DNA from: an uncultured Acidobacteriaceae bacterium
GTDB taxonomy: Bacteria; Acidobacteriota; Terriglobia; Terriglobales; Acidobacteriaceae
Assembly: GCA_963834075.1 (NCBI GenBank)
Contig: CAWIAH010000011.1
Location: forward strand, 476,989 to 540,988
Length of the DNA: 64,000 nucleotides
Direction: 5' to 3'
In this document: piece after piece, positions 1 through 64,000 of the stretch
Position numbering within the stretch: the first letter of the stretch is position 1
How the letters are laid out: each line of letters begins with the position of its first letter
The notes under the pieces: generated by a model
The model's database searches: none
Seen by the model: the letters and a program-made list of their open reading frames with translations, nothing else
Told to the model about the DNA's origin: nothing
Position numbers and translations under genes: made by a program

Positions 1-19
1 TCAACAATCTTCGAGTAAG

Positions 20-787
20 ATGCGGGGCATGGAGATCACTGCCGAGCAGTACGAGCGAATTCAAGATTGCTTGCCGGTGCAACGCGGCAATGTGCGTCAC
101 GAGAATTTGGTCTTGTTGAACGCGATCCTCTACGTGGCCGAGCACGGATGTAAGTGGCGCGGATTGCCCAAGCGGTATGGCAATTGGCACAGCATCTATG
201 TGCGCATGAATCGTTGGGCCAAGAAAGGCGTCTTAGATCAGGTGTTTGCCAAGTTGCAGCAAGAGCAGATTCTGCGCATCAAGATCGAAGCCTTCAGTTT
301 GGATTCGACCTCGGTGAAAGTGCATCCCGACGGAACCGGGGCGTTAAAAAAAACGGACCGCAAGCCATCGGGAAATCGCGCGGCGGATGGAACACCAAGA
401 TTCATCTGGTTGCCGCGAATGCTCGAACGGCAATAATCTTCTGCTTGTCGCCGGGTGAAGCGCACGACGCTCCGGTGGGCCGGCAACTTCTGCTGGAACT
501 CGGCCCGCTACCCGTCGAAGTTCCGCTAGTCGATGGATCGGGCCTACGAAGGCGACGAAACCCGGCAACTGGCGCTGGAATTGAACATGATTCCGGTGGT
601 TCCACCCAAAGCCAACCGGCGCGACCCTTGGGACTACGATCGCGAACTCTACAAGAAACGGAACCAGGTCGAGCGCCTGTTTCGACGGTTGAAAGGGTTC
701 CGCCGCATCTTCTCACGTTTCGAGAAACTCGACATTGTGTTTCTGGCCTTCATCTACTTCGCTTTCATCATCGAGGCGCTGCGATAG
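20..787 (+). pseudogene. IS5-family transposase OrfAB: programmed -1 frameshift plus one additional unprogrammed frame break
   Basis: Frame a (20-~350) reads through TGALKK. A -1 slip on A AAA AAA continues as KKNGPQAIGKSRGGWNTKIHLVA in frame b. Frame b then fails at GTC-g-ATG (extra G about 532), and the conserved VMDRAYEGDETR...SRFEKLD resumes in frame a (533-787). The second break is not at a slippery site. Confidence 0.6.
346..353 (+). other. A8 slippery run, putative programmed -1 ribosomal frameshift site of the IS transposase
   Basis: The sequence is gcg tta aaa aaa acg. Shifting -1 here joins OrfA to the in-phase continuation KKNGPQAIGKSRGGW. This matches the known A6-7 frameshift logic of IS5/IS427-type elements. 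Confidence 0.7.
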
Positions 788-954
788 TGTGAACAGGCCC
801 TAGTATTTTCATACGATTGCTCCCTGATTTGAAACCATCAATAATCACCAAACTTTTTGCAGGTGAGGATCACTTCAAGCGTCGCGATCAATTGCGCCGT
901 GATCGCGAAGTATCCCTGGCAGTGAGATCTCTGAAAGGAACTGTGAGGAAAGCA

Positions 955-3900
955 ATGGCGAGCGTCACGAGAGTTCTGTGTTTAGCGGTGATAATGTCGG
1001 CTTGTCTAAACGTTGTTGCACAGCAGATCACCGCCAGTATTCGCGGAACCGTGCTTGATCCTACCGGGGCTGTGGTACGGAATGCGCAGGTGAGCGCGAC
1101 CCAGACCGAGACCGGGCTGGTGCGCACAGCCGCGACGGACACAGCCGGCGCATACATTCTGCTGGAACTGCCGATTGGACATTATCAGCTGCAGGTCGAA
1201 GCGAAAGGGTTCCAGAAGTATGTACAGCAGGGCATTTTATTGAACGTGAACGAGACGGCGGAGATTCCAGTACATCTGGTGGTCGGCACGGAGAACGAAG
1301 AAGTCGAAGTGCAAGCCGACGCGCAGATGATTCAGGAAACGGTGACCAGTCTAGGCAAGACGGTGCAGGAGCAGGAAGTCCTCGATCTGCCGCTGAACGG
1401 GCGCAATTTCAGCCAGCTGGGCGTGCTGCAGCCCGGAGTAGTGCCGCTGACGCCCGGCCTGGCGGAGGCGGGCGGCGCGCTGCGCGATGGCCAGCCTTAT
1501 TCGGTGAATGGCCAGCGGCCCGAGTCCAACAACTTTCTTATTGATGGCGCCAACAATTTCAATGGTGTGGATGGCGGCTTTGTGCTCAAACCACCGGTGG
1601 ACGCGATCAGCGAATTCCGCATTCTGACACACAGCGCCAACGCGGAATTCGGCGGCGCGCTGGGTTCCACGACGAACATTATTACGCGCTCCGGGTCCAA
1701 CAATTTCCATGGCGATGTGTGGGAGTTCCTGCGCAATAATGCGGTCGATTCGCGCAACTATTTCGCCCAGAACGTCGAGCCTTTGAAACAAAATCAGTTC
1801 GGCGCAACTTTTGGCGGCCCGATCGTCAAAGACAAGACGTTTTTCTTCGGGTTCTATGAGGGTTTCCGCAATCGCCAGGGCGAAACGCAGCTTTCCACGG
1901 TCCCCTCGGTGGCCGAGCGCACGGGGAATTTTGCTCAACTCTGCAGCAGCGGCTTCAATGCGCAAGGCATTTGCCAGGACGCAAACCAGAGCGACCAGCT
2001 TTTCGACATCATCACCAATTCGCCCATTCCTTACAATCAGTTGCCGAGCGGCATGATCAATCCGCTTTCGCAGAGCCTGCTGAGTTTGTTCCCGCAGCCG
2101 AATGACGGAGCAAATTTCCTGAATTCCACGGAGGTGCTGCAGCAAAACAGCGATCAGTTTGGCATGCGCGTTGACCACTATCTGACAGCATCGGATACGT
2201 TAAACTTCCGGTATCTATTCAGCAACGGCAACGAACTCGACCCATTGTCCCCTGCTGGCGCCAGCGTGCCCGGATTTCCGGTGGGCGTCGATCAGCGCGC
2301 TCAGAATTTCGTGGTCACGGAAACGCATACCTTCTCGCCTTCGTTGATCGGTGTAGCGCGGTTGTCGTTCTTACGTAATAAGTTTTTGTTCGGGCTGCGC
2401 ACCAACCATACCAGCCCCACCGATCTGGGCTTCAACTATTCGCCGAGCCTCGATGTGGCGACCGGTCCTCCGTTTATTCAGGTGAACGGATACACCACGG
2501 TGGGCGACCCGATTACCGGCCCACGCGACAGCTACGAGGATGCCTACGACTATTCCGGCTCTTTGAGTTGGGTGCACGGCAAGCACGATCTGAAGTTCGG
2601 CGCAGGAGGCCAGCATCAGGGAACGAACGCGCTGCAGGGAATTGCCACGAATGGGTTCTTCGTGTTTGGGCCGTTTCCGCTTACGGACGCCTTTGCCAGC
2701 TATCTGACGGGCGCTCCCGTCGTGTTTCTGCAAGGCCGCGGCGATTTCAATCGCGGCATCCGCGGCAACTCGCTCTACGGCTACGGGCAGGACACCTATA
2801 AGGTGACCAGGCGCGTGACCCTGAATCTTGGGCTGCGCTACGATCTGCCATTTCCTTACACCGAGATTCACAACCGGCAGACTCTGTGGATTCCTGGGCG
2901 GCAGTCGGTTGTCATGCCGAATGCTCCCGAGGACCTTCTTTATCCCGGCGACCCCGGCGTGCCTCGCGGGCTCATTCCAACCTTCCATAAAGCCTTTGCT
3001 CCGCGGGTAGGTGTTGCCTGGGACCCAACGGGACAGGGCAAATGGCTGGTTACCACGAACTACGGAATCTTCTACGAGCCCTACTACACGGGGCAGGGCG
3101 GTCCGCTGCAGTCGCCGATCAGCGCTCCGCCGTACTTGCAGACGGCACAGATCAGTTGCTTTGTAGCGTATTGTCCCGCGCCGAATGCCGGGACGTTCGC
3201 CGATCCGTTCGATGGCAATCCGCCGGCACCGGGATCATTTGCCACTCCGCTCACCAACCTCACGCTCACTCCGAACTTGCCGTTGCCCTACACGCAGGAT
3301 TGGGATTTGAGCATCCAGCGATCGCTGGGCTCTGACTTGCTCTTTGAAGTCGGCTATGTCGGGACAAAAGGAACCAAGCTGCCGCGCTTCATCGAAGGCA
3401 ATCCGACGGTCTACGTGCCGGGCTTTGATAACGAGAACCCGCCCCAACCTTTATCCACCAGCAGCAACGCCGACCAGCGCCGCCTTTACTCGGGGTGTAC
3501 GCTGGCCCAAACGGAAAGCGACTGTATTTATTCTTCGACAGGACTGATTGCGGGCATTGCGAATTCGGAATACAACGCGCTCGAAACCAGTTTGAAGAAG
3601 CGCTTCGGACACGGCATTTCGTTCTTGGCTTCCTACACCTGGTCGAAGGATATTGACGACGCCTCTTCCTTCAACATGACGGGATCGGCTTCGATGCCGG
3701 TGGCGGGCGAAAATGACCTGGCACAGGATCCCTACAACCTGAAGGCGGAGCGTGGCTTGTCGATGTTTGACGCGCGCAACCGCTTTGTCTTTAGCTATGA
3801 GTGGGCATTGCCGCTGTGGCGGCAGCCGAGAAATTGGTATCAGCAGGTGGTCGGCAACTGGCAGTTGAACGGCATCGTCACATTAATGAGCGGCACACCC

Positions 3901-4332
3901 TTCACAGTATTTGACTCCGACGACGTTTCCGAACAGGGCAGCGCGCCGGAGATCACCGGCTTTTCGGCGAACCGCCCGAACCTGGTCGCGGGGCAAAACC
4001 CGAATGCCGGGCCCAAGACGGTCAACGAATGGTTGAATACGGCGGCATTCCAACGCATTATTCCTGACCCGAATTCTCCAGTGCAGCAGTTCGGCTCGGA
4101 GGGGCGGAATGTTGCGATCGGGCCGGGCTACGATAATTGGGATTTCTCGGCATTCAAGAATATCCGCATCTCTGAGAGCAAGGAATTGCAGTTCCGCGGG
4201 GAGTTCTTTAACTTCTTGAACCACTCGAATTTCCGTCTGCCCGACAGCGACATCAGCTCGCCGACCTTTAACCAGATTCTGGCGGCGCAGCCGCCGCGGC
4301 TGGTGCAGTTTGCGCTGAAGTTTCTGTTCTAG
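955..4332 (+). CDS. TonB-dependent outer-membrane receptor with N-terminal carboxypeptidase-regulatory-like (CarboxypepD_reg) domain
   Basis: ATG at 955 is preceded by GAGGAA. Signal peptide: MASVTRVLCLAVIMSACLNVVAQQ. CarboxypepD_reg motif: SIRGTVLDPTGAVVRNAQVSATQTETG...GAYILLELPIGHYQLQVEAKGF. Plug-like DLPLNGRNFSQL is present. The long beta-barrel ends in ...RLVQFALKFLF with a terminal aromatic residue. The ORF is open from TTG 817, but 955 is the more plausible start. Confidence 0.88.
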   Translation: MASVTRVLCLAVIMSACLNVVAQQITASIRGTVLDPTGAVVRNAQVSATQTETGLVRTAATDTAGAYILLELPIGHYQLQVEAKGFQKYVQQGILLNVNETAEIPVHLVVGTENEEVEVQADAQMIQETVTSLGKTVQEQEVLDLPLNGRNFSQLGVLQPGVVPLTPGLAEAGGALRDGQPYSVNGQRPESNNFLIDGANNFNGVDGGFVLKPPVDAISEFRILTHSANAEFGGALGSTTNIITRSGSNNFHGDVWEFLRNNAVDSRNYFAQNVEPLKQNQFGATFGGPIVKDKTFFFGFYEGFRNRQGETQLSTVPSVAERTGNFAQLCSSGFNAQGICQDANQSDQLFDIITNSPIPYNQLPSGMINPLSQSLLSLFPQPNDGANFLNSTEVLQQNSDQFGMRVDHYLTASDTLNFRYLFSNGNELDPLSPAGASVPGFPVGVDQRAQNFVVTETHTFSPSLIGVARLSFLRNKFLFGLRTNHTSPTDLGFNYSPSLDVATGPPFIQVNGYTTVGDPITGPRDSYEDAYDYSGSLSWVHGKHDLKFGAGGQHQGTNALQGIATNGFFVFGPFPLTDAFASYLTGAPVVFLQGRGDFNRGIRGNSLYGYGQDTYKVTRRVTLNLGLRYDLPFPYTEIHNRQTLWIPGRQSVVMPNAPEDLLYPGDPGVPRGLIPTFHKAFAPRVGVAWDPTGQGKWLVTTNYGIFYEPYYTGQGGPLQSPISAPPYLQTAQISCFVAYCPAPNAGTFADPFDGNPPAPGSFATPLTNLTLTPNLPLPYTQDWDLSIQRSLGSDLLFEVGYVGTKGTKLPRFIEGNPTVYVPGFDNENPPQPLSTSSNADQRRLYSGCTLAQTESDCIYSSTGLIAGIANSEYNALETSLKKRFGHGISFLASYTWSKDIDDASSFNMTGSASMPVAGENDLAQDPYNLKAERGLSMFDARNRFVFSYEWALPLWRQPRNWYQQVVGNWQLNGIVTLMSGTPFTVFDSDDVSEQGSAPEITGFSANRPNLVAGQNPNAGPKTVNEWLNTAAFQRIIPDPNSPVQQFGSEGRNVAIGPGYDNWDFSAFKNIRISESKELQFRGEFFNFLNHSNFRLPDSDISSPTFNQILAAQPPRLVQFALKFLF

Positions 4333-4353
4333 TTTTGTGGGGAAGGAGTAAAT

Positions 4354-4914
4354 ATGGCACACATCAAACTGCCCGAGGGCCTGCCCGGTATCATAGGCGC
4401 GTTGACTATCAGCCCGGAAACCGCAAAGCCGCTGCTGGAATTAGCTGAGGTACTTCTCCGTGGCCCCAACACGCTCACCTCCGCCGAACGCGAGATGATT
4501 GCGACCTATGTTTCGTCGCAGAATGATTGTTGTTTCTGCCAGCTTTCTCACGGTGCTGCAGCCGCGGAGCATCTCGGAGGAAACTATGACTTGATCGATC
4601 GTGTCAAGCGCAACTACGAAGCTACCGAGCTTTCCGGCAAGATGAAGGCCCTGCTGGCCATTGCAGGAAAAGTGCAACAAGGCGGCAAGCAAGTAACCGC
4701 TGCCGATATCGCGCGCGCCCGCCAGCACGGCGCGACCGACCAAGAGATCCACGATACCGTGCTCATCGCAGCCGCCTTTTGCATGTACAACCGCTACGTG
4801 GATGGTTTGGCGACCTCGCAGCCCGCCGATCCCGCGATGTACCGCGAAATGGGGCGAAGACTTGCCAATCAGGGTTATGTCCGCGCTGGGGAACCGCCGG
4901 TGGAAGCGGCATAG
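4354..4914 (+). CDS. Carboxymuconolactone decarboxylase (CMD)/AhpD-like family protein
   Basis: 186 aa with the AhpD-like CxxC motif (SSQNDCCFCQLSHG). It starts 22 nt after the receptor stop and has GGAAGGAG as RBS. Confidence 0.75.
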   Translation: MAHIKLPEGLPGIIGALTISPETAKPLLELAEVLLRGPNTLTSAEREMIATYVSSQNDCCFCQLSHGAAAAEHLGGNYDLIDRVKRNYEATELSGKMKALLAIAGKVQQGGKQVTAADIARARQHGATDQEIHDTVLIAAAFCMYNRYVDGLATSQPADPAMYREMGRRLANQGYVRAGEPPVEAA

Positions 4915-5028
4915 CGGCACAAAGCGGAATTCATTCGGCGACGGCTTTGCCAAAATGGCTCGCATCAACTTTGAATATTGCTTGGCAAGAACATTACGGC
5001 GGATCATGCTGCACTACGTCAGGTCACG

Positions 5029-6309
5029 ATGGAAATAACCAAGCCAACGACAGAAGACTCAATTCGTTTTCCCGGCTGGGGAGTGTGCCTGGCGGCCTTC
5101 GTTGGCGTCATGGTCAGTTTTGCGGCAATCATGCCGTACACGTTCAGCCTTTTTCTTGAGCCGCTGTCCAAATCCTTTGGCTGGCACAGGGAAGCCATTT
5201 CCAGCGCTTTTGGCATCGCGGCGATTACGGTGGCCGTCTTTTCGCCGGGCATCGGGACCTTGCTGGATCGTTTTCCGCCCCGGAGGATCATTCTCCCCAG
5301 CATAATCGTATTTGCTTTGGCGTATATGTCGTTAAGCCGGCTCACGCCGAACATCGCGCGGTTCTATCTGACGTATTTTGTTCTGGGAGTGGTTGGAAAT
5401 GGGACAGCGCAGCTTTCCTATACACGAGCTGTTCTTACATGGTTTCAGAAACATCGGGGCCTCGCGCTGGCGCTCGTTCTCACCGGGAGCGGCACCGGAT
5501 CGATCGTGATCCCGTTAGTCACGCAAGCCGTCATTCATCACTACGGTTGGCGGAGCGCTTACATTGCGCTCGGCTGTATCGCTCTGCTCGGGTTTCCGCT
5601 GAGCGCGCTTTTGGTAAAGAACCGTCCAGTAAGTGCCGCGCACTCCGATCAAAGCTTCAGCACTGGTGTTCCCGTGGGAACCGCGCTGCGCGGCTTCATA
5701 TTCTGGATTTTGGCCATCATTATTATGCTGGAGGCATTCGGTTCGAACGGACTGCTCTCCCATTTAGCTGCCCTGCTCACTGAGAGGGGTGTGTCTGGAG
5801 AAAGTGCGGCGCTCGCGCTCTCGGTAATGGGTGCCACTGGAATTCTGGGCCGGCTGACGACAGGCTTTCTGCTGGACCGTTACTTTGCTCCGTACGTTGC
5901 GATGGTCATGCTGGCGGTTGCTTCCATTGGCATATTCGCCTTGACGACAGCCGCAACCGCCGCTACCGCTTTGATGGGAACGGCGCTGATCGGCTATGGC
6001 CTGGGCAGCGAGGCGGATGTTGTGCCCTACCTGATTGCTCGCTACTTCGGGCGAAAACATTTTGCCGCGTTGTACGGTTTGACATGGACGGCTTATGCCG
6101 TAGGCGGAGCTACCGGGCCGGTGGTAGTGGGTCGTTTCTATGATCGCTATGGGATGTATCAGCCCCGATTGATCGTTGGTCTTGCCCTGACCTGCGTTGT
6201 GGCGGCCGCCCTCAGTCTGTTTCTTCCGCATTACCCGTCAGAATCTTCGGAAGCTACAAACATTCCCGAAGACCCGGCCACCATCTCCGAGGCAATGGCC
6301 GAAGGTTAA
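5029..6309 (+). CDS. MFS transporter (12-TM, oxalate/formate antiporter-like subfamily by appearance)
   Basis: Repeated hydrophobic helices. MFS loop motif GTLLDRFPPRRI lies between TM2 and TM3. ATG at 5029 is chosen over the TTG at 4978. Confidence 0.8.
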   Translation: MEITKPTTEDSIRFPGWGVCLAAFVGVMVSFAAIMPYTFSLFLEPLSKSFGWHREAISSAFGIAAITVAVFSPGIGTLLDRFPPRRIILPSIIVFALAYMSLSRLTPNIARFYLTYFVLGVVGNGTAQLSYTRAVLTWFQKHRGLALALVLTGSGTGSIVIPLVTQAVIHHYGWRSAYIALGCIALLGFPLSALLVKNRPVSAAHSDQSFSTGVPVGTALRGFIFWILAIIIMLEAFGSNGLLSHLAALLTERGVSGESAALALSVMGATGILGRLTTGFLLDRYFAPYVAMVMLAVASIGIFALTTAATAATALMGTALIGYGLGSEADVVPYLIARYFGRKHFAALYGLTWTAYAVGGATGPVVVGRFYDRYGMYQPRLIVGLALTCVVAAALSLFLPHYPSESSEATNIPEDPATISEAMAEG

Positions 6310-6450
6310 ACAGATTGCCTGGGGAGATCGCTTACGTACTCACTGAACCGCCTTCTCGCTAATACAAAACAATTATTGACCCAAAATTCCAAAAGTATGA
6401 TCGTGGTCACACTTTTTGGGCGATAAATATCGCAGACGCGAGGGAACTCA

Positions 6451-6681
6451 ATGGCAGTTTCAAGTCCTGCAATTCCCAATTTGCATGCGGTTCCTTCCGC
6501 AAATGCCGGCTTCTCCGAGAAGCTCAACACCCGCTGGCATGAACGCGCCCTGCAAGTCTTTATGTTCGTTGTGCTGGCACACTGGGCGGAGCATCTGGTT
6601 CAGGCATATCAAATCTACGCTATGCACTTAGAGAAACGAGTCGACACGCTGATGCACGGGCCGCTAGTATTCACGGACTAG
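6451..6681 (+). pseudogene. Possible truncated 5' fragment of a membrane-protein gene (weak call)
   Basis: This 76-aa ORF has one hydrophobic helix and an HWAEHLVQAYQIY motif, then ends abruptly. It is followed by about 300 nt with no listed ORF of 60 aa or more and then a transposase remnant. No family was recognised. Confidence 0.2.
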
Positions 6682-7006
6682 ACCTGGAGCCACTGCCCTG
6701 CCAACCAATGGTTCCGGCCATGCTCCAGGGAGTCTGGAAACGAGCCTCGATCCCTCCCGGCTGACCGTCTTCCCTTCACCAAAGCAAAGCTCACGTCGAA
6801 CCCAGGATTGGACGAAACCGAGCGGCCACGCTCTCTCTAGCAGGCTGCGGAAAAACGCGCTCTGGCATTAGCGGTCGCTGCTTAGTCGCCTTCATTTCCT
6901 TGTAACTTGTAGGAGCGGCCTCGCGGAACCAGGATTGCCGTGTTGTCGCTCTCGAAGGGTCCAACGACTAGTCTGTAGGTTTCGGTCGTGGGGGGCCGTA
7001 AAAAAG

Positions 7007-7265
7007 TCCTGGCTCTCGGACGAACACTTCACGGTGGATGGAACGCTACTGGAAGCGTGGGTGAGTGTGAAGAGTTATCAACGCAAGGATGCGAAGAACG
7101 ACGTTCCGCCGGACGATCCCGGCAATGCGACGGTGGACTTCCAGGGGAGAAGCGTCGAATCAGACGCACGCATCGAAAACGGACCCGGATGCGAAGATGG
7201 CCCGCAAAGGCAAGGAGGCCAAGCTGAGTTACAACGGGAATCTGCTGGTAGAGAACCGCCGAGGC
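7007..7265 (+). pseudogene. Internal remnant of an IS5/IS1182-type DDE transposase (frameshifted, truncated at both ends)
   Basis: One frame reads SWLSDEHFTVDGTLLEAWVSVKSYQRKD...PPDDPGNATVDFQG. Another frame continues with SNQTHASKTDPDAKMARKGKEAKLSYNGNLLVENRRG. This matches the conserved ...SDEHFSVDGTL...THASTTDPDA+LA+KG.G.EAKL.Y block of that transposase group. There is no N-terminal HTH and no C-terminal catalytic part. Confidence 0.65.
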
Positions 7266-7374
7266 CGTCACGAAACCGAAGTCAAAAGGTGGAAGACCGA
7301 CCAACGATCCAGCGTGAAGGCGTAAAACCGAAGCGGGCTTAAATGCCGTCCCTTACGATCTGCCGATTTTCGCA

Positions 7375-8931
7375 CTAGGGGAGACGGAAATCCACGCTCA
7401 TGCGGGTGCTGAATTCCACGGACTGCCCGTCCGACTGATAGGGCCGAAACTTCCATTGCCGGACCGCATCCGCGGCAGCCCGAGCCAGCAGCGAATCTCC
7501 ACTCACCAACTTGAGTTGCTCAATCGAACCATCTTTCCCAACCAAAGCTTCGAGTTCCACTTCTCCTTGAATATGCAGCTGCAGGGCAGCATCTGGGTAC
7601 ACCGGCTCGATTCTTTGGATCAAACGAGAACTAGCCATTTGAGGAGAGAGAAAGACAGCCGCGACCTTCTCGGTCGGATCAGGTTGCCCGGCTCGAAAGC
7701 TTGCGGAGGCGCTGCCGGAGGGTCCAGTTGCGGGAATTTGGCGAAATATGGCCTTGCCATTTTGATAGATCACGAGGCCACCGGGCGCCGCTTGAGTCCG
7801 AGATCGAGGCGCCTCGGCGCCGCGAAGCTGTACCGAATCATCCGCGGGTTCGACACCTGCAGAGTCCAGATTTTTCGAGATTGCCGCGCCGTGGCTTGAA
7901 TTCGACTCCGGAGGGGGTGGCGGAGCGGCATCAGACTGAGTTTCTCTGCTGCTCGTTACTTTTCGCCAACTTGGACGTCCTACCGTCCACCCCAGAACCA
8001 CCGCCAACGTGATGACGGCACCAGTCAGAAGGCTGGAGGTCCATTCGCGACCTTTCTTCCCCAGCCGCGTTTTCCGCGAATCTACGGTTTGAATAGCAGC
8101 AGTATCCGGCTGTATGGTTGCGCCAATAACGGGCCAGCCGGGAGGTGGGGCACTTGCCACTTTTGGGGAGTCGGCGTTCTTCTCTGGCTCGCGCGGCGGC
8201 ACAAAAGAGAAAAGCGGCTCGTCCGATTCGTCCTTCAGATTCTCCGTCATCTCCGCGGAAGCTTGCGCAATGAAGTCCACGGGGTGAGCCTGCCGCTCTG
8301 AACCTTCATTGCTTACGAAAGAAGGTTCAGCGGGATGCGGGGCTGGAGCCTGCGGCGTCCAAAGTTCCCGGAGATTTTCCACAACCACGCATGTGAGAGT
8401 CTGCAGGTTTTGCAGATCGCGATTTCCGAACGCGCCCGGGTGGGGTGAAAAAATCTCAAATACCCCTAACAATTCGTTACCATCCATCACCGGAACTACC
8501 AGCACGGAGCGCACGCGCAGACGCCGGCTGGCCGCGGCGTTGGCGCGGGAGTCGCTTTCCGTGTCAGCGCAATACTGCACCTCGCGGCTGCGAACACAAG
8601 CTCCGGACAATCCGGAACTGACATCGAGCCGCACTCCGACATCCGGCGCATTGGGGCCGACTGCAGCGCGGCACACCATGCCGTTTTCTTCCCTGCCTTC
8701 GCTTAATGCAATGGCAGCAGCCGTCGCGCTGGTGGCTAATAGAACCTGCTCAAGCACTTGCTCGAGCATTCGTTCGATCTGTGAATCGGGCCCATTTTCG
8801 GTGCCACCCGTGGAAATGCGGGCGTCTCGAAGCAGAGGCGGGTGAATTATTCGCTGTCTGGACTGCGCCGCTTCAGGATGAAGCGCTTGGTCAAGCACTC
8901 GCCGGGGATCAGGGAAGTCAGGCCGCACCAT
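7375..8931 (-). CDS. GAF domain / TM / Pro-rich linker / TonB C-terminal domain protein
   Basis: N-terminal GAF-like region: ATSATAAAIAL...GMVCRAAVG...SGLSGACVRSREVQYCADTESD...VRSVLVVPVMDGNELLGVFEIFS. One TM helix: LLTGAVITLAVVLGWTV. Pro-rich stretch: AAPPPPPES. C-terminal TonB_C: VYPDAALQLHIQGEVELEALVGKDGSIEQLKLVSGDSLLARAAADAVRQWKFRPY. Confidence 0.8.
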   Translation of the reverse strand: MVRPDFPDPRRVLDQALHPEAAQSRQRIIHPPLLRDARISTGGTENGPDSQIERMLEQVLEQVLLATSATAAAIALSEGREENGMVCRAAVGPNAPDVGVRLDVSSGLSGACVRSREVQYCADTESDSRANAAASRRLRVRSVLVVPVMDGNELLGVFEIFSPHPGAFGNRDLQNLQTLTCVVVENLRELWTPQAPAPHPAEPSFVSNEGSERQAHPVDFIAQASAEMTENLKDESDEPLFSFVPPREPEKNADSPKVASAPPPGWPVIGATIQPDTAAIQTVDSRKTRLGKKGREWTSSLLTGAVITLAVVLGWTVGRPSWRKVTSSRETQSDAAPPPPPESNSSHGAAISKNLDSAGVEPADDSVQLRGAEAPRSRTQAAPGGLVIYQNGKAIFRQIPATGPSGSASASFRAGQPDPTEKVAAVFLSPQMASSRLIQRIEPVYPDAALQLHIQGEVELEALVGKDGSIEQLKLVSGDSLLARAAADAVRQWKFRPYQSDGQSVEFSTRMSVDFRLP

Positions 8932-9072
8932 GGGTCAGTAAGGCATGCGAGAAGCCCCGACACTGACGCAGCTTGGGAACCAATCTCTCCACCGAAGTGG
9001 GCACCTTGTCGAGAGAGAAATAAGCCGCTCGCACAACTTTCACACTCTTGACCGGAGTGTCACTCGAAAAGC

Positions 9073-10407
9073 TTGGGTTGTCAACACGATAAACCTTGTG
9101 GAAAACTAACGGAGGTCTATAGTCTTCGCGTTTCTAACTCCACCAGAACCTCATTGATTACTCCCAACACAAATTCTTCGGCGAGGGGGTCTGCCGGTGC
9201 AGGCCGATCGCAGCCAGAACCATCCAGGTCCGACCAGTGGCACGCTGTCGGCGCAAGCTTCCTGGGGTGGACGCTGGATGCGTTCGATTTTTTCGTGCTG
9301 GTGTTTTTGGTGGACACGCTGGCCACTCATTTTCATGTAACCAAGAGCGCAATTATTTGGACTCTTACTGTGACCCTTGCCATGCGTCCGGTCGGTGCCG
9401 TTCTCTTTGGATTGTTGGCGGATCGCTACGGGAGGCGCGGTCCCCTGATGGCCAACGTAGTATTTTTCTCGGTGGTCGAACTGCTTTGCGGATTTGCGCC
9501 CAACTATACCTTTTTTCTCGTGCTGCGCACCATTTACGGAATTGGGATGGGTGGTGAATGGGGTGTTGGGGCTTCGTTGGCAATGGAGAGCGCTCCCGCA
9601 AGACGCCGCGGAGTGCTCTCTGGAGTTTTGCAAAGCGGATACTCCATCGGTTACTTGCTGGCCGCATTGGCGTCGCGGTTCATCCTGCCCGCATGGGGAT
9701 GGCGCGCCATGTTCTGGGTAGGAGGAATTCCAGCCTTGCTGGCTCTCTATATAAGAGCCAAGGTTCCGGAATCGGAGGCATGGAAGCAACACCGCGCACC
9801 GACTACGAATGCGATTCTTCGCACGGTGACCGAACAATGGAAAATCTTTTCGTATCTGGTCTTGCTCATGACGCTCATGCTATTTCTTTCGCATGGCACG
9901 CAGGATCTATACCCGGATTTTCTGAAAACTGCGCGGCGTTTTACCGCCGCTTCCGTCTCTTATATCGCAATTTTCTACAATGTTGGCGCCGTGCTGGGAG
10001 CAGTCGTGTTTGGCCAGCTATCGGAAGATTGGGGCCGCAGGCGCAGCATGATCGCGGCTCTGCTGATGGCTTTGTGCATGATCCCGGCGTGGGCGTTTGG
10101 ACATTCCTGGTTTGTATTGGCGCTGGGAGCTTTTCTTCTACAAGTCGGTGTCCAAGGCGCTTGGGGAATTATTCCGGCCCATCTGAACGAGCTTTCGCCC
10201 GACGCGGTGCGGGGAATCATGCCGGGAGTGGCGTATCAGCTCGGCATTCTTCTGGCAGCCGGAACCAACACTCTCGAGTACGCTCTGCGCGACAAGTTAG
10301 GATATCCATGGGCGTTGAGCACTTTTGAAGTTGCAAACATTTTCATCTTAGTGGCGGTGGTTGCGCTCGGATCGGAAAACAAAGGCAAATCTTTTTACTC
10401 TCCCTGA
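9073..10407 (+). CDS. MFS transporter (metabolite:H+ symporter/sialate-like subfamily by appearance)
   Basis: MFS signature GLLADRYGRRGPLM after TM2 and 12 predicted helices. The start is uncertain: TTG at 9073, with no in-frame ATG before the first TM helix. Confidence 0.75.
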   Translation: MGCQHDKPCGKLTEVYSLRVSNSTRTSLITPNTNSSARGSAGAGRSQPEPSRSDQWHAVGASFLGWTLDAFDFFVLVFLVDTLATHFHVTKSAIIWTLTVTLAMRPVGAVLFGLLADRYGRRGPLMANVVFFSVVELLCGFAPNYTFFLVLRTIYGIGMGGEWGVGASLAMESAPARRRGVLSGVLQSGYSIGYLLAALASRFILPAWGWRAMFWVGGIPALLALYIRAKVPESEAWKQHRAPTTNAILRTVTEQWKIFSYLVLLMTLMLFLSHGTQDLYPDFLKTARRFTAASVSYIAIFYNVGAVLGAVVFGQLSEDWGRRRSMIAALLMALCMIPAWAFGHSWFVLALGAFLLQVGVQGAWGIIPAHLNELSPDAVRGIMPGVAYQLGILLAAGTNTLEYALRDKLGYPWALSTFEVANIFILVAVVALGSENKGKSFYSP

Positions 10408-10610
10408 CCGTGTAAGCGGAAATTGACGAGATTCACCCACAGTTGTGATGAGCGGCACGCCGGTCTGTGACGAGGAACGTAGTTTCTACCTGTTAACCCT
10501 GATTGACGAAATGTGCTGTCGTATGGCCCACTGAGTCTCTGCCGCGCGGAAGAAACTGATAGAGTATCTGGTCCGGGCGAGCATGCTACTTCGCAGCGAT
10601 GAGGTGACGG

Positions 10611-12026
10611 ATGCATATTGCGGTTGTAGGTTCAGGGTATGTCGGATTAGTGGCGGGAGCATGCCTCGCCGATCTTGGTCACGAAGTGATCGTGGTGGAT
10701 AATGACCAGGATAAGCTGTCGGCACTTAACGCCGGCAAGGTTCCTATTCACGAACAATTCTTACCTGAACTCTTGGATCGCAACCGCGGCCATCGTCTGA
10801 CCTTTTCTGATGATCTGCAGGAGGCGGTGCGCGCCAGCGCGGCCGTTTTCATCGCGGTAGGCACGCCGCCAACGGATAAAGGGGAAGCCGATCTATCCTA
10901 CGTTGAGTCGGTGGCGCGTAGCGTGTCGGGTGCTATCAACGGATACAAAGTGGTCGTTGAAAAGAGCACTGTGCCGGTCTACACCAGCGATTGGGTGCGG
11001 AAGATCATCCTTCGCAACGCCACGCCGCCGGACTCTTTCGATGTCGCCTCTAACCCTGAATTTTTGCGCGAGGGCACCGCAGTTACGGACTTCCTCTATC
11101 CTGATCGTATTCTTTTGGGCGCCGACACCGAGCGCTGTGCGTCTGTTCTCCGTGAAATCTATTTGCCCTTGAGCAACGGCAGTTATTATCAACGCTCGGA
11201 CGCGATTCCCCGGCCGGACCGCGTTTCCATTCCTCCGGCCATCATTGTGACCAGCACTAAAAGTGCGGAGTTGATTAAACATGCTTCCAATGCGTTTTTG
11301 GCAATGAAGATTTCGTTCATTAATGCTGTAGCTTCGATCTGCGAATCCGTGGGTGCCGATGTGCGGGAGGTTTGCCAGGGTATCGGAGCCGACAGCCGCA
11401 TAGGCCCTCGTTTTCTCAATCCTGGGATCGGCTATGGAGGTTCTTGTTTTCCCAAGGACTTGATGGCCTTTCGATCGGTGGCCCGGGAATGCGGCTACGA
11501 TTTCCGCTTGCTGGATGAGGTCATGCGCATCAATGAGGAGCAGCGCCATCGCTTTCTGCGCAAAGTCCGCAACGCACTGTGGACGCTTCGTGGCAAACGG
11601 TTGGGCGTGCTCGGATTGGCCTTCAAAGGGGGCACTGACGACATTCGCGAGTCGCCGGCCATTTCGCTGGTGCAATCCCTGCTGCAGGAGGGCTGCACGA
11701 TTTCAGCCTACGACCCCGCCGCGAAGAAACGCGCTTCCGAGGTGCTGACCGGGAACGTGGAATTTGCCGACAGCGCCTACGAAGCGGCGCATGACGCGGA
11801 TGCACTGTTGATTCTCACCGAGTGGGAGGAGTTCGCGACGCTGGATTTGCCGCTTCTCCGGACACATCTTAAGTATCCCATTGTGGTGGACGGCCGGAAT
11901 CTATATCATCCTGCCACGATGGCGGCTCATGGATTCACCTATTACAGCGTGGGCCGTTCAACGGCTCCAGTGGAAGCACCCGTCACTATGCCTGTGGTCG
12001 CGCCGAGGAATGTCAAGACGTCATGA
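10611..12026 (+). CDS. ugd: UDP-glucose 6-dehydrogenase
   Basis: N-terminal Rossmann fold [26 protein letters not shown]. Catalytic-Cys region [14 protein letters not shown]-terminal UDP-binding [26 protein letters not shown] precedes the ATG. Confidence 0.9.
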
Positions 12027-12976
12027 CCAAATTGCGCGCGGTGATTACAGGGGGAGCCGGCTTCCTTGGTTCCCATCTTTGTGACGCACTGCTAGCCGAT
12101 GGCTATTCCGTGATTGCCGCGGATAATCTGTTGACCGGAAGCCTCTCCAATATTTCCCATCTCTCTAACGAGCCCGCATTTGAATTTCGAGAGATTGATG
12201 TCAACCAACCCTTCGATTGCGGCAGGGTGGACTACGTATTTCATTTTGCCAGCCCAGCTAGCCCCGTGGACTATGCCGAGCACGGGATCGAAACTCTCAA
12301 GGTAAATTCGCTGGGAAGTTTTCATGCGCTCGACGTTGCGCGGAAATATGGCGCCAAGTACCTTGTTTCTTCCACCTCGGAGTGTTACGGAGACCCTCTA
12401 CAGCATCCCCAGACTGAAACTTATTGGGGTAACGTAAATCCTATTGGTCCGCGTTCGGTTTATGACGAATCCAAGCGCTTCGGCGAAGCGGCAACCATGG
12501 CCTACCATCGCTACTATGAGGTCGATACGCGAATCGTCCGCATCTTCAACACTTACGGTCCCCGTATGCAATTGAATGATGGCCGGGTGATTCCCAACTT
12601 CATGAAGCAGGCGCTGCGGGGAGAAGATCTAACGGTGTACGGTGATGGACGTCAGACGCGGAGTTTTTGTTATGTCAGCGATGAGATCGAAGGGTTTCTG
12701 CGCCTGGCACGAGCGGACGAGCATCAGCCAGTGAATATTGGCAACCCGGATGAGTTAACGATGCTCGAATGTGCCGAACAGGTGCTGAAAGTGACTGGAT
12801 CCAAGAGTTCGATCCGTTATCAAGAATTACCGGTGGATGATCCGAAGCAGCGTCGGCCGGATATTACAAAGGCTCGTACCTTGCTGGGTTGGGAGCCAAA
12901 AGTAGATTTGGAAACAGGGTTACGGCTTTCGTTGCCCTACTTTCGCCAAGCCGTGGAATCGCAACTTGTAAGGTAG
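12023..12976 (+). CDS. uxs: UDP-glucuronate decarboxylase (UDP-xylose synthase), SDR family
   Basis: [24 protein letters not shown]...[27 protein letters not shown] and [10 protein letters not shown]...DGRVIPNF are typical UXS blocks. The ATGA start/stop overlap with ugd implies translational coupling. Confidence 0.88.
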
Positions 12977-13013
12977 TCTTTGCGGGGGGCGCCCCGAACG
13001 CGTGATCCGTCGA

Positions 13014-14126
13014 TTAAGATCGAGTGGCAGTGAGCTGCTCGTCCAGACAAGCTAATAGTTTTCGAACCTCATCCTTGTCTTCCGAGGTCTTCGAACGGAA
13101 GGCAATACCCATGCCGAAGCCCACGTGCATGCTTTGAACCTTGCCATGCACCCGCACCTTCCAGTACTGGCTGCGCACTTCTAGAATGAGCCTTGAGCTT
13201 ACGGCGAGAGGCATTGTGGTCTCGATGTAGCATCCGCCTGCGCTCAAATCGGTGAGAATACAATGCTGCAGGACCGTACCCTCGGGCCGGTAAACATTCA
13301 CACCCACGCGGCAGGCGCGCCGGACTTGGGCGCGACGTTCATCCTCTTTTGAAACAGCGGCAGATGCAGGGCTCAGGATGCGAGGCTCCGGCGACGTCAG
13401 CACGAAGCGCTCTATTTGCGGCCTATTTGAAGTCTTTTCCAACCGCTGGAGTGGGTTGGTTCGCAGCCACTCGTTTAATGCACGCCGGGAAGTTTGAGGC
13501 ACGTGTGCAAAGTGCAGGCCAACCCGGCCCCGCCAATCCTGCCAAATCACTTCTGCCGAGAGCCGTACGGCTGAGGGCGCACCGGGCAAGGTGAATTGGA
13601 AATAGACGCGGCAGGGTGGCGGCATTTTGCTTTGGGAGTGGATGGCGATGCCATCTTCACTCACATTCAGCAACGGCACTGCGGCATTCTCGGTGGTGGC
13701 GAAGGTGATCGACGCTTGCGTCGAAATGTTCACCCGTTCTTTGCGACGCCGATCATGGGGTAGCAAGCTCCAGGCCGCCTGCAAACTTTCGTTGGCACGC
13801 TCGACTGAGATCGGCTTGTACATTACAAACTTCACGCCGCGTTCGAAAAGGTCGCGGGTCTCAATTGTCGTGTCCACCATGGCGACCACGAGCGCCTTCG
13901 CATTCGTTGCGTCGGTTCGTAGTTTGGTGATCAGCTTAAGCGTTGTGTTTTCGTCGCCACAGTCCAGAATTGCGATTGCATAGTTTTGTTCGGCCAACCG
14001 GGCTTCGGCGATGGCATGGTCGCTGCAACTTTCCACTTCGATTCCACGACCCTTCAAGATCTCGCTGAGAACCCGGACGGCGTCAGCATCCCGGGACAGA
14101 ATGAGCGCGCTTAGAGCCATATCCAC
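13014..14126 (-). CDS. Response-regulator receiver domain fused to two PilZ domains (c-di-GMP receptor-type)
   Basis: REC-like N-terminus: LILSRDAD..., acceptor-position Asp in AIAILDCGD, and K in MYKPIS. PilZ 1: RRRKERV...NVSEDGIAI. PilZ 2: RRAQVRRACR...LTDLSAGGCYIET. Both fit the RxxxR...[DN]xSxxG pattern. Confidence 0.8.
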   Translation of the reverse strand: MDMALSALILSRDADAVRVLSEILKGRGIEVESCSDHAIAEARLAEQNYAIAILDCGDENTTLKLITKLRTDATNAKALVVAMVDTTIETRDLFERGVKFVMYKPISVERANESLQAAWSLLPHDRRRKERVNISTQASITFATTENAAVPLLNVSEDGIAIHSQSKMPPPCRVYFQFTLPGAPSAVRLSAEVIWQDWRGRVGLHFAHVPQTSRRALNEWLRTNPLQRLEKTSNRPQIERFVLTSPEPRILSPASAAVSKEDERRAQVRRACRVGVNVYRPEGTVLQHCILTDLSAGGCYIETTMPLAVSSRLILEVRSQYWKVRVHGKVQSMHVGFGMGIAFRSKTSEDKDEVRKLLACLDEQLTATRS

Positions 14127-14306
14127 AGCATGTTAGGTGCGGTGAATGATCGTGGCAAGTTACTGAAGTCCGCGAGTGCAAACCACGGCTCGCAAAGTGA
14201 CCTCAGTAATCTGGAGCCGCGGAGAGTAAGCCGATAATCTCAAATGTAATCTCTGAGTTGGTTACTGGAGTGGTTTTCTCAAAGTTCGTCTCAGGAAGTT
14301 AAAACT

Positions 14307-14729
14307 ATGTCCTCGCGCACCGGTAACTGGATGATCGCCTTCGGTGTTGTCATCGGCTTTGTTGGTTTGTGCATGATGCCAGCGGGCCTGGGCAACCATA
14401 ATGACCGAAGTCTTTTGGGGCTGGGAGCAGCTCTGTTCGGAACGGGGGCTCTCGCCGTGGCCGCGGGTATTTACCTGAAAGCGCTTCTCCTTAGCTCCCA
14501 GCCAACCGCGATAGTTCCCGCAAGCGATCACACCAAGTTAATGCCACGCGGGGCCTGCGATTTATGCCGAAAAGAAGCCCCGGTGGTTCATTGCAAAGTG
14601 CATCAATTTCATCTTTGCGCGAGATGTCTGGCCGAGCATTACGACTTTCGGGCCTGCGTCTACGTGCCAAGTACTCGTAGAGCTGAAACTAAGGGCTCGC
14701 GCCATATCACGGCGAAGGCACATGCCTGA
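14307..14729 (+). CDS. Small membrane protein with C-terminal Cys/His zinc-ribbon (B-box-like) module
   Basis: Three hydrophobic helices are followed by CDLCRKEAPVVHCKVHQFHLCARCLAEH...C, giving spacing C-x2-C-x8-C-x2-H-x4-C-x2-C-x3-H. Confidence 0.55.
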   Translation: MSSRTGNWMIAFGVVIGFVGLCMMPAGLGNHNDRSLLGLGAALFGTGALAVAAGIYLKALLLSSQPTAIVPASDHTKLMPRGACDLCRKEAPVVHCKVHQFHLCARCLAEHYDFRACVYVPSTRRAETKGSRHITAKAHA

Positions 14730-15045
14730 GTTCGAGCAATTCGATCCACATGTGGGAAATGTTCGATAACGAGGGGATCACTATCGTCACAACAGCCGAT
14801 TACGTTACGTAGGTGCACAATCCCGGCATGAACGTTAGTACTTTGACGCTCTTTCAGCCGCTCCATACGATCAGGCTGTGCGGTGTATTCCGCATCGCCG
14901 CCAACGCGGTGGGCAAGCCCTCCCCCCTGATATTTCGTACGGACTCCCTGCTTGGTGGCGTCGAAGAGGCAAGCGAGACTGACAGTTTTCACCATCGCAG
15001 GTGAGGTGGTGCGGAATCTCCCTCAAGGCGTGAAGAGGAGCAATC

Positions 15046-15696
15046 ATGAAGCACGGCAACAACCGTGGATTTTCAATTATTGAAATGATGGTCGTGGTCG
15101 CCATCGCCATGGTCCTGGCCGCGGTTTCGGTCCTCTGCCTGCAGCCCGCGATCAAGGACGCACGCACCAATGCGGCCTACGATACCGCATTAATGCAAAT
15201 GCGGAATGCGCGCGAGCGCGCAATCGAGAATCGGCAGGAGTTCATTGTTTGCTTCGGGCTGGGCAGTCCTGCTGGGGCGCTTACCCCGCTGGGTGCGCCC
15301 GACGCACAGAGTGTTCAGACGTTCCAATGGCCGGCAGGAACCGCCATTTCGAGTGCCGTCCAGTTAAGCAGTGTCGAGCTTCCATTCGATATGCAATTCC
15401 AGATCATCGTGGGTATCCCGACCAGCCCCTCGGCCACTCCTGACGGCTTCGGGACTGGCAACATCGCCCTGGATTTCGATATTGGAGTGGCTGGCACGAT
15501 CCCGAATCAGGTTGCGTTCATGCCCGATGGTTCGGCACGCGATACCAACGGAAATTACAACAACGGAGTTCTTTATATTGCCCGGACTGGAGATGTCTAC
15601 AGCACGCGGGCGGTTAGTGTTTTTGGCGCCAGCGGCAGAATTCGTGGCTGGCGCCTGGTGAGCAACTCAGGCAATCCCTTATGGATTCAGCAATGA
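15046..15696 (+). CDS. Type IV minor pilin / pseudopilin, GspH-FimT-like (prepilin N-terminal methylation motif)
   Basis: MKHGNNRG|FSIIEMMVVVAIAMVLAAV carries the class III signal with Glu5. AGGAG RBS lies upstream. Confidence 0.8.
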   Translation: MKHGNNRGFSIIEMMVVVAIAMVLAAVSVLCLQPAIKDARTNAAYDTALMQMRNARERAIENRQEFIVCFGLGSPAGALTPLGAPDAQSVQTFQWPAGTAISSAVQLSSVELPFDMQFQIIVGIPTSPSATPDGFGTGNIALDFDIGVAGTIPNQVAFMPDGSARDTNGNYNNGVLYIARTGDVYSTRAVSVFGASGRIRGWRLVSNSGNPLWIQQ

Positions 15697-16271
15697 AATT
15701 CCAACATCGACAATCCGCGACGAAAAAGAGCCAACAAGGCTTCACCATTCTCGAGGCCATGATTTCAGCCGTCATCGTCACCGTCGGACTGGTAACTCTG
15801 CTGGCTGTGTTTGCCGTGGCCGTAGGCACAACTCAGACCGTTCAGCTCGATACCATTGCCCGGCAGCGTGCCACCGAAGCGCTGGAGAGTGTGTTCACCG
15901 CGCGCGAGACGGCGCAGATCACTTTCGCGCAAATTCAGAATTCATCCGCCGGTGGGCCCGGAATCTTCGCTCCGGGAATGCTGCCGCTGACCGATCCAGG
16001 ACCCGACGGCCTGGAAGACACAGCGGACGACGTCCCTCCCGCCCCGATCAGTGTTCCGGGGCAGACAGGCAGCATGGCTGGCGCGAATCCCTCGACAGTG
16101 CAGTTTTCATTGGCCAGTTTTCAGCGTCAGGTGCAGATCAATAACGTTACCGACGCCATCGGGAACATCAATGCCAACTTGCGGCAGATTGTCGTCACGA
16201 TCCAGTATCCAACCCCCAATGGCAACCTGCGCAGCTACACCGTAGAGGCACTGATTTCGTCGTACCGCTAG
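15693..16271 (+). CDS. Type IV minor pilin, PilV-like
   Basis: KKSQQG|FTILEAMISAVIVTVGLV carries the prepilin motif with Glu5. ATG 15693 forms an ATGA overlap with the upstream stop. An alternative ATG lies at 15681. Confidence 0.75.
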   Translation: MKFQHRQSATKKSQQGFTILEAMISAVIVTVGLVTLLAVFAVAVGTTQTVQLDTIARQRATEALESVFTARETAQITFAQIQNSSAGGPGIFAPGMLPLTDPGPDGLEDTADDVPPAPISVPGQTGSMAGANPSTVQFSLASFQRQVQINNVTDAIGNINANLRQIVVTIQYPTPNGNLRSYTVEALISSYR

Positions 16272-16279
16272 AGGAGCTT

Positions 16280-17407
16280 ATGAGACAGAATGCGACAACA
16301 CGGCGGCGCGGATTTTCGATGCTCGAGCTCATGGTCGCTATGGCGGTTGGCTTGATCGTCATCGGCTCCGCCACCGAACTGTTCCAGTCGGCTCTGCAAT
16401 CCACCTCCATGGTCACCGAGCAAGCGGAAATGCAGCAGAACGTTCGCACCGCGTTAAACCTGGTGGCGCGCGATGTAAGCATGGCGGGGTCCGGTTTGCC
16501 CCCGGGCGGATTGGCATTACCTTACGGTGTCAATGCAACCGCGTCCCACTATGGGTGCGATCAAACTCCGTCCTGCTATCTCAGTGCAGTGAATTATCCG
16601 AGCGGCGTCATCGGTGCGGTAAATGTTTCCAATTACATGTATGGAATCGTCCCCGGACCTCTTGACGGCATGGAGGTCGGCGGCCCGGCGACCATCCCTG
16701 CGACCGGTGCCACGCCCGATTCGATTACCAGCATCTACGTGGACTATAGCTTTCCGTTGAATCAATACACCATCGCATTTCAGAACACAACCGGCACCGG
16801 GATCACTGCGACGCCTCCGGCGATACCACCGCTCGGATTTCCCGCGATCGTCAGTCCCGCTGGAATCGTGGTCGGCGACTTAATTCTGCTCACCAATAGC
16901 ACGGGTTCCGCGATCGGAGAGGTATCCCAGGTGGCGGCCGCCGGCGGCGGTGGCGGAACGATCACCTTCAACGATGCCGACCCGCTGAACATCAATCAAT
17001 CCACTGCCGGTAAAGGAAATATAGCGTACATCGCCACCCTCAACCCCGCCGTGGCCACGGTGGCCTACCGGGTTTTGGCCGTGACGTATTTCGTTCAAGT
17101 TCCGGCGAACGGGCAAACTCCCCGTCTGATGCGCCAAGTGAACGGCCAGACGCCGGTACCCGTGGCCGACAATATTATCGGGCTCAATGTGACTTACGAT
17201 CTTTGCAATAACTCGGTGGCCGGAACATGTGCGGGAGTCCGCGATCCGATTCACAACGTGCCGAGTTTTTCCCCGAACCAAATTTACAAAATCAATTTAC
17301 AGATCATGGGGCAAAGCGTGCTGACTCTCGGTGGCAAATCGCAGAGCATGGCGCTCGCCACCTCGATCAGCGCGCGCAATCTTTCTTTCAAGAATCGGTA
17401 TCAGTAG
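16280..17407 (+). CDS. Type IV minor pilin, PilW-like
   Basis: TTRRRG|FSMLELMVAMAVGLIVIG carries the prepilin motif with Glu5. Size (375 aa) and operon position match PilW-type proteins. Confidence 0.75.
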   Translation: MRQNATTRRRGFSMLELMVAMAVGLIVIGSATELFQSALQSTSMVTEQAEMQQNVRTALNLVARDVSMAGSGLPPGGLALPYGVNATASHYGCDQTPSCYLSAVNYPSGVIGAVNVSNYMYGIVPGPLDGMEVGGPATIPATGATPDSITSIYVDYSFPLNQYTIAFQNTTGTGITATPPAIPPLGFPAIVSPAGIVVGDLILLTNSTGSAIGEVSQVAAAGGGGGTITFNDADPLNINQSTAGKGNIAYIATLNPAVATVAYRVLAVTYFVQVPANGQTPRLMRQVNGQTPVPVADNIIGLNVTYDLCNNSVAGTCAGVRDPIHNVPSFSPNQIYKINLQIMGQSVLTLGGKSQSMALATSISARNLSFKNRYQ

Positions 17408-17438
17408 GCAGAAAAGTGGGCCGGGGAGTTCTTAGGAG

Positions 17439-20195
17439 ATGAAGGGTATGGGCAAGTCCAACCATAGTTCGCGAGGATTCACATTAATCGCCAGCCTGAT
17501 GTTGCTCATTTTGCTATCGGGTGTTGCCGTTGGTTTGATGTACATGGTAAACGGCGCGGGCAAAGTGGGTGGCAACGACTTGGAGTCGAATATCGCCTAT
17601 TACGGTGCGGAGTCTGGCATGGAAAAACTCACCGCCGATCTTGCCAGCCTTTATCAGCTCGATTTGGTTCCTACCCAGGCGGATCTGAACAATCTGGCGC
17701 AAACCTCTCCACCCTCCAACGCACAAATCGCGGGAGTGACCTATCTGGAGAGCGTAAAGTGGTCGCAGACTGACGCTAACGGCAACCCGATTACTGCTAC
17801 CACCATTATCAGTTCCGGCGCGAACGAGGGGCTGACGGCGGAAATCATCCCGATCACGCTGCAGGTTACGGCATTTCGCCCGACTGGTGCGTCGGTGAAC
17901 ATGACCCGAGGCGTTCAGGTAGCGTTGATTCCTGTATTCCAGTTTGGCGTCTTCTCAGATGGCGATCTCAGCTATTTCGCCGGTCCATTTTTTGCCTTCC
18001 AAGGCCGGGTACATAGCAACGGCAATCTCTATCTCGCAGCCAACTCCGGCCCACTTGTTCTCGACGCCAAGGTTACCGCGGTAGGGCAGATTATCCGCGA
18101 CAGACTCGCCAATAACCACACCGGCGGCTATACCGGCAGCGTGTATGTTCCGGACAAGACCGGCGGGTGTGATACGGCTGTTGCAACTGCTGCGGCGACG
18201 CTAGGTCCAGATTGCCTGGATTTTGGTTTAGACGCAAATAATGCGACCGATGATTCGAGCTGGGTCGGAGGGATTCCTCCCGCAGGCGCGGCCAACCCTA
18301 ACTGGAATACCGCATCTACTGGCACTTTTAATGGCATGATCGGGAATGCAGCCTCGATCGGGGTGCAGCCTTTAGAGTTGCCCTTTGTCACCGGGGCTGC
18401 AGGCTGTGCCACTCCGAACCCATGCACCTCGGCTCAACAAATTCAAATTATTCGTAAGCCGCTGGCCGGAGAATCTGCCACGACTCCGTTGGGTGCATCT
18501 CGCGAATACAACAAAGCCAATATACGAATTCTGCTTGCCGACCTGCAATCGGGTCTCCGGCCGGGAAGTCCCGCCAATGACGGCCAGGACATCGATCTGA
18601 CTGCGAGCTGCACACCGAGCCTTTCCTTTGGGATTGCCGCGCCGCTGGTCAGTACCGGCACGGCGTGGGCGAATTCCAGTCTGGGCGATGTCTCGTGGGG
18701 CTCGGGTACTCCTTGGCTGGCGGGGAACAAACCCGCGGCCTCCACCGATCCGTGCCGCGCCGCAGGAACCGAGCCAGCCACGCAATGGCCGCTGTACAGC
18801 GGTTGGCTGCGTGTCGAATACGTGGATACCAACGGGACATGGCATGGCATCACGCAAGAGTGGTTGAAATTAGGATTTGCGCGCGGTAATTTGCCGCCCG
18901 CCACGCCGCTGGTTGGGAACGCCGTGAATCCTAACGCAATCCTGCTGCTTCAGGAACTCGCCGATCGCAACGGGGACGGAGTCATCAACGGAACCGATGC
19001 TCCCTCGACCATCAACGGTAACAATAGTTGGTACCCAATCAATTTTTATGATCCTCGGGAAGGATTCGTCAACGATAACAACGCTGGCGTAGCGAATGGA
19101 TTTTGTTATGCCAACGGAATCATGAATGCAGTCGAACTCGACGTCGGGAACTTACGGCAGTGGCTGATTGGAGCCGGTGTCTATGCGGGTCTGAGCGGTA
19201 CGAAGGTGGACCCTAGCACACAGAATGGGTATCTGGTTTACTTCTCTGACCGTCGGGGCATGTTGGCCGACACGAACGCTGGCAATGTTATCAACGGTGA
19301 AGCTGGCCTCGAAGACGACGTCAACAGCGCAAATGGCGGGGTCCCGGACGGGGCTTTGGAACCGGCGACAGCGGGCTACAACTTCAATAGCGGCTACTCT
19401 CCGGAGGATATCGACGAAAATGGTGTGCTCGATAAGTGGGGAGAAGTCAATGTTTCTACCGGGTTCGGCGTCAGCAGCCCAAACAATCCTTACGTCTCGG
19501 TCGACTGTCTGACTGTTGGGCGAGCGAATAAGGTAACGGGAGCGCGCCACGTTCTGCGTTTGGTGGATGGGAGCCTTAACAATCTGCCTACGCTGGCAAA
19601 TGGCACAGGCGGCTTTACCGTGGCGTCTGAGAATCCACTTTACGTCTTAGGAGACTACAACTCAAATGCCGCAGATCCCTTTTGGGCAAACCAGAATGCG
19701 GCCGATATCCCTCACTCTGCCGCAGCCCTTATCGGGGATGCGGTCACCCTGCTGTCCGATAACTGGACGGACTTGAACGACATGAACAACACGATCAATA
19801 CCGGCAATCGCGCCGCGACCAGCACGTATTACCGAACCGCTATCGCTTCCGGGAAGAATATGGACTTCCCGCAACCAGCGGGAGCACCGGAAGATTTCGG
19901 TACCGACGGAGGCGTACACAATTTTCTGCGCTATATCGAAAATTGGGGACCGGCTACCTTGAGCTATCGCGGTTCGCTGATCAGCCTCTACTACGCGCAA
20001 TACGCTACCGGAATATTCAAGTGCTGCAACCTGGTTTATAGCCCGCCGAGCCGCGCATATTTCTTCGACACGGAATTTCTGGTTCCAACGAATCTGCCGC
20101 CCGGTACACCAGAGTTGCAGGATATTAACAATCTGACCTACTGGCAGAGCTTCACGCCGTGCACGACACAAGCCAGCGGAACCTGCACAAACTAA
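17439..20195 (+). CDS. Large PilX_N-type pilus-associated protein (918 aa) with EF-hand-like calcium-binding loops; possible tip/adhesin component
   Basis: N-terminus SSRG|FTLIASLMLLILLSGVAVGL lacks Glu5, as in PilX N-terminal domain proteins. It occupies the last position of the minor-pilin operon. Internal loops DRNGDGVINGTD and DIDENGVLD are present. Confidence 0.7.
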   Translation: MKGMGKSNHSSRGFTLIASLMLLILLSGVAVGLMYMVNGAGKVGGNDLESNIAYYGAESGMEKLTADLASLYQLDLVPTQADLNNLAQTSPPSNAQIAGVTYLESVKWSQTDANGNPITATTIISSGANEGLTAEIIPITLQVTAFRPTGASVNMTRGVQVALIPVFQFGVFSDGDLSYFAGPFFAFQGRVHSNGNLYLAANSGPLVLDAKVTAVGQIIRDRLANNHTGGYTGSVYVPDKTGGCDTAVATAAATLGPDCLDFGLDANNATDDSSWVGGIPPAGAANPNWNTASTGTFNGMIGNAASIGVQPLELPFVTGAAGCATPNPCTSAQQIQIIRKPLAGESATTPLGASREYNKANIRILLADLQSGLRPGSPANDGQDIDLTASCTPSLSFGIAAPLVSTGTAWANSSLGDVSWGSGTPWLAGNKPAASTDPCRAAGTEPATQWPLYSGWLRVEYVDTNGTWHGITQEWLKLGFARGNLPPATPLVGNAVNPNAILLLQELADRNGDGVINGTDAPSTINGNNSWYPINFYDPREGFVNDNNAGVANGFCYANGIMNAVELDVGNLRQWLIGAGVYAGLSGTKVDPSTQNGYLVYFSDRRGMLADTNAGNVINGEAGLEDDVNSANGGVPDGALEPATAGYNFNSGYSPEDIDENGVLDKWGEVNVSTGFGVSSPNNPYVSVDCLTVGRANKVTGARHVLRLVDGSLNNLPTLANGTGGFTVASENPLYVLGDYNSNAADPFWANQNAADIPHSAAALIGDAVTLLSDNWTDLNDMNNTINTGNRAATSTYYRTAIASGKNMDFPQPAGAPEDFGTDGGVHNFLRYIENWGPATLSYRGSLISLYYAQYATGIFKCCNLVYSPPSRAYFFDTEFLVPTNLPPGTPELQDINNLTYWQSFTPCTTQASGTCTN

Positions 20196-20219
20196 CTACA
20201 ACTGTATCGCCGGCAAACG

Positions 20220-20256
20220 AGGCCAATCCTGCAATCCGGATTGGCCTTTGCCTTTA
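20220..20256 (+). terminator. Rho-independent terminator after the minor-pilin operon
   Basis: 10-bp stem AGGCCAATCC/GGATTGGCCT with an 8-nt loop, followed by TTGCCTTTATCTC. Confidence 0.6.
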
Positions 20257-20305
20257 TCTCCCAGGATTGTTTGCTGCAGTGTAAGGTAGATTTTCGGAGG
20301 GAAAC

Positions 20306-20917
20306 TTGCCTGCCATCAAGACCTTGTTTTGGGATGTCGGAGGTGTGCTCTTAAGCGATGCCTGGGATCACACCCAGCGCGCGCAAGCTCTCAAGCAGTT
20401 TGGCCTCAATGAGTCTGAGTTTCAGGAGCGCCATGAACCGTTGGTCCCTGCCTTTGAGCGCGGCGAGCTAAGTCTAGATGAATACCTCGACCGGACGGTT
20501 TTCTATCGCGAACGTCCTTTCGGCAAGCAATCGTTCAGGGATTACATGTTCTCATTGTCGATACCAAAGCCGGACAGGATTGCTCTAGTACAGGAATTGA
20601 AGAGATCTGGAAAATATTTCATGGGCACGCTCAACAATGAATCCACAGAGCTGAATTTGTACCGTATCCGCAGCTTTGGCCTGCGCGAAGTTTTCGGCAT
20701 TTTTGTCAGTTCATGTTTCGTCAGGCTGCGCAAACCGGAAAGTGGAATCTACCAGCTGGCCTTGCAACTAACGCAAGAAGCGCCGGAGAAGTGCTGCTTC
20801 CTCGACGATCGTCCACCGAATTTGGAACCGGCGGCACGGCTGGGAATGCACACCATTCAAGTGACGGATACAGCCCAACTGCGGGTGGACCTGAACAACC
20901 TGGGGATTTTAGGCTAG
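20306..20917 (+). CDS. HAD-superfamily hydrolase (subfamily IA-like)
   Basis: Motif I variant LFWDVGGVLL, the FDxGGVL type. Motif III/IV region CCFLDDRPPNLEPAARLGMHTI. TTG start preceded by GGAGGG. Confidence 0.7.
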   Translation: MPAIKTLFWDVGGVLLSDAWDHTQRAQALKQFGLNESEFQERHEPLVPAFERGELSLDEYLDRTVFYRERPFGKQSFRDYMFSLSIPKPDRIALVQELKRSGKYFMGTLNNESTELNLYRIRSFGLREVFGIFVSSCFVRLRKPESGIYQLALQLTQEAPEKCCFLDDRPPNLEPAARLGMHTIQVTDTAQLRVDLNNLGILG

Positions 20918-20918
20918 A

Positions 20919-21905
20919 TCAGATCTTGCGAGGGGGGCGCACCATGGTTGAGCCGGGGATCGGTGCACCCGGTTTTGCAACGGGGTCAGCGCTTCCACCA
21001 AGGTTTAGATCGCTGGACCAGCAATCCACCATTGCTTTCCAGTCGCCGGCGGGCTGCCGCACAAAAAGGATCAGATATTTTCCGCGCTCTTCCCGTCGCT
21101 TGCCTACTGCGACGGGCACTAAGGTCTTGAATCGGCCTGCATCAAAGGCAATGTCGCCAAACAGCTCCACCCGCAAAGGCTCGAACTCGGCCTCACCTAG
21201 TCCCGCATCGAGAGCCGCGAAGAAAAATTCGCGAATCGCGGCCGTACCCCGTAGCGCCGGAATATTAGCGCGTAACACCAGAGCATCAGTAGCGTAGAAC
21301 TCCACTAGATCATCGAGTTGTTTGGTATTGCAGGCTTGCGCCCAGTCCTGCGTCATTCGGCGGACGGAAGCTTCCGCCCGGCTCAGCGCCGGCGTCCCGG
21401 AAGCCGCTCGCGTTTTCAAAGCATCGCGTGATACGGTTCCGTTGGCAGTAGGCCGAAAGTCAGGGATTCCCTGCGACTGCGCCCCGCCCGCCGGGAAGTA
21501 ATGGTGATGATAATGGTGGTGGTAGTGGTGCGCACCCGCCGGTTGCACGCTTGCCTGCCGATCAACGGCGCGGTCTAAAGAGACCCCGCAGGTGGAACAA
21601 AATAGACTTCCTTCCGCGCTGGTAGTATTGCAAGTCTGACAGAGGATTCCTCCCTTGGCCGGCTGTCTTACAGCCGCCTGGCCCGCCTCTTCGGCTCCGG
21701 TATCAAGGGCTAATTTCTGAATGGCTTGGAATGCCGCTGCTATGGCCTCCTGACTGAGGTCCGGGCGCCGCATATCGGATTGCAACTGATTAAAGAACTC
21801 ATCCACGGCCAAGTCAGACGAAGGGGCCGTTTCGGGCTTGCCGGCCGCAACGCCCGGGGCTCGGGATTTGGTTGGTTGTTCCAAGATAATTTCCCTGGAA
21901 ATCAT
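20919..21905 (-). CDS. Zinc-ribbon / His-Tyr-rich / DUF4440 (SnoaL-like, NTF2 fold) protein
   Basis: Zn-ribbon CQTCNTTSAEGSLFCSTCG. HHYHHHYHHHY tract. C-terminal NTF2-like domain (WAQACNTKQLDDLVEFYATDALVL...GKYLILFVRQPAGDWKAMVDCWSSD). Confidence 0.6.
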   Translation of the reverse strand: MISREIILEQPTKSRAPGVAAGKPETAPSSDLAVDEFFNQLQSDMRRPDLSQEAIAAAFQAIQKLALDTGAEEAGQAAVRQPAKGGILCQTCNTTSAEGSLFCSTCGVSLDRAVDRQASVQPAGAHHYHHHYHHHYFPAGGAQSQGIPDFRPTANGTVSRDALKTRAASGTPALSRAEASVRRMTQDWAQACNTKQLDDLVEFYATDALVLRANIPALRGTAAIREFFFAALDAGLGEAEFEPLRVELFGDIAFDAGRFKTLVPVAVGKRREERGKYLILFVRQPAGDWKAMVDCWSSDLNLGGSADPVAKPGAPIPGSTMVRPPRKI

Positions 21906-21925
21906 TCTAGTTGATTCATTTCACC

Positions 21926-22375
21926 CTAGCGACTCGAAAACGCGATCTTGCCTTCGACTTCGGTCGGAACTCCGTTGCAAGTGGCAGGACGGTAACGCCA
22001 TGCCCGCACCGCATCGAGCACGATCCTGTCTCCGGAGGGCCCCAGGCTTTCGAGCATTAAAGGGCTGTGCACGCGACCGTCGGTTCCAACGATGAAGCTC
22101 ACGGCAATTTGCGTGGCGGCCATGGAGGGTCCAAACAAAGGATCGGGGGTAGCTAGTGCCTCGGGAGGTTCGGTGGCTTCGCAGCTGATGTGCGTCGTCA
22201 TGAGCGACATCGCATCGAAATTGGCGGCGCGAAATGTCATCGTTTCAAATTGTTGCTGCCTTTTCAGGAGATCCGGCTGATGGGTGGACACACGAGATGC
22301 TTTTTCAACCGACGCGGCACCCAAGTGCGAAGACATGATTAACAGCACCAAGGCTCCGCATCTCCGCGACATCAT
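21926..22375 (-). CDS. Small secreted TonB C-terminal-domain protein
   Basis: ATG-ATG start at 22375 is preceded by AAGGAGAG. Signal peptide MMSRRCGALVLLIMSSHLGAAS. TonB_C-like C-terminus (VSFIVGTDGRVHSPLMLESLGPSGDRIVLDAVRAWRYRP). Confidence 0.6.
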   Translation of the reverse strand: MMSRRCGALVLLIMSSHLGAASVEKASRVSTHQPDLLKRQQQFETMTFRAANFDAMSLMTTHISCEATEPPEALATPDPLFGPSMAATQIAVSFIVGTDGRVHSPLMLESLGPSGDRIVLDAVRAWRYRPATCNGVPTEVEGKIAFSSR

Positions 22376-22984
22376 GTCGTGAACTCTCCTTCGATTCGTC
22401 CAGCCGTTCTGACTTGAAGAGAACCACAACGTCGGAACCTGGAAGGAAGCGCAATTATCGTTCCAGGTGGATAACTATTAACGTGTTCATTATCAGCAAC
22501 ATGCGATAGACAATTGGACCCTTGTGTTCATTGAAGGCGCAACCCTTTGCACCTTTTCGTCGTAATGGTCCTATAGCTGCAACATCTGTTGGTGGCGAAG
22601 TATAGTCATGACGTGCGATGTTCCGCAACAATTCAAAAGACTTTTCCGCGCGGGAATCCGGCCGATATCTGATTTCTAGTAATCATCCCCCTTCGTCCCA
22701 ACTCTCGACCACATACGAATACAACCAGATTTCTGCGAGAGTTCCGTCTCACCTGAGAACATCTTTTCTGCTCCACCCGGCAATAGGAAGTACGACGCTG
22801 AAGTTCACGACCTTCTTCCACGCGGACACTGACCTTCGGAAATCTTTCGCTATTACCTAAGTGGGGGCAGACTGGCATTTCTGTGCCACACAATCCAAGC
22901 GTCGGTTTGGGATGTGCCAGCGCAGTTGGTCCTAAATCCCCCGCCGTATGGCAACTCTCATACGGCCAGAAATAGAGGTCTTCA

Positions 22985-25615
22985 GTGAGAGATCTCCGCT
23001 CGCGCTGGAATCTGCTGGTAGTTGTGATTGCCCTGGGCCTCATGGCCGGTTGTGGTGCGTTACAAGCCGATCCACGCTCGGCCCAGAATGAGAACAGCGG
23101 CCAGAGTCTGTTGGCAAACAGTCCTGCCCTTAATTTCGGGTCAGTGGTTGTCGGCAACAGCCTGCAGGCAGACGAATATATTTCCAATCCGACGACTTCC
23201 GAGGTCACCATTACCAACGCGAAGGCGAGCAACGTCGAGTATCAGGTTGTATCGCCAAGTTTCCCGGTGACCATCGCCGCGGGAAGAGGAATCACGTTAT
23301 TGGTCCGCTTCAAGCCTTCCGCCGCAGGCAGAGCCTCCGCGACGATTCTGATCTCCAGCGATGCGCCCCAACCTTCGATCACTGTCCCGGTTAGCGGCAA
23401 CGCGCTGGCGCCAGGGTTGCTGGAGGCCACAACCGCGAGCGTCAGTTTTGGAAAGATCCCGGTCGGAACAAAACAGGCGAAGACGGGTAGTTTCACTAAT
23501 TCGGGCTCGACCAACGTCACTATATCGAAGCTCGCCGCCAGTTCGAGCGATTTCACTTTCTCGGGCATCACTCTGCCGCTCACGGTGGCATCGGGGCAGA
23601 CGGTGAATTTTAGCGTAATTTTCGCGCCGACATCCAGCGGCACCTTTACGGGAAAAATCTCCGCCACGGCAGCCGCGTCGATGGTCGCTTCACAGCCTAG
23701 TTTTCAGACTTCGGCAGACGACACTCCGCAAACCCAGGAGGCGACGAGCGAGACAGAAACGGCGAGCATCCTGGTATCCGGCACGGCCACTGGCAGTCAG
23801 ACAAGCACCTCGGGAACGACGGTAGGACAATTGACCGCGACGCCAGTCAGCTTCGGAAGTCCACTCGTGGGTAGTTCGCAGACCAAAACTCTCGCCATCT
23901 CTAACAACGGGACGGCCAGCGTAACTGTTTCCCAAGCGACCGCTGAGGGCGCCGGGTTTTCAGTGGCTGGTAACAATTTCCCGATGACGATTCCCGGTAA
24001 TGGTACCGGCGATCTAACCGTCACATTTACTGCACAGACTTCCGGACCCGCAACCGGCAGTGTCCTCATCGCAAGCAATGCCGCCAACCCAAGTCTGAGT
24101 GTGGGATTGTCGGCAACCGTCGTAACGCCTGGCGTGCTCGCGGTAAGCTCGAATCCGGTTGCGTTTGGGACGATTCCGGTGGGCAGCAGCCAAAGTGCGT
24201 CGGCCACGATCACCAACAAGGGCGGTTCCAGCGTCACCCTGACCCAAGCCACGGTAACCGGAAACGGTTTTAGCATGACCAGCATGGGCACGCCCATGAC
24301 ATTAGGACCGAATCAAAGTGCAAACATCAGCCTTACATGCACGCCTAAGTCGGCGGGTAATTTAAGCGGCAGTCTATCGATTGCCTCCAACGCTTCGAAT
24401 TCAAGCGTCGCCGTTCCACTCACTGCGACGGCAGTTGCTGCTGGGACCCTCAGTGCCACCGCGAGCAGCATCAGCTTCGGCAATGTGACAGTGGGAAGTA
24501 GTCAGTCTCTGCCAGAGACTCTGACCAACTCTGGAGGAATCGCCATCACCCTGACCCAGATTGCGGCTGGCGCCGGGTTCAGCGTTACCGGGCTTAACTT
24601 ACCAGTGACATTGAACGCCGGACAGAGTGCGTCGTTCAGCGTAGCCTTTGCTCCCCAGTCCGCGGGAAGCAGTAACGTCAATCTCGCCATCACAAACAGC
24701 GGTTCTTCGAGCGCCTTCTCCATTCCGCTATCTGGCACTGGCGTTTCATCCGCAAGCTTGAGCGCGACCTCAGTCAGCTTCGGCACCGTACAGGTTGGCA
24801 GCAGCAGTACGAAAACTGCTTCGCTCACCAATTCGGGTGGTTCGAGCGTGACGGTGTCCCAGGCGAACCTAACCGGTTCGAGCTTCACTATATCGGGAAT
24901 TACATTGCCGCTGACTTTGTCCGCAGGTCAAACCTTCACCTTCAGCGTGAGCTTCTCGCCACAATCGGCTGGATCGGACAGCGGTACCATAGCATTGGTC
25001 TCCAATGCATCGGGGACGGCACCGTCCATTTCACTCTCGGGGACAGGCGCAGCTTCGGGCCAATTCTCGGTCAATCCGGGCAGCTTCAGCTTTGGCAGCG
25101 TGGGCGTAGGAGCAAGCAAGAGCCTTTCGGCCACGCTTAACGCCACTGGTTCCAGCGTGACCGTAAACTCCGCGTCGGTAAGCACCTCGGAGTTCGCGTT
25201 GACGGGACCGTCGCTTCCGATGACGATACCGGCTGGCGGCACAGCGTCCTTCACCCTGACGTTCACGCCGCAGTCTGCCGGGGCGGCATCCGCCACTATG
25301 TCTTTCGCGACCAATGCATCCGGCTCGCCTGCATCCGAATCTCTTAGCGGGACAGGGACCGCAGCGGTTCAGCACGCCGCGAACCTATCGTGGAGCGACA
25401 CTGGTTCCGGTGTGACCGGCTATAACATCTACCGGAGCGGCACCCAGGGAGGTCCTTACGGCAAACTCGATAGTTCCGCCGATACCGCTACGACCTACAC
25501 CGACAGTACCGTACAGGCCGGCCAGACCTACTACTACGTCACCACCTCCATCGCCAGCGATGGGACCGAGAGCGCTTACTCGAACCAAGTGAGCGCCGTA
25601 ATTCCAACACCGTAA
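22985..25615 (+). CDS. Repetitive cell-surface (lipo)protein: 7 choice-of-anchor-D/ASH-like Ig-fold repeats plus a C-terminal fibronectin type III domain
   Basis: Signal/lipobox-like LGLMAGC. Seven repeats of about 100 aa follow the pattern L..s..s(V/L)sFG.V.VGss....lt(L/I)tN.G.s.vtis....sG..F..sG...P.tl..Gqs..f.v.F.P.s.G...g.l.i.SNa..s......sGtG. The FN3 tail reads NLSWSDTGSGVTGYNIYRSGTQGGPYGKL...TYTDSTVQAGQTYYYVTTSI. GTG start. Confidence 0.8.
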   Translation: MRDLRSRWNLLVVVIALGLMAGCGALQADPRSAQNENSGQSLLANSPALNFGSVVVGNSLQADEYISNPTTSEVTITNAKASNVEYQVVSPSFPVTIAAGRGITLLVRFKPSAAGRASATILISSDAPQPSITVPVSGNALAPGLLEATTASVSFGKIPVGTKQAKTGSFTNSGSTNVTISKLAASSSDFTFSGITLPLTVASGQTVNFSVIFAPTSSGTFTGKISATAAASMVASQPSFQTSADDTPQTQEATSETETASILVSGTATGSQTSTSGTTVGQLTATPVSFGSPLVGSSQTKTLAISNNGTASVTVSQATAEGAGFSVAGNNFPMTIPGNGTGDLTVTFTAQTSGPATGSVLIASNAANPSLSVGLSATVVTPGVLAVSSNPVAFGTIPVGSSQSASATITNKGGSSVTLTQATVTGNGFSMTSMGTPMTLGPNQSANISLTCTPKSAGNLSGSLSIASNASNSSVAVPLTATAVAAGTLSATASSISFGNVTVGSSQSLPETLTNSGGIAITLTQIAAGAGFSVTGLNLPVTLNAGQSASFSVAFAPQSAGSSNVNLAITNSGSSSAFSIPLSGTGVSSASLSATSVSFGTVQVGSSSTKTASLTNSGGSSVTVSQANLTGSSFTISGITLPLTLSAGQTFTFSVSFSPQSAGSDSGTIALVSNASGTAPSISLSGTGAASGQFSVNPGSFSFGSVGVGASKSLSATLNATGSSVTVNSASVSTSEFALTGPSLPMTIPAGGTASFTLTFTPQSAGAASATMSFATNASGSPASESLSGTGTAAVQHAANLSWSDTGSGVTGYNIYRSGTQGGPYGKLDSSADTATTYTDSTVQAGQTYYYVTTSIASDGTESAYSNQVSAVIPTP

Positions 25616-25642
25616 CTCAATTCGTTATTGCCGCACCCTCCG

Positions 25643-25675
25643 CAGCCGGGCTTTCAGTCCGGCTGTAGTTTTCTC
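25643..25675 (+). terminator. Rho-independent terminator
   Basis: Stem CAGCCGGGCT/AGTCCGGCTG (one mismatch) followed by TAGTTTTCTCTC, 28 nt after the stop. Confidence 0.5.
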
Positions 25676-25825
25676 TCGCGAAATGAGCCTTAACGCTACC
25701 GGAGAGGCACGTCCGGCAAGGGCCGTATCGATCTAGCCCCCATGCGAGAGGTACACAAACCAATGAGTATTTCCTGCCCCACCGGGACCTATGCCTGGAA
25801 CGAAAATGAATGAAAACTAGGTGAC

Positions 25826-27157
25826 ATGAATTTCCCCCAAATCGTTACTAGGCGCTCCCTTTCCTTGGCTCTAGCCGTGGGCGCGTGCCTTGGTTTTACA
25901 GCCCAGGCGACGCCGGCGGCAGCGGCTACGCTGAAACTCTCTCAAAGTTCCCTCGAAGCCGGACAGATTACCGTGGGTCGGACCGCGACGCTTGCGTGTA
26001 CATTAACCAACAGCGGCCCACAGAGCGTAACCATTTCCAAGGCTACGCTCAGCAAATCGGTCTATCAGATTCTCTCGCCAACATTTCCTCTCACGCTGGC
26101 ATCCGGCAAGAGTGCGGCAGTCTCGATCCGTTTCACTCCCACGACGGCGCAGTGGGATTGGGCTACCGTAACCTTCGCCAGCAATGCGGCGGACTCCAAC
26201 CTAATACTGCAGTTGAACGGAGGAGGAATTGCCGCGAAAGGCAGCAGCGTCGGGAGCACCACGGGGAGCGGCGGCACGACCGCGACCGGCAGTCTTTCTG
26301 CGAGCCGGACAAGCGTAAATTTTGGCACCGTGAAGTCTGGCAGCGCCAATAGCGTGACCGAAACCGTGAGTAACGTTGGCAAGGCCGCCGTGACCATTTC
26401 TTCTGCCAAGACCAGCGGCACCGGGTTCAGTGACACCGGCATCACCGTGCCCTTGACTCTGGATGCGTCGCAGAGTGTCACCTTCACCGTCAAGTTCGAC
26501 CCAACTGCCGCTGGCACCGATACCGGCAGCTTGGTCCTTACCTCCAATGCCGCAACCAAGACGCTGACTGTTCCCTTATCCGGCACGGGCGATGCCACTG
26601 GAACGCTGGCGGTTTCGCCCACTACCGCAACCCTCGGCAGCGTGGCGGTCGGATCAAGTAAAACGATGGCGGCCACACTAACGGCCTCAGGATCGAGCAT
26701 CGTTGTCGCCGGCGCAACCACGACCAGTTCAGAATTCAGCGTGAGTGGAATGTCATTCCCGGTGACCATCGCCGCTGGCAAGACCGCATCCTTCACGGTA
26801 AAGTTCACTCCCAACAGCTCGGGAACCGCTACGGGCACGCTATCCTTTGCAGGAGACGCATCGAACTCGCCGGCGGTTGAATCCTTGACCGGCACTGGAA
26901 CTGCCGCAACCACCGCGACACATACGGTCGCTCTTTCCTGGAAAGCGAGCGCGTCGAGCGTTTCGGGGTACGAGGTCTATAGAGGCACCGTTTCTGGCGG
27001 ACCCTACAGTAAGGTGAACGCCTCTCTCGATTCCAGCACGTCCTACAGCGACACTACCGTTCAGGCTGGTGAGACGTATTACTACGTGGTGACGGGCGTG
27101 AATTCGGCAGACACTCAGAGCAATTATTCAAACCAGGTAACTGCTGTCGTTCCGTAA
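25826..27157 (+). CDS. Paralogous surface protein: 3 choice-of-anchor-D/ASH-like repeats plus C-terminal FN3
   Basis: Signal peptide ...LALAVGACLGFTAQATPAAA. Three repeats of the same family. FN3 tail: ALSWKASASSVSGYEVYRGTVSGGPYSKV...SYSDTTVQAGETYYYVVTGV. Confidence 0.8.
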   Translation: MNFPQIVTRRSLSLALAVGACLGFTAQATPAAAATLKLSQSSLEAGQITVGRTATLACTLTNSGPQSVTISKATLSKSVYQILSPTFPLTLASGKSAAVSIRFTPTTAQWDWATVTFASNAADSNLILQLNGGGIAAKGSSVGSTTGSGGTTATGSLSASRTSVNFGTVKSGSANSVTETVSNVGKAAVTISSAKTSGTGFSDTGITVPLTLDASQSVTFTVKFDPTAAGTDTGSLVLTSNAATKTLTVPLSGTGDATGTLAVSPTTATLGSVAVGSSKTMAATLTASGSSIVVAGATTTSSEFSVSGMSFPVTIAAGKTASFTVKFTPNSSGTATGTLSFAGDASNSPAVESLTGTGTAATTATHTVALSWKASASSVSGYEVYRGTVSGGPYSKVNASLDSSTSYSDTTVQAGETYYYVVTGVNSADTQSNYSNQVTAVVP

Positions 27158-27160
27158 TAA

Positions 27161-27195
27161 AACAGGGGGAGCCTTGCCGGGCTCCCCCCTGTTTC
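27161..27195 (+). terminator. Rho-independent terminator
   Basis: GC-rich hairpin AACAGGGGGAGCC-ttgcc-GGCTCCCCCCTGTT (one bulged base) followed by TCAATTC, immediately after the TAATAA stops. Confidence 0.7.
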
Positions 27196-27553
27196 AATTC
27201 GCTTTCAATTCCTGCCTACGTCCTGAGCCAAACGATCAGCCCCCAAACAAGCCTTTTCTGCACCACTTAATGGGCAACTCAATCGTCCAATTGGACTTAT
27301 CAACTAAAGACATGTACTAGTGAGACTACCCGACCGCCATGGCACCGGGTAGAATCTGCCTATTGTCAGGGATAGCTTTTAGGCAACCTTAGCCGGTAGT
27401 CCGCCATTTTGTCTGATTTGGAAATCGGGCTTCAGAAATTACTTTAGTTTGCGCAGCGGAAATTTTCGCTTGGTTCCCGAAATGGGACTTAGTTGGAAGT
27501 GTGTGGGTGGATTCCACGAAGATCCAAAAGCTACGAAAGACAAAAACTTAACG

Positions 27554-28588
27554 ATGAAAGATCAGAGGATAAGGCGGCAGATGTGGCAGGGCTTAATCCT
27601 GGCCTGCTTCGCCGTGGTGCTCGGTGTGTCGTGCGGCGGCGGCATGAGTCCATCAAACCATTCCACCACGACCACCACCACCAGCAAAGACGGCAGTCTC
27701 AGCTTGAACGCAACGAGCATCGACCTTGGCAGCGTTCATGTGGGAAGCAGCGCGAGCAGTTCTTTGACCCTTACAAACTCCTCAGCGACGGGCGGAGCCG
27801 ATATAACCTTTTCTCAAGTGGCGACCAGCGGCGCAGGCTTCAGTACCACGACGGCGACGTTGCCCATCGTTCTTGAGCCTGGCCAATCCTCGAAAATCAG
27901 CATTACCTTCGCTCCTAAATCTGCGGGTGCGGTAACAGGATCTCTGGCAATTACCGTCGCCGGAGCGGCCGACCCGGCAAGCGTACCGCTGACCGGCACC
28001 GGCATCGCGGCGTCGGCTTTAGGTGTTTCGCCCGGCAACCTCAGTTTCGGAACCGTAGCCGTGGGCAGCAGTTTGAACAAGTCGGGCAGTTTGACGGCTG
28101 GCGATTCAGACGTTGTGGTGAATAGCGCAGCATGGAGCGGTTCGGGCTACTCGGTAAGCGGAATTAATTTTCCGGTAACCGTGGCGGCCGGGAAGAGCAT
28201 TTCTTTCACGGTGACGTTCGCCCCAGATGACACGGGCGCCTCCTCGGGCAGCGTTTCTTTCGTCAGCAATGCGGCCAATTCGCCGACGGTCGAGAAACTC
28301 TCCGGCACCGGGTCGCAGACCCAGGCGCAAAATCCTCCCACACAATCCAGCGTGAATCTATCCTGGGATCCGAGCTCATCCGCCGTGATCGGGTACTACG
28401 TCTACCGCGGCTCACAGTCGGGCGGCCCTTATAGCAAATTGAACTCGTCGGCCTCGGCGAATACATCGTATGCCGACAGCACGGTAAGCGCCGGAGCTAC
28501 CTATTACTATGTTGTGACTTCGGTGAACGCGGAATCAGTGGAAAGCGCTTACTCGAATCAGGTGACGGCGGTCGTTCCGAGTCAATAA
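27554..28588 (+). CDS. Paralogous surface (lipo)protein: 2 choice-of-anchor-D/ASH-like repeats plus C-terminal FN3
   Basis: ATG 27554 gives MKDQRIRRQMWQGLILACFAVVLGVSCGG, a signal peptide with a Cys. Then come a TTTTT linker, two repeats, and the FN3 tail NLSWDPSSSAVIGYYVYRGSQSGGPYSKL...SYADSTVSAGATYYYVVTSV. The ORF is open from 27449, but that extension has no signal-peptide character. Confidence 0.78.
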   Translation: MKDQRIRRQMWQGLILACFAVVLGVSCGGGMSPSNHSTTTTTTSKDGSLSLNATSIDLGSVHVGSSASSSLTLTNSSATGGADITFSQVATSGAGFSTTTATLPIVLEPGQSSKISITFAPKSAGAVTGSLAITVAGAADPASVPLTGTGIAASALGVSPGNLSFGTVAVGSSLNKSGSLTAGDSDVVVNSAAWSGSGYSVSGINFPVTVAAGKSISFTVTFAPDDTGASSGSVSFVSNAANSPTVEKLSGTGSQTQAQNPPTQSSVNLSWDPSSSAVIGYYVYRGSQSGGPYSKLNSSASANTSYADSTVSAGATYYYVVTSVNAESVESAYSNQVTAVVPSQ

Positions 28589-28678
28589 CGGTCTCGGGAA
28601 TTGCATCCAGTTCAAGGCTCAATGGCTCGGCAGTTGGTCCGTCGTTCCGAGTCAATAACGGTCTCGGGAATTGCATCC
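28571..28678 (+). repeat. Exact 38-bp direct repeat (period 70 bp) duplicating the 3' end and stop codon of the third paralogue
   Basis: GTCGTTCCGAGTCAATAACGGTCTCGGGAATTGCATCC occurs at 28571-28608 and again at 28641-28678. Confidence 0.95.
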
Positions 28679-28687
28679 CCGTGGTGG

Positions 28688-29230
28688 CTATTCGAAAGTT
28701 TCAGCAAATTCCAGCGCCACACCCTCTTTGTCTTTCGCGGAGATTATGGGCTCTCCCGCGAGCGGCCATTCAACCTTTAAAGCCGGATCGTTCCAGGCCA
28801 GGGTGCGTTCATATTGCGGCGTGTAGTAATCGGTTGCCTTGTAGAGCACGTGCGCTGCTTCCGAACAGACCAGAAATCCATGGGCCAATCCCGGAGGCGT
28901 CCAGAGGATTTTTTCGTTATTCCCGGAAAGCGCTACGCCATGCCACTTTCCAAACGTAGGGGAGCTGCGGCGCAAATCCACGACCACATCAAACACTTCT
29001 CCCGTAATCGCTCGCACTAATTTTCCCTGCGGGGCATGAATCTGGTAGTGCAAACCTCGGAGCACATTCCGCCCCGAGAATGAGTGATTATCCTGCACGA
29101 AATGGTCCCGGATGCCACCCTCCGCCATAACCTTTTCGTTGTAACTCTCCAGGAAGAAGCCCCGGACATCGCGGAATACACTTGGCTCAAGAATCAGTAC
29201 GCCGGGAATCGGGGTTTCGAGAAATTTCAC
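28688..29230 (-). CDS. rfbC: dTDP-4-dehydrorhamnose 3,5-epimerase
   Basis: MKFLETPIPGVLILEPSVFRDVRGFFLESYN...LRGLHYQ...QGKLVR...GEVFDVVVDLR are typical RmlC cupin blocks. Confidence 0.92.
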   Translation of the reverse strand: MKFLETPIPGVLILEPSVFRDVRGFFLESYNEKVMAEGGIRDHFVQDNHSFSGRNVLRGLHYQIHAPQGKLVRAITGEVFDVVVDLRRSSPTFGKWHGVALSGNNEKILWTPPGLAHGFLVCSEAAHVLYKATDYYTPQYERTLAWNDPALKVEWPLAGEPIISAKDKEGVALEFAETFE

Positions 29231-29273
29231 GTTAGACTCGGTCGCGACAGGAAACTTTCACAACGGGTGAAGG

Positions 29274-30182
29274 TCAGAAAACCCTTTCACGCAACAATTG
29301 CAGCAGATATGTTCCGTATCCATTGTTCGTCATCGTAGCCGCGAGACGCTCAAGCTCTTCCGCGGTAATGTAGCCATAACGGTAAGCAATTTCCTCTGGA
29401 CAAGCCACCATGAGGCCCTGGCGGGTTTCGATCGTCTGAATGAACAGCGACGCCTCAAGCATGGCTTCGTGGGTGCCCGTGTCCAGCCAAGCCATGCCGC
29501 GACCCATGACCTCAACCTCAAGTTGCCCGCGCCGCAGGTATTCCAGGTTCACATCAGTGATTTCCAATTCGCCTCGTGCCGACGGTTTGAGAGACTTCGC
29601 GATTTCTACAACTTGACCATCGTAAAAATACAAGCCGGTGACGGCATAACGGGACTTCGGAATCTTTGGCTTCTCTTCCAGGCTAAGGGCTTTCCCCTGC
29701 GAGTCAAACTCAACGACTCCATAACGTTGCGGGTCGTTGACCGGATAAGCGAAGATCCGCGCGCCTACTCTCGGCCGGATCGCGTCACTGACGCATTTGG
29801 CAAAGTCATGACCATAGAAAATATTGTCCCCCAGCACCAAAGCGCAAGCGGAGGAACCGATAAATTGTTCGCCAACCAGAAATGCCTGCGCGATCCCCTC
29901 CGGTCGTGGCTGCACCGCATACTGAATATTCAATCCAATAGACGCACCGTCGCCCAGCAGTCGATCGAACTGAGCTGTGTCGTATGGGGTCGAAATGATT
30001 AGAATGTTGCGTATTCCCGCCAGCATCAGGCACGACAGCGGGTAGTAAATCATGGGTTTGTCGTAAATCGGCAGCAGGCTCTTGCAAACCGCATGGGTCA
30101 CGGGATAGAGCCGGGTACCCGAGCCGCCTGCCAGGATAATTCCCTTGCAGTCGGAATCATGATTGCGAAAATTTGGCGTCAT
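29274..30182 (-). CDS. rfbA: Glucose-1-phosphate thymidylyltransferase
   Basis: [17 protein letters not shown]....[33 protein letters not shown] and ...[19 protein letters not shown] are typical RmlA blocks. Confidence 0.93.
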
Positions 30183-30204
30183 CGGATTCTGGAGTTGGAT
30201 TATC

Positions 30205-31293
30205 TCAGGTTGCGGCGGCGGGTGATTGCGAGTAGTGCATGGCCATCCACTGCCGGTATTCTCCGCTGGTCACGCCCCGAACCCAGTTTTCGTTTTTGAG
30301 ATACCATGCCACCGTCTTGCGGATGCCGGTTTCAAAGGTCTCCCGCGGCTTCCAACCCAACTCGCGCGCGACTTTGCGCGCATCAATCGCATATCGCCGG
30401 TCGTGGCCGGGACGATCTCTCACGAACGAGATCAAACCGGCATGCGGGATGATGGGATCCGCCGGCCTTATCTCATCGAGAATCGTACATATGAGTTGCA
30501 CAATTTCCAGGTTGCGCTTTTCGTTCCCGCCTCCGATATTGTAAGTCGTTCCTGTGGTACCGCGAGCCAACACAGTCCGCAGCGCCTCGCAATGGTCGGC
30601 GACAAACAACCAGTCGCGAATATTTTGACCGTCACCGTAAACCGGAATCGGCCGACCTTCGATCGCGCTCAGGATCACCAAGGGGATTAGTTTCTCAGGG
30701 AACTGATAGGGACCATAGTTGTTTGAGCAATTGGTGGTCAACGTGGGCAGGCCGTACGTGTGATGGTAGGCGCGCACCAAGTGATCGGCGCCGGCTTTGG
30801 TGGCTGAATATGGGCTATTGGGCGCGTAGGGGGTTATTTCGGTAAACGGAACGGCAGTGGCATCGAGCGAGCCGTATACCTCGTCGGTCGAAACATGCAA
30901 GAAGCGAAACTTCGCTCTATCTTCCCCGGTCAGCACGCTCCAGTAGGCCCGTGTTTCTTCCAGAAGGCTGAACGTCCCATTTACATTGGTGCGAATGAAG
31001 TCATCGGGCCCCTGTATGGACCGGTCCACATGGCTCTCTGCCGCGAAATGAACAACCGCACGCGGCCGATGGCGGTGCAATAATTTCCGCACGCAATCAC
31101 GGTCGCAAATGTCGCCAAGCTCGAACGAATATCGCTTATCCGCGGCAATATCTTTCAGATTCTCCAGGTTTCCGGCATAGGTGAGTTTATCGAGATTAAC
31201 GACCGGCGCGTCCTCCCGGGACATCCATTGCAAAATAAAATTGCAACCAATGAAGCCAGCCCCGCCGGTGACCAGGATAGGATTTGTCAGCAT
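30205..31293 (-). CDS. rfbB: dTDP-glucose 4,6-dehydratase
   Basis: [46 protein letters not shown] and [15 protein letters not shown] are typical RmlB blocks. Confidence 0.93.
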
Positions 31294-31322
31294 TCCTTAA
31301 GCGTCGCTCCAGCCCTCTCGTT

Positions 31323-31616
31323 TTATTCCGTCGACGGTCCGCTTGTCTGTGACCGCTCTTCCAGCAATAATCGCCGCAGGCTCCGTAGATCATTCAAGAC
31401 GCGACGGCTGGCGGTTAAATGGTGTTCCAGCTTGTCCAGCTTGAAAAGAACCAGGCGGAGTGCCTCTCCCCGCCGCTCTTCTACCGCGTTGACTCGAATA
31501 TTGGCGATATCCTCTTCAATCTCCTGCTTAGCTTCCAGCATGGCTTCCGACAACAAACGCAAGTACTCGTGAGCACTCTCGACGCTGTCGAATGGGGTTT
31601 CGCGTGCGTAATCCAA
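31323..31616 (-). CDS. Hypothetical helical/coiled-coil protein (97 aa)
   Basis: TTG start with GGAGG 8 nt upstream. Charged heptad-like sequence (EYLRLLSEAMLEAKQEIEEDIANIRVNAVEERRGEALRL...). No family recognised. It sits between the exosortase and rfbB. Confidence 0.45.
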   Translation of the reverse strand: MDYARETPFDSVESAHEYLRLLSEAMLEAKQEIEEDIANIRVNAVEERRGEALRLVLFKLDKLEHHLTASRRVLNDLRSLRRLLLEERSQTSGPSTE

Positions 31617-31723
31617 AAATCGACCTCCTGCCGAAGCACCGGACTCACCGTTAGCATAACCCCGCCAGGCATCTTCGTGCCGCGGAATCCAATCCCCGAG
31701 GAATGCACGACGCTTTTGCGGAT

Positions 31724-32593
31724 TTAAACGGGTTCTCGTCCACGGTTCACCTCAATCCTCTGCAAAACCCAGATGGTCAGCAATAAGCCCGCAAAAGCCA
31801 GTCCAAAGAAGATGAAACCTCCGTCATGATGCAGTCGGCCGCTGAGGAACGATGGATCCACGTACATTCCAAGCGAGGAAAGCACAAATATTCTGAGGCC
31901 ATTCTTCGCCACTGTAACCGGGAGGACCGCCAACGTCAGCAGCAGCTTCCCCCAGAACGTTCTGAGATAAAGGTGACCGAGCACCAGCGCGGAAAGTAAC
32001 AACACCATGCTGGAACGGATACCGCTGCACTCTTCGGCGATGTAAATATCAATCCGGGGAAGCACGAGTACAGCCCCATGTCTTGCATAAGGGATGTGGG
32101 CCAGATCGAACAACCAGCAGGTTATGATCGCCGAACCGTTACGTAATCCAGCGATTGCGGCTTCCAGAACTGGATCCGGCAGGGGCACCATCAATAGCAA
32201 AAACAACAGAGGAAAGGCGCCTGCCCGGAATGCCTTCGCCCCGTAGTTAAAAGTGAATGCCGAGAGGCAACACAACCCAAAGAGCAAGATCGACAACGAA
32301 AGATATCCGCTCGCGCTCACCAGATTCTCGTGCCCGGATAAGTACGCGAACACCGCAATGCAAATGAAAAACGAGATTCCCGAAGGAATGCTGTATTCGA
32401 GATTCGCCAGGAGCCTGCGGCGCGTTTGATAGAGCAACGTCAGGCTAACCGGCACGACCAAGAGGATGTGCGAGTACTGGTCGACGGAGATCGAGGATTT
32501 CACCACGAAGCCAACTGGTTGGCGGAAGACCACAATCGCCACCAGGATCAGGCTGACAAAACCGACGTGTCTGGCGCGTAGCGTTGAAGTCAA
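31724..32593 (-). CDS. Exosortase family protein (EpsH/Xrt-type transpeptidase)
   Basis: 289 aa and polytopic. Catalytic-Cys block YIAEECSGIRSSMVLLLSAL. Conserved Arg block VAKNGLRIFVLS. His region GRLHHDGGFIFF. Confidence 0.82.
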   Translation of the reverse strand: MTSTLRARHVGFVSLILVAIVVFRQPVGFVVKSSISVDQYSHILLVVPVSLTLLYQTRRRLLANLEYSIPSGISFFICIAVFAYLSGHENLVSASGYLSLSILLFGLCCLSAFTFNYGAKAFRAGAFPLLFLLLMVPLPDPVLEAAIAGLRNGSAIITCWLFDLAHIPYARHGAVLVLPRIDIYIAEECSGIRSSMVLLLSALVLGHLYLRTFWGKLLLTLAVLPVTVAKNGLRIFVLSSLGMYVDPSFLSGRLHHDGGFIFFGLAFAGLLLTIWVLQRIEVNRGREPV

Positions 32594-32610
32594 ATCGCAC
32601 CTGGGGATTG

Positions 32611-33372
32611 CTATACCGTAGCGCTCAGCTGAATCCTGACCACATCCCGGTCATCGCCGGAGGTGGCGACGGCGGCCGCATATCCTAAAATGCCGCCGAG
32701 GATGCGAATGCTCCATGATTCCTTGAACACCCACGCCGCTGCACGCACCGTACGCCACTGCGAGCCCCTTCCCGAGTCAACAATACTGAATTGATCGAGC
32801 GGCGTCGAGAGTCCCCTGCCATCGGCTTTGATGCATGCCTCTTTGCATGACCAGTACTCATAAAACAGGCTTGCACGCTCCGATGGCGGAAGGGCAAAAA
32901 GCGCTTCCTGCTCCTGGCTGGAAAATGATGTTTTGGCCAGCCCTACGAAATCGAGGTCTTCCTGCCTCCGCTCGATGTCAACGCCGATCTCCCGGTGGGC
33001 AAAGCCCAGAAGTAGCATATCGCCAGAGTGGGAAACGTTAAAATTCAGGCCAGACTTTGAAGTCTCATCCTCTTCTAAAGCCGGCTTGCCTTGGGCGCCG
33101 TACCGGAATCGAAGCTGCGCTGGGTGGCCGTTCGTATAGCCGGCCAGGAGTTGGCGAAGCAGACCTCGCGAGAGCAGGTAGGAGTCTCGGTCTCGTGGAA
33201 AGTGGTAGCGCCCCGCCCGTGCGTGTTCGTCAGCGCTCAAATGCGGCTCCACAAAATGCAACAATCCATAGGAAGCGGAAAAGGGCGCTTGCCATACATG
33301 GATCGTTCCCGGAATGAGTGCGGGCAGCCCCCTGCCATTTCCAGCAAGTTCAGCCCAGGCTATGTTCAGCAT
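32611..33372 (-). CDS. 4'-phosphopantetheinyl transferase (Sfp-type)
   Basis: FNVSHSGDMLLLGF...EIGVDIE and WSCKEACIKADGRGLS fit the Sfp-type pattern (G)xD...(W/F)xxKE(A/S)xxK. Confidence 0.8.
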   Translation of the reverse strand: MLNIAWAELAGNGRGLPALIPGTIHVWQAPFSASYGLLHFVEPHLSADEHARAGRYHFPRDRDSYLLSRGLLRQLLAGYTNGHPAQLRFRYGAQGKPALEEDETSKSGLNFNVSHSGDMLLLGFAHREIGVDIERRQEDLDFVGLAKTSFSSQEQEALFALPPSERASLFYEYWSCKEACIKADGRGLSTPLDQFSIVDSGRGSQWRTVRAAAWVFKESWSIRILGGILGYAAAVATSGDDRDVVRIQLSATV

Positions 33373-33489
33373 GGAAAAATCGAAGGAGCGAGCTCAGCAG
33401 GACGGCGGAGGGAGATGGCGAAGATGTGTACGGGCAGGAAAAGCGGGTGGGAATGGCAATTTATCCGAAGGCGCGTCTCTGGGACAGCC

Positions 33490-34029
33490 TCAGGCGATAC
33501 CGACGCCTGTGTTCGAAGCCTGCTGGGTAGGCGCGATTTCATCTCGCTGTTCGTACTCCGTTGACCGGTTGGCAACTCGTAAGAGTTCACGGTAGAACGC
33601 CGTTCGATTGATTGCAAACAGTCTCAGCTCAAACCCTTTGCCCTCCGGCGGAAGTATGTACGACAAGCAATATTGCGCGTTCCACCAGCCATACTTCAAC
33701 AGGCAAAAAATAGGGCCCAGCCAGGGATGTTGCCGGAGCATGCGGGATCGTTCCACGCAAATTCCCACCAAAGTGTCCGGTCGCACGCCGAGTTGCTGCA
33801 ACCTGCCGGCAATGCGGCCGGCGCGTTGGTCGAGTTCGCGATAAGTGAGTCTCTGTCCTTCGAATACCAGGGCCCAGCTTTCCGGCGTCCTGCCCGCCTG
33901 CATTTCAAACATCTCATGCAAGCTGCGAAAAGAATTTTGCAGTTTGGAATCCGAGATCTGGTTTGGATTTTTCCGCCCTGATTTTTCCTCCGTAGGCGTG
34001 AGAGGACCTGTGTTCGGCTCAGTTTCCAT
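33490..34029 (-). pseudogene. Truncated remnant of an adenylate-forming enzyme (AMP-binding/acyl-CoA ligase or NRPS A-domain N-terminus)
   Basis: LHEMFEMQAGRTPESWALVFEGQRLTYRELDQRAGRIAGRLQQLGVRPDTLVGICVERS matches the first ~60 residues of adenylation domains (FE.QA..TP...A+.....LTY.EL...A..+A..L...GV.P...V.+..ERS). After ERS the similarity is lost. Only about 650 nt exist between the flanking genes, which is too short for a complete (>450 aa) enzyme. Confidence 0.55.
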
Positions 34030-34063
34030 GCTTTCCTTCTGGTACTTACCGTTAGATCCGCAT

Positions 34064-35443
34064 TTAGAGTTTTCCAAAAGACGCGTATTCGTTTCTTGAG
34101 TCATGTGTTTCCCCGGGAGTCGATTCGATATTGCGGCCATTCAGCCGCTTGCCTACCACCGCAGCTCGCTCATTTTCCGAAAAGGGTCCAGACAACGACG
34201 ATGCGCCGCAATTGAGGTCCTGCGCGCACAATCCGTCGATTAAGGCGAAATATTCGCGTTTCTTCACTTCCCAACTATTTGCATTGACATATTGGTAGCC
34301 GCCGGCCGCCAGTAATGCGCGCGATTCCTTGCTTCCAGCCAAACCGATAATCGCGTCCGCCAGAGCCTCCACGTCCCCGGAAGGAAAAAAGCGTACGACG
34401 GTTTCGTCGAAGTAAAAGGAATCAATCTTTGTTCTGGAAACGATAGCCGGAACGCCTTGCGACATAAACTCCATGATCTTGGTGCTATAGGCTTCATTTC
34501 CAAAGGAGTCGGCCCGCTTTGGAACCACGCCGAGATCCGCATTGGCTATGATGTCGGGAATTTCGTCCAGAGCGCAACTTCCACAAAACTTGATGGCCTC
34601 CTTCAATCCCAGCCTTTCGGCCAACTCTTTCAGGCCATCCTCGGTACCACCGCCTCCGCCATATAAATGAAGTTCCGCATTGGGCACCTTGGATCTCACT
34701 TTTACGAATGCCTGAATTGCCAGGTCCAGGCCCTGGTGCCACTGGAAACTGCCAGGAAAAAGAACGATGAACTTTCCGTCCGCCCGGGTACGCGCCCGGG
34801 GGTAGAAAATCGTCGTATCCACATGATTTAGAAACACCGAGGATTTGCTTTTGGAAACCGAACGGGCAGTGATGGTTTCGTACCAGAGATGGTTGGAAAC
34901 GATAACGTGGTCCACAAAACCAGTCGAGGCTCTCTCGAGGGATTTCAACAGTTGTACGTAGGGGCTTCCCGAACGGATTTGAAATTTGTTTACGAAAAGC
35001 TCGGGCACGATGTCATGAATATCGAGAATCAGCTTCGCGCCCTTCCACTTCGGATACCATGCGGCAAAGACCAGGAAATCCGGAATGTTATGGACGTGAA
35101 TTACGTCATACGGCTTGCGCCGATGCTGGCGCAGCAAGAAGATGGAGGCGACCCAAAGGAAGCGTAAGAGCCGCCAGGCGTAGGTCCACTTGTGGCTTTC
35201 CTTGAAGTCACGATATTGAATTCGATAGAGTGCGACCCCTCGAATGATTTCTGCCCCCAAGGGTGCGCCGGCACCGCCCAGGGCGATCACATCCACTTCA
35301 TCGCCTCGCGCTACCAGGGCTTCGGCGTAGCGACGTAACCGGTTATCACTTTCGTAGCCGGTGTAGCCGAGCATGCAGATTCTCTTCCCGGTGCTCGAAG
35401 AAACGGGCGGATTGGGGGCAGGACTAGCCTTCTGACATCGCAT
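34064..35443 (-). CDS. Glycosyltransferase family 4 (GT-B, GT1 superfamily)
   Basis: ICMLGYTGYESDNRLRRYAEALVARGDEVDVIAL... with a C-terminal EX7E-type region (GVVPKRADSFGNEAYSTKIMEFMSQGVPAIVS). Paralogue of 38302-39639. Confidence 0.8.
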   Translation of the reverse strand: MRCQKASPAPNPPVSSSTGKRICMLGYTGYESDNRLRRYAEALVARGDEVDVIALGGAGAPLGAEIIRGVALYRIQYRDFKESHKWTYAWRLLRFLWVASIFLLRQHRRKPYDVIHVHNIPDFLVFAAWYPKWKGAKLILDIHDIVPELFVNKFQIRSGSPYVQLLKSLERASTGFVDHVIVSNHLWYETITARSVSKSKSSVFLNHVDTTIFYPRARTRADGKFIVLFPGSFQWHQGLDLAIQAFVKVRSKVPNAELHLYGGGGGTEDGLKELAERLGLKEAIKFCGSCALDEIPDIIANADLGVVPKRADSFGNEAYSTKIMEFMSQGVPAIVSRTKIDSFYFDETVVRFFPSGDVEALADAIIGLAGSKESRALLAAGGYQYVNANSWEVKKREYFALIDGLCAQDLNCGASSLSGPFSENERAAVVGKRLNGRNIESTPGETHDSRNEYASFGKL

Positions 35444-35506
35444 ATTCGTTGACCTGACTTTGGGGGAGGCTTCGATCTGGGTTTACAGCGCTGCCCGAGG
35501 CGTGCT

Positions 35507-36904
35507 CTAGCCCGCTCGGGCTGGTACGTGTAGTGGGGAGGATTGATTCAGTCCAGCATGGCGATTGGGTAGCTGGTAGGTTAGCCGGTCATTTTCCAGA
35601 GTTGCGTAAGCGATCACGGCCCGATCTTTATTCGGTCCTTCAATCTGCCATTCCTCGCCCTTGCAAACCAGTTTCAACTGGCTTCGCTGTCGCCACCAGG
35701 TATTCGCTTCGCCGGCCAGCGGAATCCACACATTCTGATCCCGACGCAAGCGGGCCAGTAGTCCCAGCAAATCGCTATACATCGCCCGTTCCGGAGCTCC
35801 AGTCAAATAATCAGGATGCACGATGACGTTGATCAGGCCATGCTTTTCGAGAATGATCTTGATCTGACGTTCCCAGAGTTCCGTTCCGTAGGTGTTCAGT
35901 ACGTGAAAGAGAGTGTAATCCTGAGTTGTCGTGACCGGAAGCTCAACCATCTTTCCAATGAAATATGGCATGACGGTGCAGCACCCACCATGCTGTGGAT
36001 CAAGGTGGGCTACATTCGGAACGGAGGAATCGTATTCGAAGTCGAGTTCGTCAAACCACTCCTGGTTCCGGTACAAAATCCCCGCACGGAAGCCGATGGC
36101 GCCCATCTCCCGGCCGTGCTGGTTGATTTTCGCAGCCCGGCGGGTGAATTCCGCATGATCGCGGTAGAGCTGCCCGTCGTGATTGAGATCGTGAACGTTC
36201 ACTTCAAATCCCCGCCGACGCACCTCTTGCAAAAAATCCGCGGTCACCTTATAACGCTTTTCCGGAACGATCTGAAATGCCGCGGGAATATCGAACGAGC
36301 TGTTGATGTCCATCAACTGCGGGCAAAAAGCCACGCCCGCAGCTTCCTCCACATCGTGCGTCATCAGCGCACAGCCGCTCTTGCCTTCCGGCCAGAACCA
36401 AATGAATGGAATGCTTTTTCCGCCATTCGCACGGATGCTTAACGACAGCAACCGCTCCATCAGGTTATCCACGCTCGTGTCCACCGGCCATTTGGGAAAG
36501 CTCATTTCTTGCCAATGCCGCAGGCGGATCTTTTGCAAAGGCCGACGCATTGCGACTGGAAGCAGAGGGCGGACTCGATAATAGGCATCTCGCAGCGCGT
36601 TGGAGACCCATCGCGAGAGCAGGCCGCGATTTGTCCGGGTGTAGCGTTCGTAACGGAAATTGCGTGCTACCTCCGCAGGATCGAACGGAAGCTCGGTACC
36701 CGATCTGTCATGCCGCACATCGCGAATCACGTCGTATAGCTCGCCCCCAGGATGTTTTGAGCGAAACCCCGTGCCCGAGCGCCCATAGCACACGACGTCT
36801 TCGCCAAAGTGGAAGTAGCCCACATCGGTCGACAAGTCCGAAGCCGTGCTGATGGCCACCGCCTCTTCAGGACACCGGTAATAATCTACTAGTTCTGACC
36901 CCAT
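35507..36904 (-). CDS. Polysaccharide deacetylase-like (CE4/NodB-fold-like) protein with long N-terminal extension
   Basis: CALMTHDVEEAAG resembles the metal/acid motif of deacetylases. NVHDLNHDG is His-rich like motif 2. ...VIVHPDY is also present. ATG at 36904, with an adjacent TTG at 36907. The family assignment is tentative. Confidence 0.5.
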   Translation of the reverse strand: MGSELVDYYRCPEEAVAISTASDLSTDVGYFHFGEDVVCYGRSGTGFRSKHPGGELYDVIRDVRHDRSGTELPFDPAEVARNFRYERYTRTNRGLLSRWVSNALRDAYYRVRPLLPVAMRRPLQKIRLRHWQEMSFPKWPVDTSVDNLMERLLSLSIRANGGKSIPFIWFWPEGKSGCALMTHDVEEAAGVAFCPQLMDINSSFDIPAAFQIVPEKRYKVTADFLQEVRRRGFEVNVHDLNHDGQLYRDHAEFTRRAAKINQHGREMGAIGFRAGILYRNQEWFDELDFEYDSSVPNVAHLDPQHGGCCTVMPYFIGKMVELPVTTTQDYTLFHVLNTYGTELWERQIKIILEKHGLINVIVHPDYLTGAPERAMYSDLLGLLARLRRDQNVWIPLAGEANTWWRQRSQLKLVCKGEEWQIEGPNKDRAVIAYATLENDRLTYQLPNRHAGLNQSSPLHVPARAG

Positions 36905-37158
36905 CAAAAACCCTGCTGCCTGAGGCTTGGTTCAACCCGTATATTTTGGTATGACAATCGGCGGATTCGCGCCCCCAAGTACCCGCGGTTATACCGCCTT
37001 TTGATCTGTGGAATCAATAGAATACCGTCGAAAAGCATTACCAACATTCAGATCTTACCCGAAAGACATGCAGGGAGGGCGACTACCATGGCGGCAAAGC
37101 CGTGCAAACCGATCCCTCTGACGGATGGCGGCTTTGCGGGGAGGGACGGGGAAAACCG

Positions 37159-38205
37159 TCAACCGATGTGTTTATACAACATCCTCCCCACCAGAATCAA
37201 TAGGTTATCCGGTAAACGGGATACAACATATCCTCCCCATTTCTGGCTTCGCGACGTCCCGGCATTTTCCTTGACCTCCCGGTGCGGATATTTCCAGTAG
37301 GTCAGGGGCTTATCCTGAGTGCCCCAATTTGACTTGAATTTGAGCAATCCGGGATTGTCCAAATCGGATCGCCCCATGTCGAAGGTGTGGTCTCCCGCGG
37401 CTTTGGCATCGCTAATCGCCTTCCAAAAAAGGTACGGGGTTCCGGCCAGATTGTTGTAAGCGGCGTCAGAGCAGCCATATTTATAGATCATTGTCCGGTT
37501 AAAGGATAAGGTGAGGATTCCCGCAATCACGGTTGCATCCTTGGAGGTTACGCGGATCGTCGCCCGTTCGCCCAGACAGGCGATCAAATTTTCAAACCAG
37601 GTAAGCGGTTGCGGTGGAACCTGGTGTTTGCGCCGGGTTAATAGCAGCAAACCATAGAATTTTTTAAGCAACTCGGGCGAACGGCCCTGTTCGTAGATGA
37701 GATTTTCCTTTTCCGCCCGCCGCAAGCGCCGTTGCACGGAATCTTTATCGCACCCTTTCAACAGCTCGGGCAGGCTGGGCGTCAGGTCGAGAACGTGCAA
37801 GCGGAAACTCTTGCAGATTCGGAAGCCATGCTCCCTGAGCGCGATCCCGCTGTCGTCGAAGGGGCGAATCTCGACCGGCCGTGCTTTATGCTCTATCCCA
37901 TCTTTGGCCGATTCGAGTATGGCGAGGAGATCCTCCGGCCGCTCATAAAGGGGCTGGCAATGATCCGCGAAAGGCACCGACACCACCCGTTGACCGGTCA
38001 ACCAGCTTTTCACCCAGCAGAACACGACTCCGTTGGTCAAAGCGTTGCCAGGTCCGGAGGTGGTCAGGACGAAGGGCTCATAACCATAGCTACGCTGCAG
38101 GCATCTCAACCACTCCGGAGTATGAAAAATCGAGGCCTGGGGCTGCGCTTCGAGAAACTCCGGCCAACGCTGATCGAGAAGTGGATCGATTCGATAAACC
38201 GTCAT
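37159..38205 (-). CDS. FemAB-family / GNAT-fold protein of the type associated with PEP-CTERM/exosortase EPS loci
   Basis: 348 aa. It begins MTVYRIDPLLDQRWPEFLEAQPQASIFHTPEWLRCL and continues ...LLLTRRKHQVPPQP...SFNRTMIYKYGCSD...NWGT. This is the two-lobed Fem-like layout. Confidence 0.65.
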   Translation of the reverse strand: MTVYRIDPLLDQRWPEFLEAQPQASIFHTPEWLRCLQRSYGYEPFVLTTSGPGNALTNGVVFCWVKSWLTGQRVVSVPFADHCQPLYERPEDLLAILESAKDGIEHKARPVEIRPFDDSGIALREHGFRICKSFRLHVLDLTPSLPELLKGCDKDSVQRRLRRAEKENLIYEQGRSPELLKKFYGLLLLTRRKHQVPPQPLTWFENLIACLGERATIRVTSKDATVIAGILTLSFNRTMIYKYGCSDAAYNNLAGTPYLFWKAISDAKAAGDHTFDMGRSDLDNPGLLKFKSNWGTQDKPLTYWKYPHREVKENAGTSRSQKWGGYVVSRLPDNLLILVGRMLYKHIG

Positions 38206-38301
38206 GAAGAAAGTTCCAGACTCTTCCTAAGCAGAAATCGGGCACTCTAATGCGAAATAAAGCTTGGAGAGGGGAAAGAAGAAATTGCTTTCGTGGCGCC
38301 G

Positions 38302-39639
38302 CTAACGGCCGCGGGCCATCGCCCGAAGCTTCGGCTGCGCGCCGCTATAGTCCTTTACGGTCATGCGATTGACAATATCCAGGTATTTATCTTGATTGCT
38401 TTCCCAATCGTAAGCCTTGGCAAACTCTGAGGCATTTTTCGCCAGACGGATCCGCATGTCTGGATGGTGAATCATATCCAGCATGGCTTCCGCAAGGGCC
38501 GCGTCGTCCCCGGCACGAAAGAACTTCACCATGGAGTCGTTAAAGTAATAGCGATCGATCTTAGTGGAGGACATGATGACGGGCAGTCCCATCAACATAA
38601 ACTCCAGACTCTTGGTACTGAAAGCTTCGTCGCCGAAGGCATTGTTTCTCTTTGGAATGATGCCCAAATCGGCGTTTTCCATGATCCCCGCCATCTCTCC
38701 AATATCCCGGCTGCCTTGAATGATGACGCGGTCTCCAACCCCCAGGCTCTGCGCCAGTTCGATTAGTCCCGGCACCGCTGGCCCGTCTCCATAGATGTGG
38801 AACTCGGCATTCGGCACCGCATCTTTAATCCGGGCGAGCGCCCGAATGGCAATGTCCACTCCCTGGTGCCAGTTCAGGCTGCCAGGAAAGATCATGATGA
38901 ATTTCTCTTCATTCCGCGTCCGCCCGCGCGGAAAGAATATTTCGCGGTCGGGAAAGTTGAGGATCGCAGTGCAGGCGTCTTCCGATATTGACGGCGTCCG
39001 GCTGACCAGTTTGGCGCGCCAGATATCGTTCGCGGCAATCACATGATCGGCAAACGACGCGGATGCACTCTCGATGGCCAGCATCATGCGAAATAACAGG
39101 CTGGCCTGACCTGCTTCGAACTTGCTGGCGTAGAGTTCCGGCAGCAGGTCGTGGATATCGAGAATGATCTTCGCTCCGCGCAGCTTGGGAAACCAAGCGC
39201 TGAAAACCAGAAAGTCGGGCACCGAATTCACATGCACCAAGTCGTAGCGGATGCCGCGGCGCTTCCACAAGAACCACATGGTCCGAAAGAAGAAACCGAG
39301 TATTCCCAAAAGGTAGGAAAGCTGAGACTTTTCCTTAAAGGACCGGGTCTGAACCCGAAACAGATGAACTCCGTTCACCACCTCTTCCGAAGGGGTAGGG
39401 CCGTCTTTGGAAAGCGCGACGAAATCAACCCGGTCGCCGCGCTTGGCCAGGGTTTCAGCGTAACGCATCACGCGGCCATCCGAGTTATAGACGGTGTACC
39501 CGATCATGCACACGTTTAGCGGGCGCCCCGCCGAATGCGCGGTCTTCTCCCCCGGCTCATGCACCACGGTCTGGACCATTATCGGAGATCGCCCTCCGGG
39601 TAAGCCTATATCTTGCTTCAAACCTGAACTACTAGACAT
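38302..39639 (-). CDS. Glycosyltransferase family 4 (GT-B)
   Basis: VCMIGYTVYNSDGRVMRYAETLAKRGDRVDFVAL... and GIIPKRNNAFGDEAFSTKSLEFMLMGLPVIMS. GGAGGA RBS upstream. Paralogue of 34064-35443. Confidence 0.8.
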   Translation of the reverse strand: MSSSSGLKQDIGLPGGRSPIMVQTVVHEPGEKTAHSAGRPLNVCMIGYTVYNSDGRVMRYAETLAKRGDRVDFVALSKDGPTPSEEVVNGVHLFRVQTRSFKEKSQLSYLLGILGFFFRTMWFLWKRRGIRYDLVHVNSVPDFLVFSAWFPKLRGAKIILDIHDLLPELYASKFEAGQASLLFRMMLAIESASASFADHVIAANDIWRAKLVSRTPSISEDACTAILNFPDREIFFPRGRTRNEEKFIMIFPGSLNWHQGVDIAIRALARIKDAVPNAEFHIYGDGPAVPGLIELAQSLGVGDRVIIQGSRDIGEMAGIMENADLGIIPKRNNAFGDEAFSTKSLEFMLMGLPVIMSSTKIDRYYFNDSMVKFFRAGDDAALAEAMLDMIHHPDMRIRLAKNASEFAKAYDWESNQDKYLDIVNRMTVKDYSGAQPKLRAMARGR

Positions 39640-39947
39640 GGGAACTGTCCTCCGGAACCTCTTCGGTTACCCCCCAATTCGCCGCGGCAATTGGGGGCCG
39701 ACCGCGGGCTGATGACTTGTTCGTGGCGCTTGATCTCGGGAGATGGCGGGAACTTGATGCTTGATCAGAGACGACAACCATGCGTGAGCTAAGACTGGGA
39801 AAATCGAGCGAAGACAATAAGACTTTCGGGCTAAGAGAACGTCGATTGACAGTCCCTTAGCCCGGCTAGTCTAGATCTGGCGGTTAATGCGTAACCGTCA
39901 GGCTAACTTCGTGCAGCAACCTGCTTGTAAAGCATCCGCAGCCCTGA

Positions 39948-41843
39948 CTACTGCACCGTGACGGTTAAGTTCGTCGGTGCTGCTGGCGGCGCAGTGCTGG
40001 TGGAAGACGATGAACTGCTTCCGTAACAATCGCTGGCATTAAAGCTCAATGGACTGCCAGCCCCGCCATCCACGCCTCCCATGGAATCGAGATAGCAATG
40101 CATGGCCGGATTGCCATAAGCATGTCCACCGGGCCCGCTGCCTCCGGTTACATCGGGACCATTCGCCGGATAAGGCATCGAAGTGCCCCACCATGACGGC
40201 TGCCCGGAGAGGTAAAAGGATGGCGGCAGGGTATGCGTCAAAGAACCAGACCAAGTGGTGGTGCCATCGTAATCGCTGTAAATCCCGTGCAATAACGCCG
40301 TGGTCTTCGGACCGGCCCCCGTTCCCGAGCTGTCGGAAGCTTCCCCGTATCCGAAGGTGAACCCGTAGACGGCGCCATCATAGGAACGGCTGCTGGGCGA
40401 AACCAGAAAAGAAGTCCGGCTGGTGCTGAGGCTGTTGGTTTCGGTCGCCCCAATCACATCCCCGACAAAATTGTCGAAGTGCGACAACTCGGAAACCTGC
40501 ACGGCGCGGGCCGCCTGGAAGGCGTAATGGCAAGTGGCGGTCACTGTTCCACGCCCGCTCAGCGGGTTGCAAATGTTTGAGGTTCCCTTATACCAACCGC
40601 GGAAGGAGGTATCGTGCGAAGACGATCCCCATACCGAGTCGAGATAAAGCTGTTCGCCGACATTGCCCTCCCACAAGTTGAAATCTGGGTGCGCTCCGTG
40701 ATGGAGGAAGCCAGACATCAGCACATTGGTGGCACTGGCGTCGAAATTTCCCTGCGAGTAGTTGTAGGAAACTACATTGCCAGCCGCTCCCCAGTTCAGA
40801 ATCACGCCGACATGCTGCCGTTCCAGGATGTTGTTCTCGACCAGCGAAGCCGAGGTCTTCAAAACCAGGAAAATGGCGGAGTCGGTTGAGCCCGGCTCAT
40901 GAGTGTAGGCGTTCGATACGTAGCTGTCGCGAATCTCGTCGCGATACCCCCAGTCCACTTCGATTGGGTTGCCGTCGGAGTAGTTGTATTCGATACCCTT
41001 CGCCCAGCAATAGACGCACTCCGACATATAGATCTGATTGGTATAGCCCGAGTTATTGGCGTAGATTTGCAGATCTTCCAAGCCGGCATGCGTGGCGGAT
41101 GCGCTGAAAGGCACCACCGTGGGACTGCTGGTGTAGGAACCGTACAAGCCAGGAGAAATGGTGACCGTGGAACCGGACACTGCGGTGACCGCGACAACCT
41201 GCCCGCGGGCGCGCTGTCCGCTGGTGCTCCAGCCATCGCACCAGGTGCAACTGCCTTCGGTGCCCCCAATGGTCACAAAGGCCGAGTTATTCGTCTCGCT
41301 GACAACCAGGTAGCTGCCAGCCGAGATGCCGCTAGTGGATGCAACCGTGATGGAGGTCGAACCCGCACTGGCGCCGCCCGTGATGGCGATGCCGCTGTAC
41401 GCCACGCTGCCCCCGCCCATGACCACCGGCGCGTTGCCTGAACCTTTCCCGTTAAGAATCGTCTGGCTGGCGCCCGAGCCGCGCAAGGTCACGTTGGATG
41501 GAACGCTGACATGGCTGCTAATCAAGAATGTGCCTGCGCCCAGCAGAACCGCGTCTCCCGAGGCACAGCTGTTCAGTGCAGACTGGATGCCGGAGGTCGC
41601 ATCCGAGGAGCCGTTGCCATAGGTGGAGGCGTTGATGGTAGCGCAGATCGAAGTGCGGGCCGGAATGCCACCCACACCCACGGTCGACCAATCGATACCG
41701 TAGGGGGCTGGCGCACTCGATGCGCCAGGAAAGCTCGAATCGAGCGGATTAAGGATTCCCGTCCAGGCCTGCCCCAAACAAATGGAAGACAAACACAACA
41801 GAATCGAGATAAGAGGGAGGAACAGCGACAATTTGCGTCTCAA
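39948..41843 (-). CDS. Secreted right-handed parallel beta-helix (pectate-lyase-fold) protein, candidate polysaccharide hydrolase/lyase
   Basis: TTG start with GAGG upstream. Signal peptide MRRKLSLFLPLISILLCLSSICLGQA. The N-terminal block ...ATSGIQSALNSCASGDAVLLGAGTFLISSHVSVPSNVTLRGSGASQTILNG is typical of Pectate_lyase_3/GH28-like beta-helices. Repeated N..xG turns. Ser-rich linker, and the C-terminus ends ...APPAAPTNLTVTVQ. Confidence 0.65.
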   Translation of the reverse strand: MRRKLSLFLPLISILLCLSSICLGQAWTGILNPLDSSFPGASSAPAPYGIDWSTVGVGGIPARTSICATINASTYGNGSSDATSGIQSALNSCASGDAVLLGAGTFLISSHVSVPSNVTLRGSGASQTILNGKGSGNAPVVMGGGSVAYSGIAITGGASAGSTSITVASTSGISAGSYLVVSETNNSAFVTIGGTEGSCTWCDGWSTSGQRARGQVVAVTAVSGSTVTISPGLYGSYTSSPTVVPFSASATHAGLEDLQIYANNSGYTNQIYMSECVYCWAKGIEYNYSDGNPIEVDWGYRDEIRDSYVSNAYTHEPGSTDSAIFLVLKTSASLVENNILERQHVGVILNWGAAGNVVSYNYSQGNFDASATNVLMSGFLHHGAHPDFNLWEGNVGEQLYLDSVWGSSSHDTSFRGWYKGTSNICNPLSGRGTVTATCHYAFQAARAVQVSELSHFDNFVGDVIGATETNSLSTSRTSFLVSPSSRSYDGAVYGFTFGYGEASDSSGTGAGPKTTALLHGIYSDYDGTTTWSGSLTHTLPPSFYLSGQPSWWGTSMPYPANGPDVTGGSGPGGHAYGNPAMHCYLDSMGGVDGGAGSPLSFNASDCYGSSSSSSTSTAPPAAPTNLTVTVQ

Positions 41844-42080
41844 TGGATTACCTCGTTAGCGCCCCCGATTGAATACGCAACCACACGCCGCCATGGCGCG
41901 GGCATAACGAGAATTCTGGGGCGGGCTACTCAGAACTGTACGCGATGGCAACCGCGTGGCTCAATGCACGGAAGTACATTCGGGCCACTTGCGGAACTCG
42001 ATAGTTCTTGCCCTTTCGTCACGGTTTTTACCTCGGAAAATCGGTGGTACACCCGCCCCGCATACCCCACGAAATTGTGC

Positions 42081-43670
42081 TTACGACACCAGCTGATTCT
42101 CGGCCTCCGCCACTCCGCCCGGGAGATCATTGACCACCACGGCGCCAGCCCTGGCGGCTGGCGTCTCTCGCTCCCTGAACCAGCCGCGCGGCGCCATGTC
42201 GCGCGCCAACCCGCCGATCTGATGGAGCGGCGAGAGCCCCCGATGCAACCCGATCACCATAACCAAATAGAGCGTCCCAAAAAACGGGCAGATGATCGCA
42301 ATCCGGTCGAGCGCCAGCACCCAGCCGTGGGCCGGAATCCATCCCAACATCCGTGGCATCAGCAGCGCGGTCGAAACTCCCGCCGCCGCGGAAGCCACAA
42401 TGTACTTCCAAACCGCTGCCGCCACGGCTCCCACGCCTAAGTTGATCGGACGGCCCGCATACCAGAATGCCGGCGCCGCCAGCACCCAGAAAGAAATCGT
42501 CCACGCCATGGCGATGCCCTTCGGTCCCCAATGCAGTCCAGCGAGGAAGAGCAATCCGGTGACGCTAAACTCGGCGATTACCCAGCGAAACCAGCGCCCC
42601 GGCGTCCCGATCGAAAGATGAATCCAGCCGATGGTACCGTAGAGCAGCATGATGCCGACCCCGGGCCCAAAATAGGTAAAAATCGGTCCCGCCATCTCCC
42701 ATCTAGGGCCCAAGACAAGCCGGATCACATCCCTGCCGGTCAGGGTAAGCGCCGCGCCCATGCCCATGCCAACAAAGGAGGTCACAGCCAGCGAACTCAA
42801 CAGATATCGGCGAAACTGCGCTGAATGCCGGTCAAAACGGCTGAGCGCGGAAACCGCCACATTGGTTAACGGAGAAACCAGGGCGCTCGCCGAAAATAAG
42901 AACAAATCATAGGCTTTCTTGTAATAACCCAACGCGCCCGCGCCAAACCTCCAACCGACCAGCAGGTTGTCCATGTTGCGGGCGAAGTAGTTCACACTGA
43001 AGCGCCCGTAGATGTTGGTGGCGAAGCGCACTGCCGCGGCCGTCCCCATACCGCTCCGCGGAGCGCTTGGAATCCATTGGCACAAATACCACGCACCCAG
43101 CGATTGCAGCAGCGGACGCGCCACCGCCATGACTACCAGAGCCCAATATCCCCAACCCGCGGAGGCCAGCCCGATGCCGAGCGCAATGGCCAACGCGCCC
43201 GAAACAATGTCGTTCATCGAGGTCGCGCTGAAGCGCAGGGCACGCTTCAGCAGCGCCAGATGAATCACTGAAATGCTGGTAAAGAAAATAGTGAGCGAAA
43301 TGCCAAAGCAAACCCTGGTGACCTGCGGGGTACCATAAAAGCGCGCGATCAGAGGTCCGCAGGCGCAAAAACCCAGCGTCAGCAACGACCCGACGGCGAC
43401 ATTGATCCAGAACAGATTGCTCGCCAGGTAGCGATCCATCTTCTCCCACTGCAAGATGACCTCGGTAAAGCCGTTCAGCCCGAAATTCATCAGCAGCACA
43501 CTGAAGGTGATGACCATGGCCACCAGGCCGAAGTCGCTCGGCGCCAGCAACCGTGCCATCCACACCGTCGAAATAATCTGCAGCGGCACTCCCAGCACCG
43601 ACGACATCACGGTTACCGCCGCACTGCGCACCGCCTTGCGGCGGACTCCGCCGCCATGCTCGATCGACAC
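42081..43670 (-). CDS. wzx: Wzx-type flippase (MOP/polysaccharide biosynthesis protein family)
   Basis: 529 aa with about 12-14 TM helices. N-terminus ...RKAVRSAAVTVMSSVLGVPLQIISTVWMARLLAPSDFGLVAMV is typical of PST-family flippases. Confidence 0.8.
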   Translation of the reverse strand: MSIEHGGGVRRKAVRSAAVTVMSSVLGVPLQIISTVWMARLLAPSDFGLVAMVITFSVLLMNFGLNGFTEVILQWEKMDRYLASNLFWINVAVGSLLTLGFCACGPLIARFYGTPQVTRVCFGISLTIFFTSISVIHLALLKRALRFSATSMNDIVSGALAIALGIGLASAGWGYWALVVMAVARPLLQSLGAWYLCQWIPSAPRSGMGTAAAVRFATNIYGRFSVNYFARNMDNLLVGWRFGAGALGYYKKAYDLFLFSASALVSPLTNVAVSALSRFDRHSAQFRRYLLSSLAVTSFVGMGMGAALTLTGRDVIRLVLGPRWEMAGPIFTYFGPGVGIMLLYGTIGWIHLSIGTPGRWFRWVIAEFSVTGLLFLAGLHWGPKGIAMAWTISFWVLAAPAFWYAGRPINLGVGAVAAAVWKYIVASAAAGVSTALLMPRMLGWIPAHGWVLALDRIAIICPFFGTLYLVMVIGLHRGLSPLHQIGGLARDMAPRGWFRERETPAARAGAVVVNDLPGGVAEAENQLVS

Positions 43671-43720
43671 AAACGCGCCGTCAGGCGTGAATGGCCGCAG
43701 GCTTGTGGCTGCCAGTGGCT

Positions 43721-45145
43721 TCAGACTGCCTCCAGCGACGCGGTAGCCGACACCGGGCTCAGTTCCTGCACCACCGCTTTATTTTTCGAGGCCGTTTTCG
43801 CCTTCGCCATGAGTGGCGGCAGCGCGATCGCCGAGAAAAGGAAATAGAACCAGATGGGCGTGGTCATGCGGAACGTGGCTTCGGTGAAGTTGTAGACCAC
43901 GGCAATGGTGAGGTACACGAGCACAATGCTGCCGGCATGGCGGTTTCGCTTAAATGCCGCATAAGCATTTCGATAGCCCGTGATCAGGATGGTGGCAAAG
44001 AGCAACTCTCCCACCCACCCCAGGTTGAGGTAAATCTCCAGATAGCCGTTGTGCGCCTGGCTGATGTCGGGATCGATCGCCCACATTTTCTCCAACCGCT
44101 TTCCCAGCCAGAAGCTTTCGTATCCAGTTCCAATCACGGGGTTACCGGCCATCGATAAAGCAAGCTTCCAGATCTCGGTACGTCCCGTAAGCGTGGTCGT
44201 ATCCCTGCCGGTGGTATCGGCCATGAGCCCGGCGCCGGCGCCCAGAAACAATACCGAGAAGGAAATCGCAATCATCCCGACTACAAGTAAATGCACCAGC
44301 GCCGGCTTGCGCGCCAGCATCCAGGTATGGGCCATGATCAAGATTCCGGACGCCAGAACCAGGCACGACATCGACGTCACCGAGTTGGCCATGTAAAACA
44401 GCCATGTGATCAGCGCCAGCAACAGCGCGTGGGCCGCTAGACGGCGGGCCCGGTGGCGGGTTGCTTTGCCTTGCAGAATCCCCAACAGGCGCCACACCGA
44501 CGCCACTCCGAACAGCATGCAGATCATGCCCAAAGTGTTCTTGTTGGTGGTGACGCCGCCGTAGGAGTAGGTCCAGGTCCAGCGGTTGTAGGAGCGCCCG
44601 ACATCGGGGTAGTACTTGATGAATAGAATCGAGAGCGGGATGAGAACGAAAGCGCACCGCGAAAGCAGCCGCTTGAGAGCCGCCTCGCGGTCGCGGTCGG
44701 TCAACAGCACGATCACCATTACGATATCGCCGAGACCTTTGATCCAGCGCTTGAGTGCGACGTCGGGATAGGCCGACCACACCGCGCTGACCAGGCAATA
44801 CGTAAAAAACAGGACAATGGGCAGATTCGCCCGCAGCAGTTTCCCAACCTGCTGCCGTCGACCTATCAGGACGATCAACCCGATGAGCAGGAGTCCGGAG
44901 TAGACATTGCGGTCCACCGGATTTCCTTCCAGCGCCGAGGCCGCGGACACGGCGTCGGTTCCTCCCGGTGCGTCGAGATAATGAAACGCCATCAGCCATT
45001 CGGACACGGTGCGGCTGCTGATAATCAACAGCCAGGTCACCGCCACCCACAGTCCGGGCGAGGTTCGGAGCTTGCGGTCGCGATCGAGCCAGAACAGGCC
45101 GCAGATCACGGCGATATAGAGCAGGGTGGCGATCGACTGGTTCAT
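43721..45145 (-). CDS. wzy: O-antigen ligase/Wzy-like polymerase family membrane protein
   Basis: 474 aa and polytopic, with a large periplasmic loop carrying ...TGRTEIWKLALSMAGNPVIGTGYESFWLG... and ...AHNGYLEIYLNLG (Wzy_C/O-antigen ligase signature). ATGA overlap with the upstream gene. Confidence 0.75.
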   Translation of the reverse strand: MNQSIATLLYIAVICGLFWLDRDRKLRTSPGLWVAVTWLLIISSRTVSEWLMAFHYLDAPGGTDAVSAASALEGNPVDRNVYSGLLLIGLIVLIGRRQQVGKLLRANLPIVLFFTYCLVSAVWSAYPDVALKRWIKGLGDIVMVIVLLTDRDREAALKRLLSRCAFVLIPLSILFIKYYPDVGRSYNRWTWTYSYGGVTTNKNTLGMICMLFGVASVWRLLGILQGKATRHRARRLAAHALLLALITWLFYMANSVTSMSCLVLASGILIMAHTWMLARKPALVHLLVVGMIAISFSVLFLGAGAGLMADTTGRDTTTLTGRTEIWKLALSMAGNPVIGTGYESFWLGKRLEKMWAIDPDISQAHNGYLEIYLNLGWVGELLFATILITGYRNAYAAFKRNRHAGSIVLVYLTIAVVYNFTEATFRMTTPIWFYFLFSAIALPPLMAKAKTASKNKAVVQELSPVSATASLEAV

Positions 45146-46962
45146 GAATCGAGGAGAAGCCGGTGGATCAATTCTAAGCTAAGGATCTTGTGAATTGCGG
45201 TGGTGTAATTCAACCCTCCGGCCAGGTGGCCTTTGACGACAGTCTCCACCCCGCTTCGGTTTAGGTACGGCCTTGCCAGAGTGCGCGGATCGAGCAGCAT
45301 TTCGCGCACGTAGGCCTTGAGGTAGTCCCGGTACCACACGCGGAAATGATAGAACTTGTGGCGTCCCAGAAAAATCCGTTCCAGATGAAGTGGTGCGAAG
45401 GCGTGATCGATCCGCGCTACCCACTGCGGCATCCCGTAGTCGTAGGCGTACTCCGATTTGAAGGTGAGTTCAAGATAATTGCGGGTGAGGCCGCCAAGGA
45501 ATGTGTGCTCCTGGCCTCCGTAGCCGCGATCGGTGCGCAACTGGCGCAACGCGGTGCTGCCATCGGCGATCAGCTGCAACGAGATATCGTTGTTGGTCAG
45601 CACCGAAGGCGGCGCCTGAAATACGGTCTGGACCAATTCATTATCCAGATACGGAGAGCGCAGGGAAAGTTGCGTCTCTTCGAGCGCTAACAGGCCGTAG
45701 TGATGCCAGGGCGCCTGGCGGAAGACCGCGAACGACAGTGGATGCCCTTGGATAATTCCCTGGTAAGTCTGGCCCGCCAACTGAACCTGCAAAATCAAGT
45801 CGGAGCTCAGCAGCCCGGACTGTGGCTGCCCCGCCTTGAAGGCCCGCACCCGGCGCAGCACTTCCCCGCCATAGTTTCCGGTCATTCGTACCGGCGCAAT
45901 CTGCGCCGCCCGCCGGTTGACATACAAGTCCGGCGAATGGCTGACATCCACGCAGCCGTCGGTCAGATAAACCGTGCGCTCGGCGTATTTGGGAAAAGAC
46001 GAAAGAAATTCTTGCCCCACCGGAATGGTTTCATGCGTCTGCCCGCAGATTTGCGCTACCTGGCGCGCCATCAGAACATCCTGGCAGTCGCGGAACATCC
46101 CGCCAAACGAGTAGCACGGCAGGGTGCCCGCCGCGGCCTTGCTCCAGGCCATGATCATGCGCGAGTCGAGTCCGCCGGTCAGCGATACGCCGATGGGTTG
46201 GCTCGATTGAAAGTAACGCGGCAGGTTGCGAGTGAAGACATCCCGCAGCCGCTCGTAATATCTTTCCGGCCGGAGGATTTCCTGCTCTTCCCACTGGCGC
46301 GGTTGAAAATAGCTTGCCCGGCTGGTCAGCGTCGCGTTGCGGAACTCCCAGGCTGACGCGGGAGGCAATATCTCGATGCCCTGAAACAGCGTCCGGTTCT
46401 CCAGCACACAACCGCAGGCTACAAATTCTCCCAGGCCGCGCGGGTCCACGCGGCGCAGCTCCGGGCAAACCTCGAGAATCGCCTTGGCTTCGGCCGCGAA
46501 GTAAAACGCATCATTTGACTGGTGATAGTAGACCCGGTGAATTCCGTAACGGTCGTTGAACAGCGTCGCGCTGCCCTTGGCGCGGTCGGTGAGCAAACCT
46601 TGAAACCGGCCATTGAGTTTGCTGAAGAAATCCCGGTCTTCTTCATACCAATGCACCAGATATTCCGGCCCATGGCTGGGCATCGCATGCCCGCGCTGCT
46701 GCAAATGCGCCACCGTTCCAGGTTCCGGAAATTCTTCGCCCGAGAACAGCAGAACCGCGTTGCCGTTTTCGTTGCGCAAGGGCATCCCGGCCCCGAATCC
46801 ACCCTTGCGCAACATCCATCCGACGTAAACACCGGCGGCCTCATCGGCCCAGGTCCCGCATTCGTAAAACGACTCATGCTGCATGGTTGCCAGCATGCGG
46901 TGGAGTTCCATCTCCGCCTGGGCGCGCGGCAATTTGGTGATAAGTCCTGCGAGTCCTGGCAT
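45142..46962 (-). CDS. Asparagine synthetase B-like amidotransferase homologue lacking the N-terminal catalytic Cys
   Basis: Synthetase-domain PP-loop VSLTGGLDSRMI is present. The N-terminal Ntn-like domain begins MPGLAGL instead of MCG. Confidence 0.75.
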   Translation of the reverse strand: MPGLAGLITKLPRAQAEMELHRMLATMQHESFYECGTWADEAAGVYVGWMLRKGGFGAGMPLRNENGNAVLLFSGEEFPEPGTVAHLQQRGHAMPSHGPEYLVHWYEEDRDFFSKLNGRFQGLLTDRAKGSATLFNDRYGIHRVYYHQSNDAFYFAAEAKAILEVCPELRRVDPRGLGEFVACGCVLENRTLFQGIEILPPASAWEFRNATLTSRASYFQPRQWEEQEILRPERYYERLRDVFTRNLPRYFQSSQPIGVSLTGGLDSRMIMAWSKAAAGTLPCYSFGGMFRDCQDVLMARQVAQICGQTHETIPVGQEFLSSFPKYAERTVYLTDGCVDVSHSPDLYVNRRAAQIAPVRMTGNYGGEVLRRVRAFKAGQPQSGLLSSDLILQVQLAGQTYQGIIQGHPLSFAVFRQAPWHHYGLLALEETQLSLRSPYLDNELVQTVFQAPPSVLTNNDISLQLIADGSTALRQLRTDRGYGGQEHTFLGGLTRNYLELTFKSEYAYDYGMPQWVARIDHAFAPLHLERIFLGRHKFYHFRVWYRDYLKAYVREMLLDPRTLARPYLNRSGVETVVKGHLAGGLNYTTAIHKILSLELIHRLLLDS

Positions 46963-46968
46963 GGCGGT

Positions 46969-47904
46969 TTAGGAGGCTTCCGTCGCGGACTGCAGTTTCC
47001 GATTGTTCCAGGCGTTGCGCAGGTTGCGCACTTTCGCGACCAGCGCGGGAGGAATCTGGTCGGCCAGTTTGCGATGCAGGCCATAGCGGTACCCGATGCG
47101 CCCCGCCACCGTCAATGGGACGTAATAGCGCGGCAGATCCATCTTCTGAAAGGCATTCCGCTCCTTGAATTCGGCCACACTGTCTTTTTCTTTTTTGCCG
47201 TACGTGAAGTTGGCGTAGACCAGATACGAAACATTTCTCTCGGTACAGGAACGTACCGCCTGCACCACCAGTCCGTTAGTGGGCGCTTTATCGCGGTCCT
47301 TGATGGTGGAGACGATGTTCATCAGGCCGGCCTGGGTCCGGCTCTGATCCCATACCAGCTTGACGAAACCGATCATGCGCTCGCCCAGAAACGCTCCAAT
47401 AAAAACGCTGGTATCGAGATACGTCGCCTCTTCGCGGCGCACCGTCTCAATGTCTTTTCCGTAGTGGGTAAAGCGGCGGCCCTGCCGCACCGGGCATTCG
47501 TTGTAGATCTCCCAAATACCGCGCACCAGGGTGTCATCGAATGGCACCTCGCGGATGGTGACGCCCTTTTTCTCCGACTGCTTGGCCTTGTTGCGCGCCT
47601 TGAAGCCGATTTGTTTGTTCCACCAGTTGTCGAAAGTGGTCAGCGGAATCGCCGCCAGATTGTCCATCTCCATGGGATAGGAATATTTCGGGTGGCTATC
47701 GGGCAGCTTCTGCAGGAAGGTAAACAGGTCAATCCGCGCCCCCGATTTCTTCAGTCCGGCGATCATCGCCTCCGGATCTTCCACGAAGTGATACTTGTCG
47801 GCGTCCAGACGGGCGACTCGCAACAACCGTCCTTGCACCTGAATTTGTTGACCGCAAACCGTAATCAATCGTTTTCCCCTTGGATGGTAATCGTGCTTCG
47901 GCAA
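46969..47904 (-). CDS. Hypothetical protein with GNAT/FemAB-like C-terminal half
   Basis: 311 aa, TTG start. The C-terminal region FIGAFLGERMIGFVKLVWDQSRTQAGLMNIVSTIKDRDKAPTNGLVVQAVRSCTERNVSYLVY resembles an acyl-CoA N-acyltransferase core. The N-terminal half was not recognised. Confidence 0.45.
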   Translation of the reverse strand: MPKHDYHPRGKRLITVCGQQIQVQGRLLRVARLDADKYHFVEDPEAMIAGLKKSGARIDLFTFLQKLPDSHPKYSYPMEMDNLAAIPLTTFDNWWNKQIGFKARNKAKQSEKKGVTIREVPFDDTLVRGIWEIYNECPVRQGRRFTHYGKDIETVRREEATYLDTSVFIGAFLGERMIGFVKLVWDQSRTQAGLMNIVSTIKDRDKAPTNGLVVQAVRSCTERNVSYLVYANFTYGKKEKDSVAEFKERNAFQKMDLPRYYVPLTVAGRIGYRYGLHRKLADQIPPALVAKVRNLRNAWNNRKLQSATEAS

Positions 47905-47934
47905 CCCGACCCTATGGCGCCGATGTTTAGATTC

Positions 47935-48858
47935 TTAGCTCTCGGTGACGTACTGCTCGCGTACCGGATTAATCCCCAGCAATGCCAGCAACGCTCCCAG
48001 ATGATCGCAAAGCGGCACCAGCAGCTGCATGAAATATTGCTGTCCCAGCAGCCAAGCAAATGGCAGGGCCAGCGCATAGGCCGGCACGGCCACCAGCGAT
48101 CGCGCGATCTGCCGGGCGCCGTAGGTGGGATGCAGGACCGCCGTCGCCCCCCGCAACAATGCCCGCTTCATCATAATGGTGCGGTCCCAGCGGCTGGGCG
48201 GAACCACCTCGTATACCACGGCCTCATCGCACCAAATGAAGACGTGTCCCTTTTCGGTCTTTCGCCGGAAAAAATCCTGGTCTTCGCCGGCACGAAATTC
48301 TGGGCGGAAGGGCATTTCGTCCCCGGCAAACAACTCTTTCTTGAGCAGCAAATTGCCGGTCCGGCTCTCCCACCACGGCATGACAAATCCCGTCGGGTGC
48401 GTGGGACGCTCGTAGAAGTTGCCTTTCACCACCCACGGCGGCGGCGGCACGTCGAAGTGGCGCTTAACCGGCCCCAGCACTCCGTCCACGTTGTCGCGCA
48501 TGCAGGTCTTAAACAGGTGCAGCAGCCACTGCGGCGCGGGAAATTCGTCATCGTCAATGAACACGACAAAATCGCCGTCGGAATTTTCGATCGCCTTGTT
48601 TCTGGCCAGCGCAATATTCTGCCGCGGCTCGCTGCAATAAAGCACCGGCACCGGCGCCTTCGCGGCGAATTCCATGACCGCGGCTTCGGCCGAACGCATC
48701 TGGTCGTTGTCAACCATCACGATCGAATAGCTAAATAACCCCTCGGTTTCCTGCTCCGCCAGGCGATCAAACAACCGCGGCAGGAAATGCGGCCGTTTGT
48801 ACGTACACACACACACGGTGAGGCGGTTGGTCAAGGGAGTTGTAGGCGAAGAAGTCAT
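47935..48858 (-). CDS. Glycosyltransferase family 2
   Basis: LTVCVCTYKRPHFLPRLFDRLAEQ...SIVMVDNDQ...VVFIDDDEFP carries the GT-A fold DxD motif. Confidence 0.85.
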   Translation of the reverse strand: MTSSPTTPLTNRLTVCVCTYKRPHFLPRLFDRLAEQETEGLFSYSIVMVDNDQMRSAEAAVMEFAAKAPVPVLYCSEPRQNIALARNKAIENSDGDFVVFIDDDEFPAPQWLLHLFKTCMRDNVDGVLGPVKRHFDVPPPPWVVKGNFYERPTHPTGFVMPWWESRTGNLLLKKELFAGDEMPFRPEFRAGEDQDFFRRKTEKGHVFIWCDEAVVYEVVPPSRWDRTIMMKRALLRGATAVLHPTYGARQIARSLVAVPAYALALPFAWLLGQQYFMQLLVPLCDHLGALLALLGINPVREQYVTES

Positions 48859-48915
48859 GCGGAACGGGTGAAGGACAGGAAATCCTGTTTTTTCTATGAT
48901 TATGATACGGCAGGT

Positions 48916-49743
48916 TTAAGCGCGCGGCGCGTATCCTGCGGCAATCGCAATCTCGCCGGTCCAGCGCAGGATTTCCCCGCCCGCCAGAAAGCGGTATTCG
49001 TCTGGATTGGGTGGATGGGTCTCTACCTCGACTACATGGTCCTGCGCCAGGGAAAAGATCCGTTCCAGGCGGGCTTTCGGCTCGAGCGGCGGCAGCGAAA
49101 AGAAGAAATCGGTCAACCGGTGCCGCCGGCCTAACATGCCATCCACCACGCGGCGGTAAAAGCGGTTGGCCGCGCTCTTCTCTCCGCGGGCAAAGGAGAA
49201 ATTCCGCCGCACCCGCGTCCCAGCCGGCAAAAGCCGCGCCAGCAATACATTGGCGCACAGATGCATGTGATGATGGCCGTCGATGCGATCTGGAGGCTTG
49301 CCGTAAAGACGCCGGTATTCGTCCAGTTGCGCGGTGACAACGTAATCGAACGAACGCACTAATCCCGGATGAAACACCGTGGTTCCCAGCCGATGCCGCG
49401 ACAGATAACGTGCCACTCGCTGCTGGTGGCGCAAAAGTGCCGGTGGGCTGTCGGAAGGCGAAAAGGCGGTGGTCAGATTCAGGTGCAGTCCGGCATCGAT
49501 GCCCTCGGCCAGCGCAACCCCTGCGGACGCCTCGGAGTCCTCCATAAAAACCATTGCGCTCACCGAAGACACGGTCTTAGCGCGCACACAATCCAGGATT
49601 TTCTGGCTGGTAACCGGGTCACGTCCCCAATCATCGGCATTCAGGATCAGCCGTCCCACGCCGGCAAGCCGCGCCTGTGAATTTTCGCCTGCCGCGCTTG
49701 CCGGCATAGTTTGAACCGATGATGGGACGCTAATGGCGTTCAA
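48916..49743 (-). CDS. YdjC/ChbG-family carbohydrate deacetylase
   Basis: RLILNADDWGRDPVTSQKILDC...VSSVSAMV...AGLHLNLT...IDGHHHMH are YdjC-like blocks. Start is TTG 49743 or ATG 49707. Confidence 0.75.
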   Translation of the reverse strand: MNAISVPSSVQTMPASAAGENSQARLAGVGRLILNADDWGRDPVTSQKILDCVRAKTVSSVSAMVFMEDSEASAGVALAEGIDAGLHLNLTTAFSPSDSPPALLRHQQRVARYLSRHRLGTTVFHPGLVRSFDYVVTAQLDEYRRLYGKPPDRIDGHHHMHLCANVLLARLLPAGTRVRRNFSFARGEKSAANRFYRRVVDGMLGRRHRLTDFFFSLPPLEPKARLERIFSLAQDHVVEVETHPPNPDEYRFLAGGEILRWTGEIAIAAGYAPRA

Positions 49744-49767
49744 AGACGTTATCCGTTCAGGACGGGC

Positions 49768-50745
49768 CTAACGGCCTTGTCCCTTGCCTACTGCGACTGC
49801 GGATCGTGGATCCCCTGCCGCAGCCGCCTGAATCTTGCCGGACGAAGATGCCGGTTGGCCTGTCCTATTGTGCGATTTGGAGAAGAACCTCTTCAACCGT
49901 TGCATCTGTTCCCGCCGGTAAAAAGCTACCAACTCCGGGGTTACCGGCCGCGGCTTGCGCCGGACGGTATCCCACAAGAAGCCCCCCATGACCATCAGGC
50001 CGCCAACGAATAGCGGCGGCTGCGTCATCTGCCGTGCCATACGGCACAGCTCCCACGCGGGATGATTTCCGACCGAATAATCCTTCGCGCCGTTTTTCCA
50101 GCGGGCTTTCAAAATTCCCTGCTGCGCCGTCCCCATGGCGCGGGCGTGCTGGCTCACCTTCTCAGTGAAAGTCCGGGTCTTCCAGCCCTTCATGCGTGAA
50201 GTAATCACCGCGATGTGGTCAATGCAGCCGCCCTTGACCGGAACATAGCCGCCAATTGCCTCAAAGCATTCCCGGCGGAAGAGCTGGCAGGCTCCCGAGA
50301 CATGCTCGATGCTGACAAAGCGATAGTCGTAAATCGAGCCCTCGCCCTCCGAGAATGGCGTGCCCACCAGTCCCAGCGAGGGATCTTCGGCCAGCTTCTG
50401 CAGCAGAAATTCGAAGTAACCCTGGTCCACCGAGATGTCGGCATCCAGGCTGCCGATTACCTGATAGTCAACCCCCTTCATACGCGCATAGCCGGCATTG
50501 AACGCGTGCACTTTTCCGGCAAAGTGGCGCTCTTGTCTTTCCGGCGTGCGCACCAGTTCGATCCACGGGTGCTGCGCCGCATATTTGAGCACCAGCTCAT
50601 CGGTGCCGTCGGTCGAGCCATCGCTGACCACCACCCACTTGACCGGCTTCACCGTCTGCGCCGCAATCGATTGCAGCGTCAGTTCGATGAAAGCTGCCTC
50701 GTTGCGGGCCGGGGTAATCAAAACGTATCTGGGAAGGGTTGCCAT
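49768..50745 (-). CDS. Glycosyltransferase family 2
   Basis: Start MATLPRYVLITPARNEAAFIELTLQSIAAQT...WVVVSDGSTDGTDELV...GSLDADIS. The ATG overlaps the upstream stop (TAATG). Confidence 0.85.
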   Translation of the reverse strand: MATLPRYVLITPARNEAAFIELTLQSIAAQTVKPVKWVVVSDGSTDGTDELVLKYAAQHPWIELVRTPERQERHFAGKVHAFNAGYARMKGVDYQVIGSLDADISVDQGYFEFLLQKLAEDPSLGLVGTPFSEGEGSIYDYRFVSIEHVSGACQLFRRECFEAIGGYVPVKGGCIDHIAVITSRMKGWKTRTFTEKVSQHARAMGTAQQGILKARWKNGAKDYSVGNHPAWELCRMARQMTQPPLFVGGLMVMGGFLWDTVRRKPRPVTPELVAFYRREQMQRLKRFFSKSHNRTGQPASSSGKIQAAAAGDPRSAVAVGKGQGR

Positions 50746-51959
50746 TAGCGGACTCCTGCTGTCGCGGCCGCGGGTTCGGTGTAGACCGGTTCGCCCGCAC
50801 CTTTTTCTTCGCACAAAAGCATGGTCAACGCCAGGAACATCCAGGCCTGCGTCCAGCGCATGTAGGAAGTTTTGATGGTGACCGTGCGCAAGATACGATA
50901 GTAAAAGTAGCCATCTTTTTCATCCCACATGTGCTTCATCGCCCAATTGAACGTGGGCCGGGCCAAAGCCAGCGGGTTCGGCTCCAAATCCTTGAACTCG
51001 AGCGGCGTGATTATGCTCTGCGCCACGCAGTGTGTATCCAACGGATAGCTGCGGTCGTGGAAGTATTTTACCGAGCCATCGGGAAGATAGAAGTTATCCT
51101 TGAAGAACTTATAGCCGCGGCGGATGCGTTCTTCAAACTCCGTGATGCCCCCGTACTGATCGATGGCGCGCAATCCACTGAGGTTGAAGCCGGTGTGAAA
51201 ATTATCGATCCAGCGCTGCGTCTCATGCTCGCCATACCACCACGAGCCATCTTCCAGTTGCTTCGAGGCGGAGAAGCGCGCTCCGGTCAACGCCGTCTTT
51301 AGATACTTTTCCTCGCCCGTGTGCTTATAAATACGGCAGAGCAGCCCGGAGGCGAGGAAATTCGCGTTGTGGGTGGTTCCCCGCAAACCGGGCAGCGGAT
51401 AGCTGAAGCCGGCGCGGTCGCCTTCATTCCAGAAGAGTACGTCGCGGATATAATCTGCCGCGCTCTTTGCCATGGTGAAGCAGCGTTCGCCGTGACCATG
51501 GTCGTAGGCATCCAGCAGCGCATTGGCGGAAAAGGCGGTGCACACCAGGTTCGGAGTCCAGCGCGGCACCAGCACTCCCCGGGTCTGCCAGGGAAAGTTG
51601 TATCCCCAGCACCAGTAATCGTGATTGGACGAGCGCAACTCGATCAGCCGCTCGATCATCTTTTCGGCGTATCCCTCCTCGACGCCGATGCCGACCTTGG
51701 CCAGTTTCAGGAAAGAAGTAAGAAAAAGACCCAGGCCCTTGGGATTCGCCGTCTTGGGAATCAGCAGCGCCCCACGCACATTCACCGGGCTGCGCTTCAG
51801 GAACTGCGTCATCACCAGGCGAAGCAGCTTGAAATCGAGGAAAGGCAGCGCCTCGAAAATCTTGCTGTTGAGCGCGTCGTAGGGCTCGTAGCCGGCGAAG
51901 TCTTCCTTGCGACAGTAATCCAAAAATTTGAGTAGTGCGCTTTCGACGTTGTATTCCAT
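50745..51959 (-). CDS. Conserved hypothetical protein, probably alpha/alpha-toroid (six-hairpin-like) fold; function unknown
   Basis: 404 aa and soluble. Repeated aromatic/Gly blocks: GYEPYDALNS, WCWGYNFPWQTRGVLVPRWTPNLVCTAF, THNANFLASGLL, DGSWWYGE, FHTGFNLSGL. No family could be named with confidence. Confidence 0.4.
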   Translation of the reverse strand: MEYNVESALLKFLDYCRKEDFAGYEPYDALNSKIFEALPFLDFKLLRLVMTQFLKRSPVNVRGALLIPKTANPKGLGLFLTSFLKLAKVGIGVEEGYAEKMIERLIELRSSNHDYWCWGYNFPWQTRGVLVPRWTPNLVCTAFSANALLDAYDHGHGERCFTMAKSAADYIRDVLFWNEGDRAGFSYPLPGLRGTTHNANFLASGLLCRIYKHTGEEKYLKTALTGARFSASKQLEDGSWWYGEHETQRWIDNFHTGFNLSGLRAIDQYGGITEFEERIRRGYKFFKDNFYLPDGSVKYFHDRSYPLDTHCVAQSIITPLEFKDLEPNPLALARPTFNWAMKHMWDEKDGYFYYRILRTVTIKTSYMRWTQAWMFLALTMLLCEEKGAGEPVYTEPAAATAGVR

Positions 51960-52068
51960 TACGATCTCAAACCCTCCATAACTCTTGCGTCGCTCCCAGG
52001 GTTATTGCAACTGCCAAGCGGCGGGCGCGATGTGCTGCATCGCGATCCCGGATGTTAAGCCGTCTTTC

Positions 52069-53319
52069 CTAAGAAGAGACCTGTCCCCGGGCCAACCCGG
52101 CCGGGACCTGCTGGGCCAGAATCTCGACAATCCGCTCCGCCGCGCGGCCATCCCAATATTTGGGAGTCGGCCTGCTGTTGTTTGTACGGCGTAGCTGCCG
52201 CCGGATGGCCAGCCGTATTCCTTCGCGCCGCACGCCCGCCAATGCGTTGGTCCCTTCATCGATTGTCACCGGCCGCTCCGTATTCTCACGCACCGTGACG
52301 CAGGGCAGTCCTAATCCGGTGGTTTCTTCCTGAATTCCGCCGGAGTCGGTGACAACCAGACGCGCATTTTTCATCAGGCAAAGAAAGTCCAGATAACCCT
52401 GCGGATCGATCATGCGGATCGCGCCGGGCTGATTCTGTTCCGAACCGTCTTCCGGTGCGGCCGGCGGGTTGGAGCAAAAATAGGTTTGCAGGCCGTTTTC
52501 CTGAATTTGCTTTTGTGTCCGCGGGTGCGCCGGAAAGATGATTGGCATCTCGGCCGCCAATTCGCTCAGCCCCACCAGGATCTCGCCGAAAGCATCTTTG
52601 TCATCGACATTGGCGGGACGATGGAGAGTCAGCAGCGCATATGCCTGCGGGGTGCGGGAATCGTCCGCGTCCAGCCCAGGCTCCTTCGGCCCCGGCTTCA
52701 TGAGTCCAAGCCGCTCAAGTAGCGTCGACTGGTCGGCTCTCGGCCGGGCGTCGAACAACGAATCGATCATCGTGTTGCCAACCAAAAACATCCGCTCCCG
52801 CGCAATTCCTTCATTTTCGAGATTGCGCAACCCGCTCTCTTCGGTGACAAATAAGATGTCCGACAAATGATCCGTCAAGACCCGGTTGATCTCCTCCGGC
52901 ATGCTGCGGTCAAAGGAGCGCAATCCCGCCTCAACGTGAGCAATCAGCGGCCGGCGTTCCGAGGGGTAGACGACTTTTGCCGCCACCAGCGCACACGCGA
53001 TCGTCGAATTCACGTCCCCGGCGACCATCACCACGTCCGGAGCCTCTTTGAGCAGCACCGGCTCAAAGCGCTTCATGATTTCCGCTGTCTGCACCACGTG
53101 GGAAGCTGAACCCACGCCCAGAAAAACATCGGGTGCGGGCAAGTTCAAATCGGCAAAGAAGGCATCCGACATGCGCGCGTCATAATGCTGCCCGGTGTGC
53201 ACCAGCACGGAACTGATGACTTCCTGTTTCGCGGTCTGGTTGTGCCGCGCCATCGCCTTCAAAATAGGTGCTGCTTTCATGAAGTTCGGGCGCGCGCCGA
53301 CTACGATCATCGCCTTCAT
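52069..53319 (-). CDS. wecB: UDP-N-acetylglucosamine 2-epimerase (non-hydrolysing), WecB/WbpI-like
   Basis: MKAMIVVGARPNFMKAAPI, HTGQHYD, MVAGDVNST, HVEAGLRSFDRSMPEEINR and VVTDSGGIQEETT are present. The gene carries two low-complexity insertions. Confidence 0.88.
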   Translation of the reverse strand: MKAMIVVGARPNFMKAAPILKAMARHNQTAKQEVISSVLVHTGQHYDARMSDAFFADLNLPAPDVFLGVGSASHVVQTAEIMKRFEPVLLKEAPDVVMVAGDVNSTIACALVAAKVVYPSERRPLIAHVEAGLRSFDRSMPEEINRVLTDHLSDILFVTEESGLRNLENEGIARERMFLVGNTMIDSLFDARPRADQSTLLERLGLMKPGPKEPGLDADDSRTPQAYALLTLHRPANVDDKDAFGEILVGLSELAAEMPIIFPAHPRTQKQIQENGLQTYFCSNPPAAPEDGSEQNQPGAIRMIDPQGYLDFLCLMKNARLVVTDSGGIQEETTGLGLPCVTVRENTERPVTIDEGTNALAGVRREGIRLAIRRQLRRTNNSRPTPKYWDGRAAERIVEILAQQVPAGLARGQVSS

Positions 53320-53452
53320 TGAGCCGACCCGAATGCAGGAATGTGATTTACGAGTACGATGAAGAAAACCCTAGCAGTTTGCGATGCAATTTGTCTTCCC
53401 GACACGGTGGAAAATTTGGAGGAGGGCGCGGGATCGAATCGAAGATTGCCGC

Positions 53453-54666
53453 CTAGCGCGCACCCACCTCGGCAACGCGTCCTGCCTGGGTGAGTTGCAT
53501 GACTTTTTCGGCTACCCGGCGGGCCTGCTCAAAGGTCAGTTGCGGGAACATCGGCAGCGAAACGATCTCCGGCGCAACCCGTTCGGTCACCGGAAAATCT
53601 CCTGTCTTGTAGCCCATGCCGGCATACGCCTTTTGCTGGTGCAGCGGAATCGGATAATGGATCGCCGTGGCAATGCCTGCGGCACTCAAATCCGCCTGCA
53701 GTTTCTCGCGGTGCTGTACCCGCACCACGTACAAATGATAGACCGCCTTTGACCAGGATGGCTCCTGCGGCAGCGCCAGTTCCGTAGCGCCTTCGAACAA
53801 ACGCGAATATTCCTTGGCCAGGCCACGCCGTTTTTCATTCCAGCCTTCCAGCTTCTTCAACTTGGCGTGCAGAATGCCGGCCTGAATCGTATCCAGGCGG
53901 CCGTTGTAGCCTTCCACATCGTGATAGTACTTCTTGCTCTGCCCATGATCGCGCAGCATGCGGATCGTGCTTGGCCACCGCCTCGTCGTTGGTAGTCACC
54001 GCCCCGGCTTCGCCGCAGGCTCCCAGATTTTTCCCGGGATAGAAGCTGAAGGCCGCCGCCCGGCCCATCGAGCCCGCGCTGGTGCCAGCTGCTTGTCTTT
54101 CGCCGAAAAATATTTCGCGCCATGCGCCTGGCAGGATCTTCCACCACCATCAAACCATAGCTGTCCGCCAGTTCCAGAATGCGGTCCATGTCCGCCATCT
54201 GCCCGTAAAGATGGACCGGCACGATCGCGGTCACGGGCGGTTCGGTCCCCAGATGCATCAGCTTGCCGGAGGCATCGCGATGGCACTCCTCCGCCAGAAA
54301 GCGTGACAGTTTGGCGGGATCGAGGTTGTAGGTGCTCTCGTCGATATCCACGAACACCGGCTGCCCACCCGCCTGCGAAATCGCTTCCGTGGTGGCAATG
54401 AAGGTATTGGGCACGGTGATCACCAGATCGCCAGACTTCACCCCCGAAGCCATTAGCGCGAAACGCACGGCGTCGGTACCGTTGGCTACGCCGATGCAAT
54501 ACTTGGTATCGCAGAACTGGGCGAAATCGCGCTCAAATTCCTCGAGCATGCTGCCGCCGATGAAGTGCGCCTGCCGGATGCAGTCGCGGAATATTTCAAC
54601 CAACTCCGCTTCCATTTCCACATGCGGAGTAACCAGATCCAGAAATGGAATCATGCCTTGTGCCAT
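53453..54666 (-). pseudogene. DegT/DnrJ/EryC1-type PLP aminotransferase (WbpE-like), readable only across about 4 frame breaks
   Basis: The protein is spread over four frames:
- Frame 1: MAQGMIPFLDLVTPH...GVANGTDAVRFAL...LMVVED.
- Frame 2: [15 protein letters not shown].
- Frame 3: [36 protein letters not shown].
- Frame 4: [33 protein letters not shown]...
Concatenated, these give a normal-length DegT protein. Confidence 0.8.
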
Positions 54667-54667
54667 A

Positions 54668-55249
54668 TTATGATTTTCTCCCCTTGGTTGCAGTGTTCAC
54701 TTGCTTGCCGCCATCACCCTTTTTTCCGCCATCCGGTTTCTTCCCGTCCTGCAAGGACCGCAAGACTCTTGCCGGATTTCCCGCCACAATGCTGTCCGCC
54801 GGCACATCTTTGGTGACCACGCTGCCCGCGCCCACCAGCGCATTCTCGCCGATCGTGAGATTGGCAAAGAATGGTCGCTCCGCTGACCAATGGATGCTCC
54901 CTTTTTCACCCGGGTCGTCTCCACCTTCCAGTCGGCTTCGGTCTGCAACTGCCCGTCGCCGGTGGTGGCCCGCGGATAGGAGTCGTTGATGAAAGTCACG
55001 CCATGGCCGACGAAGACGTTGTCTTCGATCTCACGCCTTCGCAGACAAAAGTATGGCTGGAGATCTTGCAATTCTTGCCCGACGCTGGCGTTCTTCTGAA
55101 TCTCGACGAAGGCGCCGATCTTTGTGTTCGTCGCCGATCGCGCATCCATAGAGATTGATGAATTTCGAAAGCTTCACGCCTTCGCCCAGTTTCACGTCCG
55201 GGGCGATGGAGAGGAATTGGTCCGGGGCCTGGCCCTGCTTTGCGCTCAT
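54668..55249 (-). pseudogene. Hexapeptide-repeat N-acetyltransferase (WbpD-like), readable only across about 5 frame breaks
   Basis: The conserved segments lie in alternating frames: MSAKQGQAPDQFLSIAPDVKLGEGVKLSKFINLYGCAIGDE | TKIGAFVEIQKNASVG | KNCKISSHTFVCEGV | [22 protein letters not shown]...KGASIG | SGATILC | [34 protein letters not shown]. Confidence 0.8.
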
Positions 55250-55287
55250 GGATTGTCCTGAAGAATTTCCGATGGAATTTGTTGTGA

Positions 55288-56295
55288 CTAGAGCTTTACC
55301 AGCTTGCCGCGATCTTTCAACGACTCTTCCGCCGCCTCGAGCATCCGCACCACCCGCAAGCCGGCCACGCCGTCGTTCAATGGGAGCGCGGTTGGCGGCG
55401 ATGCAGTCCACGAAGTGGCTGGTCTCCTGCCGCAGCGCCTCGGTCTGTTCGATCTGCGGCGCCCACATGTCGCCCGAGCGGTAGCTGACCAGCAGGTCGT
55501 AGACGCCCTTGCGCTGTTCTTCATCGACACGCCCTTGTCATAGACTTTGATCTTCTCGTCGGCTTCCAGATCGTTCCACACCAGCATTTTCTTCTCGCCG
55601 CCGATCAGCGTGGTCCGCACCTTCACCGGCGAAAGCCAGTTGACATTGATGTGCGCCATGACGTTGTCGGGGAAATAAATGGTGATGAAGGCGATATCCA
55701 CATGGCCGTTCAGGTGCTTTTGGCCGGTGGCGACGATGGCATCCGGCTCTTTCGTGAATCAGGTAGTCCATGATGGAAAGATCGTGCGGCGCCAGATCCC
55801 AGATGACGTTGATATCGTGCTGGAACAATCCCAGGTTGACGCGCGTGGAGTCGTAGTAATAAGAGATTGCCCAGCACGCCCTCTTCCACCAGTTGCCGGA
55901 TCTTGCTGCACCGCGCCGGTGAACAGGAAGGTGTGGTCCACCATGATCTGCAGCTTTTTCTTGGCGGCCAGTTCAATCAGCTCTTCCGCCTGCGCCACGT
56001 TGGCGGTGAAGGGCTTCTCCACAAAAATATGTTTGCCGTTGTTGAGCGCGGTCTTGGCCAGCTCATAGTGCGTCCAGACCGGAGTCACCACCGCAATGAC
56101 GTCAATCTCGGGCGAGGTGAGCAGTTCATCGCAGTCCTTGGTAACCTTCGCCTGCGGGAATGCCTGCCTGGCCCGGTTCAGGCAATCGGTCCGCTTGTCG
56201 GTGATTGCGACCACCTCTGAGATGCCGGCATGATTAAAATTCCGGGCCACATTCGGCCCCCAATAGCCATACCCGATGATTCCAACTTTGATCAT
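55288..56295 (-). pseudogene. Gfo/Idh/MocA-family NAD-dependent sugar 3-dehydrogenase (WbpB-like), readable only across about 5 frame breaks
   Basis: The conserved segments lie in alternating frames: MIKVGIIGYGYWGPNVARNF...EKPFTANVAQAEELIELAAKKKLQIMVDHTFLFTGAVQ | KIRQLVEEGVLGNL | YYYDSTRVNLGLFQHDINVIWDLAPHDLSIMDYLI | EPDAIVATGQKHLNGHVDIAFITIYFPDNVMAHINVNWLSPVKVR...KVYDKGV | DEEQRKGVYDLLVSYRSGDMWAPQIEQTEALRQETSHFVDCIAANRAP | LNDGVAGLRVVRMLEAAEESLKDRGKLVKL. Confidence 0.8.
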
Positions 56296-56446
56296 GGTAA
56301 ACGCAGCCTTTCCGGAAACCCGGGACCTGCCGGGAGTGATTCGGGGAATAAATTCTGGGGGAGGGCTACCGGGCGCACATCCACGGTGCAGCGGTTGTTA
56401 TCGCCGCACACCTAGCACGCCTTACACAGAACCAACCGGGAGGGAA

Positions 56447-57589
56447 TCAGTACGCTCCGTCACCCGACACCACAGCCGCCGGGGTACGGAGAAGAATCTT
56501 TACGTCCAGCCAAAGCGACTGCTTGCGGGCATACTGCAAGTCCAGCCGCACCATCTCGTCAAATTTCGTCCGGCTGCGTCCGTTGACCTGCCACAGGCCG
56601 GTAATTCCCGGACGCGCTTCGAGCAACCGCCGGCGATGCCACACATCGTAAGCTTCCACTTCATAGGGCAGTGGAGGCCGTGGACCTACCAGCGACATCT
56701 CGCCAATCAGCACATTGAAGAACTGCGGAAGCTCATCCAGACTGGTGCGGCGCAAGATCTTGCCCACCGCCGTAACCCGCGGATCATCGGTGATCTTGAA
56801 CACTCCATCGCGCCCCTTCTGGTCGGCTTTGCCGGCGATGAGCTTGCGCACATACTCTTTGTGAATGTCGGCGCTGTTGTTCACATACATGGAACGAAAC
56901 TTAAGAAAGGTGAAGCGCTGGCCATACTGACCAATGCGCGGTTGCCGGAACAGGACCGGGCCCTTCGACGACAACTTCACCGCCACTGCGATCAGCAGAA
57001 ACAACGGAGAAAACACCACGACGGCCACCGTGGCGCCAGCAATGTCCATCAGGCGCTTGAAACCACGAGCCACCCGCTTCCCTCCCTCTTCCTGATGCAG
57101 ATCAGGATAGAGCGCGGAATCCTGCGGATGAGTCGGCGTCTCTTCACCCCACTCCTCGGGAAAAAGATGGAACGAAATATTGATCTGGCTGAACTGTTCG
57201 AGCGTCAGGCTGTCGCGCAAAGCGCTGCTCACCCGCAGCAGCATGGTGCCGAGAATGGATTTCTTGAGGTCCACCGCGATCTCGGTGAACATCACACCCA
57301 CGACCGCATCATTCTTGTACCAGCCGGTGATATCGGTGTCGCGGGTGGATAGGGCCAGCGCCGAAAAAATATTTTGCAGAACCCGGCTATTTTTCCCGCC
57401 GGGTGAAAACCGTCCGGTATCGAGCAGCATGAGCAGAAAAGGCTTGCCTGATCGCTCGGCGCGTTTGCGCTCCAGACAGACCATGCGATGAAAATGCTCC
57501 TCCGGCAATACCTCAAGACTTTGCGTCCGCGGGCTTTGCTTTGCCGGAACCGCCGGTTCCACTTTGCTTTCAAGCTCTGAAACCTTCAC
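56447..57589 (-). CDS. Priming polyprenyl-phosphate sugar-phosphate transferase (Bac_transf family) with N-terminal degenerate GGDEF-like domain
   Basis: The C-terminal catalytic domain follows a single TM helix ([24 protein letters not shown]): [25 protein letters not shown]...[43 protein letters not shown]...[14 protein letters not shown]. The N-terminal ~120 aa align to a GGDEF fold. The preferred start is GTG 57589 with AGGAGGAAGGC upstream. The ORF is open to 57703. Confidence 0.8.
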
Positions 57590-57784
57590 GCCTTCCTCCT
57601 CTTTCCGCCTCTCATGCCAACGCGCACGAGAGGGTGCACCCCGACCACTCGTCGAAAAATTGTATGAGCAAGTTGCGATTGCGAGACGACAACCCGCAAT
57701 CACTTTTTAAAGGAGGGAGGGCTTGCTTTTTTGCGATGCCTCTACGTGGAGTCACCGCTGTGTTAACCATCTTGCAAAACTCGT

Positions 57785-58774
57785 TTATTCTACCGCAGCC
57801 GGACTGTAACGGGAATAATAATCCTCTTCATCATTACCCGTCGAGTTATTAACCACTAATCCTAACAAGCGGGAGCGTTCGATGGCCCCCAGGCCGCGTT
57901 GCAGCGCCTGCCGTTCGGTCCGCCCCGCCCGTACCACCAACAGGACCCCATCGGCAAATCTTGCCCAAACACTGGTATCGGCCAAGGGAAGTACCGGCGG
58001 CGAATCAATCACGATCCAGTCAAAGCGCAGCGCCAGCAAATCCAATAAGTCGGCTAGTTTGCCGGATTGCATTAGTTCGAGCGGGTTTTCCGGCGGATGG
58101 CCGGCCGGCATCAGCCAGAATCCCGGGCCATCCAAATGATAGATATTGCTGACCGTCCGGCTCTTGGACTGCAGCCATTCGCTCAAGCCCGCTGGCCGGC
58201 TACCGCCGAAAAGTCCGGCTTGGGTGGGGCGGCGCAGATCGCCTTCAAGCAGCAACACCTTCTGTTGTTTGCGCCTCGCCAGAGTCGACGCAAGATTGGC
58301 GGTCACCAGGCTTTTGCCTTCCCCGGAAAGGGTGCTGGTGACCAGCAGTTTCTTCAAGCAGCGCTCCTGCTGCAACCGCCGCAACCGTACCCCTAGAAAG
58401 CGGAACTTTTCCGCTCCCAGGCTTTCCTTTTCGGTGAGCGATACCAGGCGACTGGTCGCGGTAGGCGCAACCTGCACGTTGGGACAATCGGCCAACTGAA
58501 AATCGCCTTTGATCCCTTCGGTCCTGGGCTCAGTCCTGGGCTCGGCGGCTGCCGAATTGGAGAAGCTGGACGCAGCCGGTTTCGAATCAGTAATCGGGCG
58601 TTCGGCAGTTTGCTCGCCGCTGACTCTGGTCTCGCGAATCTTGGGTCCGGCAGCCAGCTCGGAGGTCTCCGCCTTTTGCGACTCGTCCAGAATGGCGACT
58701 GACGGCGGCTCGGGGAAGGTGAACTCCACCCGCTCCGACTCCGACCTTTGCAACGCTTCAAAGATGCGGCTCAT
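57785..58774 (-). CDS. Chain-length-determinant tyrosine autokinase-like ATPase (BY-kinase catalytic subunit, EpsG-like)
   Basis: MSRIFEALQRSE N-terminus. Walker A VTSTLSGEGKSLVTANLA. Walker A' VLLLEGDLRRP. Walker B FDWIVIDSPPVLP. C-terminal Tyr cluster EEDYYSRYS. Confidence 0.78.
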   Translation of the reverse strand: MSRIFEALQRSESERVEFTFPEPPSVAILDESQKAETSELAAGPKIRETRVSGEQTAERPITDSKPAASSFSNSAAAEPRTEPRTEGIKGDFQLADCPNVQVAPTATSRLVSLTEKESLGAEKFRFLGVRLRRLQQERCLKKLLVTSTLSGEGKSLVTANLASTLARRKQQKVLLLEGDLRRPTQAGLFGGSRPAGLSEWLQSKSRTVSNIYHLDGPGFWLMPAGHPPENPLELMQSGKLADLLDLLALRFDWIVIDSPPVLPLADTSVWARFADGVLLVVRAGRTERQALQRGLGAIERSRLLGLVVNNSTGNDEEDYYSRYSPAAVE

Positions 58775-59799
58775 TTGCGCCTGCCTTCGGGTTCGACCGC
58801 CAGCGCAGCCTCAGCATCGTTCGACTTGATATTCTGCAGATAATCATGCAACTGCAATAGGGTTTTCACCGCCTGCCAAACCTCCTCACTGCTCTCCGCC
58901 ACCGCCTGTCCGAACTGCCCGTCGGCTCGGCTCGGGCCGCCATTGCCATTGCTCGGGCTGCTGTTTCCCGGTCCGCGGCGAACCACGCCCAGACGGAAAT
59001 CCGCCGCCACTTCATCCACAATCTCCGGCTCGACCGAAGCCGTCTGCCGCGCAAATGCCGTGATCAGTGCATTCTCACAAACCGTATTGATCAGCCGCGG
59101 AATCCCCCGCGAGTGACGATACACCTTGGCAATGGTATTCGGCGGAAAAAGAGTTTCGACGTTCGTCGTAGCGCCTGCCAGTTGCAGGCGGCGCTGGATG
59201 TAGCCACGTGTCTCTTCGAGATTCAGGGGCTCCAGTTGCGAGCGCAAGGCGATGCGCTGCTTCAGTTGCCGCAACTCCATCGAATCCAGCTTTTCGTCGA
59301 GTTCGGGTTGGCCCACCAGCAGAATCTGCAGCAGTTTTTCCTGCGCCGTTTCGAGGTTGGTCAGCAGGCGAATCTCTTCGAGCACCGCCACCGGCAGATG
59401 ATGCGCCTCGTCCACTACCAGCACGGTGGTCAGTTTCTGCTGATGCCGCGAAATCAGGTAGCTGCTCAGCTCCAGCAGCAGATCGCTTTTGCTCTTGCCC
59501 GATGCCGGCAACCCGAAATCCCCGGCCACATATTGCAGAAATTCCAGCGGGGTCAGCAGGCTATTGAAGACGTAAGCGTAGGAGACGCTGCGCCGGTTGA
59601 GCAATTCGAGCAGGCAGCGCACCAGCAGCGTCTTGCCAGTACCCACTTCGCCGGTCATGACCACGAAACCTTTGTGCCGCCGCACCCCATAGTAGAGCGC
59701 CGCCAGCGCCTCGTTGTGTCGCCGCGTGGGAAACAGGAATGAGGGATCGGGGGTGATCTCGAATGGGTTACGCTTCAGATGGTAAAAAGTTTTGTACAT
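58771..59799 (-). CDS. AAA ATPase of the ExeA-like / PEP-CTERM-locus secretion-ATPase type
   Basis: FYHLKRNPFEITPDPSFLFPTRRHNEALAAL..., Walker A MTGEVGTGKT and Walker B VLVVDEAH. ATGA overlap with the downstream kinase gene. Confidence 0.8.
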   Translation of the reverse strand: MYKTFYHLKRNPFEITPDPSFLFPTRRHNEALAALYYGVRRHKGFVVMTGEVGTGKTLLVRCLLELLNRRSVSYAYVFNSLLTPLEFLQYVAGDFGLPASGKSKSDLLLELSSYLISRHQQKLTTVLVVDEAHHLPVAVLEEIRLLTNLETAQEKLLQILLVGQPELDEKLDSMELRQLKQRIALRSQLEPLNLEETRGYIQRRLQLAGATTNVETLFPPNTIAKVYRHSRGIPRLINTVCENALITAFARQTASVEPEIVDEVAADFRLGVVRRGPGNSSPSNGNGGPSRADGQFGQAVAESSEEVWQAVKTLLQLHDYLQNIKSNDAEAALAVEPEGRRK

Positions 59800-59806
59800 A
59801 CATTTA

Positions 59807-61411
59807 TCAGCCGCGCAAAAAACTCAAGGCCACGCCCATCAGGACCACCATGCTCATGATTCCGCCAAGCGCCAACTCCAGGCGGAAACGGCGATGCCGC
59901 GAGCCTTCCTCTTCGGCGGTAACCAGCGGCGGAATCTCCGCCATAATCTCCGCCGAAACCAGCTTCTCGAACTCGGTCTCATCGTAAATCCGCGGATCCA
60001 GAAACTCCGCAATCATGGCCACCACAAAGCCTACCGCGAGTCCTGCCGCCAGACCGCCCAGGCTGTAGAGAAAACGCTTGGGAGCCGAAGGCCGGGTGGG
60101 CAGGCTGGCCGGATCCTGGGTGCGGAACTGCAAGCCTTCCTGGCTCTTGCCCAAATTTGCCGCCAGCTCCGCGGCGTGCTTCTGCGCCAATAGCTTCTCG
60201 TAATCTTTCTGCGACTGATCCTGATCGCGGGTCAAATCGGCCAGATCCTGCTCGCGTGCCGGGGCGCTATTGAGGCGAATTTGATATTGATTGATCTGGG
60301 CCGTCAGGCCATCGATGGCACGCTGACGGTTGGCGATATCGATGGCGTTGGCTTTTAATTGACTGCCCACCTCCATCGCCGCTGCTGCAGTCGGGTTGCT
60401 CAAGTCGACCGTAACCGGGGTATCGTGCCCCGCAGCCTGGCTGGCTTGCGCTCGCAGCTCCGCTACCCGTTGCGCCCGCCGGCTCTCGGTTTCGGCGATC
60501 TGTTCCCTTTTCTTTTTCACGTCAGGATGCTGATCGGTGTACTTGGAGAGCAGATCGGAGAGGTCATCTTTTTCTTTGGCTAACTCTGCGTCGATGGCGG
60601 ACAGTCCCGACGGGGTCGGATCTCCGGGGTTCTTCGCGGAGCCGGGAGCAAGCGATTTGTACTGGGTCTGCAAAGACTCCAGCAACGCTTTGTGCTGCTC
60701 CGCCTGCCCTAACTGATCCTGTTCGGCCTGTAACTGTCCTTGCAAGCCTTGCAGGATCTGAAGATTGCTTTGCATCTGCGTAGGCAGCTCTCCCATGTGC
60801 CGGTCTTTGAAGTCGCGGACCTTGGCGTCCTGAGCGTCCATTTTGGCGCGCGCGTCTTCGAGTTGCGCGTCCAGAAACTTCACCGTATTGGTGTCACTCT
60901 GCGCCTTCATCTCCAGACTTTGACTGGTAAGCATTTCCCCCAGTTCGGCCGTGACTTCCTGCGCCGCCTGCGGCGTATCGGCCTCGAAAGAAATGTCAAA
61001 GGAACTGACATCACTCCTGCCCGGCGAGCGCACCGGATCAATCAGCAGATCTTTATTCATTTTGGCCACCAGCGCATCGTCGCCCATGTGCTTGCCGGGA
61101 TAAGGATTGAAGCGCTGGGCAAGACTGAGCATTACGCTGCGGCTACGGAGCTGTGTCGTGATCCCTTCCAGCCGGTCCTGTAAATCGTTGGCCGGATTGG
61201 CCCCCGAAATACTTTCCGAAACCGCGGGCTGCAATACCAGGATCAGCGTGCTGGAGCGATAGACCGAGGGCATCATCCAGCTGGCAGTCCAGATCAAACC
61301 CCATACCACAAACAGTGGCACCACCACATACCAGCGGCGCCGCACCATGAGGTCGCGGTATTTCTTCAGATCGAGTGGCGTCTGTGCCGGTTCGTTATAT
61401 TCGTCTGCCAT
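59807..61411 (-). CDS. wzz: Polysaccharide chain-length determinant (Wzz/GumC-like, PCP family)
   Basis: N-terminal Wzz block YRDLMVRRRWYVVVPLFVVWGLIWTASWMMPSVYRSSTLILV. Long coiled-coil periplasmic region. C-terminal TM helix (LGGLAAGLAVGFVVAMIAEF). Confidence 0.82.
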   Translation of the reverse strand: MADEYNEPAQTPLDLKKYRDLMVRRRWYVVVPLFVVWGLIWTASWMMPSVYRSSTLILVLQPAVSESISGANPANDLQDRLEGITTQLRSRSVMLSLAQRFNPYPGKHMGDDALVAKMNKDLLIDPVRSPGRSDVSSFDISFEADTPQAAQEVTAELGEMLTSQSLEMKAQSDTNTVKFLDAQLEDARAKMDAQDAKVRDFKDRHMGELPTQMQSNLQILQGLQGQLQAEQDQLGQAEQHKALLESLQTQYKSLAPGSAKNPGDPTPSGLSAIDAELAKEKDDLSDLLSKYTDQHPDVKKKREQIAETESRRAQRVAELRAQASQAAGHDTPVTVDLSNPTAAAAMEVGSQLKANAIDIANRQRAIDGLTAQINQYQIRLNSAPAREQDLADLTRDQDQSQKDYEKLLAQKHAAELAANLGKSQEGLQFRTQDPASLPTRPSAPKRFLYSLGGLAAGLAVGFVVAMIAEFLDPRIYDETEFEKLVSAEIMAEIPPLVTAEEEGSRHRRFRLELALGGIMSMVVLMGVALSFLRG

Positions 61412-61417
61412 TGCGCT

Positions 61418-62917
61418 CTAGCGTCCTAGCGGCCGGCTGAATTGATAAGCGATGGTAACCCAGCCGCGGTTGTGATTCACATTAAGAGTGGTTACGGTCG
61501 GTCCATTCTCCTGCTGGTAGTCACGTGCGTACCCCAGCGTGGTGGTAAAGCTGTGCCCCATTTTCTGCTCCCAGAGCAGGCTGCCCGAGACCGTCTTAAG
61601 ATTGCTGAAAAAAGTCGTGGCCCCGGCGTCAAGGGCGCGGCTGCCGGCGTAGAGAACGCCAAATTCGAGATTGCCGCTGCGAGTCATCTGCCGGCGTACT
61701 GCACCATCCCCCGTGGTCACATCCACCGCCGTCAGCAGGCCGCCGCCGTCGCTTACCTTGCGGACGCCGCTGGCCCGCACGCTGGTGCGTTTTCCCTGCC
61801 AGCTGAAGCTTGCTCCCCCCGCCACCGACCAGCGGTTCTGCGCGGTATTGACCGACGTCACGGTCACCAATGGCAACACGATATTGGTGGACACCACCGT
61901 ATTGCTGAGTTGGGTGTACTCCGGGCCGGCGAAGAAGGCGAGCACGGTATTCGATTGCAGATACAAGGTATGGAACAACAAAATGCTCTGGGTATCGACA
62001 CTCTCGACCGCCGGACTGAAGCTGAGATGGTTGAACGTGTAGGCGATGCCGCTCCAGTTGCGCGGCGTAAACCGGTGGGTGTAGAAGCCATCCCCCTCCT
62101 GGCTCTTGCTGTTCACCAGCCCGGCGGCTCCCGTGGGCGTAGCCCCAAACCATGAGAAGTCTGCGTTGCCGCTGGCTCCCACCATGTCGCTCGCACTGTA
62201 TTGATATGTCAGCTCCACCGTGCCATTGTCGTCAGTGTGACGCGCCAGCGGAGTGATTACGCCCAGGTTCGGCTGCTGTACGATGCCGCTGCCGAGGCCG
62301 CTGATATCCCCTTGCAGCTGATTGAAGAATCCCGTGGTCAGTACGAAACGGTCGTAGATGCGCAGCTTCACGTGCGGGCTCAAACGGTAGCGCAGGTCAA
62401 ACTTTGCGTTCTGCATGTTCTGGTTGTAGGCAGAAAAACGTTGATTGAAGGTATAGCCGCCGTCGTAGTCCAGGTCCAGAAACAATCGCGGGCGGGAAAT
62501 GTCCACTCCGATATTAGGGAATACCGAATACGACAGGCCACCGACGCGCGGCGACTCCTGTGACAGCAGGTTATCGTCGTAGGTGGCTTCGCCGCCGATG
62601 CCGCCGAACCAGGTATTCCTGCGCTGCTCCTCATCGCTGAACTGCAGCGAACTGGCGTCGATGTTCAAAGGCAAAGGCACCGGCGCCATGGTGGAGTGCG
62701 CCGCAGTCACCGGCTCTTGCGAAGCATCGGCCGGCGGAACGTTATCTTGCCCCGCTTCGCCAGTTGGGGCCTGCCCCGGAGTCTGAGCGCCACTTTCGCT
62801 CTGCCCCGGTTCCTGCGTCTGCGAAGGCTGCGCCGGAGTGCTCTGCGCCCCCAGCCCAGTCACGCTTCCCACCAAAACCATCATCGCTAAACCACGGCTG
62901 ATCGAGCTCACCTTCAC
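61418..62917 (-). CDS. Putative outer-membrane beta-barrel protein of the PEP-CTERM-locus-associated type
   Basis: Signal peptide MKVSSISRGLAMMVLVGSVTGLGAQ. Pro/Gln/Glu-rich linker. Then alternating beta-strand pattern to the C-terminus (...GWVTIAYQFSRPLGR). The position between wza and wzz matches those loci. Confidence 0.6.
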   Translation of the reverse strand: MKVSSISRGLAMMVLVGSVTGLGAQSTPAQPSQTQEPGQSESGAQTPGQAPTGEAGQDNVPPADASQEPVTAAHSTMAPVPLPLNIDASSLQFSDEEQRRNTWFGGIGGEATYDDNLLSQESPRVGGLSYSVFPNIGVDISRPRLFLDLDYDGGYTFNQRFSAYNQNMQNAKFDLRYRLSPHVKLRIYDRFVLTTGFFNQLQGDISGLGSGIVQQPNLGVITPLARHTDDNGTVELTYQYSASDMVGASGNADFSWFGATPTGAAGLVNSKSQEGDGFYTHRFTPRNWSGIAYTFNHLSFSPAVESVDTQSILLFHTLYLQSNTVLAFFAGPEYTQLSNTVVSTNIVLPLVTVTSVNTAQNRWSVAGGASFSWQGKRTSVRASGVRKVSDGGGLLTAVDVTTGDGAVRRQMTRSGNLEFGVLYAGSRALDAGATTFFSNLKTVSGSLLWEQKMGHSFTTTLGYARDYQQENGPTVTTLNVNHNRGWVTIAYQFSRPLGR

Positions 62918-63543
62918 GGGACCACCACACTGTCCCGGGCCTGCAATTTAACATTCTGGTCTACGTTCTTCCCCTTGACTACATCCTTGTAATTGAACGG
63001 CAGGCGGGTCTCGCTTCCGTCCTCGTTACGGCGAAGCACATAGATGGATCGCTGCTTGGCAAAATCGCGAAAGCCGCCGGCCAAGGCAATGGCATCCAGC
63101 ACCGTGGTCGAATTGGTCAGCAGATACGAGCCCGGCTTCATCACCTCGCCCAGCACATTGAAGCGCTTGCTCATCATCTGCTGCACGATCACAGTGACTT
63201 GCGGGTCGGAGATATACGTATGCAGACGGGCAGTGATTTCTTTTTCCAGCTGGCGCGGCTTCTTGCCGGCCGCCTGTACTTCGCCCACCAGGGGCAGCGA
63301 AATTGCGCCATCGAGCCGCACCGTCACCGTCCGGGTAATGTCCTTTTCGTTCCAAACGTTGATTACCAGCACGTCATCGGCGCCAATTATGTAGTCGTCC
63401 TGGGCATCCTTGGTGGGTGCACCCGGCGCGGCGTCGCCGGATGGCGTGGTTGCCTGCGCGTGTCCCCAGGCCAGGCTGGTACATAGAAGCGCCGCCAGCG
63501 GCAGCACGAGCCAGCCGCCCCGAGCCCGGCCAGTGGTTTTCAT
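62914..63543 (-). CDS. wza: Polysaccharide export outer-membrane protein (Wza/EpsE-like: Poly_export plus SLBB)
   Basis: ATG 63543 gives MKTTGRARGGWLVLPLAALLCTSLAWG. Then YIIGADDVLVINVWNEKDITRTVTVRLDGAISLPLVGEVQAAGKKPRQLEKEI...VTVIV...FNVLGEVMKPGSY.....TVLDAIALAGG. 4-nt overlap with the next gene. Confidence 0.85.
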   Translation of the reverse strand: MKTTGRARGGWLVLPLAALLCTSLAWGHAQATTPSGDAAPGAPTKDAQDDYIIGADDVLVINVWNEKDITRTVTVRLDGAISLPLVGEVQAAGKKPRQLEKEITARLHTYISDPQVTVIVQQMMSKRFNVLGEVMKPGSYLLTNSTTVLDAIALAGGFRDFAKQRSIYVLRRNEDGSETRLPFNYKDVVKGKNVDQNVKLQARDSVVVP

Positions 63544-63572
63544 CGGGTTGCTCCGAACCGCGCTTCCCCGAA

Positions 63573-63588
63573 GGCATTTCTCTTGCCG
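63573..63588 (-). promoter_or_regulatory. Candidate sigma-54 (-24/-12) promoter upstream of wza
   Basis: The minus-strand sequence is cGGCAAgagaaaTGCc. GG and GC have the canonical 10-nt spacing (consensus TGGCAC-N5-TTGC). It lies about 30 nt upstream of the wza ATG and directly downstream of a Fis-type enhancer-binding-protein gene. The match to the flanking consensus bases is imperfect. Confidence 0.3.
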
Positions 63589-63619
63589 CAAACTAGCCCG
63601 GCTGGCGCCGGGCGGATGG

Positions 63620-64000
63620 TTATCCTTCGCTGCCATTTCCTTTGACTCCTTGTCCCATCGCCGCCTGCGGCAGATAGGCCGCCGGCGGACTCATTTGATA
63701 CTGCTGAATTTTGTATAACAAGGTCCGGTAGCTCACCTTGAGCAGGCGCGCCGCGGCCTTGCGGTTCCAATGAGTTTGCTCGAGCGCGGCGGCGATCGCT
63801 CCGCGCTCGGTTTCGCCCTTGACGCTCTGCACCAGCGAGCGCAAACCGGAGGAGCGGTCTTCGGACTCGGCCAGCTCCGCGCCGCGAGGCGGCGCGGAAA
63901 CCATGGCATGCGGGTTCCAGCTTTGCCCCAGCTCGCTCAACGCCAGTTCGTCGTCCCCGCCCCTGACCAGGTAGCTCTTTACGAAAGTTTCCAATTGCCC
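63620..64000 (-). CDS. C-terminal part of a sigma-54-dependent (Fis-type HTH_8) transcriptional activator, PrsR-like; 5' end outside the window
   Basis: The C-terminal HTH reads ERGAIAAALEQTHWNRKAAARLLKVSYRTLLYKIQQYQM. The frame is open to the window edge. The position next to the wza/wzz/ATPase/kinase module matches the PEP-CTERM-box response regulator arrangement. Confidence 0.65.
   Translation of the reverse strand, partial: GQLETFVKSYLVRGGDDELALSELGQSWNPHAMVSAPPRGAELAESEDRSSGLRSLVQSVKGETERGAIAAALEQTHWNRKAAARLLKVSYRTLLYKIQQYQMSPPAAYLPQAAMGQGVKGNGSEG

Follow-up and report, generated by a model that had tools for sequence, protein, structure and literature searches.

Clustered one-base frame breaks in a diacetamido-sugar gene cassette of an acidobacterial metagenome assembly: very probable errors of the consensus

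The three-gene cassette and its frame breaks

The window, by which we mean the whole 64-kb stretch of DNA that was analysed, contains three adjacent genes for a dehydrogenase, an N-acetyltransferase and an aminotransferase, located between intact genes for a WecB-type epimerase and a polyprenyl glycosylphosphotransferase (Table 1). An earlier claim that the three genes can be read at full length only across frames was borne out by the listing of open reading frames and by three-frame translation, both of which showed each gene to be split across frames of the minus strand, as well as by the alignment of relatives. The breaks were placed by DNA alignment to two relatives of the same genus, L002 and L003, and were then refined against L011 (ENA ERZ25039522 contig_21504), which is nearly identical to the window. 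The intact genes of L002 and L003 encode proteins of 334 to 335 and 403 amino acids, and the acetyltransferase of L003 comprises 178 amino acids. The acetyltransferase of L002 is listed as an open reading frame of 245 amino acids that starts at an upstream GTG.

Table 1 Features of the cassette and its surroundings (positions in the window).
Feature	Position	Strand	Remarks
UDP-N-acetylglucosamine 2-epimerase, WecB-type	52069-53319	-	Intact, 416 aa; TIGR00236, 289.5 bits (cut-off 210)
Aminotransferase, DegT/DnrJ/EryC1-type (WbpE-like)	53453-54666	-	403 aa when intact; 4 uncompensated breaks plus a compensating pair
Aminotransferase, uncompensated indels	Extra base near 54088, 54080, 53966; missing base near 54137		
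Aminotransferase, compensating pair	Extra base near 54243; missing base near 54235		
N-acetyltransferase, hexapeptide-repeat (WbpD/WlbB-like)	54668-55249	-	192 aa when intact; 5 frame breaks
N-acetyltransferase, indels	Extra base near 55131, 55076, 54886, 54864; missing base near 55032		
Dehydrogenase, GFO/IDH/MocA sugar-nucleotide (WbpB-like)	55288-56295	-	334 aa when intact; 5 frame breaks
Dehydrogenase, indels	Extra base near 55907, 55860, 55754, 55380; missing base near 55513		
Polyprenyl glycosylphosphotransferase (Bac_transf)	56447-57589	-	Intact, 380 aa as called elsewhere
Tract with a divergent or poor-quality consensus	53894-55907		2.0 kb; 52 substitutions and 16 one-base indels relative to L011

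We found 14 uncompensated one-base frame breaks in the three genes, corresponding to 11 extra and 3 missing bases. The preliminary description had given about 14 breaks, each of those found lies within 15 nt of a position listed there, and only the compensating +1/-1 pair, which brings the total to 16 indels, had been missed. Alignment to orthologous loci, which it had proposed as a means of counting, returned the 14 breaks and, in the same tract, a further 52 substitutions that it had not mentioned. No stop codon derived from a substitution was present in the corrected frames of the three genes, as had been stated. A second copy of the cassette was not found in the genome, and GC content and skew across the patch were not unusual.

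The assignment of the genes to a WbpB/WbpD/WbpE/WecB route holds at the family level, to which Pfam and PDB matches extend; the exact substrate lies beyond that level. According to Pfam matches of the intact alleles, a GFO/IDH/MocA dehydrogenase, a DegT-type aminotransferase and a hexapeptide (left-handed-beta-helix) N-acetyltransferase are mutually adjacent and stand beside a WecB-type 2-epimerase. These enzyme classes and their adjacency, including the WbpI/WecB 2-epimerase, match the route to UDP-2,3-diacetamido-2,3-dideoxy sugars formed by WbpB/WbpE/WbpD in Pseudomonas aeruginosa and WlbA/WlbC/WlbB in Bordetella, from which the present cassette differs by having no WbpA-type 6-dehydrogenase. 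PF03721 genes are present in the genome, the nearest at window positions 10611-12026, 41 kb away, and none lies in the cassette. The aminotransferase matched WbpE (PDB 3nu7) with an E value of 5e-70 and was closer still to PDB 7b0d and QdtB, and the N-acetyltransferase matched PDB 3mqg (E = 1e-18). The best model for the dehydrogenase was a UDP-GlcNAc 3-dehydrogenase, below its cut-off, and none of the NCBIfam equivalogs exceeded the cut-off for the dehydrogenase, aminotransferase or acetyltransferase. Some homologues are named 'UDP-2-acetamido-3-amino-2,3-dideoxy-glucuronate N-acetyltransferase' by their sources. The sequence matches thus suggest a cassette of the WbpB/E/D type at the family level, which might serve either the glucose or the glucuronate series.

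A sharply bordered tract and its counterparts in independent assemblies

The epimerase and glycosylphosphotransferase genes served as anchors for finding independent assemblies of the locus. L011 carries intact genes for proteins of 334, 192 and 403 amino acids and lacks all 16 indels; it and the other intact copies come from very close relatives that are not demonstrably the same clone as the strain of the window. Over 13.26 kb, the window differs from L011 by 53 substitutions and the 16 indels, with all but one of the substitutions located inside the tract. The flanks (46069-53893 and 55908-59327, approximately 11 kb) contain that single substitution, which corresponds to 99.99% identity. 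Compared with an even spread over the 13.26 kb, the probability of all 16 indels falling within 2.0 kb is about 8e-14.

The tract starts and ends inside genes, regardless of gene borders. It excludes the first 388 nt of the dehydrogenase gene and the last 441 nt of the aminotransferase gene, both of which match the intact allele in full, and contains the whole of the acetyltransferase gene. No difference was thus detected in the 829 nt of the broken genes beyond the tract, for which approximately 28 would be expected at the rate seen within. A pseudogene would be expected to carry lesions over its whole length, usually with some nonsense substitutions among them, and this is not the pattern found.

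Substitutions amount to about 2.6% of the tract, with third codon positions over-represented (28 of 52, p = 0.002). Among 57 differences counted, 26 were non-synonymous, five of which arose artificially from the gaps at the compensating pair; the ratio of transitions to transversions was 31:26 and that of dN to dS, estimated roughly, about 0.26. In the part of the dehydrogenase gene within the tract, a relative with 84% DNA identity still shows 97% protein identity, and the dN/dS of the tract is far above the natural level for this gene. We attribute the increase to a mixture of true SNPs and false substitutions, although relaxed selection would have the same effect.

With regard to the indels, the bases that are extra relative to the nearest intact allele comprise 5 A, 3 C, 2 T and 2 G, so that an earlier impression of mostly inserted C does not hold; the apparent pattern arose from the placement of gaps. 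The statement that most indels lie outside homopolymers was confirmed, with 5 of the 16 matching a neighbouring base, a proportion at or below that expected by chance (approximately 0.44), and with contexts inspected by eye showing that approximately 10 of the 12 additional bases are not copies of their neighbour. Across three patches including this one, 30 to 46% of one-base indels matched a neighbour, where chance alone would give about 44%. In nature, one-base indels occur mainly in runs of a single base. Since matches to the neighbouring base are no commoner than chance, the indels do not resemble natural mutations, and the spectrum of replication slippage, with its homopolymers and repeats, was seen neither in this tract nor in the two other patches. 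At several sites, the sequence by eye resembled two SNP alleles printed side by side. Such a mixed-haplotype consensus was considered as the source of the extra bases and was not supported as a mechanism, in that indels across the three patches were no closer to substitutions than expected by chance (0.25 versus 0.13 with n = 16, 0.29 versus 0.36, and 0.50 versus 0.44).

Among short-read contigs, L012 extends over the site of the break near 53966 and is unbroken there, in agreement with the intact allele. L017 equals the window over 5300 nt with zero mismatches and stops at 55918, and L018 stops at 55920; the short-read contigs that carry the glycosylphosphotransferase gene thus break off at the upstream edge of the tract, at 55918-55920. 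L012, L013 and L014 end at 54037, 53957 and 53921, respectively. Given that short-read contigs stop at the tract, the cassette is, in several samples, a polymorphic site at which assemblies branch. An error patch also occurs in the other long-read assembly, at window positions 60218-60821, with five substitutions and five indels, where the window agrees with the short-read contigs.

Homologues were searched for twice, once with a fragment as the query in order to catch partial genes on short contigs, and this yielded no intact form of the window's own allele, with nothing closer than 94 to 97% protein identity. In clusters at 90% identity, the intact dehydrogenase and acetyltransferase were each singletons, and the cluster of the aminotransferase added one JGI protein of 401 amino acids. 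The nearest relative with readable DNA, L019, is about 84% identical.

Frame-switch clusters elsewhere in the genome

A hexamer-based frame tracker was run over the whole genome containing the window (G000; 4.64 Mb in 13 contigs), a cluster being defined as at least four frame switches on the same strand. Judging by the names of homologous proteins, the genome belongs to Terriglobales (Acidobacteriota). The tracker detected 69 clusters on 10 of the 13 contigs. That of the cassette was the only one in the window, in agreement with the reported intactness of the flanking genes; the confinement of breaks to three genes therefore holds for the window and not for the genome. As a control, three regions that gave 13, 18 and 27 junctions in G000 gave 4 each in other assemblies.

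The genes broken by clusters include an isoleucyl-tRNA-synthetase-like gene, MraY/MurF, S1, pyruvate kinase and MetH. Read-through translations gave continuous Pfam matches over the junctions for tRNA-synt_1, MraY plus MurF, S1 and pyruvate kinase, with the tRNA-synt_1 match covering profile positions 1-411 of 414 and spanning 9 of the 10 frame junctions of the read-through. A tblastn search of the genome revealed no second copy of either the isoleucyl-tRNA-synthetase-like gene, located at 120-123 kb of C5, or MraY, at 221-224 kb of C10.

For the MetH tract and a tract at 315-322 kb of C1, the genes are intact in other long-read and short-read assemblies, the flanks are near-identical, and each indel that distinguishes G000 from the first comparator was seen again in comparisons with three more (L028 to L030). 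Substitutions in MetH were 79% at third codon positions and 78% synonymous, with 28 indels in the gene, and those in an NtrC-like gene were 84% synonymous, with 19 indels. Given that about 80% of the substitutions in the larger patches are at third codon positions, the alleles beneath these patches evolved as functional genes.

Origin of the frame breaks and its consequences

From these sequence comparisons, we conclude that the frame breaks are very probably consensus errors of metagenome assembly and not lesions in the DNA of the organism. The preliminary description had offered two options, a local artefact of the consensus where coverage is low or the region collapsed and inactivation driven by indels, without choosing; the former is favoured, and the latter is not, because the genes are unbroken in independent assemblies, the ends of the tract bear no relation to those of genes, and approximately 69 similar patches occur in the genome and break essential single-copy genes. 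For the most part, G000 is virtually identical to other assemblies from its population, for which ERZ25039522, ERZ25039507 and ERZ25039470 are sister assemblies. In the proposed scheme, dozens of short tracts would follow a different, diverged haplotype, the consensus of which was left noisy, with scattered one-base indels at about 0.7 to 2% and probably some false substitutions. The region 53894-55907 would be one such tract, placed by chance over three adjacent sugar-modification genes of the EPS locus. The technical cause may have been that, when the long-read consensus was built and polished, the effective depth of reads was low or haplotypes were mixed. The three genes would then be intact in the cell.

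The deposited sequence does contain the breaks, loci for EPS and O-antigen frequently vary and are at times inactivated, the dN/dS of the tract is raised, and the intact copies come from close relatives, none demonstrably of exactly the strain of the window. All of this would suit a recent inactivation in which some 16 one-base indels abolished the diacetamido-sugar branch of EPS in that strain, a reading that we nevertheless regard as improbable. The ends of the genes beyond the tract equal the intact allele, which does not fit the decay of whole dead genes; nonsense substitutions are absent; most of the extra bases are not copies of an adjacent one, as slippage would have them be; the genes are intact in all other assemblies; and patches of the same kind hit the sole isoleucyl-tRNA-synthetase-like and MraY genes and many housekeeping genes, which is impossible in a living cell. 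The sharp borders, the substitution rate of about 2.6%, the third-position excess and the breaking of short-read contigs at the tract edges might instead mean that homologous recombination brought the tract in from a related lineage whose cassette had already begun to decay as a pseudogene, so that both borders and indels would be real. Such an import appears less likely again, given that the same story would be needed for approximately 69 tracts, essential genes included, that the alleles of the larger tracts are under strong purifying selection yet full of indels, and that a decayed donor allele was not found among more than 8000 homologues.

A broader version of these readings takes the tracts to be real DNA in a sub-population of the soil acidobacterium, in the form of dozens of short tracts with clustered substitutions and non-homopolymer +1/-1 indels, the EPS cassette being one of them and the diacetamido-sugar branch truly lost in this lineage; damaged or relic DNA as a partner in recombination, or error-prone repair of breaks, might for example have given rise to them. 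We give this version slightly less credence than the import. Expression in spite of the breaks, by programmed frameshifting, transcript editing or quadruplet decoding, seems the most far-fetched of all. Its one point in favour is that the corrected frames still resemble functional proteins. The 16 sites share no slippery motif or context, extra and missing bases both occur, and the assemblies of close relatives encode the same proteins in plain frames.

Assembly errors of the kind that we favour have parallels. Strain-collapsed long-read metagenome assemblies, of the Flye type with limited polishing, likewise show one-base indels that truncate open reading frames where strains diverge or depth is low, and the other assemblies found here bear Flye-style 'contig_N' names. 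The usual residual Nanopore errors are linked to homopolymers, whereas the indels described here are not and are sharply patchy rather than diffuse. Flye has been found to collapse strains of approximately 98.6% identity into one consensus, and indels at lower depth or without polishing to result in frameshifts and missing marker genes (PMC8302730). Assemblies in one large soil project were based on Nanopore reads only and a single Medaka round (PMC12313526).

The locus also resembles the O-antigen cluster of Yersinia pestis in that several adjacent sugar-biosynthesis genes carry small indels and their neighbours are intact. Surface-polysaccharide clusters do undergo natural inactivation by frameshift, as with the O-antigen genes of Y. 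pestis compared with Y. pseudotuberculosis. Lesions of that type are reproduced in many isolates, affect only dispensable genes and are accompanied by other signs of pseudogenes, whereas in the present case the genes are whole in independent assemblies, the ends of the tract fall within genes, and identical patches occur in essential genes.

The three cassette genes are best treated as probably intact, and the record gives no ground for claims about EPS composition or the loss of a branch. With dozens of such patches in the genome and the breaks in all likelihood consensus errors, nothing is therefore learned of the polysaccharide of this bacterium; the view that EPS composition would be changed either way fails if the breaks are errors, in which case annotation alone is affected. 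G000 appears to be a species representative, and its approximately 69 error patches, which break housekeeping and essential genes, would therefore bias pseudogene counts, completeness estimates and metabolic reconstructions. The EPS locus is polymorphic in the natural population: assemblies differ at the cassette and at other tracts, and short-read contigs stop at their edges, a situation that is ordinary for surface-polysaccharide loci.

Frame breaks in the sugar cassette and its intact allele

Window positions 53453-56295 contain no long open reading frame on either strand, and three family-like proteins can be traced on the minus strand only with frame hopping. The cassette is intact in the same-genus genomes G004 (locus L002) and G008 (L003), with a dehydrogenase of 334-335 aa and an aminotransferase of 403 aa; the acetyltransferase comprises 178 aa in L003, and the listed L002 open reading frame, from an upstream GTG, 245 aa. 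A MAFFT alignment with these relatives (80-81% DNA identity) revealed 14 one-base indels that only the window carries. None of the 14 lies more than 15 nt from a break position named in the preliminary description, whose account of three genes readable only by changing frame is therefore correct. In another same-genus locus (L004 1468-2680, genome G003), at least three indels split the cassette aminotransferase into pieces of 231, 207, and 110 aa, alongside an intact dehydrogenase (334 aa) and an intact acetyltransferase (183 aa); this is probably the same kind of artefact at the same polymorphic locus.

The intact epimerase, used as an exact-protein query, yielded three short-read (Logan) contigs and one 740-kb contig of another metagenome assembly (L011; ENA ERZ25039522 contig_21504), in which the three genes are intact (334, 192, and 403 aa). 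A 13.26-kb comparison (46069-59327) showed 53 substitutions between the window and L011, together with 16 one-base indels (12 extra and 4 missing bases in the window). All of the indels and 52 of the substitutions fall within 53894-55907, leaving a single substitution in the other 11.2 kb. The indels include a compensating +1/-1 pair near 54243/54235, 8 nt apart, which changes a conserved Asn-Arg-Pro to Glu-Pro-Pro and, because it restores the frame, was invisible to the preliminary description. One edge of the tract lies 388 nt into the dehydrogenase gene and the other 441 nt short of the aminotransferase stop codon. Given that the 829 nt of the broken genes outside the tract show 100% identity with the intact allele, the lesion belongs to the tract and is not a property of the genes.

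Locations of the genes, tracts, and example frame-switch clusters (C, contig of genome G000)
Feature	Location	Strand
WecB-type epimerase, intact	window 52069-53319	-
Aminotransferase	window 53453-54666	-
Acetyltransferase	window 54668-55249	-
Dehydrogenase	window 55288-56295	-
MetH tract	C11 566972-573021	
C1 tract	C1 315-321.8 kb	
Example cluster	C5:120657-122490	
Example cluster	C10:222378-223557	
Example cluster	C3:106890-108468	
Example cluster	C3:629655-630945	
Example cluster	C11:567855-570333	
Example cluster	C11:408568-412515	
Example cluster	C1:315228-318156	

Frame-switch clusters across the genome

The genome around the window (G000) comprises 4.64 Mb in 13 contigs and is an estimated 90% complete. 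The coding frame was tracked by a Viterbi pass with an in-frame hexamer model, for which 1019 long open reading frames served as the training set; a cluster was defined as at least four same-strand frame switches no more than 500 nt apart. In the window, the tracker recovered the intact flanking genes as well as the frame hops of the cassette, which form the only cluster there. The breaks had been described as confined to three genes with intact flanks, which holds for the window but not for the genome, with 69 clusters on 10 of the 13 contigs. Frame switches were also seen near 360, 540, and 777 in an IS5-like element at the window start (25-777), and a further four-switch cluster lies approximately 700 nt upstream of the window (C11:475947-476286).

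Read-through translations of 15 other clusters gave recognizable proteins, four of which showed continuous Pfam matches across the junctions: a class-I tRNA synthetase, MraY with the MurF COOH-terminus, ribosomal protein S1, and pyruvate kinase. The synthetase, which by its motifs appears to be of the isoleucyl type, matched profile positions 1-411 of 414 in one stretch spanning 9 of 10 frame junctions. Also broken are genes for MetH, acetyl-CoA synthetase, PitA, phosphoketolase, an RND pump, and an NtrC-like regulator and its histidine kinase. In a tblastn search of the genome, neither the isoleucyl-tRNA-synthetase-like gene nor MraY had a second copy; breakage of the only such genes ten times over would be impossible in a living cell.

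MetH (1174 aa) is intact in the ENA assembly that also yielded L011, from which G000 differs in the MetH tract by approximately 450 substitutions and 45 indel events; within MetH, third codon positions account for 79% of the substitutions, and synonymous changes for 78%. In the C1 tract, the NtrC-like gene (471 aa) is intact in two long-read assemblies, and the histidine kinase (621 aa) in the same two assemblies and in two short-read contigs (L029 and L030). G000 differs there by approximately 660 substitutions and 150 indels, with a nearly identical flank of 10 kb. All indels relative to the first comparator were seen again relative to the three others checked (L028-L030), so that G000 is the odd one out. 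With 19-28 indels per gene in these tracts despite strong purifying selection on the alleles, the breaks are not a product of natural decay. As a control, the frame tracker was also run on these three regions as they stand in the other assemblies, where it gave 4 ordinary gene-boundary junctions each, compared with 13, 18, and 27 junctions in G000.

The reverse case was also observed. ENA contig_21504 has its own patch at window 60218-60821 (L015, a stretch of that contig, 2770-3372), with 5 substitutions and 5 one-base indels that split a 534-aa GNVR-type chain-length gene into 380 and 137 aa; the window is intact there and does not differ from short-read contigs L016 and L017. Such patches thus come with this type of assembly.

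Origin of the differences

Of 57 substitutions counted in the cassette tract, 5 are gap artefacts that arise from alignment of the compensating pair by blast as a +1/-1 pair, leaving approximately 52. The 57 comprise 31 at third, 18 at first, and 8 at second codon positions, 31 synonymous and 26 non-synonymous changes, and 31 transitions to 26 transversions. None creates a stop codon, bearing out the earlier statement that substitution-type nonsense codons are lacking. Third positions are in excess (28 of 52, p = 0.002), so some of the variation reflects true differences between alleles. In the nearest relative with readable DNA (L019), the part of the dehydrogenase inside the tract is 97% identical in protein and only 84% in DNA; the non-synonymous share in the tract is far above this natural level, which suggests that false substitutions are mixed with true ones. 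Indels are as numerous as substitutions within the aminotransferase part. Most of the extra bases listed in the preliminary description are C, a bias that disappears relative to the nearest intact allele (5 A, 3 C, 2 T, 2 G).

Replication slippage would favor indels that match a neighboring base. The matching proportions were 31%, 46%, and 30% in the three patches, with approximately 44% expected by chance, which argues against slippage. We also considered that both alleles of a polymorphic site had been written out, and rejected this source because the indels were no closer to substitutions than chance. They resemble random noise left in the consensus.

Short-read contigs bear on the alleles present. 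At 53894, L012 has the other allele, and it continues to 54037 without the extra base near 53966; L013 and L014 end at 53957 and 53921. Over 5300 nt, no difference separates L017 from the window; this contig ends at 55918 and L018 at 55920. Contigs from four of the five public short-read runs found (ERR10755941, ERR10755945, ERR11523669, and ERR11594406) thus break at one or the other cassette edge, which points to polymorphism of the cassette in natural populations, with several co-existing haplotypes of the sugar genes. In the fifth run (ERR12035940), the contig (L016) ends approximately 60 nt upstream of the dehydrogenase start.

The most economical reading is that the tracts of the assembly represent a diverged haplotype, probably a minority one, and that few or mixed reads would have left the consensus there at roughly 97-99% accuracy, with regions common to all strains being polished to near perfection. 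A Flye consensus can collapse several strains, and frameshifts result from indels where depth is lower or polishing is omitted (PMC8302730). The assemblies of one large soil project, which may or may not be the source of this genome, were built from Nanopore reads alone with one round of Medaka (PMC12313526). Of the explanations offered initially, a local consensus artefact is the one supported by the intact L011 genes, by a tract that cuts through genes, and by 69 clusters that include single-copy genes. The frame breaks were very probably caused by the assembly, and their cluster is not a biological feature. The G000 record is locally unreliable for gene calls, and the main use of the finding is as a warning on its quality.

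Functions of the cassette genes

The intact alleles matched the Pfam families GFO_IDH_MocA (dehydrogenase), Hexapep/LbH (acetyltransferase), and DegT_DnrJ_EryC1 (aminotransferase), with the neighboring epimerase matching Epimerase_2 and scoring above the wecB equivalog cut-off. The aminotransferase matched WbpE structures at 5e-70, with PDB 7b0d and QdtB being closer; the acetyltransferase matched PDB 3mqg at 1e-18, and the best structure match of the dehydrogenase was 7bvj. A reasonable reading is a predicted 3-dehydrogenase/3-aminotransferase/N-acetyltransferase route to a 2,3-diacetamido sugar of either the glucose or the glucuronate series. No WbpA-type gene lies within the cassette; the nearest candidate for that step is a UDP-glucose/GDP-mannose dehydrogenase-family gene 41 kb away (window 10611-12026; 471 aa; PF03721, 204 bits). 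The 192-aa acetyltransferase of this lineage has a Lys/Gly-rich COOH-terminal tail of approximately 15-20 residues (window 54668-54740; 24 protein letters, not shown) that is absent from same-genus relatives (173-178 aa).

What the first reader, a model, noticed from the sequence alone, without database searches (positions are those of the whole stretch)
56447..57589. Priming sugar-phosphate transferase fused to a degenerate GGDEF-like domain that keeps the RxxD I-site register: candidate c-di-GMP-gated initiation of EPS synthesis
About 120 residues precede the single TM helix and the Bac_transf catalytic domain (roughly nt 57149-57508). These residues can be threaded by eye onto a diguanylate-cyclase fold:
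- [20 protein letters not shown] aligns with the ...ALLLLDIDHFK strand.
- [35 protein letters not shown] aligns with VL+.+A..L....R..D...RYGGDEFAVLLP.
- INISF aligns with the VT(V/I)S(I/A)G strand.

The active-site GG(D/E)EF is replaced by KNDAV (nt 57302-57316). The substrate/metal region (FK.IND.YGH..GD) is shortened. An RxxD motif (RDTD, nt 57332-57343) sits exactly five residues upstream of the GGDEF position, which is the canonical inhibitory-site register.

Degenerate GGDEF domains that retain the I-site are established c-di-GMP receptors controlling polysaccharide synthesis, for example PelD in Pseudomonas and PssE in Listeria. I do not recall a described case where such a domain is fused directly to the priming phosphoglycosyl transferase of a Wzx/Wzy pathway.

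The same window encodes a REC-PilZ-PilZ protein (13014-14126). A c-di-GMP layer on this locus is therefore plausible.
Basis: partly seen in the sequence, partly recalled or inferred. Interest (0 to 1): 0.72.

Follow-up and report, generated by a model that had tools for sequence, protein, structure and literature searches.

The report
Dead GGDEF domain fused to sugar-phosphate transferase
The enzyme that starts exopolysaccharide assembly in this soil acidobacterium carries an unannotated, catalytically dead diguanylate-cyclase-type (GGDEF) domain that keeps the c-di-GMP feedback-site motif, so it may be a direct second-messenger switch on a polysaccharide pathway type with no such switch known; ligand binding is untested.

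Summary
Window 56447-57589 (-) encodes a 380-aa protein: a disordered head (1-27), a 120-residue N-domain (28-147), a linker, a re-entrant membrane helix and an intact Bac_transf phosphoglycosyl-transferase (PGT) domain (178-374).

The N-domain is a divergent GGDEF domain:
- The top 50 Foldseek PDB hits to its AlphaFold model are all GGDEF domains or diguanylate cyclases.
- A diverse family profile hits GcbC GGDEF (5euh) at E 2.6e-5.
- hhalign against a PleD-family profile gives 86% probability.
- One homologue reaches Pfam's GGDEF cut-off.

RDTD (83-86) aligns with PleD R359xxD362, and KNDAV (92-96) with GGEEF. The GTP-binding loop lacks six residues.

R83 and D86 are essentially invariant across about 250 homologues, while the GGDEF position varies freely. 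That is the pattern of a receptor domain. However, the third I-site arginine (PleD R390, PelD R402) is Thr here.

The fusion is conserved in 78 of the 80 best Acidobacteriota genome loci, always in XrtA/PEP-CTERM-type Wzx/Wzy loci just after the tyrosine kinase gene. Databases call these proteins only "sugar transferase", and I found no literature precedent.

c-di-GMP gating of initiation is plausible but unproven (about 0.45).

The parts
56447..57589 (-). Complete gene, 380 aa: GGDEF-like N-domain plus monotopic phosphoglycosyl transferase
   Evidence: ORF and sequence. An identical 380-aa product is on record in NCBI, ENA and Logan. The gene is 100% identical in an independent assembly, L084.
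57594..57600 (-). Shine-Dalgarno-like AGGAGGA, 4 nt upstream of the GTG start
   Evidence: Read directly from the sequence. It supports the start at 57589 over the in-frame GTG at 57703.
57509..57589 (-). Residues 1-27: poorly conserved, predicted disordered head
   Evidence: pLDDT below 50 for residues 1-23. Columns are variable in the homologue alignment.
57149..57508 (-). Residues 28-147: degenerate GGDEF-fold domain (a1-b1-a2-b2-b3-a3-b4)
   Evidence: AlphaFold block pLDDT is about 76-94 over the core. The Foldseek top 50 are all GGDEF domains or diguanylate cyclases, best E 1.9e-6. Profile against PDB gives E 2.6e-5 to 5euh. hhalign gives 86%. Homologue P0207 reaches Pfam PF00990 at 23.9 bits against a 23.8 cut-off.
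57449..57472 (-). ERKRAERS (residues 40-47), C-terminal end of helix a1. R43 aligns with PleD R313 (secondary I-site).
   Evidence: The stretch from R43 to D57 aligns without gaps to PleD R313 to D327. E40, R43 and R46 are invariant. The same E..RA.RSGKP motif occurs in GcbC, so it may be a general GGDEF feature.
57332..57343 (-). RDTD (residues 83-86), the I-site RxxD motif
   Evidence: Aligned to PleD R359-D362, SiaD REYD, IsPadC (5llw) RDTD and DosC RSSD. R83 and D86 are each conserved in 81/81 fused, 25/25 stand-alone and 138/141 cluster representatives.
57302..57316 (-). KNDAV (residues 92-96), replacing the catalytic GG(D/E)EF
   Evidence: Alignments. These five columns are among the most variable in the family.
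57233..57247 (-). Residues 115-119 on helix a3. T115 aligns with PleD R390 (third I-site Arg). R119 is an invariant R/K one turn downstream.
   Evidence: hhalign with the diverse profile and the HMMER alignment to DosC AERIRSR. Conservation.
57065..57148 (-). Residues 148-175: low-confidence acidic linker with conserved LYPDL (Y161), a remnant of the GGDEF a4 'ADxALY' motif
   Evidence: pLDDT below 50 for 148-159. HMMER aligns 'adsalY' to ADKALY, ADEALY and ADKAMY of GcbC, DosC and 5llw. Y161 is Tyr in 98/112 homologues.
56972..57043 (-). Residues 183-206: hydrophobic helix with a Ser194-Pro195 break, probably a re-entrant membrane helix
   Evidence: Aligned to the WbaP segment DIVGSLSIIIVLSPVLLYIS. 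The monotopic topology is inferred from what is known of PglC and WbaP, not tested here.
56468..57058 (-). Residues 178-374: Bac_transf (PF02397) catalytic domain, including SLDELPQ (D285-E286) and GPRPP
   Evidence: Pfam E 6.9e-67. TIGR03025 scores 291.6 bits. WbaP hits at E 2e-48 and PglC at E 2e-29, with the motifs aligned.
57785..58774 (-). Upstream neighbour: cytoplasmic tyrosine autokinase (BY-kinase) with a C-terminal Tyr cluster (EEDYYSRYS)
   Evidence: TIGR03018 and TIGR01007 hits. C-terminal sequence. A homologue lies upstream on the same strand in 70 of 71 related loci, and the first N-domain ORF starts right after it wherever it is found.

Best explanation
The gene encodes the initiating polyprenyl-phosphate sugar-1-phosphate transferase (PGT) of a Wzx/Wzy-type, XrtA/PEP-CTERM-style exopolysaccharide locus in an acidobacterium (Terriglobia).

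**Shown**
- The catalytic core is a normal monotopic PGT.
- Its cytoplasmic N-terminus is a GGDEF-superfamily domain that cannot make c-di-GMP. It has no GG(D/E)EF motif and the guanine-binding loop carries a six-residue deletion.
- Evolution has kept the allosteric I-site motif RxxD essentially invariant.

**Inferred**
- The domain is a c-di-GMP sensor.
- When c-di-GMP rises, an intercalated c-di-GMP dimer binds at R83/D86, perhaps helped by R119 on helix a3 and by the arginines on a1.
- This binding pairs or re-orients two N-domains. The partner could be another PGT subunit, a stand-alone paralogue or a tandem copy.
- The PGT then becomes active, so polysaccharide synthesis starts at its first membrane step.
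- Activation rather than inhibition is assumed by analogy with PelD, PssE, YdaK, BcsA and Alg44, and with EpsW-driven dimerisation of the PGT EpsZ.
For: **Fold and homology**
- AlphaFold model with a confident core and GGDEF topology.
- Foldseek top 50 are all GGDEF domains or diguanylate cyclases.
- Family profile against PDB: top 7 hits all GGDEF, best E 2.6e-5.
- hhalign 86%, P 4.8e-6, against 0.087 for the reversed control.
- Pfam GGDEF reaches its gathering cut-off on family member P0207, which matches the query N-domain at E 5e-27.

**Receptor-like conservation**
- R83 and D86 are conserved in 244 of 247 sequences.
- E40, R43, R46, G89, W90 and G98 are also near-invariant.
- The five GGDEF-position columns vary freely.

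**Dedicated PGT module**
- The only recurrent partner domain is Bac_transf, found in 35 of 52 longer representatives.
- 78 of 80 genome loci carry the fusion.

**Works in pairs**
- 25 of 80 loci add a stand-alone copy about 3 kb upstream.
- Some proteins carry two tandem copies that both keep R-x-T/S-D.

**Catalytic domain intact**
- Bac_transf E 7e-67. The DE dyad, GPRP and the SP helix break all align to WbaP.

**Context**
- The locus holds Wza-like export, a chain-length determinant (PCP), an ATPase, a BY-kinase, Wzx, a Wzy-like protein and glycosyltransferases.
- The organism has at least one PilZ protein.

**Literature**
- Degenerate GGDEF domains with RxxD are established c-di-GMP receptors for EPS machines (PMC8461298; list).
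- PGT activity can be controlled post-translationally by a partner that promotes dimerisation (PMC12802240).
Against:
- The column aligned to PleD R390 / PelD R402 is Thr or Ala in this family. R402 is reported as absolutely required in PelD.
- R119 as a substitute is only a helical-geometry argument. I had no model coordinates.
- R43 and R46 also occur in ordinary cyclases such as GcbC, so their conservation is not specific evidence for a secondary I-site.
- No diguanylate cyclase gene lies within 10 kb in any of the 83 related loci scanned.
- No c-di-GMP riboswitch or other Rfam family is present in the window.
- The invariable position right after the tyrosine kinase gene fits a phosphorylation or docking role equally well.
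Confidence: 0.45

Rival explanations
1. The GGDEF-like domain is a ligand-independent structural module. It would serve as a dimerisation or scaffold domain that replaces the 4-TM plus DUF region of large PGTs such as WbaP. Alternatively it is a docking or substrate domain for the adjacent tyrosine kinase, with regulation by Tyr phosphorylation rather than by a nucleotide. On this reading RxxD is conserved for structural or protein-contact reasons.
For: - The N-domain ORF, fused or stand-alone, starts right after the BY-kinase gene wherever that gene is found in related loci.
- The kinase has a C-terminal Tyr cluster.
- Y91 is conserved and Y161 sits in a disordered acidic linker.
- Tyr phosphorylation of a small PGT (CapM by CapB) is a known precedent (PMC12802240).
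- The third I-site Arg is missing.
- Stand-alone and tandem copies also fit a pure dimerisation role.
Against: - Structural roles rarely hold both the R and the D of a surface loop motif in 244 of 247 sequences while the former active site drifts.
- In GGDEF domains without I-site function these positions are not generally conserved (established knowledge, not tested here).
- Seven conserved arginines in a 120-residue domain suggest an anionic ligand.
Confidence: 0.3
2. The domain is a sensor for a different small molecule bound at the remodelled I-site or A-site. Candidates are another cyclic dinucleotide, (p)ppGpp, GTP, or a nucleotide-sugar or pathway intermediate giving feedback control.
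For: - The I-site is only partly canonical, with T115 in place of Arg, and carries family-specific invariant residues (T85, W90, T102, E103, R119).
- PleD structures with ppGpp or pppGpp bound together with c-di-GMP exist (9g85 and 9g86, listed).
Against: - RxxD in this exact register is specifically associated with c-di-GMP in every characterised case I know of (established knowledge).
- The GTP-binding loop is deleted and the A-site columns are unconserved, so an A-site ligand is unlikely.
Confidence: 0.15
3. The resemblance to GGDEF is a chance match in a low-information N-terminal extension, or an artefact of a wrong start codon or a frameshift.
For: - The query sequence alone gets no Pfam hit, and only an E = 0.04 NCBIfam hit to SiaD.
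- The window does contain frameshift errors nearby.
Against: - Sequence-profile, profile-profile and structure searches all converge on GGDEF in one register.
- The gene is identical in independent assemblies.
- The domain has at least 820 homologous 50%-identity clusters at E <= 1e-10.
Confidence: 0.02

Closest known systems
PelD (Pseudomonas aeruginosa Pel system), a degenerate-GGDEF c-di-GMP receptor
   Same: - Catalytically dead GGDEF domain that keeps RxxD.
- Membrane-anchored.
- Encoded inside an EPS locus.
- Controls polysaccharide output post-translationally (PMC8461298).
   Different: - PelD has 4 TM helices, a GAF domain and the GGDEF domain, and carries no enzyme. It acts by recruiting the glycosyltransferase PelF in a synthase-dependent pathway.
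- Here the domain is covalently fused to the initiating PGT of a Wzx/Wzy-type pathway.
- PelD needs R402. The aligned residue here is Thr.
PssE (Listeria monocytogenes) and YdaK (Bacillus subtilis), I-site receptors in EPS operons
   Same: - Small membrane-associated proteins whose degenerate GGDEF domain binds c-di-GMP through the I-site and activates an EPS machine encoded in the same operon (papers listed: PMC4125290, PMC9800504).
- The stand-alone 175-aa copies in related loci resemble this separate-receptor layout.
   Different: - Their partners are processive GT2-type synthases, not a PGT.
- No detectable close sequence relationship to them was seen here, and they were not compared directly.
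Canonical diguanylate cyclase GGDEF domains with feedback I-sites (PleD, WspR, GcbC, DosC, SiaD)
   Same: - Same fold and same register.
- RxxD lies five residues before the GGDEF position.
- The a1 E..R..R-S-G-K-P motif and the b1 LLxLD motif are shared.
- These are the best sequence and structure matches.
   Different: - No GG(D/E)EF motif.
- Six-residue deletion in the FKxINDxxGHxxGD guanine-binding loop.
- a4 and b5 are reduced to a disordered LYPDL remnant.
- R390-equivalent is Thr.
- Not a cyclase.
EpsW-EpsZ of Myxococcus xanthus (response regulator activating a large monotopic PGT)
   Same: - Post-translational control applied directly to the initiating PGT of a Wzx/Wzy pathway by a small cytoplasmic signalling domain.
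- Proposed to work by promoting the dimeric active form (PMC12802240).
   Different: - The regulator there is a phosphorylated receiver domain encoded separately.
- Here it is a GGDEF-derived domain that is usually fused.
- EpsZ is a large monoPGT with 4 TM helices and a DUF domain.
Monotopic PGTs PglC (small) and WbaP (large)
   Same: - The catalytic core is homologous (E 2e-29 to PglC, 2e-48 to WbaP).
- The Asp-Glu dyad, GPRP and the Ser-Pro helix break are all aligned.
   Different: - PglC has nothing in front of the re-entrant helix.
- WbaP has four TM helices and a nucleotide-binding DUF domain.
- This protein has a soluble GGDEF-like domain in that position.

Membership tests
GGDEF domain superfamily (Pfam PF00990 fold) | Palm-like a1-b1-a2-b2-b3-a3-b4 fold | tested here: met
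   AlphaFold secondary-structure order matches. The Foldseek top 50 PDB hits are all GGDEF domains or diguanylate cyclases, E 1.9e-6 to 1.5e-3, probability 1.00.
GGDEF domain superfamily (Pfam PF00990 fold) | Significant sequence-profile similarity to GGDEF domains | tested here: met
   The query alone gives no Pfam hit. At family level:
- Profile A3 against PDB gives E 2.6e-5 (GcbC) and 9e-4 (DosC).
- hhalign gives 86%, P 4.8e-6.
- Homologue P0207 scores 23.9 bits against the 23.8 gathering cut-off.
Active diguanylate cyclases | GG(D/E)EF active-site motif | tested here: not met
   KNDAV occupies the aligned position, and these columns vary across the family.
Active diguanylate cyclases | Guanine and phosphate-binding loop (PleD K332, N335, D344 in FKxINDxxGHxxGD) | tested here: not met
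   All alignments show a six-residue deletion with no conserved equivalents.
Degenerate-GGDEF I-site c-di-GMP receptors (PelD, PssE, YdaK, PopA type) | RxxD five residues upstream of the GGDEF position | tested here: met
   R83-D-T-D86, then five residues, then K92. The motif aligns to PleD R359xxD362. R and D are conserved in 244 of 247 homologues.
Degenerate-GGDEF I-site c-di-GMP receptors (PelD, PssE, YdaK, PopA type) | Third I-site arginine on helix a3 (PleD R390, PelD R402) | tested here: not met
   The aligned column is T115, which is T or A across the family. An invariant R/K (R119) lies one turn downstream. Whether it can substitute could not be checked without coordinates. By motif alignment, GcbC (5euh, the best match) has His at this column.
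Degenerate-GGDEF I-site c-di-GMP receptors (PelD, PssE, YdaK, PopA type) | Measured c-di-GMP binding that depends on RxxD | not testable with these tools
   Needs DRaCALA, ITC or MST on purified protein and on R83A and D86A mutants.
Monotopic phosphoglycosyl transferases (Bac_transf, PF02397) | Bac_transf catalytic domain with the Asp-Glu dyad and the PRP motif | tested here: met
   Pfam E 6.9e-67, covering profile positions 1-178 of 179. SLDELPQ and GPRPP align to WbaP.
Monotopic phosphoglycosyl transferases (Bac_transf, PF02397) | Single re-entrant helix with a Ser-Pro break, placing both flanks in the cytoplasm | tested here: inconclusive
   The FSPLF motif aligns to WbaP LSPVL. Topology is inferred by homology only.
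NCBIfam TIGR03025 EPS_sugtrans (large EPS PGTs) | Full-length match above the 295.55-bit cut-off, including the N-terminal TM and DUF region | tested here: not met
   The score is 291.6 bits, and only profile positions 251-445 match. The N-terminal half is replaced by the GGDEF-like domain.
XrtA/PEP-CTERM-type EPS locus | Neighbouring export protein, chain-length determinant, ATPase, tyrosine kinase and FemAB-like genes of the XrtA-associated families | tested here: inconclusive
   The best NCBIfam hits are the XrtA-associated models (TIGR03027, 03007, 03015, 03018, 03019), but all fall below their equivalog cut-offs. I did not look for an exosortase gene.

The most novel reading that the evidence does not exclude
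This is the founding member of an unrecognised class of c-di-GMP receptor. A GGDEF-derived module would be dedicated to phosphoglycosyl transferases and would switch on the first membrane-committed step of Wzx/Wzy-dependent polysaccharide synthesis. That would extend direct c-di-GMP gating from synthase-dependent systems (cellulose, alginate, Pel, PNAG) to the most widespread polysaccharide assembly route. The module would use a variant I-site (RxTD plus an arginine shifted one helical turn) and would act as a pair of domains: fused with fused, fused with stand-alone, or tandem.
Probability: 0.35. Interest if true: 0.82.

Novelty: new variant of a known kind. Interest (0 to 1): 0.62.

Why it matters
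Direct post-translational control by c-di-GMP is well documented for synthase-dependent exopolysaccharides. [quoted passage not shown]

A conserved sensor-type domain welded to the initiating enzyme gives a concrete protein in which to test the idea. Point mutants are obvious (R83, D86, R119), and PGT assays already exist.

The finding also does three other things:
- It assigns a fold and a testable function to an unannotated domain with at least 820 clusters (50% identity) at E <= 1e-10.
- It bears on how abundant soil and peat Acidobacteriota control matrix production.
- It shows that GGDEF-derived receptor domains are under-counted by current Pfam thresholds.

Tried and rejected
1. **Pfam and NCBIfam on the query N-domain alone.** Pfam gave nothing and NCBIfam gave only an E = 0.04 hit to SiaD. 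This was too weak on its own, and family profiles were needed.
2. **First family profile (A1, close homologues) against PDB.** The GGDEF hits reached only E 0.13-0.35. hhalign with low-diversity profiles gave 43% probability and put an 8-residue gap in helix a3, which aligned R119 with PleD R386. The diverse-profile alignment superseded this.
3. **PleD-seeded homologue search.** It returned only PleD orthologues, so the GGDEF template profile has low diversity.
4. **Homologue search seeded with the most GGDEF-like member (P0207).** The aim was to find intermediates or PGT fusions with an intact GGDEF. Only 2 hits came back, which is uninformative.
5. **Canonical GGDEF genes.** None were found in the window by motif scan, and none within 10 kb in 83 related loci by a PleD-profile search.
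6. **Rfam scan for c-di-GMP riboswitches or any RNA family.** No hits.
7. **Promoter and terminator scan around the gene.** Nothing above the shuffled background.
8. **Pseudogenised locus.** I considered this because the three downstream genes are frameshifted. It was rejected: an independent assembly that is 99.4% identical has them intact.
9. **Literature searches for a PGT with GGDEF or c-di-GMP.** No precedent was found in the open-access library. Subscription journals were not covered.
10. **Residue distances.** I could not obtain model coordinates, so the distance from R119 to the RxxD pocket was not measured.
Full report
**1. What is at the coordinates**

Window 56447-57589 (minus strand) is an intact 380-codon gene.
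- It starts at GTG 57589, 4 nt after an AGGAGGA Shine-Dalgarno-like sequence (57594-57600). A longer in-frame ORF from GTG 57703 lacks such a site.
- Public collections hold exactly this 380-aa product, named only "sugar transferase", [quoted passage not shown] or [quoted passage not shown].
- Pfam finds one domain, Bac_transf (PF02397), at residues 178-374 with E 6.9e-67. It finds nothing in residues 1-167.
- NCBIfam's best model is TIGR03025 (EPS polyprenyl glycosylphosphotransferase). It matches only through its C-terminal half and falls just below cut-off. For the N-terminal 167 residues there is one weak hit (E 0.043) to the diguanylate cyclase SiaD.
- The range 57149-57508, which the finding's wording attaches to Bac_transf, is in fact the N-domain core.

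**2. The N-domain is a conserved family**

- A word-indexed search with residues 1-167 found 175 proteins.
- An exhaustive HMMER search of 1.84 billion cluster representatives found 1750 clusters at E <= 1e-3, 820 at E <= 1e-10 and 63 at E <= 1e-30.
- Three architectures occur:
  - about 380-aa proteins with the N-domain fused to a PGT;
  - about 175-aa stand-alone N-domains that end just before the point where the membrane helix would start;
  - proteins with two tandem N-domains followed by a PGT (P0121, P0165, P0175).
- Among 52 representatives of 200 aa or more, Bac_transf is the only recurrent partner domain (35 of 52). One aspartokinase fusion looks like read-through from a neighbouring gene.

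**3. Fold**

- An AlphaFold2 model built on 69 homologues has a confident core. The 10-residue block means of pLDDT run from about 76 to 94 over the core. The secondary-structure order is a1(30-47), b1(51-57), a2(68-81), b2(87-91), b3(96-101), a3(106-127), b4(137-143).
- Foldseek against the PDB returns GGDEF domains or diguanylate cyclases as all 50 top hits. These include T. maritima DGC 4urg (E 1.9e-6), 3ezu, SiaD 7e6g, IsPadC 5llx, PleD 2v0n, WspR 3bre, GcbC 5euh and DosC 4zve. All have probability 1.00. TM-scores of 0.45-0.56 are normalised to a 167-residue query, 40 residues of which are disordered.

**4. Sequence-level homology and register**

- A profile of close homologues gave only sub-significant PDB hits, but three of the top four were GGDEF domains in one register.
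- A profile of 42 N-domains filtered to 55% identity or less (A3) gives significant hits. GcbC GGDEF 5euh scores E 2.6e-5 over profile positions 4-136, DosC 9e-4, SiaD 4.7e-3, IsPadC 8.5e-3. The seven best hits are all GGDEF.
- hhalign of A3 against a PleD-family profile gives 86% probability and P 4.8e-6 over 121 columns. A reversed-template control gives P 0.087.
- Pfam's own GGDEF model reaches its gathering threshold on family member P0207 (23.9 against 23.8 bits, E 3.8e-5). It scores 20-21 bits on P0184 and P0213. P0207 matches the query N-domain at E 5e-27.
- Residue equivalences against PleD (true PleD sequence recovered):

| Query | PleD | Role in PleD |
|---|---|---|
| R43 | R313 | secondary I-site |
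| D57 | D327 | metal-binding Asp |
| R83 / D86 | R359 / D362 | primary I-site RxxD |
| Y91 | Y367 | precedes GGEEF |
| K92-V96 | G368-F372 | GGEEF active site |
| T115 | R390 | third I-site Arg |
| R119 | H394 | none known |
| S139 | S414 | b4 strand |

- The family's conserved LYPDL (Y161) aligns with the canonical a4 motif ADxALY.
- A six-residue deletion removes most of the FKxINDxxGHxxGD guanine-binding loop.

**5. Conservation pattern**

The sample was 81 fused and 25 stand-alone copies from genomes, plus 141 cluster representatives.
- R83 is conserved in 81/81, 25/25 and 138/141, and D86 in the same numbers.
- T85, E40, R43, R46, G89, W90 and G98 are equally constrained.
- R119 is always R or K.
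- The five columns at the former GGDEF motif are among the most variable in the domain: K/E/Q/R, N/D/E/T, N/D/G/H, S/A/C/T, V/I/T.

So selection has abandoned the catalytic site and holds the allosteric-site motif fixed. That is what one expects of a receptor-type degenerate GGDEF domain.

Two caveats apply.
- The E..R..RSGKP motif on a1 is shared with the active cyclase GcbC. It may therefore be a general GGDEF feature rather than a dedicated secondary I-site.
- The third primary I-site arginine is Thr here. A review reports this arginine as absolutely required in PelD (R402; PMC8461298). R119 lies one helical turn (i+4) further along the same helix, and an arginine there might reach the site. 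I had no coordinates to check this. By motif alignment the best PDB match, GcbC, has His at the R390 column. Its entry 5euh is a c-di-GMP-bound structure. From memory, the ligand in 5euh sits at the I-site.

**6. The catalytic half**

- Residues 170-380 align end to end with the catalytic domain of WbaP (E 2e-48) and with PglC (E 2e-29). SLDELPQ (Asp285-Glu286), GPRPP and the Ser194-Pro195 break in the hydrophobic helix are all conserved.
- By homology with these monotopic enzymes the helix is re-entrant. The N-domain and the active site would then lie on the same, cytoplasmic face (inference from established PglC and WbaP structures).
- The protein is in effect a PglC-size core. In place of WbaP's four TM helices and DUF domain it has a soluble GGDEF-like domain.

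**7. Genomic context**

The whole stretch from about 34 kb to 63.6 kb is one minus-strand polysaccharide locus. In transcription order:

| Window coordinates | Product |
|---|---|
| 62914-63636 | Wza-like export protein |
| 61418-62917 | conserved 499-aa protein with no family hit |
| 59807-61411 | chain-length determinant |
| 58771-59799 | AAA ATPase |
| 57785-58774 | tyrosine autokinase with a C-terminal EEDYYSRYS cluster |
| 56447-57589 | this PGT |
| 53453-56295 | WbpB-, WbpD- and WbpE-like genes |
| 52069-53319 | UDP-GlcNAc 2-epimerase |
| 47935-50814 (two ORFs) | GT2 glycosyltransferases |
| 45142-46962 | asparagine-synthase-like protein |
| 43721-45145 | O-antigen-ligase / Wzy-like protein |
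| 42081-43670 | MOP (Wzx) flippase |
| 34064-35443 and 38302-39639 | GT4 glycosyltransferases |
| 37159-38205 | FemAB-like protein |

The best NCBIfam models are the XrtA/PEP-CTERM-associated ones, all below their equivalog cut-offs.

A scan of 185,579 species-representative genomes with the motif [ED]TD[VI][TM]GWY gave 308 confirmed loci. The 80 best are all Acidobacteriota MAGs from soil and peat: Terriglobia, Acidobacteriaceae and Candidatus Sulfotelmatobacter.
- In 78 of 80 the N-domain is fused to a PGT.
- 25 of 80 also carry a stand-alone copy about 3 kb upstream.
- In 70 of 71 loci with enough flank, homologues of the chain-length determinant and the tyrosine kinase lie upstream on the same strand (ATPase 69, export protein and 499-aa protein 68 each). 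The first N-domain ORF, fused or stand-alone, starts right after the kinase gene.
- No canonical GGDEF gene lies within 10 kb in any of the 83 loci scanned.
- The window has no Rfam hit, and so no c-di-GMP riboswitch.
- The REC-PilZ-PilZ protein at 13014-14126 is confirmed. It only indicates that the organism probably uses c-di-GMP.

**8. Sequence quality**

The three genes downstream of the PGT look frameshifted in the window. An independent assembly with the identical PGT (L084) is 99.4% identical over 13.2 kb and has them intact, at 334, 192 and 403 aa. The 21 single-base indels and 57 mismatches cluster in two patches, 53.9-55.9 kb and 60.2-60.8 kb. L084 has its own break in the chain-length determinant. 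These are assembly or polishing errors, not pseudogenes. The PGT gene is unaffected.

**9. Mechanism**

Shown:
- a functional-looking monotopic PGT carries a catalytically dead GGDEF-fold domain;
- the I-site RxxD of that domain is under strong purifying selection;
- the module is dedicated to PGTs and often occurs in two copies per locus or per protein.

Inferred:
- c-di-GMP, probably as an intercalated dimer as at other I-sites, binds at R83/D86;
- binding pairs or re-orients N-domains and switches the PGT on;
- second-messenger level is thereby coupled to the first lipid-linked step of a Wzx/Wzy pathway.

I put this at about 0.45. The main rival, at about 0.30, is a ligand-independent scaffold or a docking and substrate module for the adjacent tyrosine kinase. 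Kinase control of a small PGT has a precedent in CapB-CapM (PMC12802240). A different ligand gets about 0.15. Chance or artefact is excluded.

**10. Comparison with known systems and novelty**

The domain belongs to the GGDEF superfamily but fails the cyclase criteria. In function it most resembles the degenerate-GGDEF I-site receptors PelD, PssE and YdaK. It meets the RxxD criterion and fails the third-arginine criterion at the aligned column.

Those receptors serve synthase-dependent machines and are not fused to the enzyme. A 2025 study of EpsW-EpsZ says that post-translational regulation of Wzx/Wzy pathways is incompletely understood, and mentions c-di-GMP only for synthase-dependent systems.

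Searches for PGT together with GGDEF or c-di-GMP found no description of this architecture. That library covers open-access papers only.

I therefore rate it a new variant of a known kind. It is a new, widespread and unannotated branch of receptor-type GGDEF domains, attached to a new class of target.

Noticed in passing
window 53894-55907 and 60218-60821: Two patches are dense in single-base indels and mismatches relative to a 99.4%-identical independent assembly (L084). In the window they break the WbpB-like, WbpD-like and WbpE-like genes into several ORFs each. L084 has those genes intact but has its own break in the chain-length determinant. These look like local assembly or polishing errors, possibly from strain mixtures, rather than pseudogenes.
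   Followed up: yes
L001 8001-8525 and 11475-12611; also L016, L020, L023, L030 and about 20 other loci: In 25 of 80 related loci a stand-alone 175-aa copy of the GGDEF-like domain follows the tyrosine kinase gene. In L001-L003 an ATP-grasp gene and an aspartokinase-like (AA_kinase + ACT) gene then lie between it and the fused N-domain-PGT. Some metagenomic proteins (P0121, P0165, P0175) carry two tandem N-domains before the PGT. This suggests the domain works as a pair.
   Followed up: partly
window 57785-58774 (-) and residues Y91 and Y161 of the PGT: The tyrosine autokinase directly upstream has a C-terminal EEDYYSRYS cluster. The PGT's N-terminal region has a near-invariant Tyr (Y91) and a conserved Tyr in a disordered acidic linker (LYPDL, Y161). 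The PGT could be a kinase substrate, as CapM is for CapB in S. aureus.
   Followed up: no
window 61418-62917 (-): This 499-aa ORF lies between the Wza-like export gene and the chain-length determinant. It has no Pfam or NCBIfam hit, yet it is conserved at the same position in 68 of 71 related loci. It is an uncharacterised core component of this locus type.
   Followed up: partly
window 13014-14126 (-): This 370-aa protein has a weak receiver-domain match (below Pfam's cut-off) followed by two PilZ stretches (PilZ E 4e-19). It is unlinked to the EPS locus, 42 kb away.
   Followed up: partly
window 50745-51959 (-) and 39948-41843 (-), 35507-36907 (-): Several large ORFs inside the EPS locus have no confident family assignment. 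The 404-aa ORF has only a weak glucuronyl C5-epimerase-like hit. The 631-aa and 466-aa ORFs have no NCBIfam hit.
   Followed up: no
window 32611-33372 (-): A HetI-type 4'-phosphopantetheinyl transferase gene (E 2e-43) sits at the edge of the polysaccharide locus, next to a dTDP-glucose 4,6-dehydratase gene (30205-31293). This hints at an acyl- or carrier-protein-dependent modification nearby.
   Followed up: no
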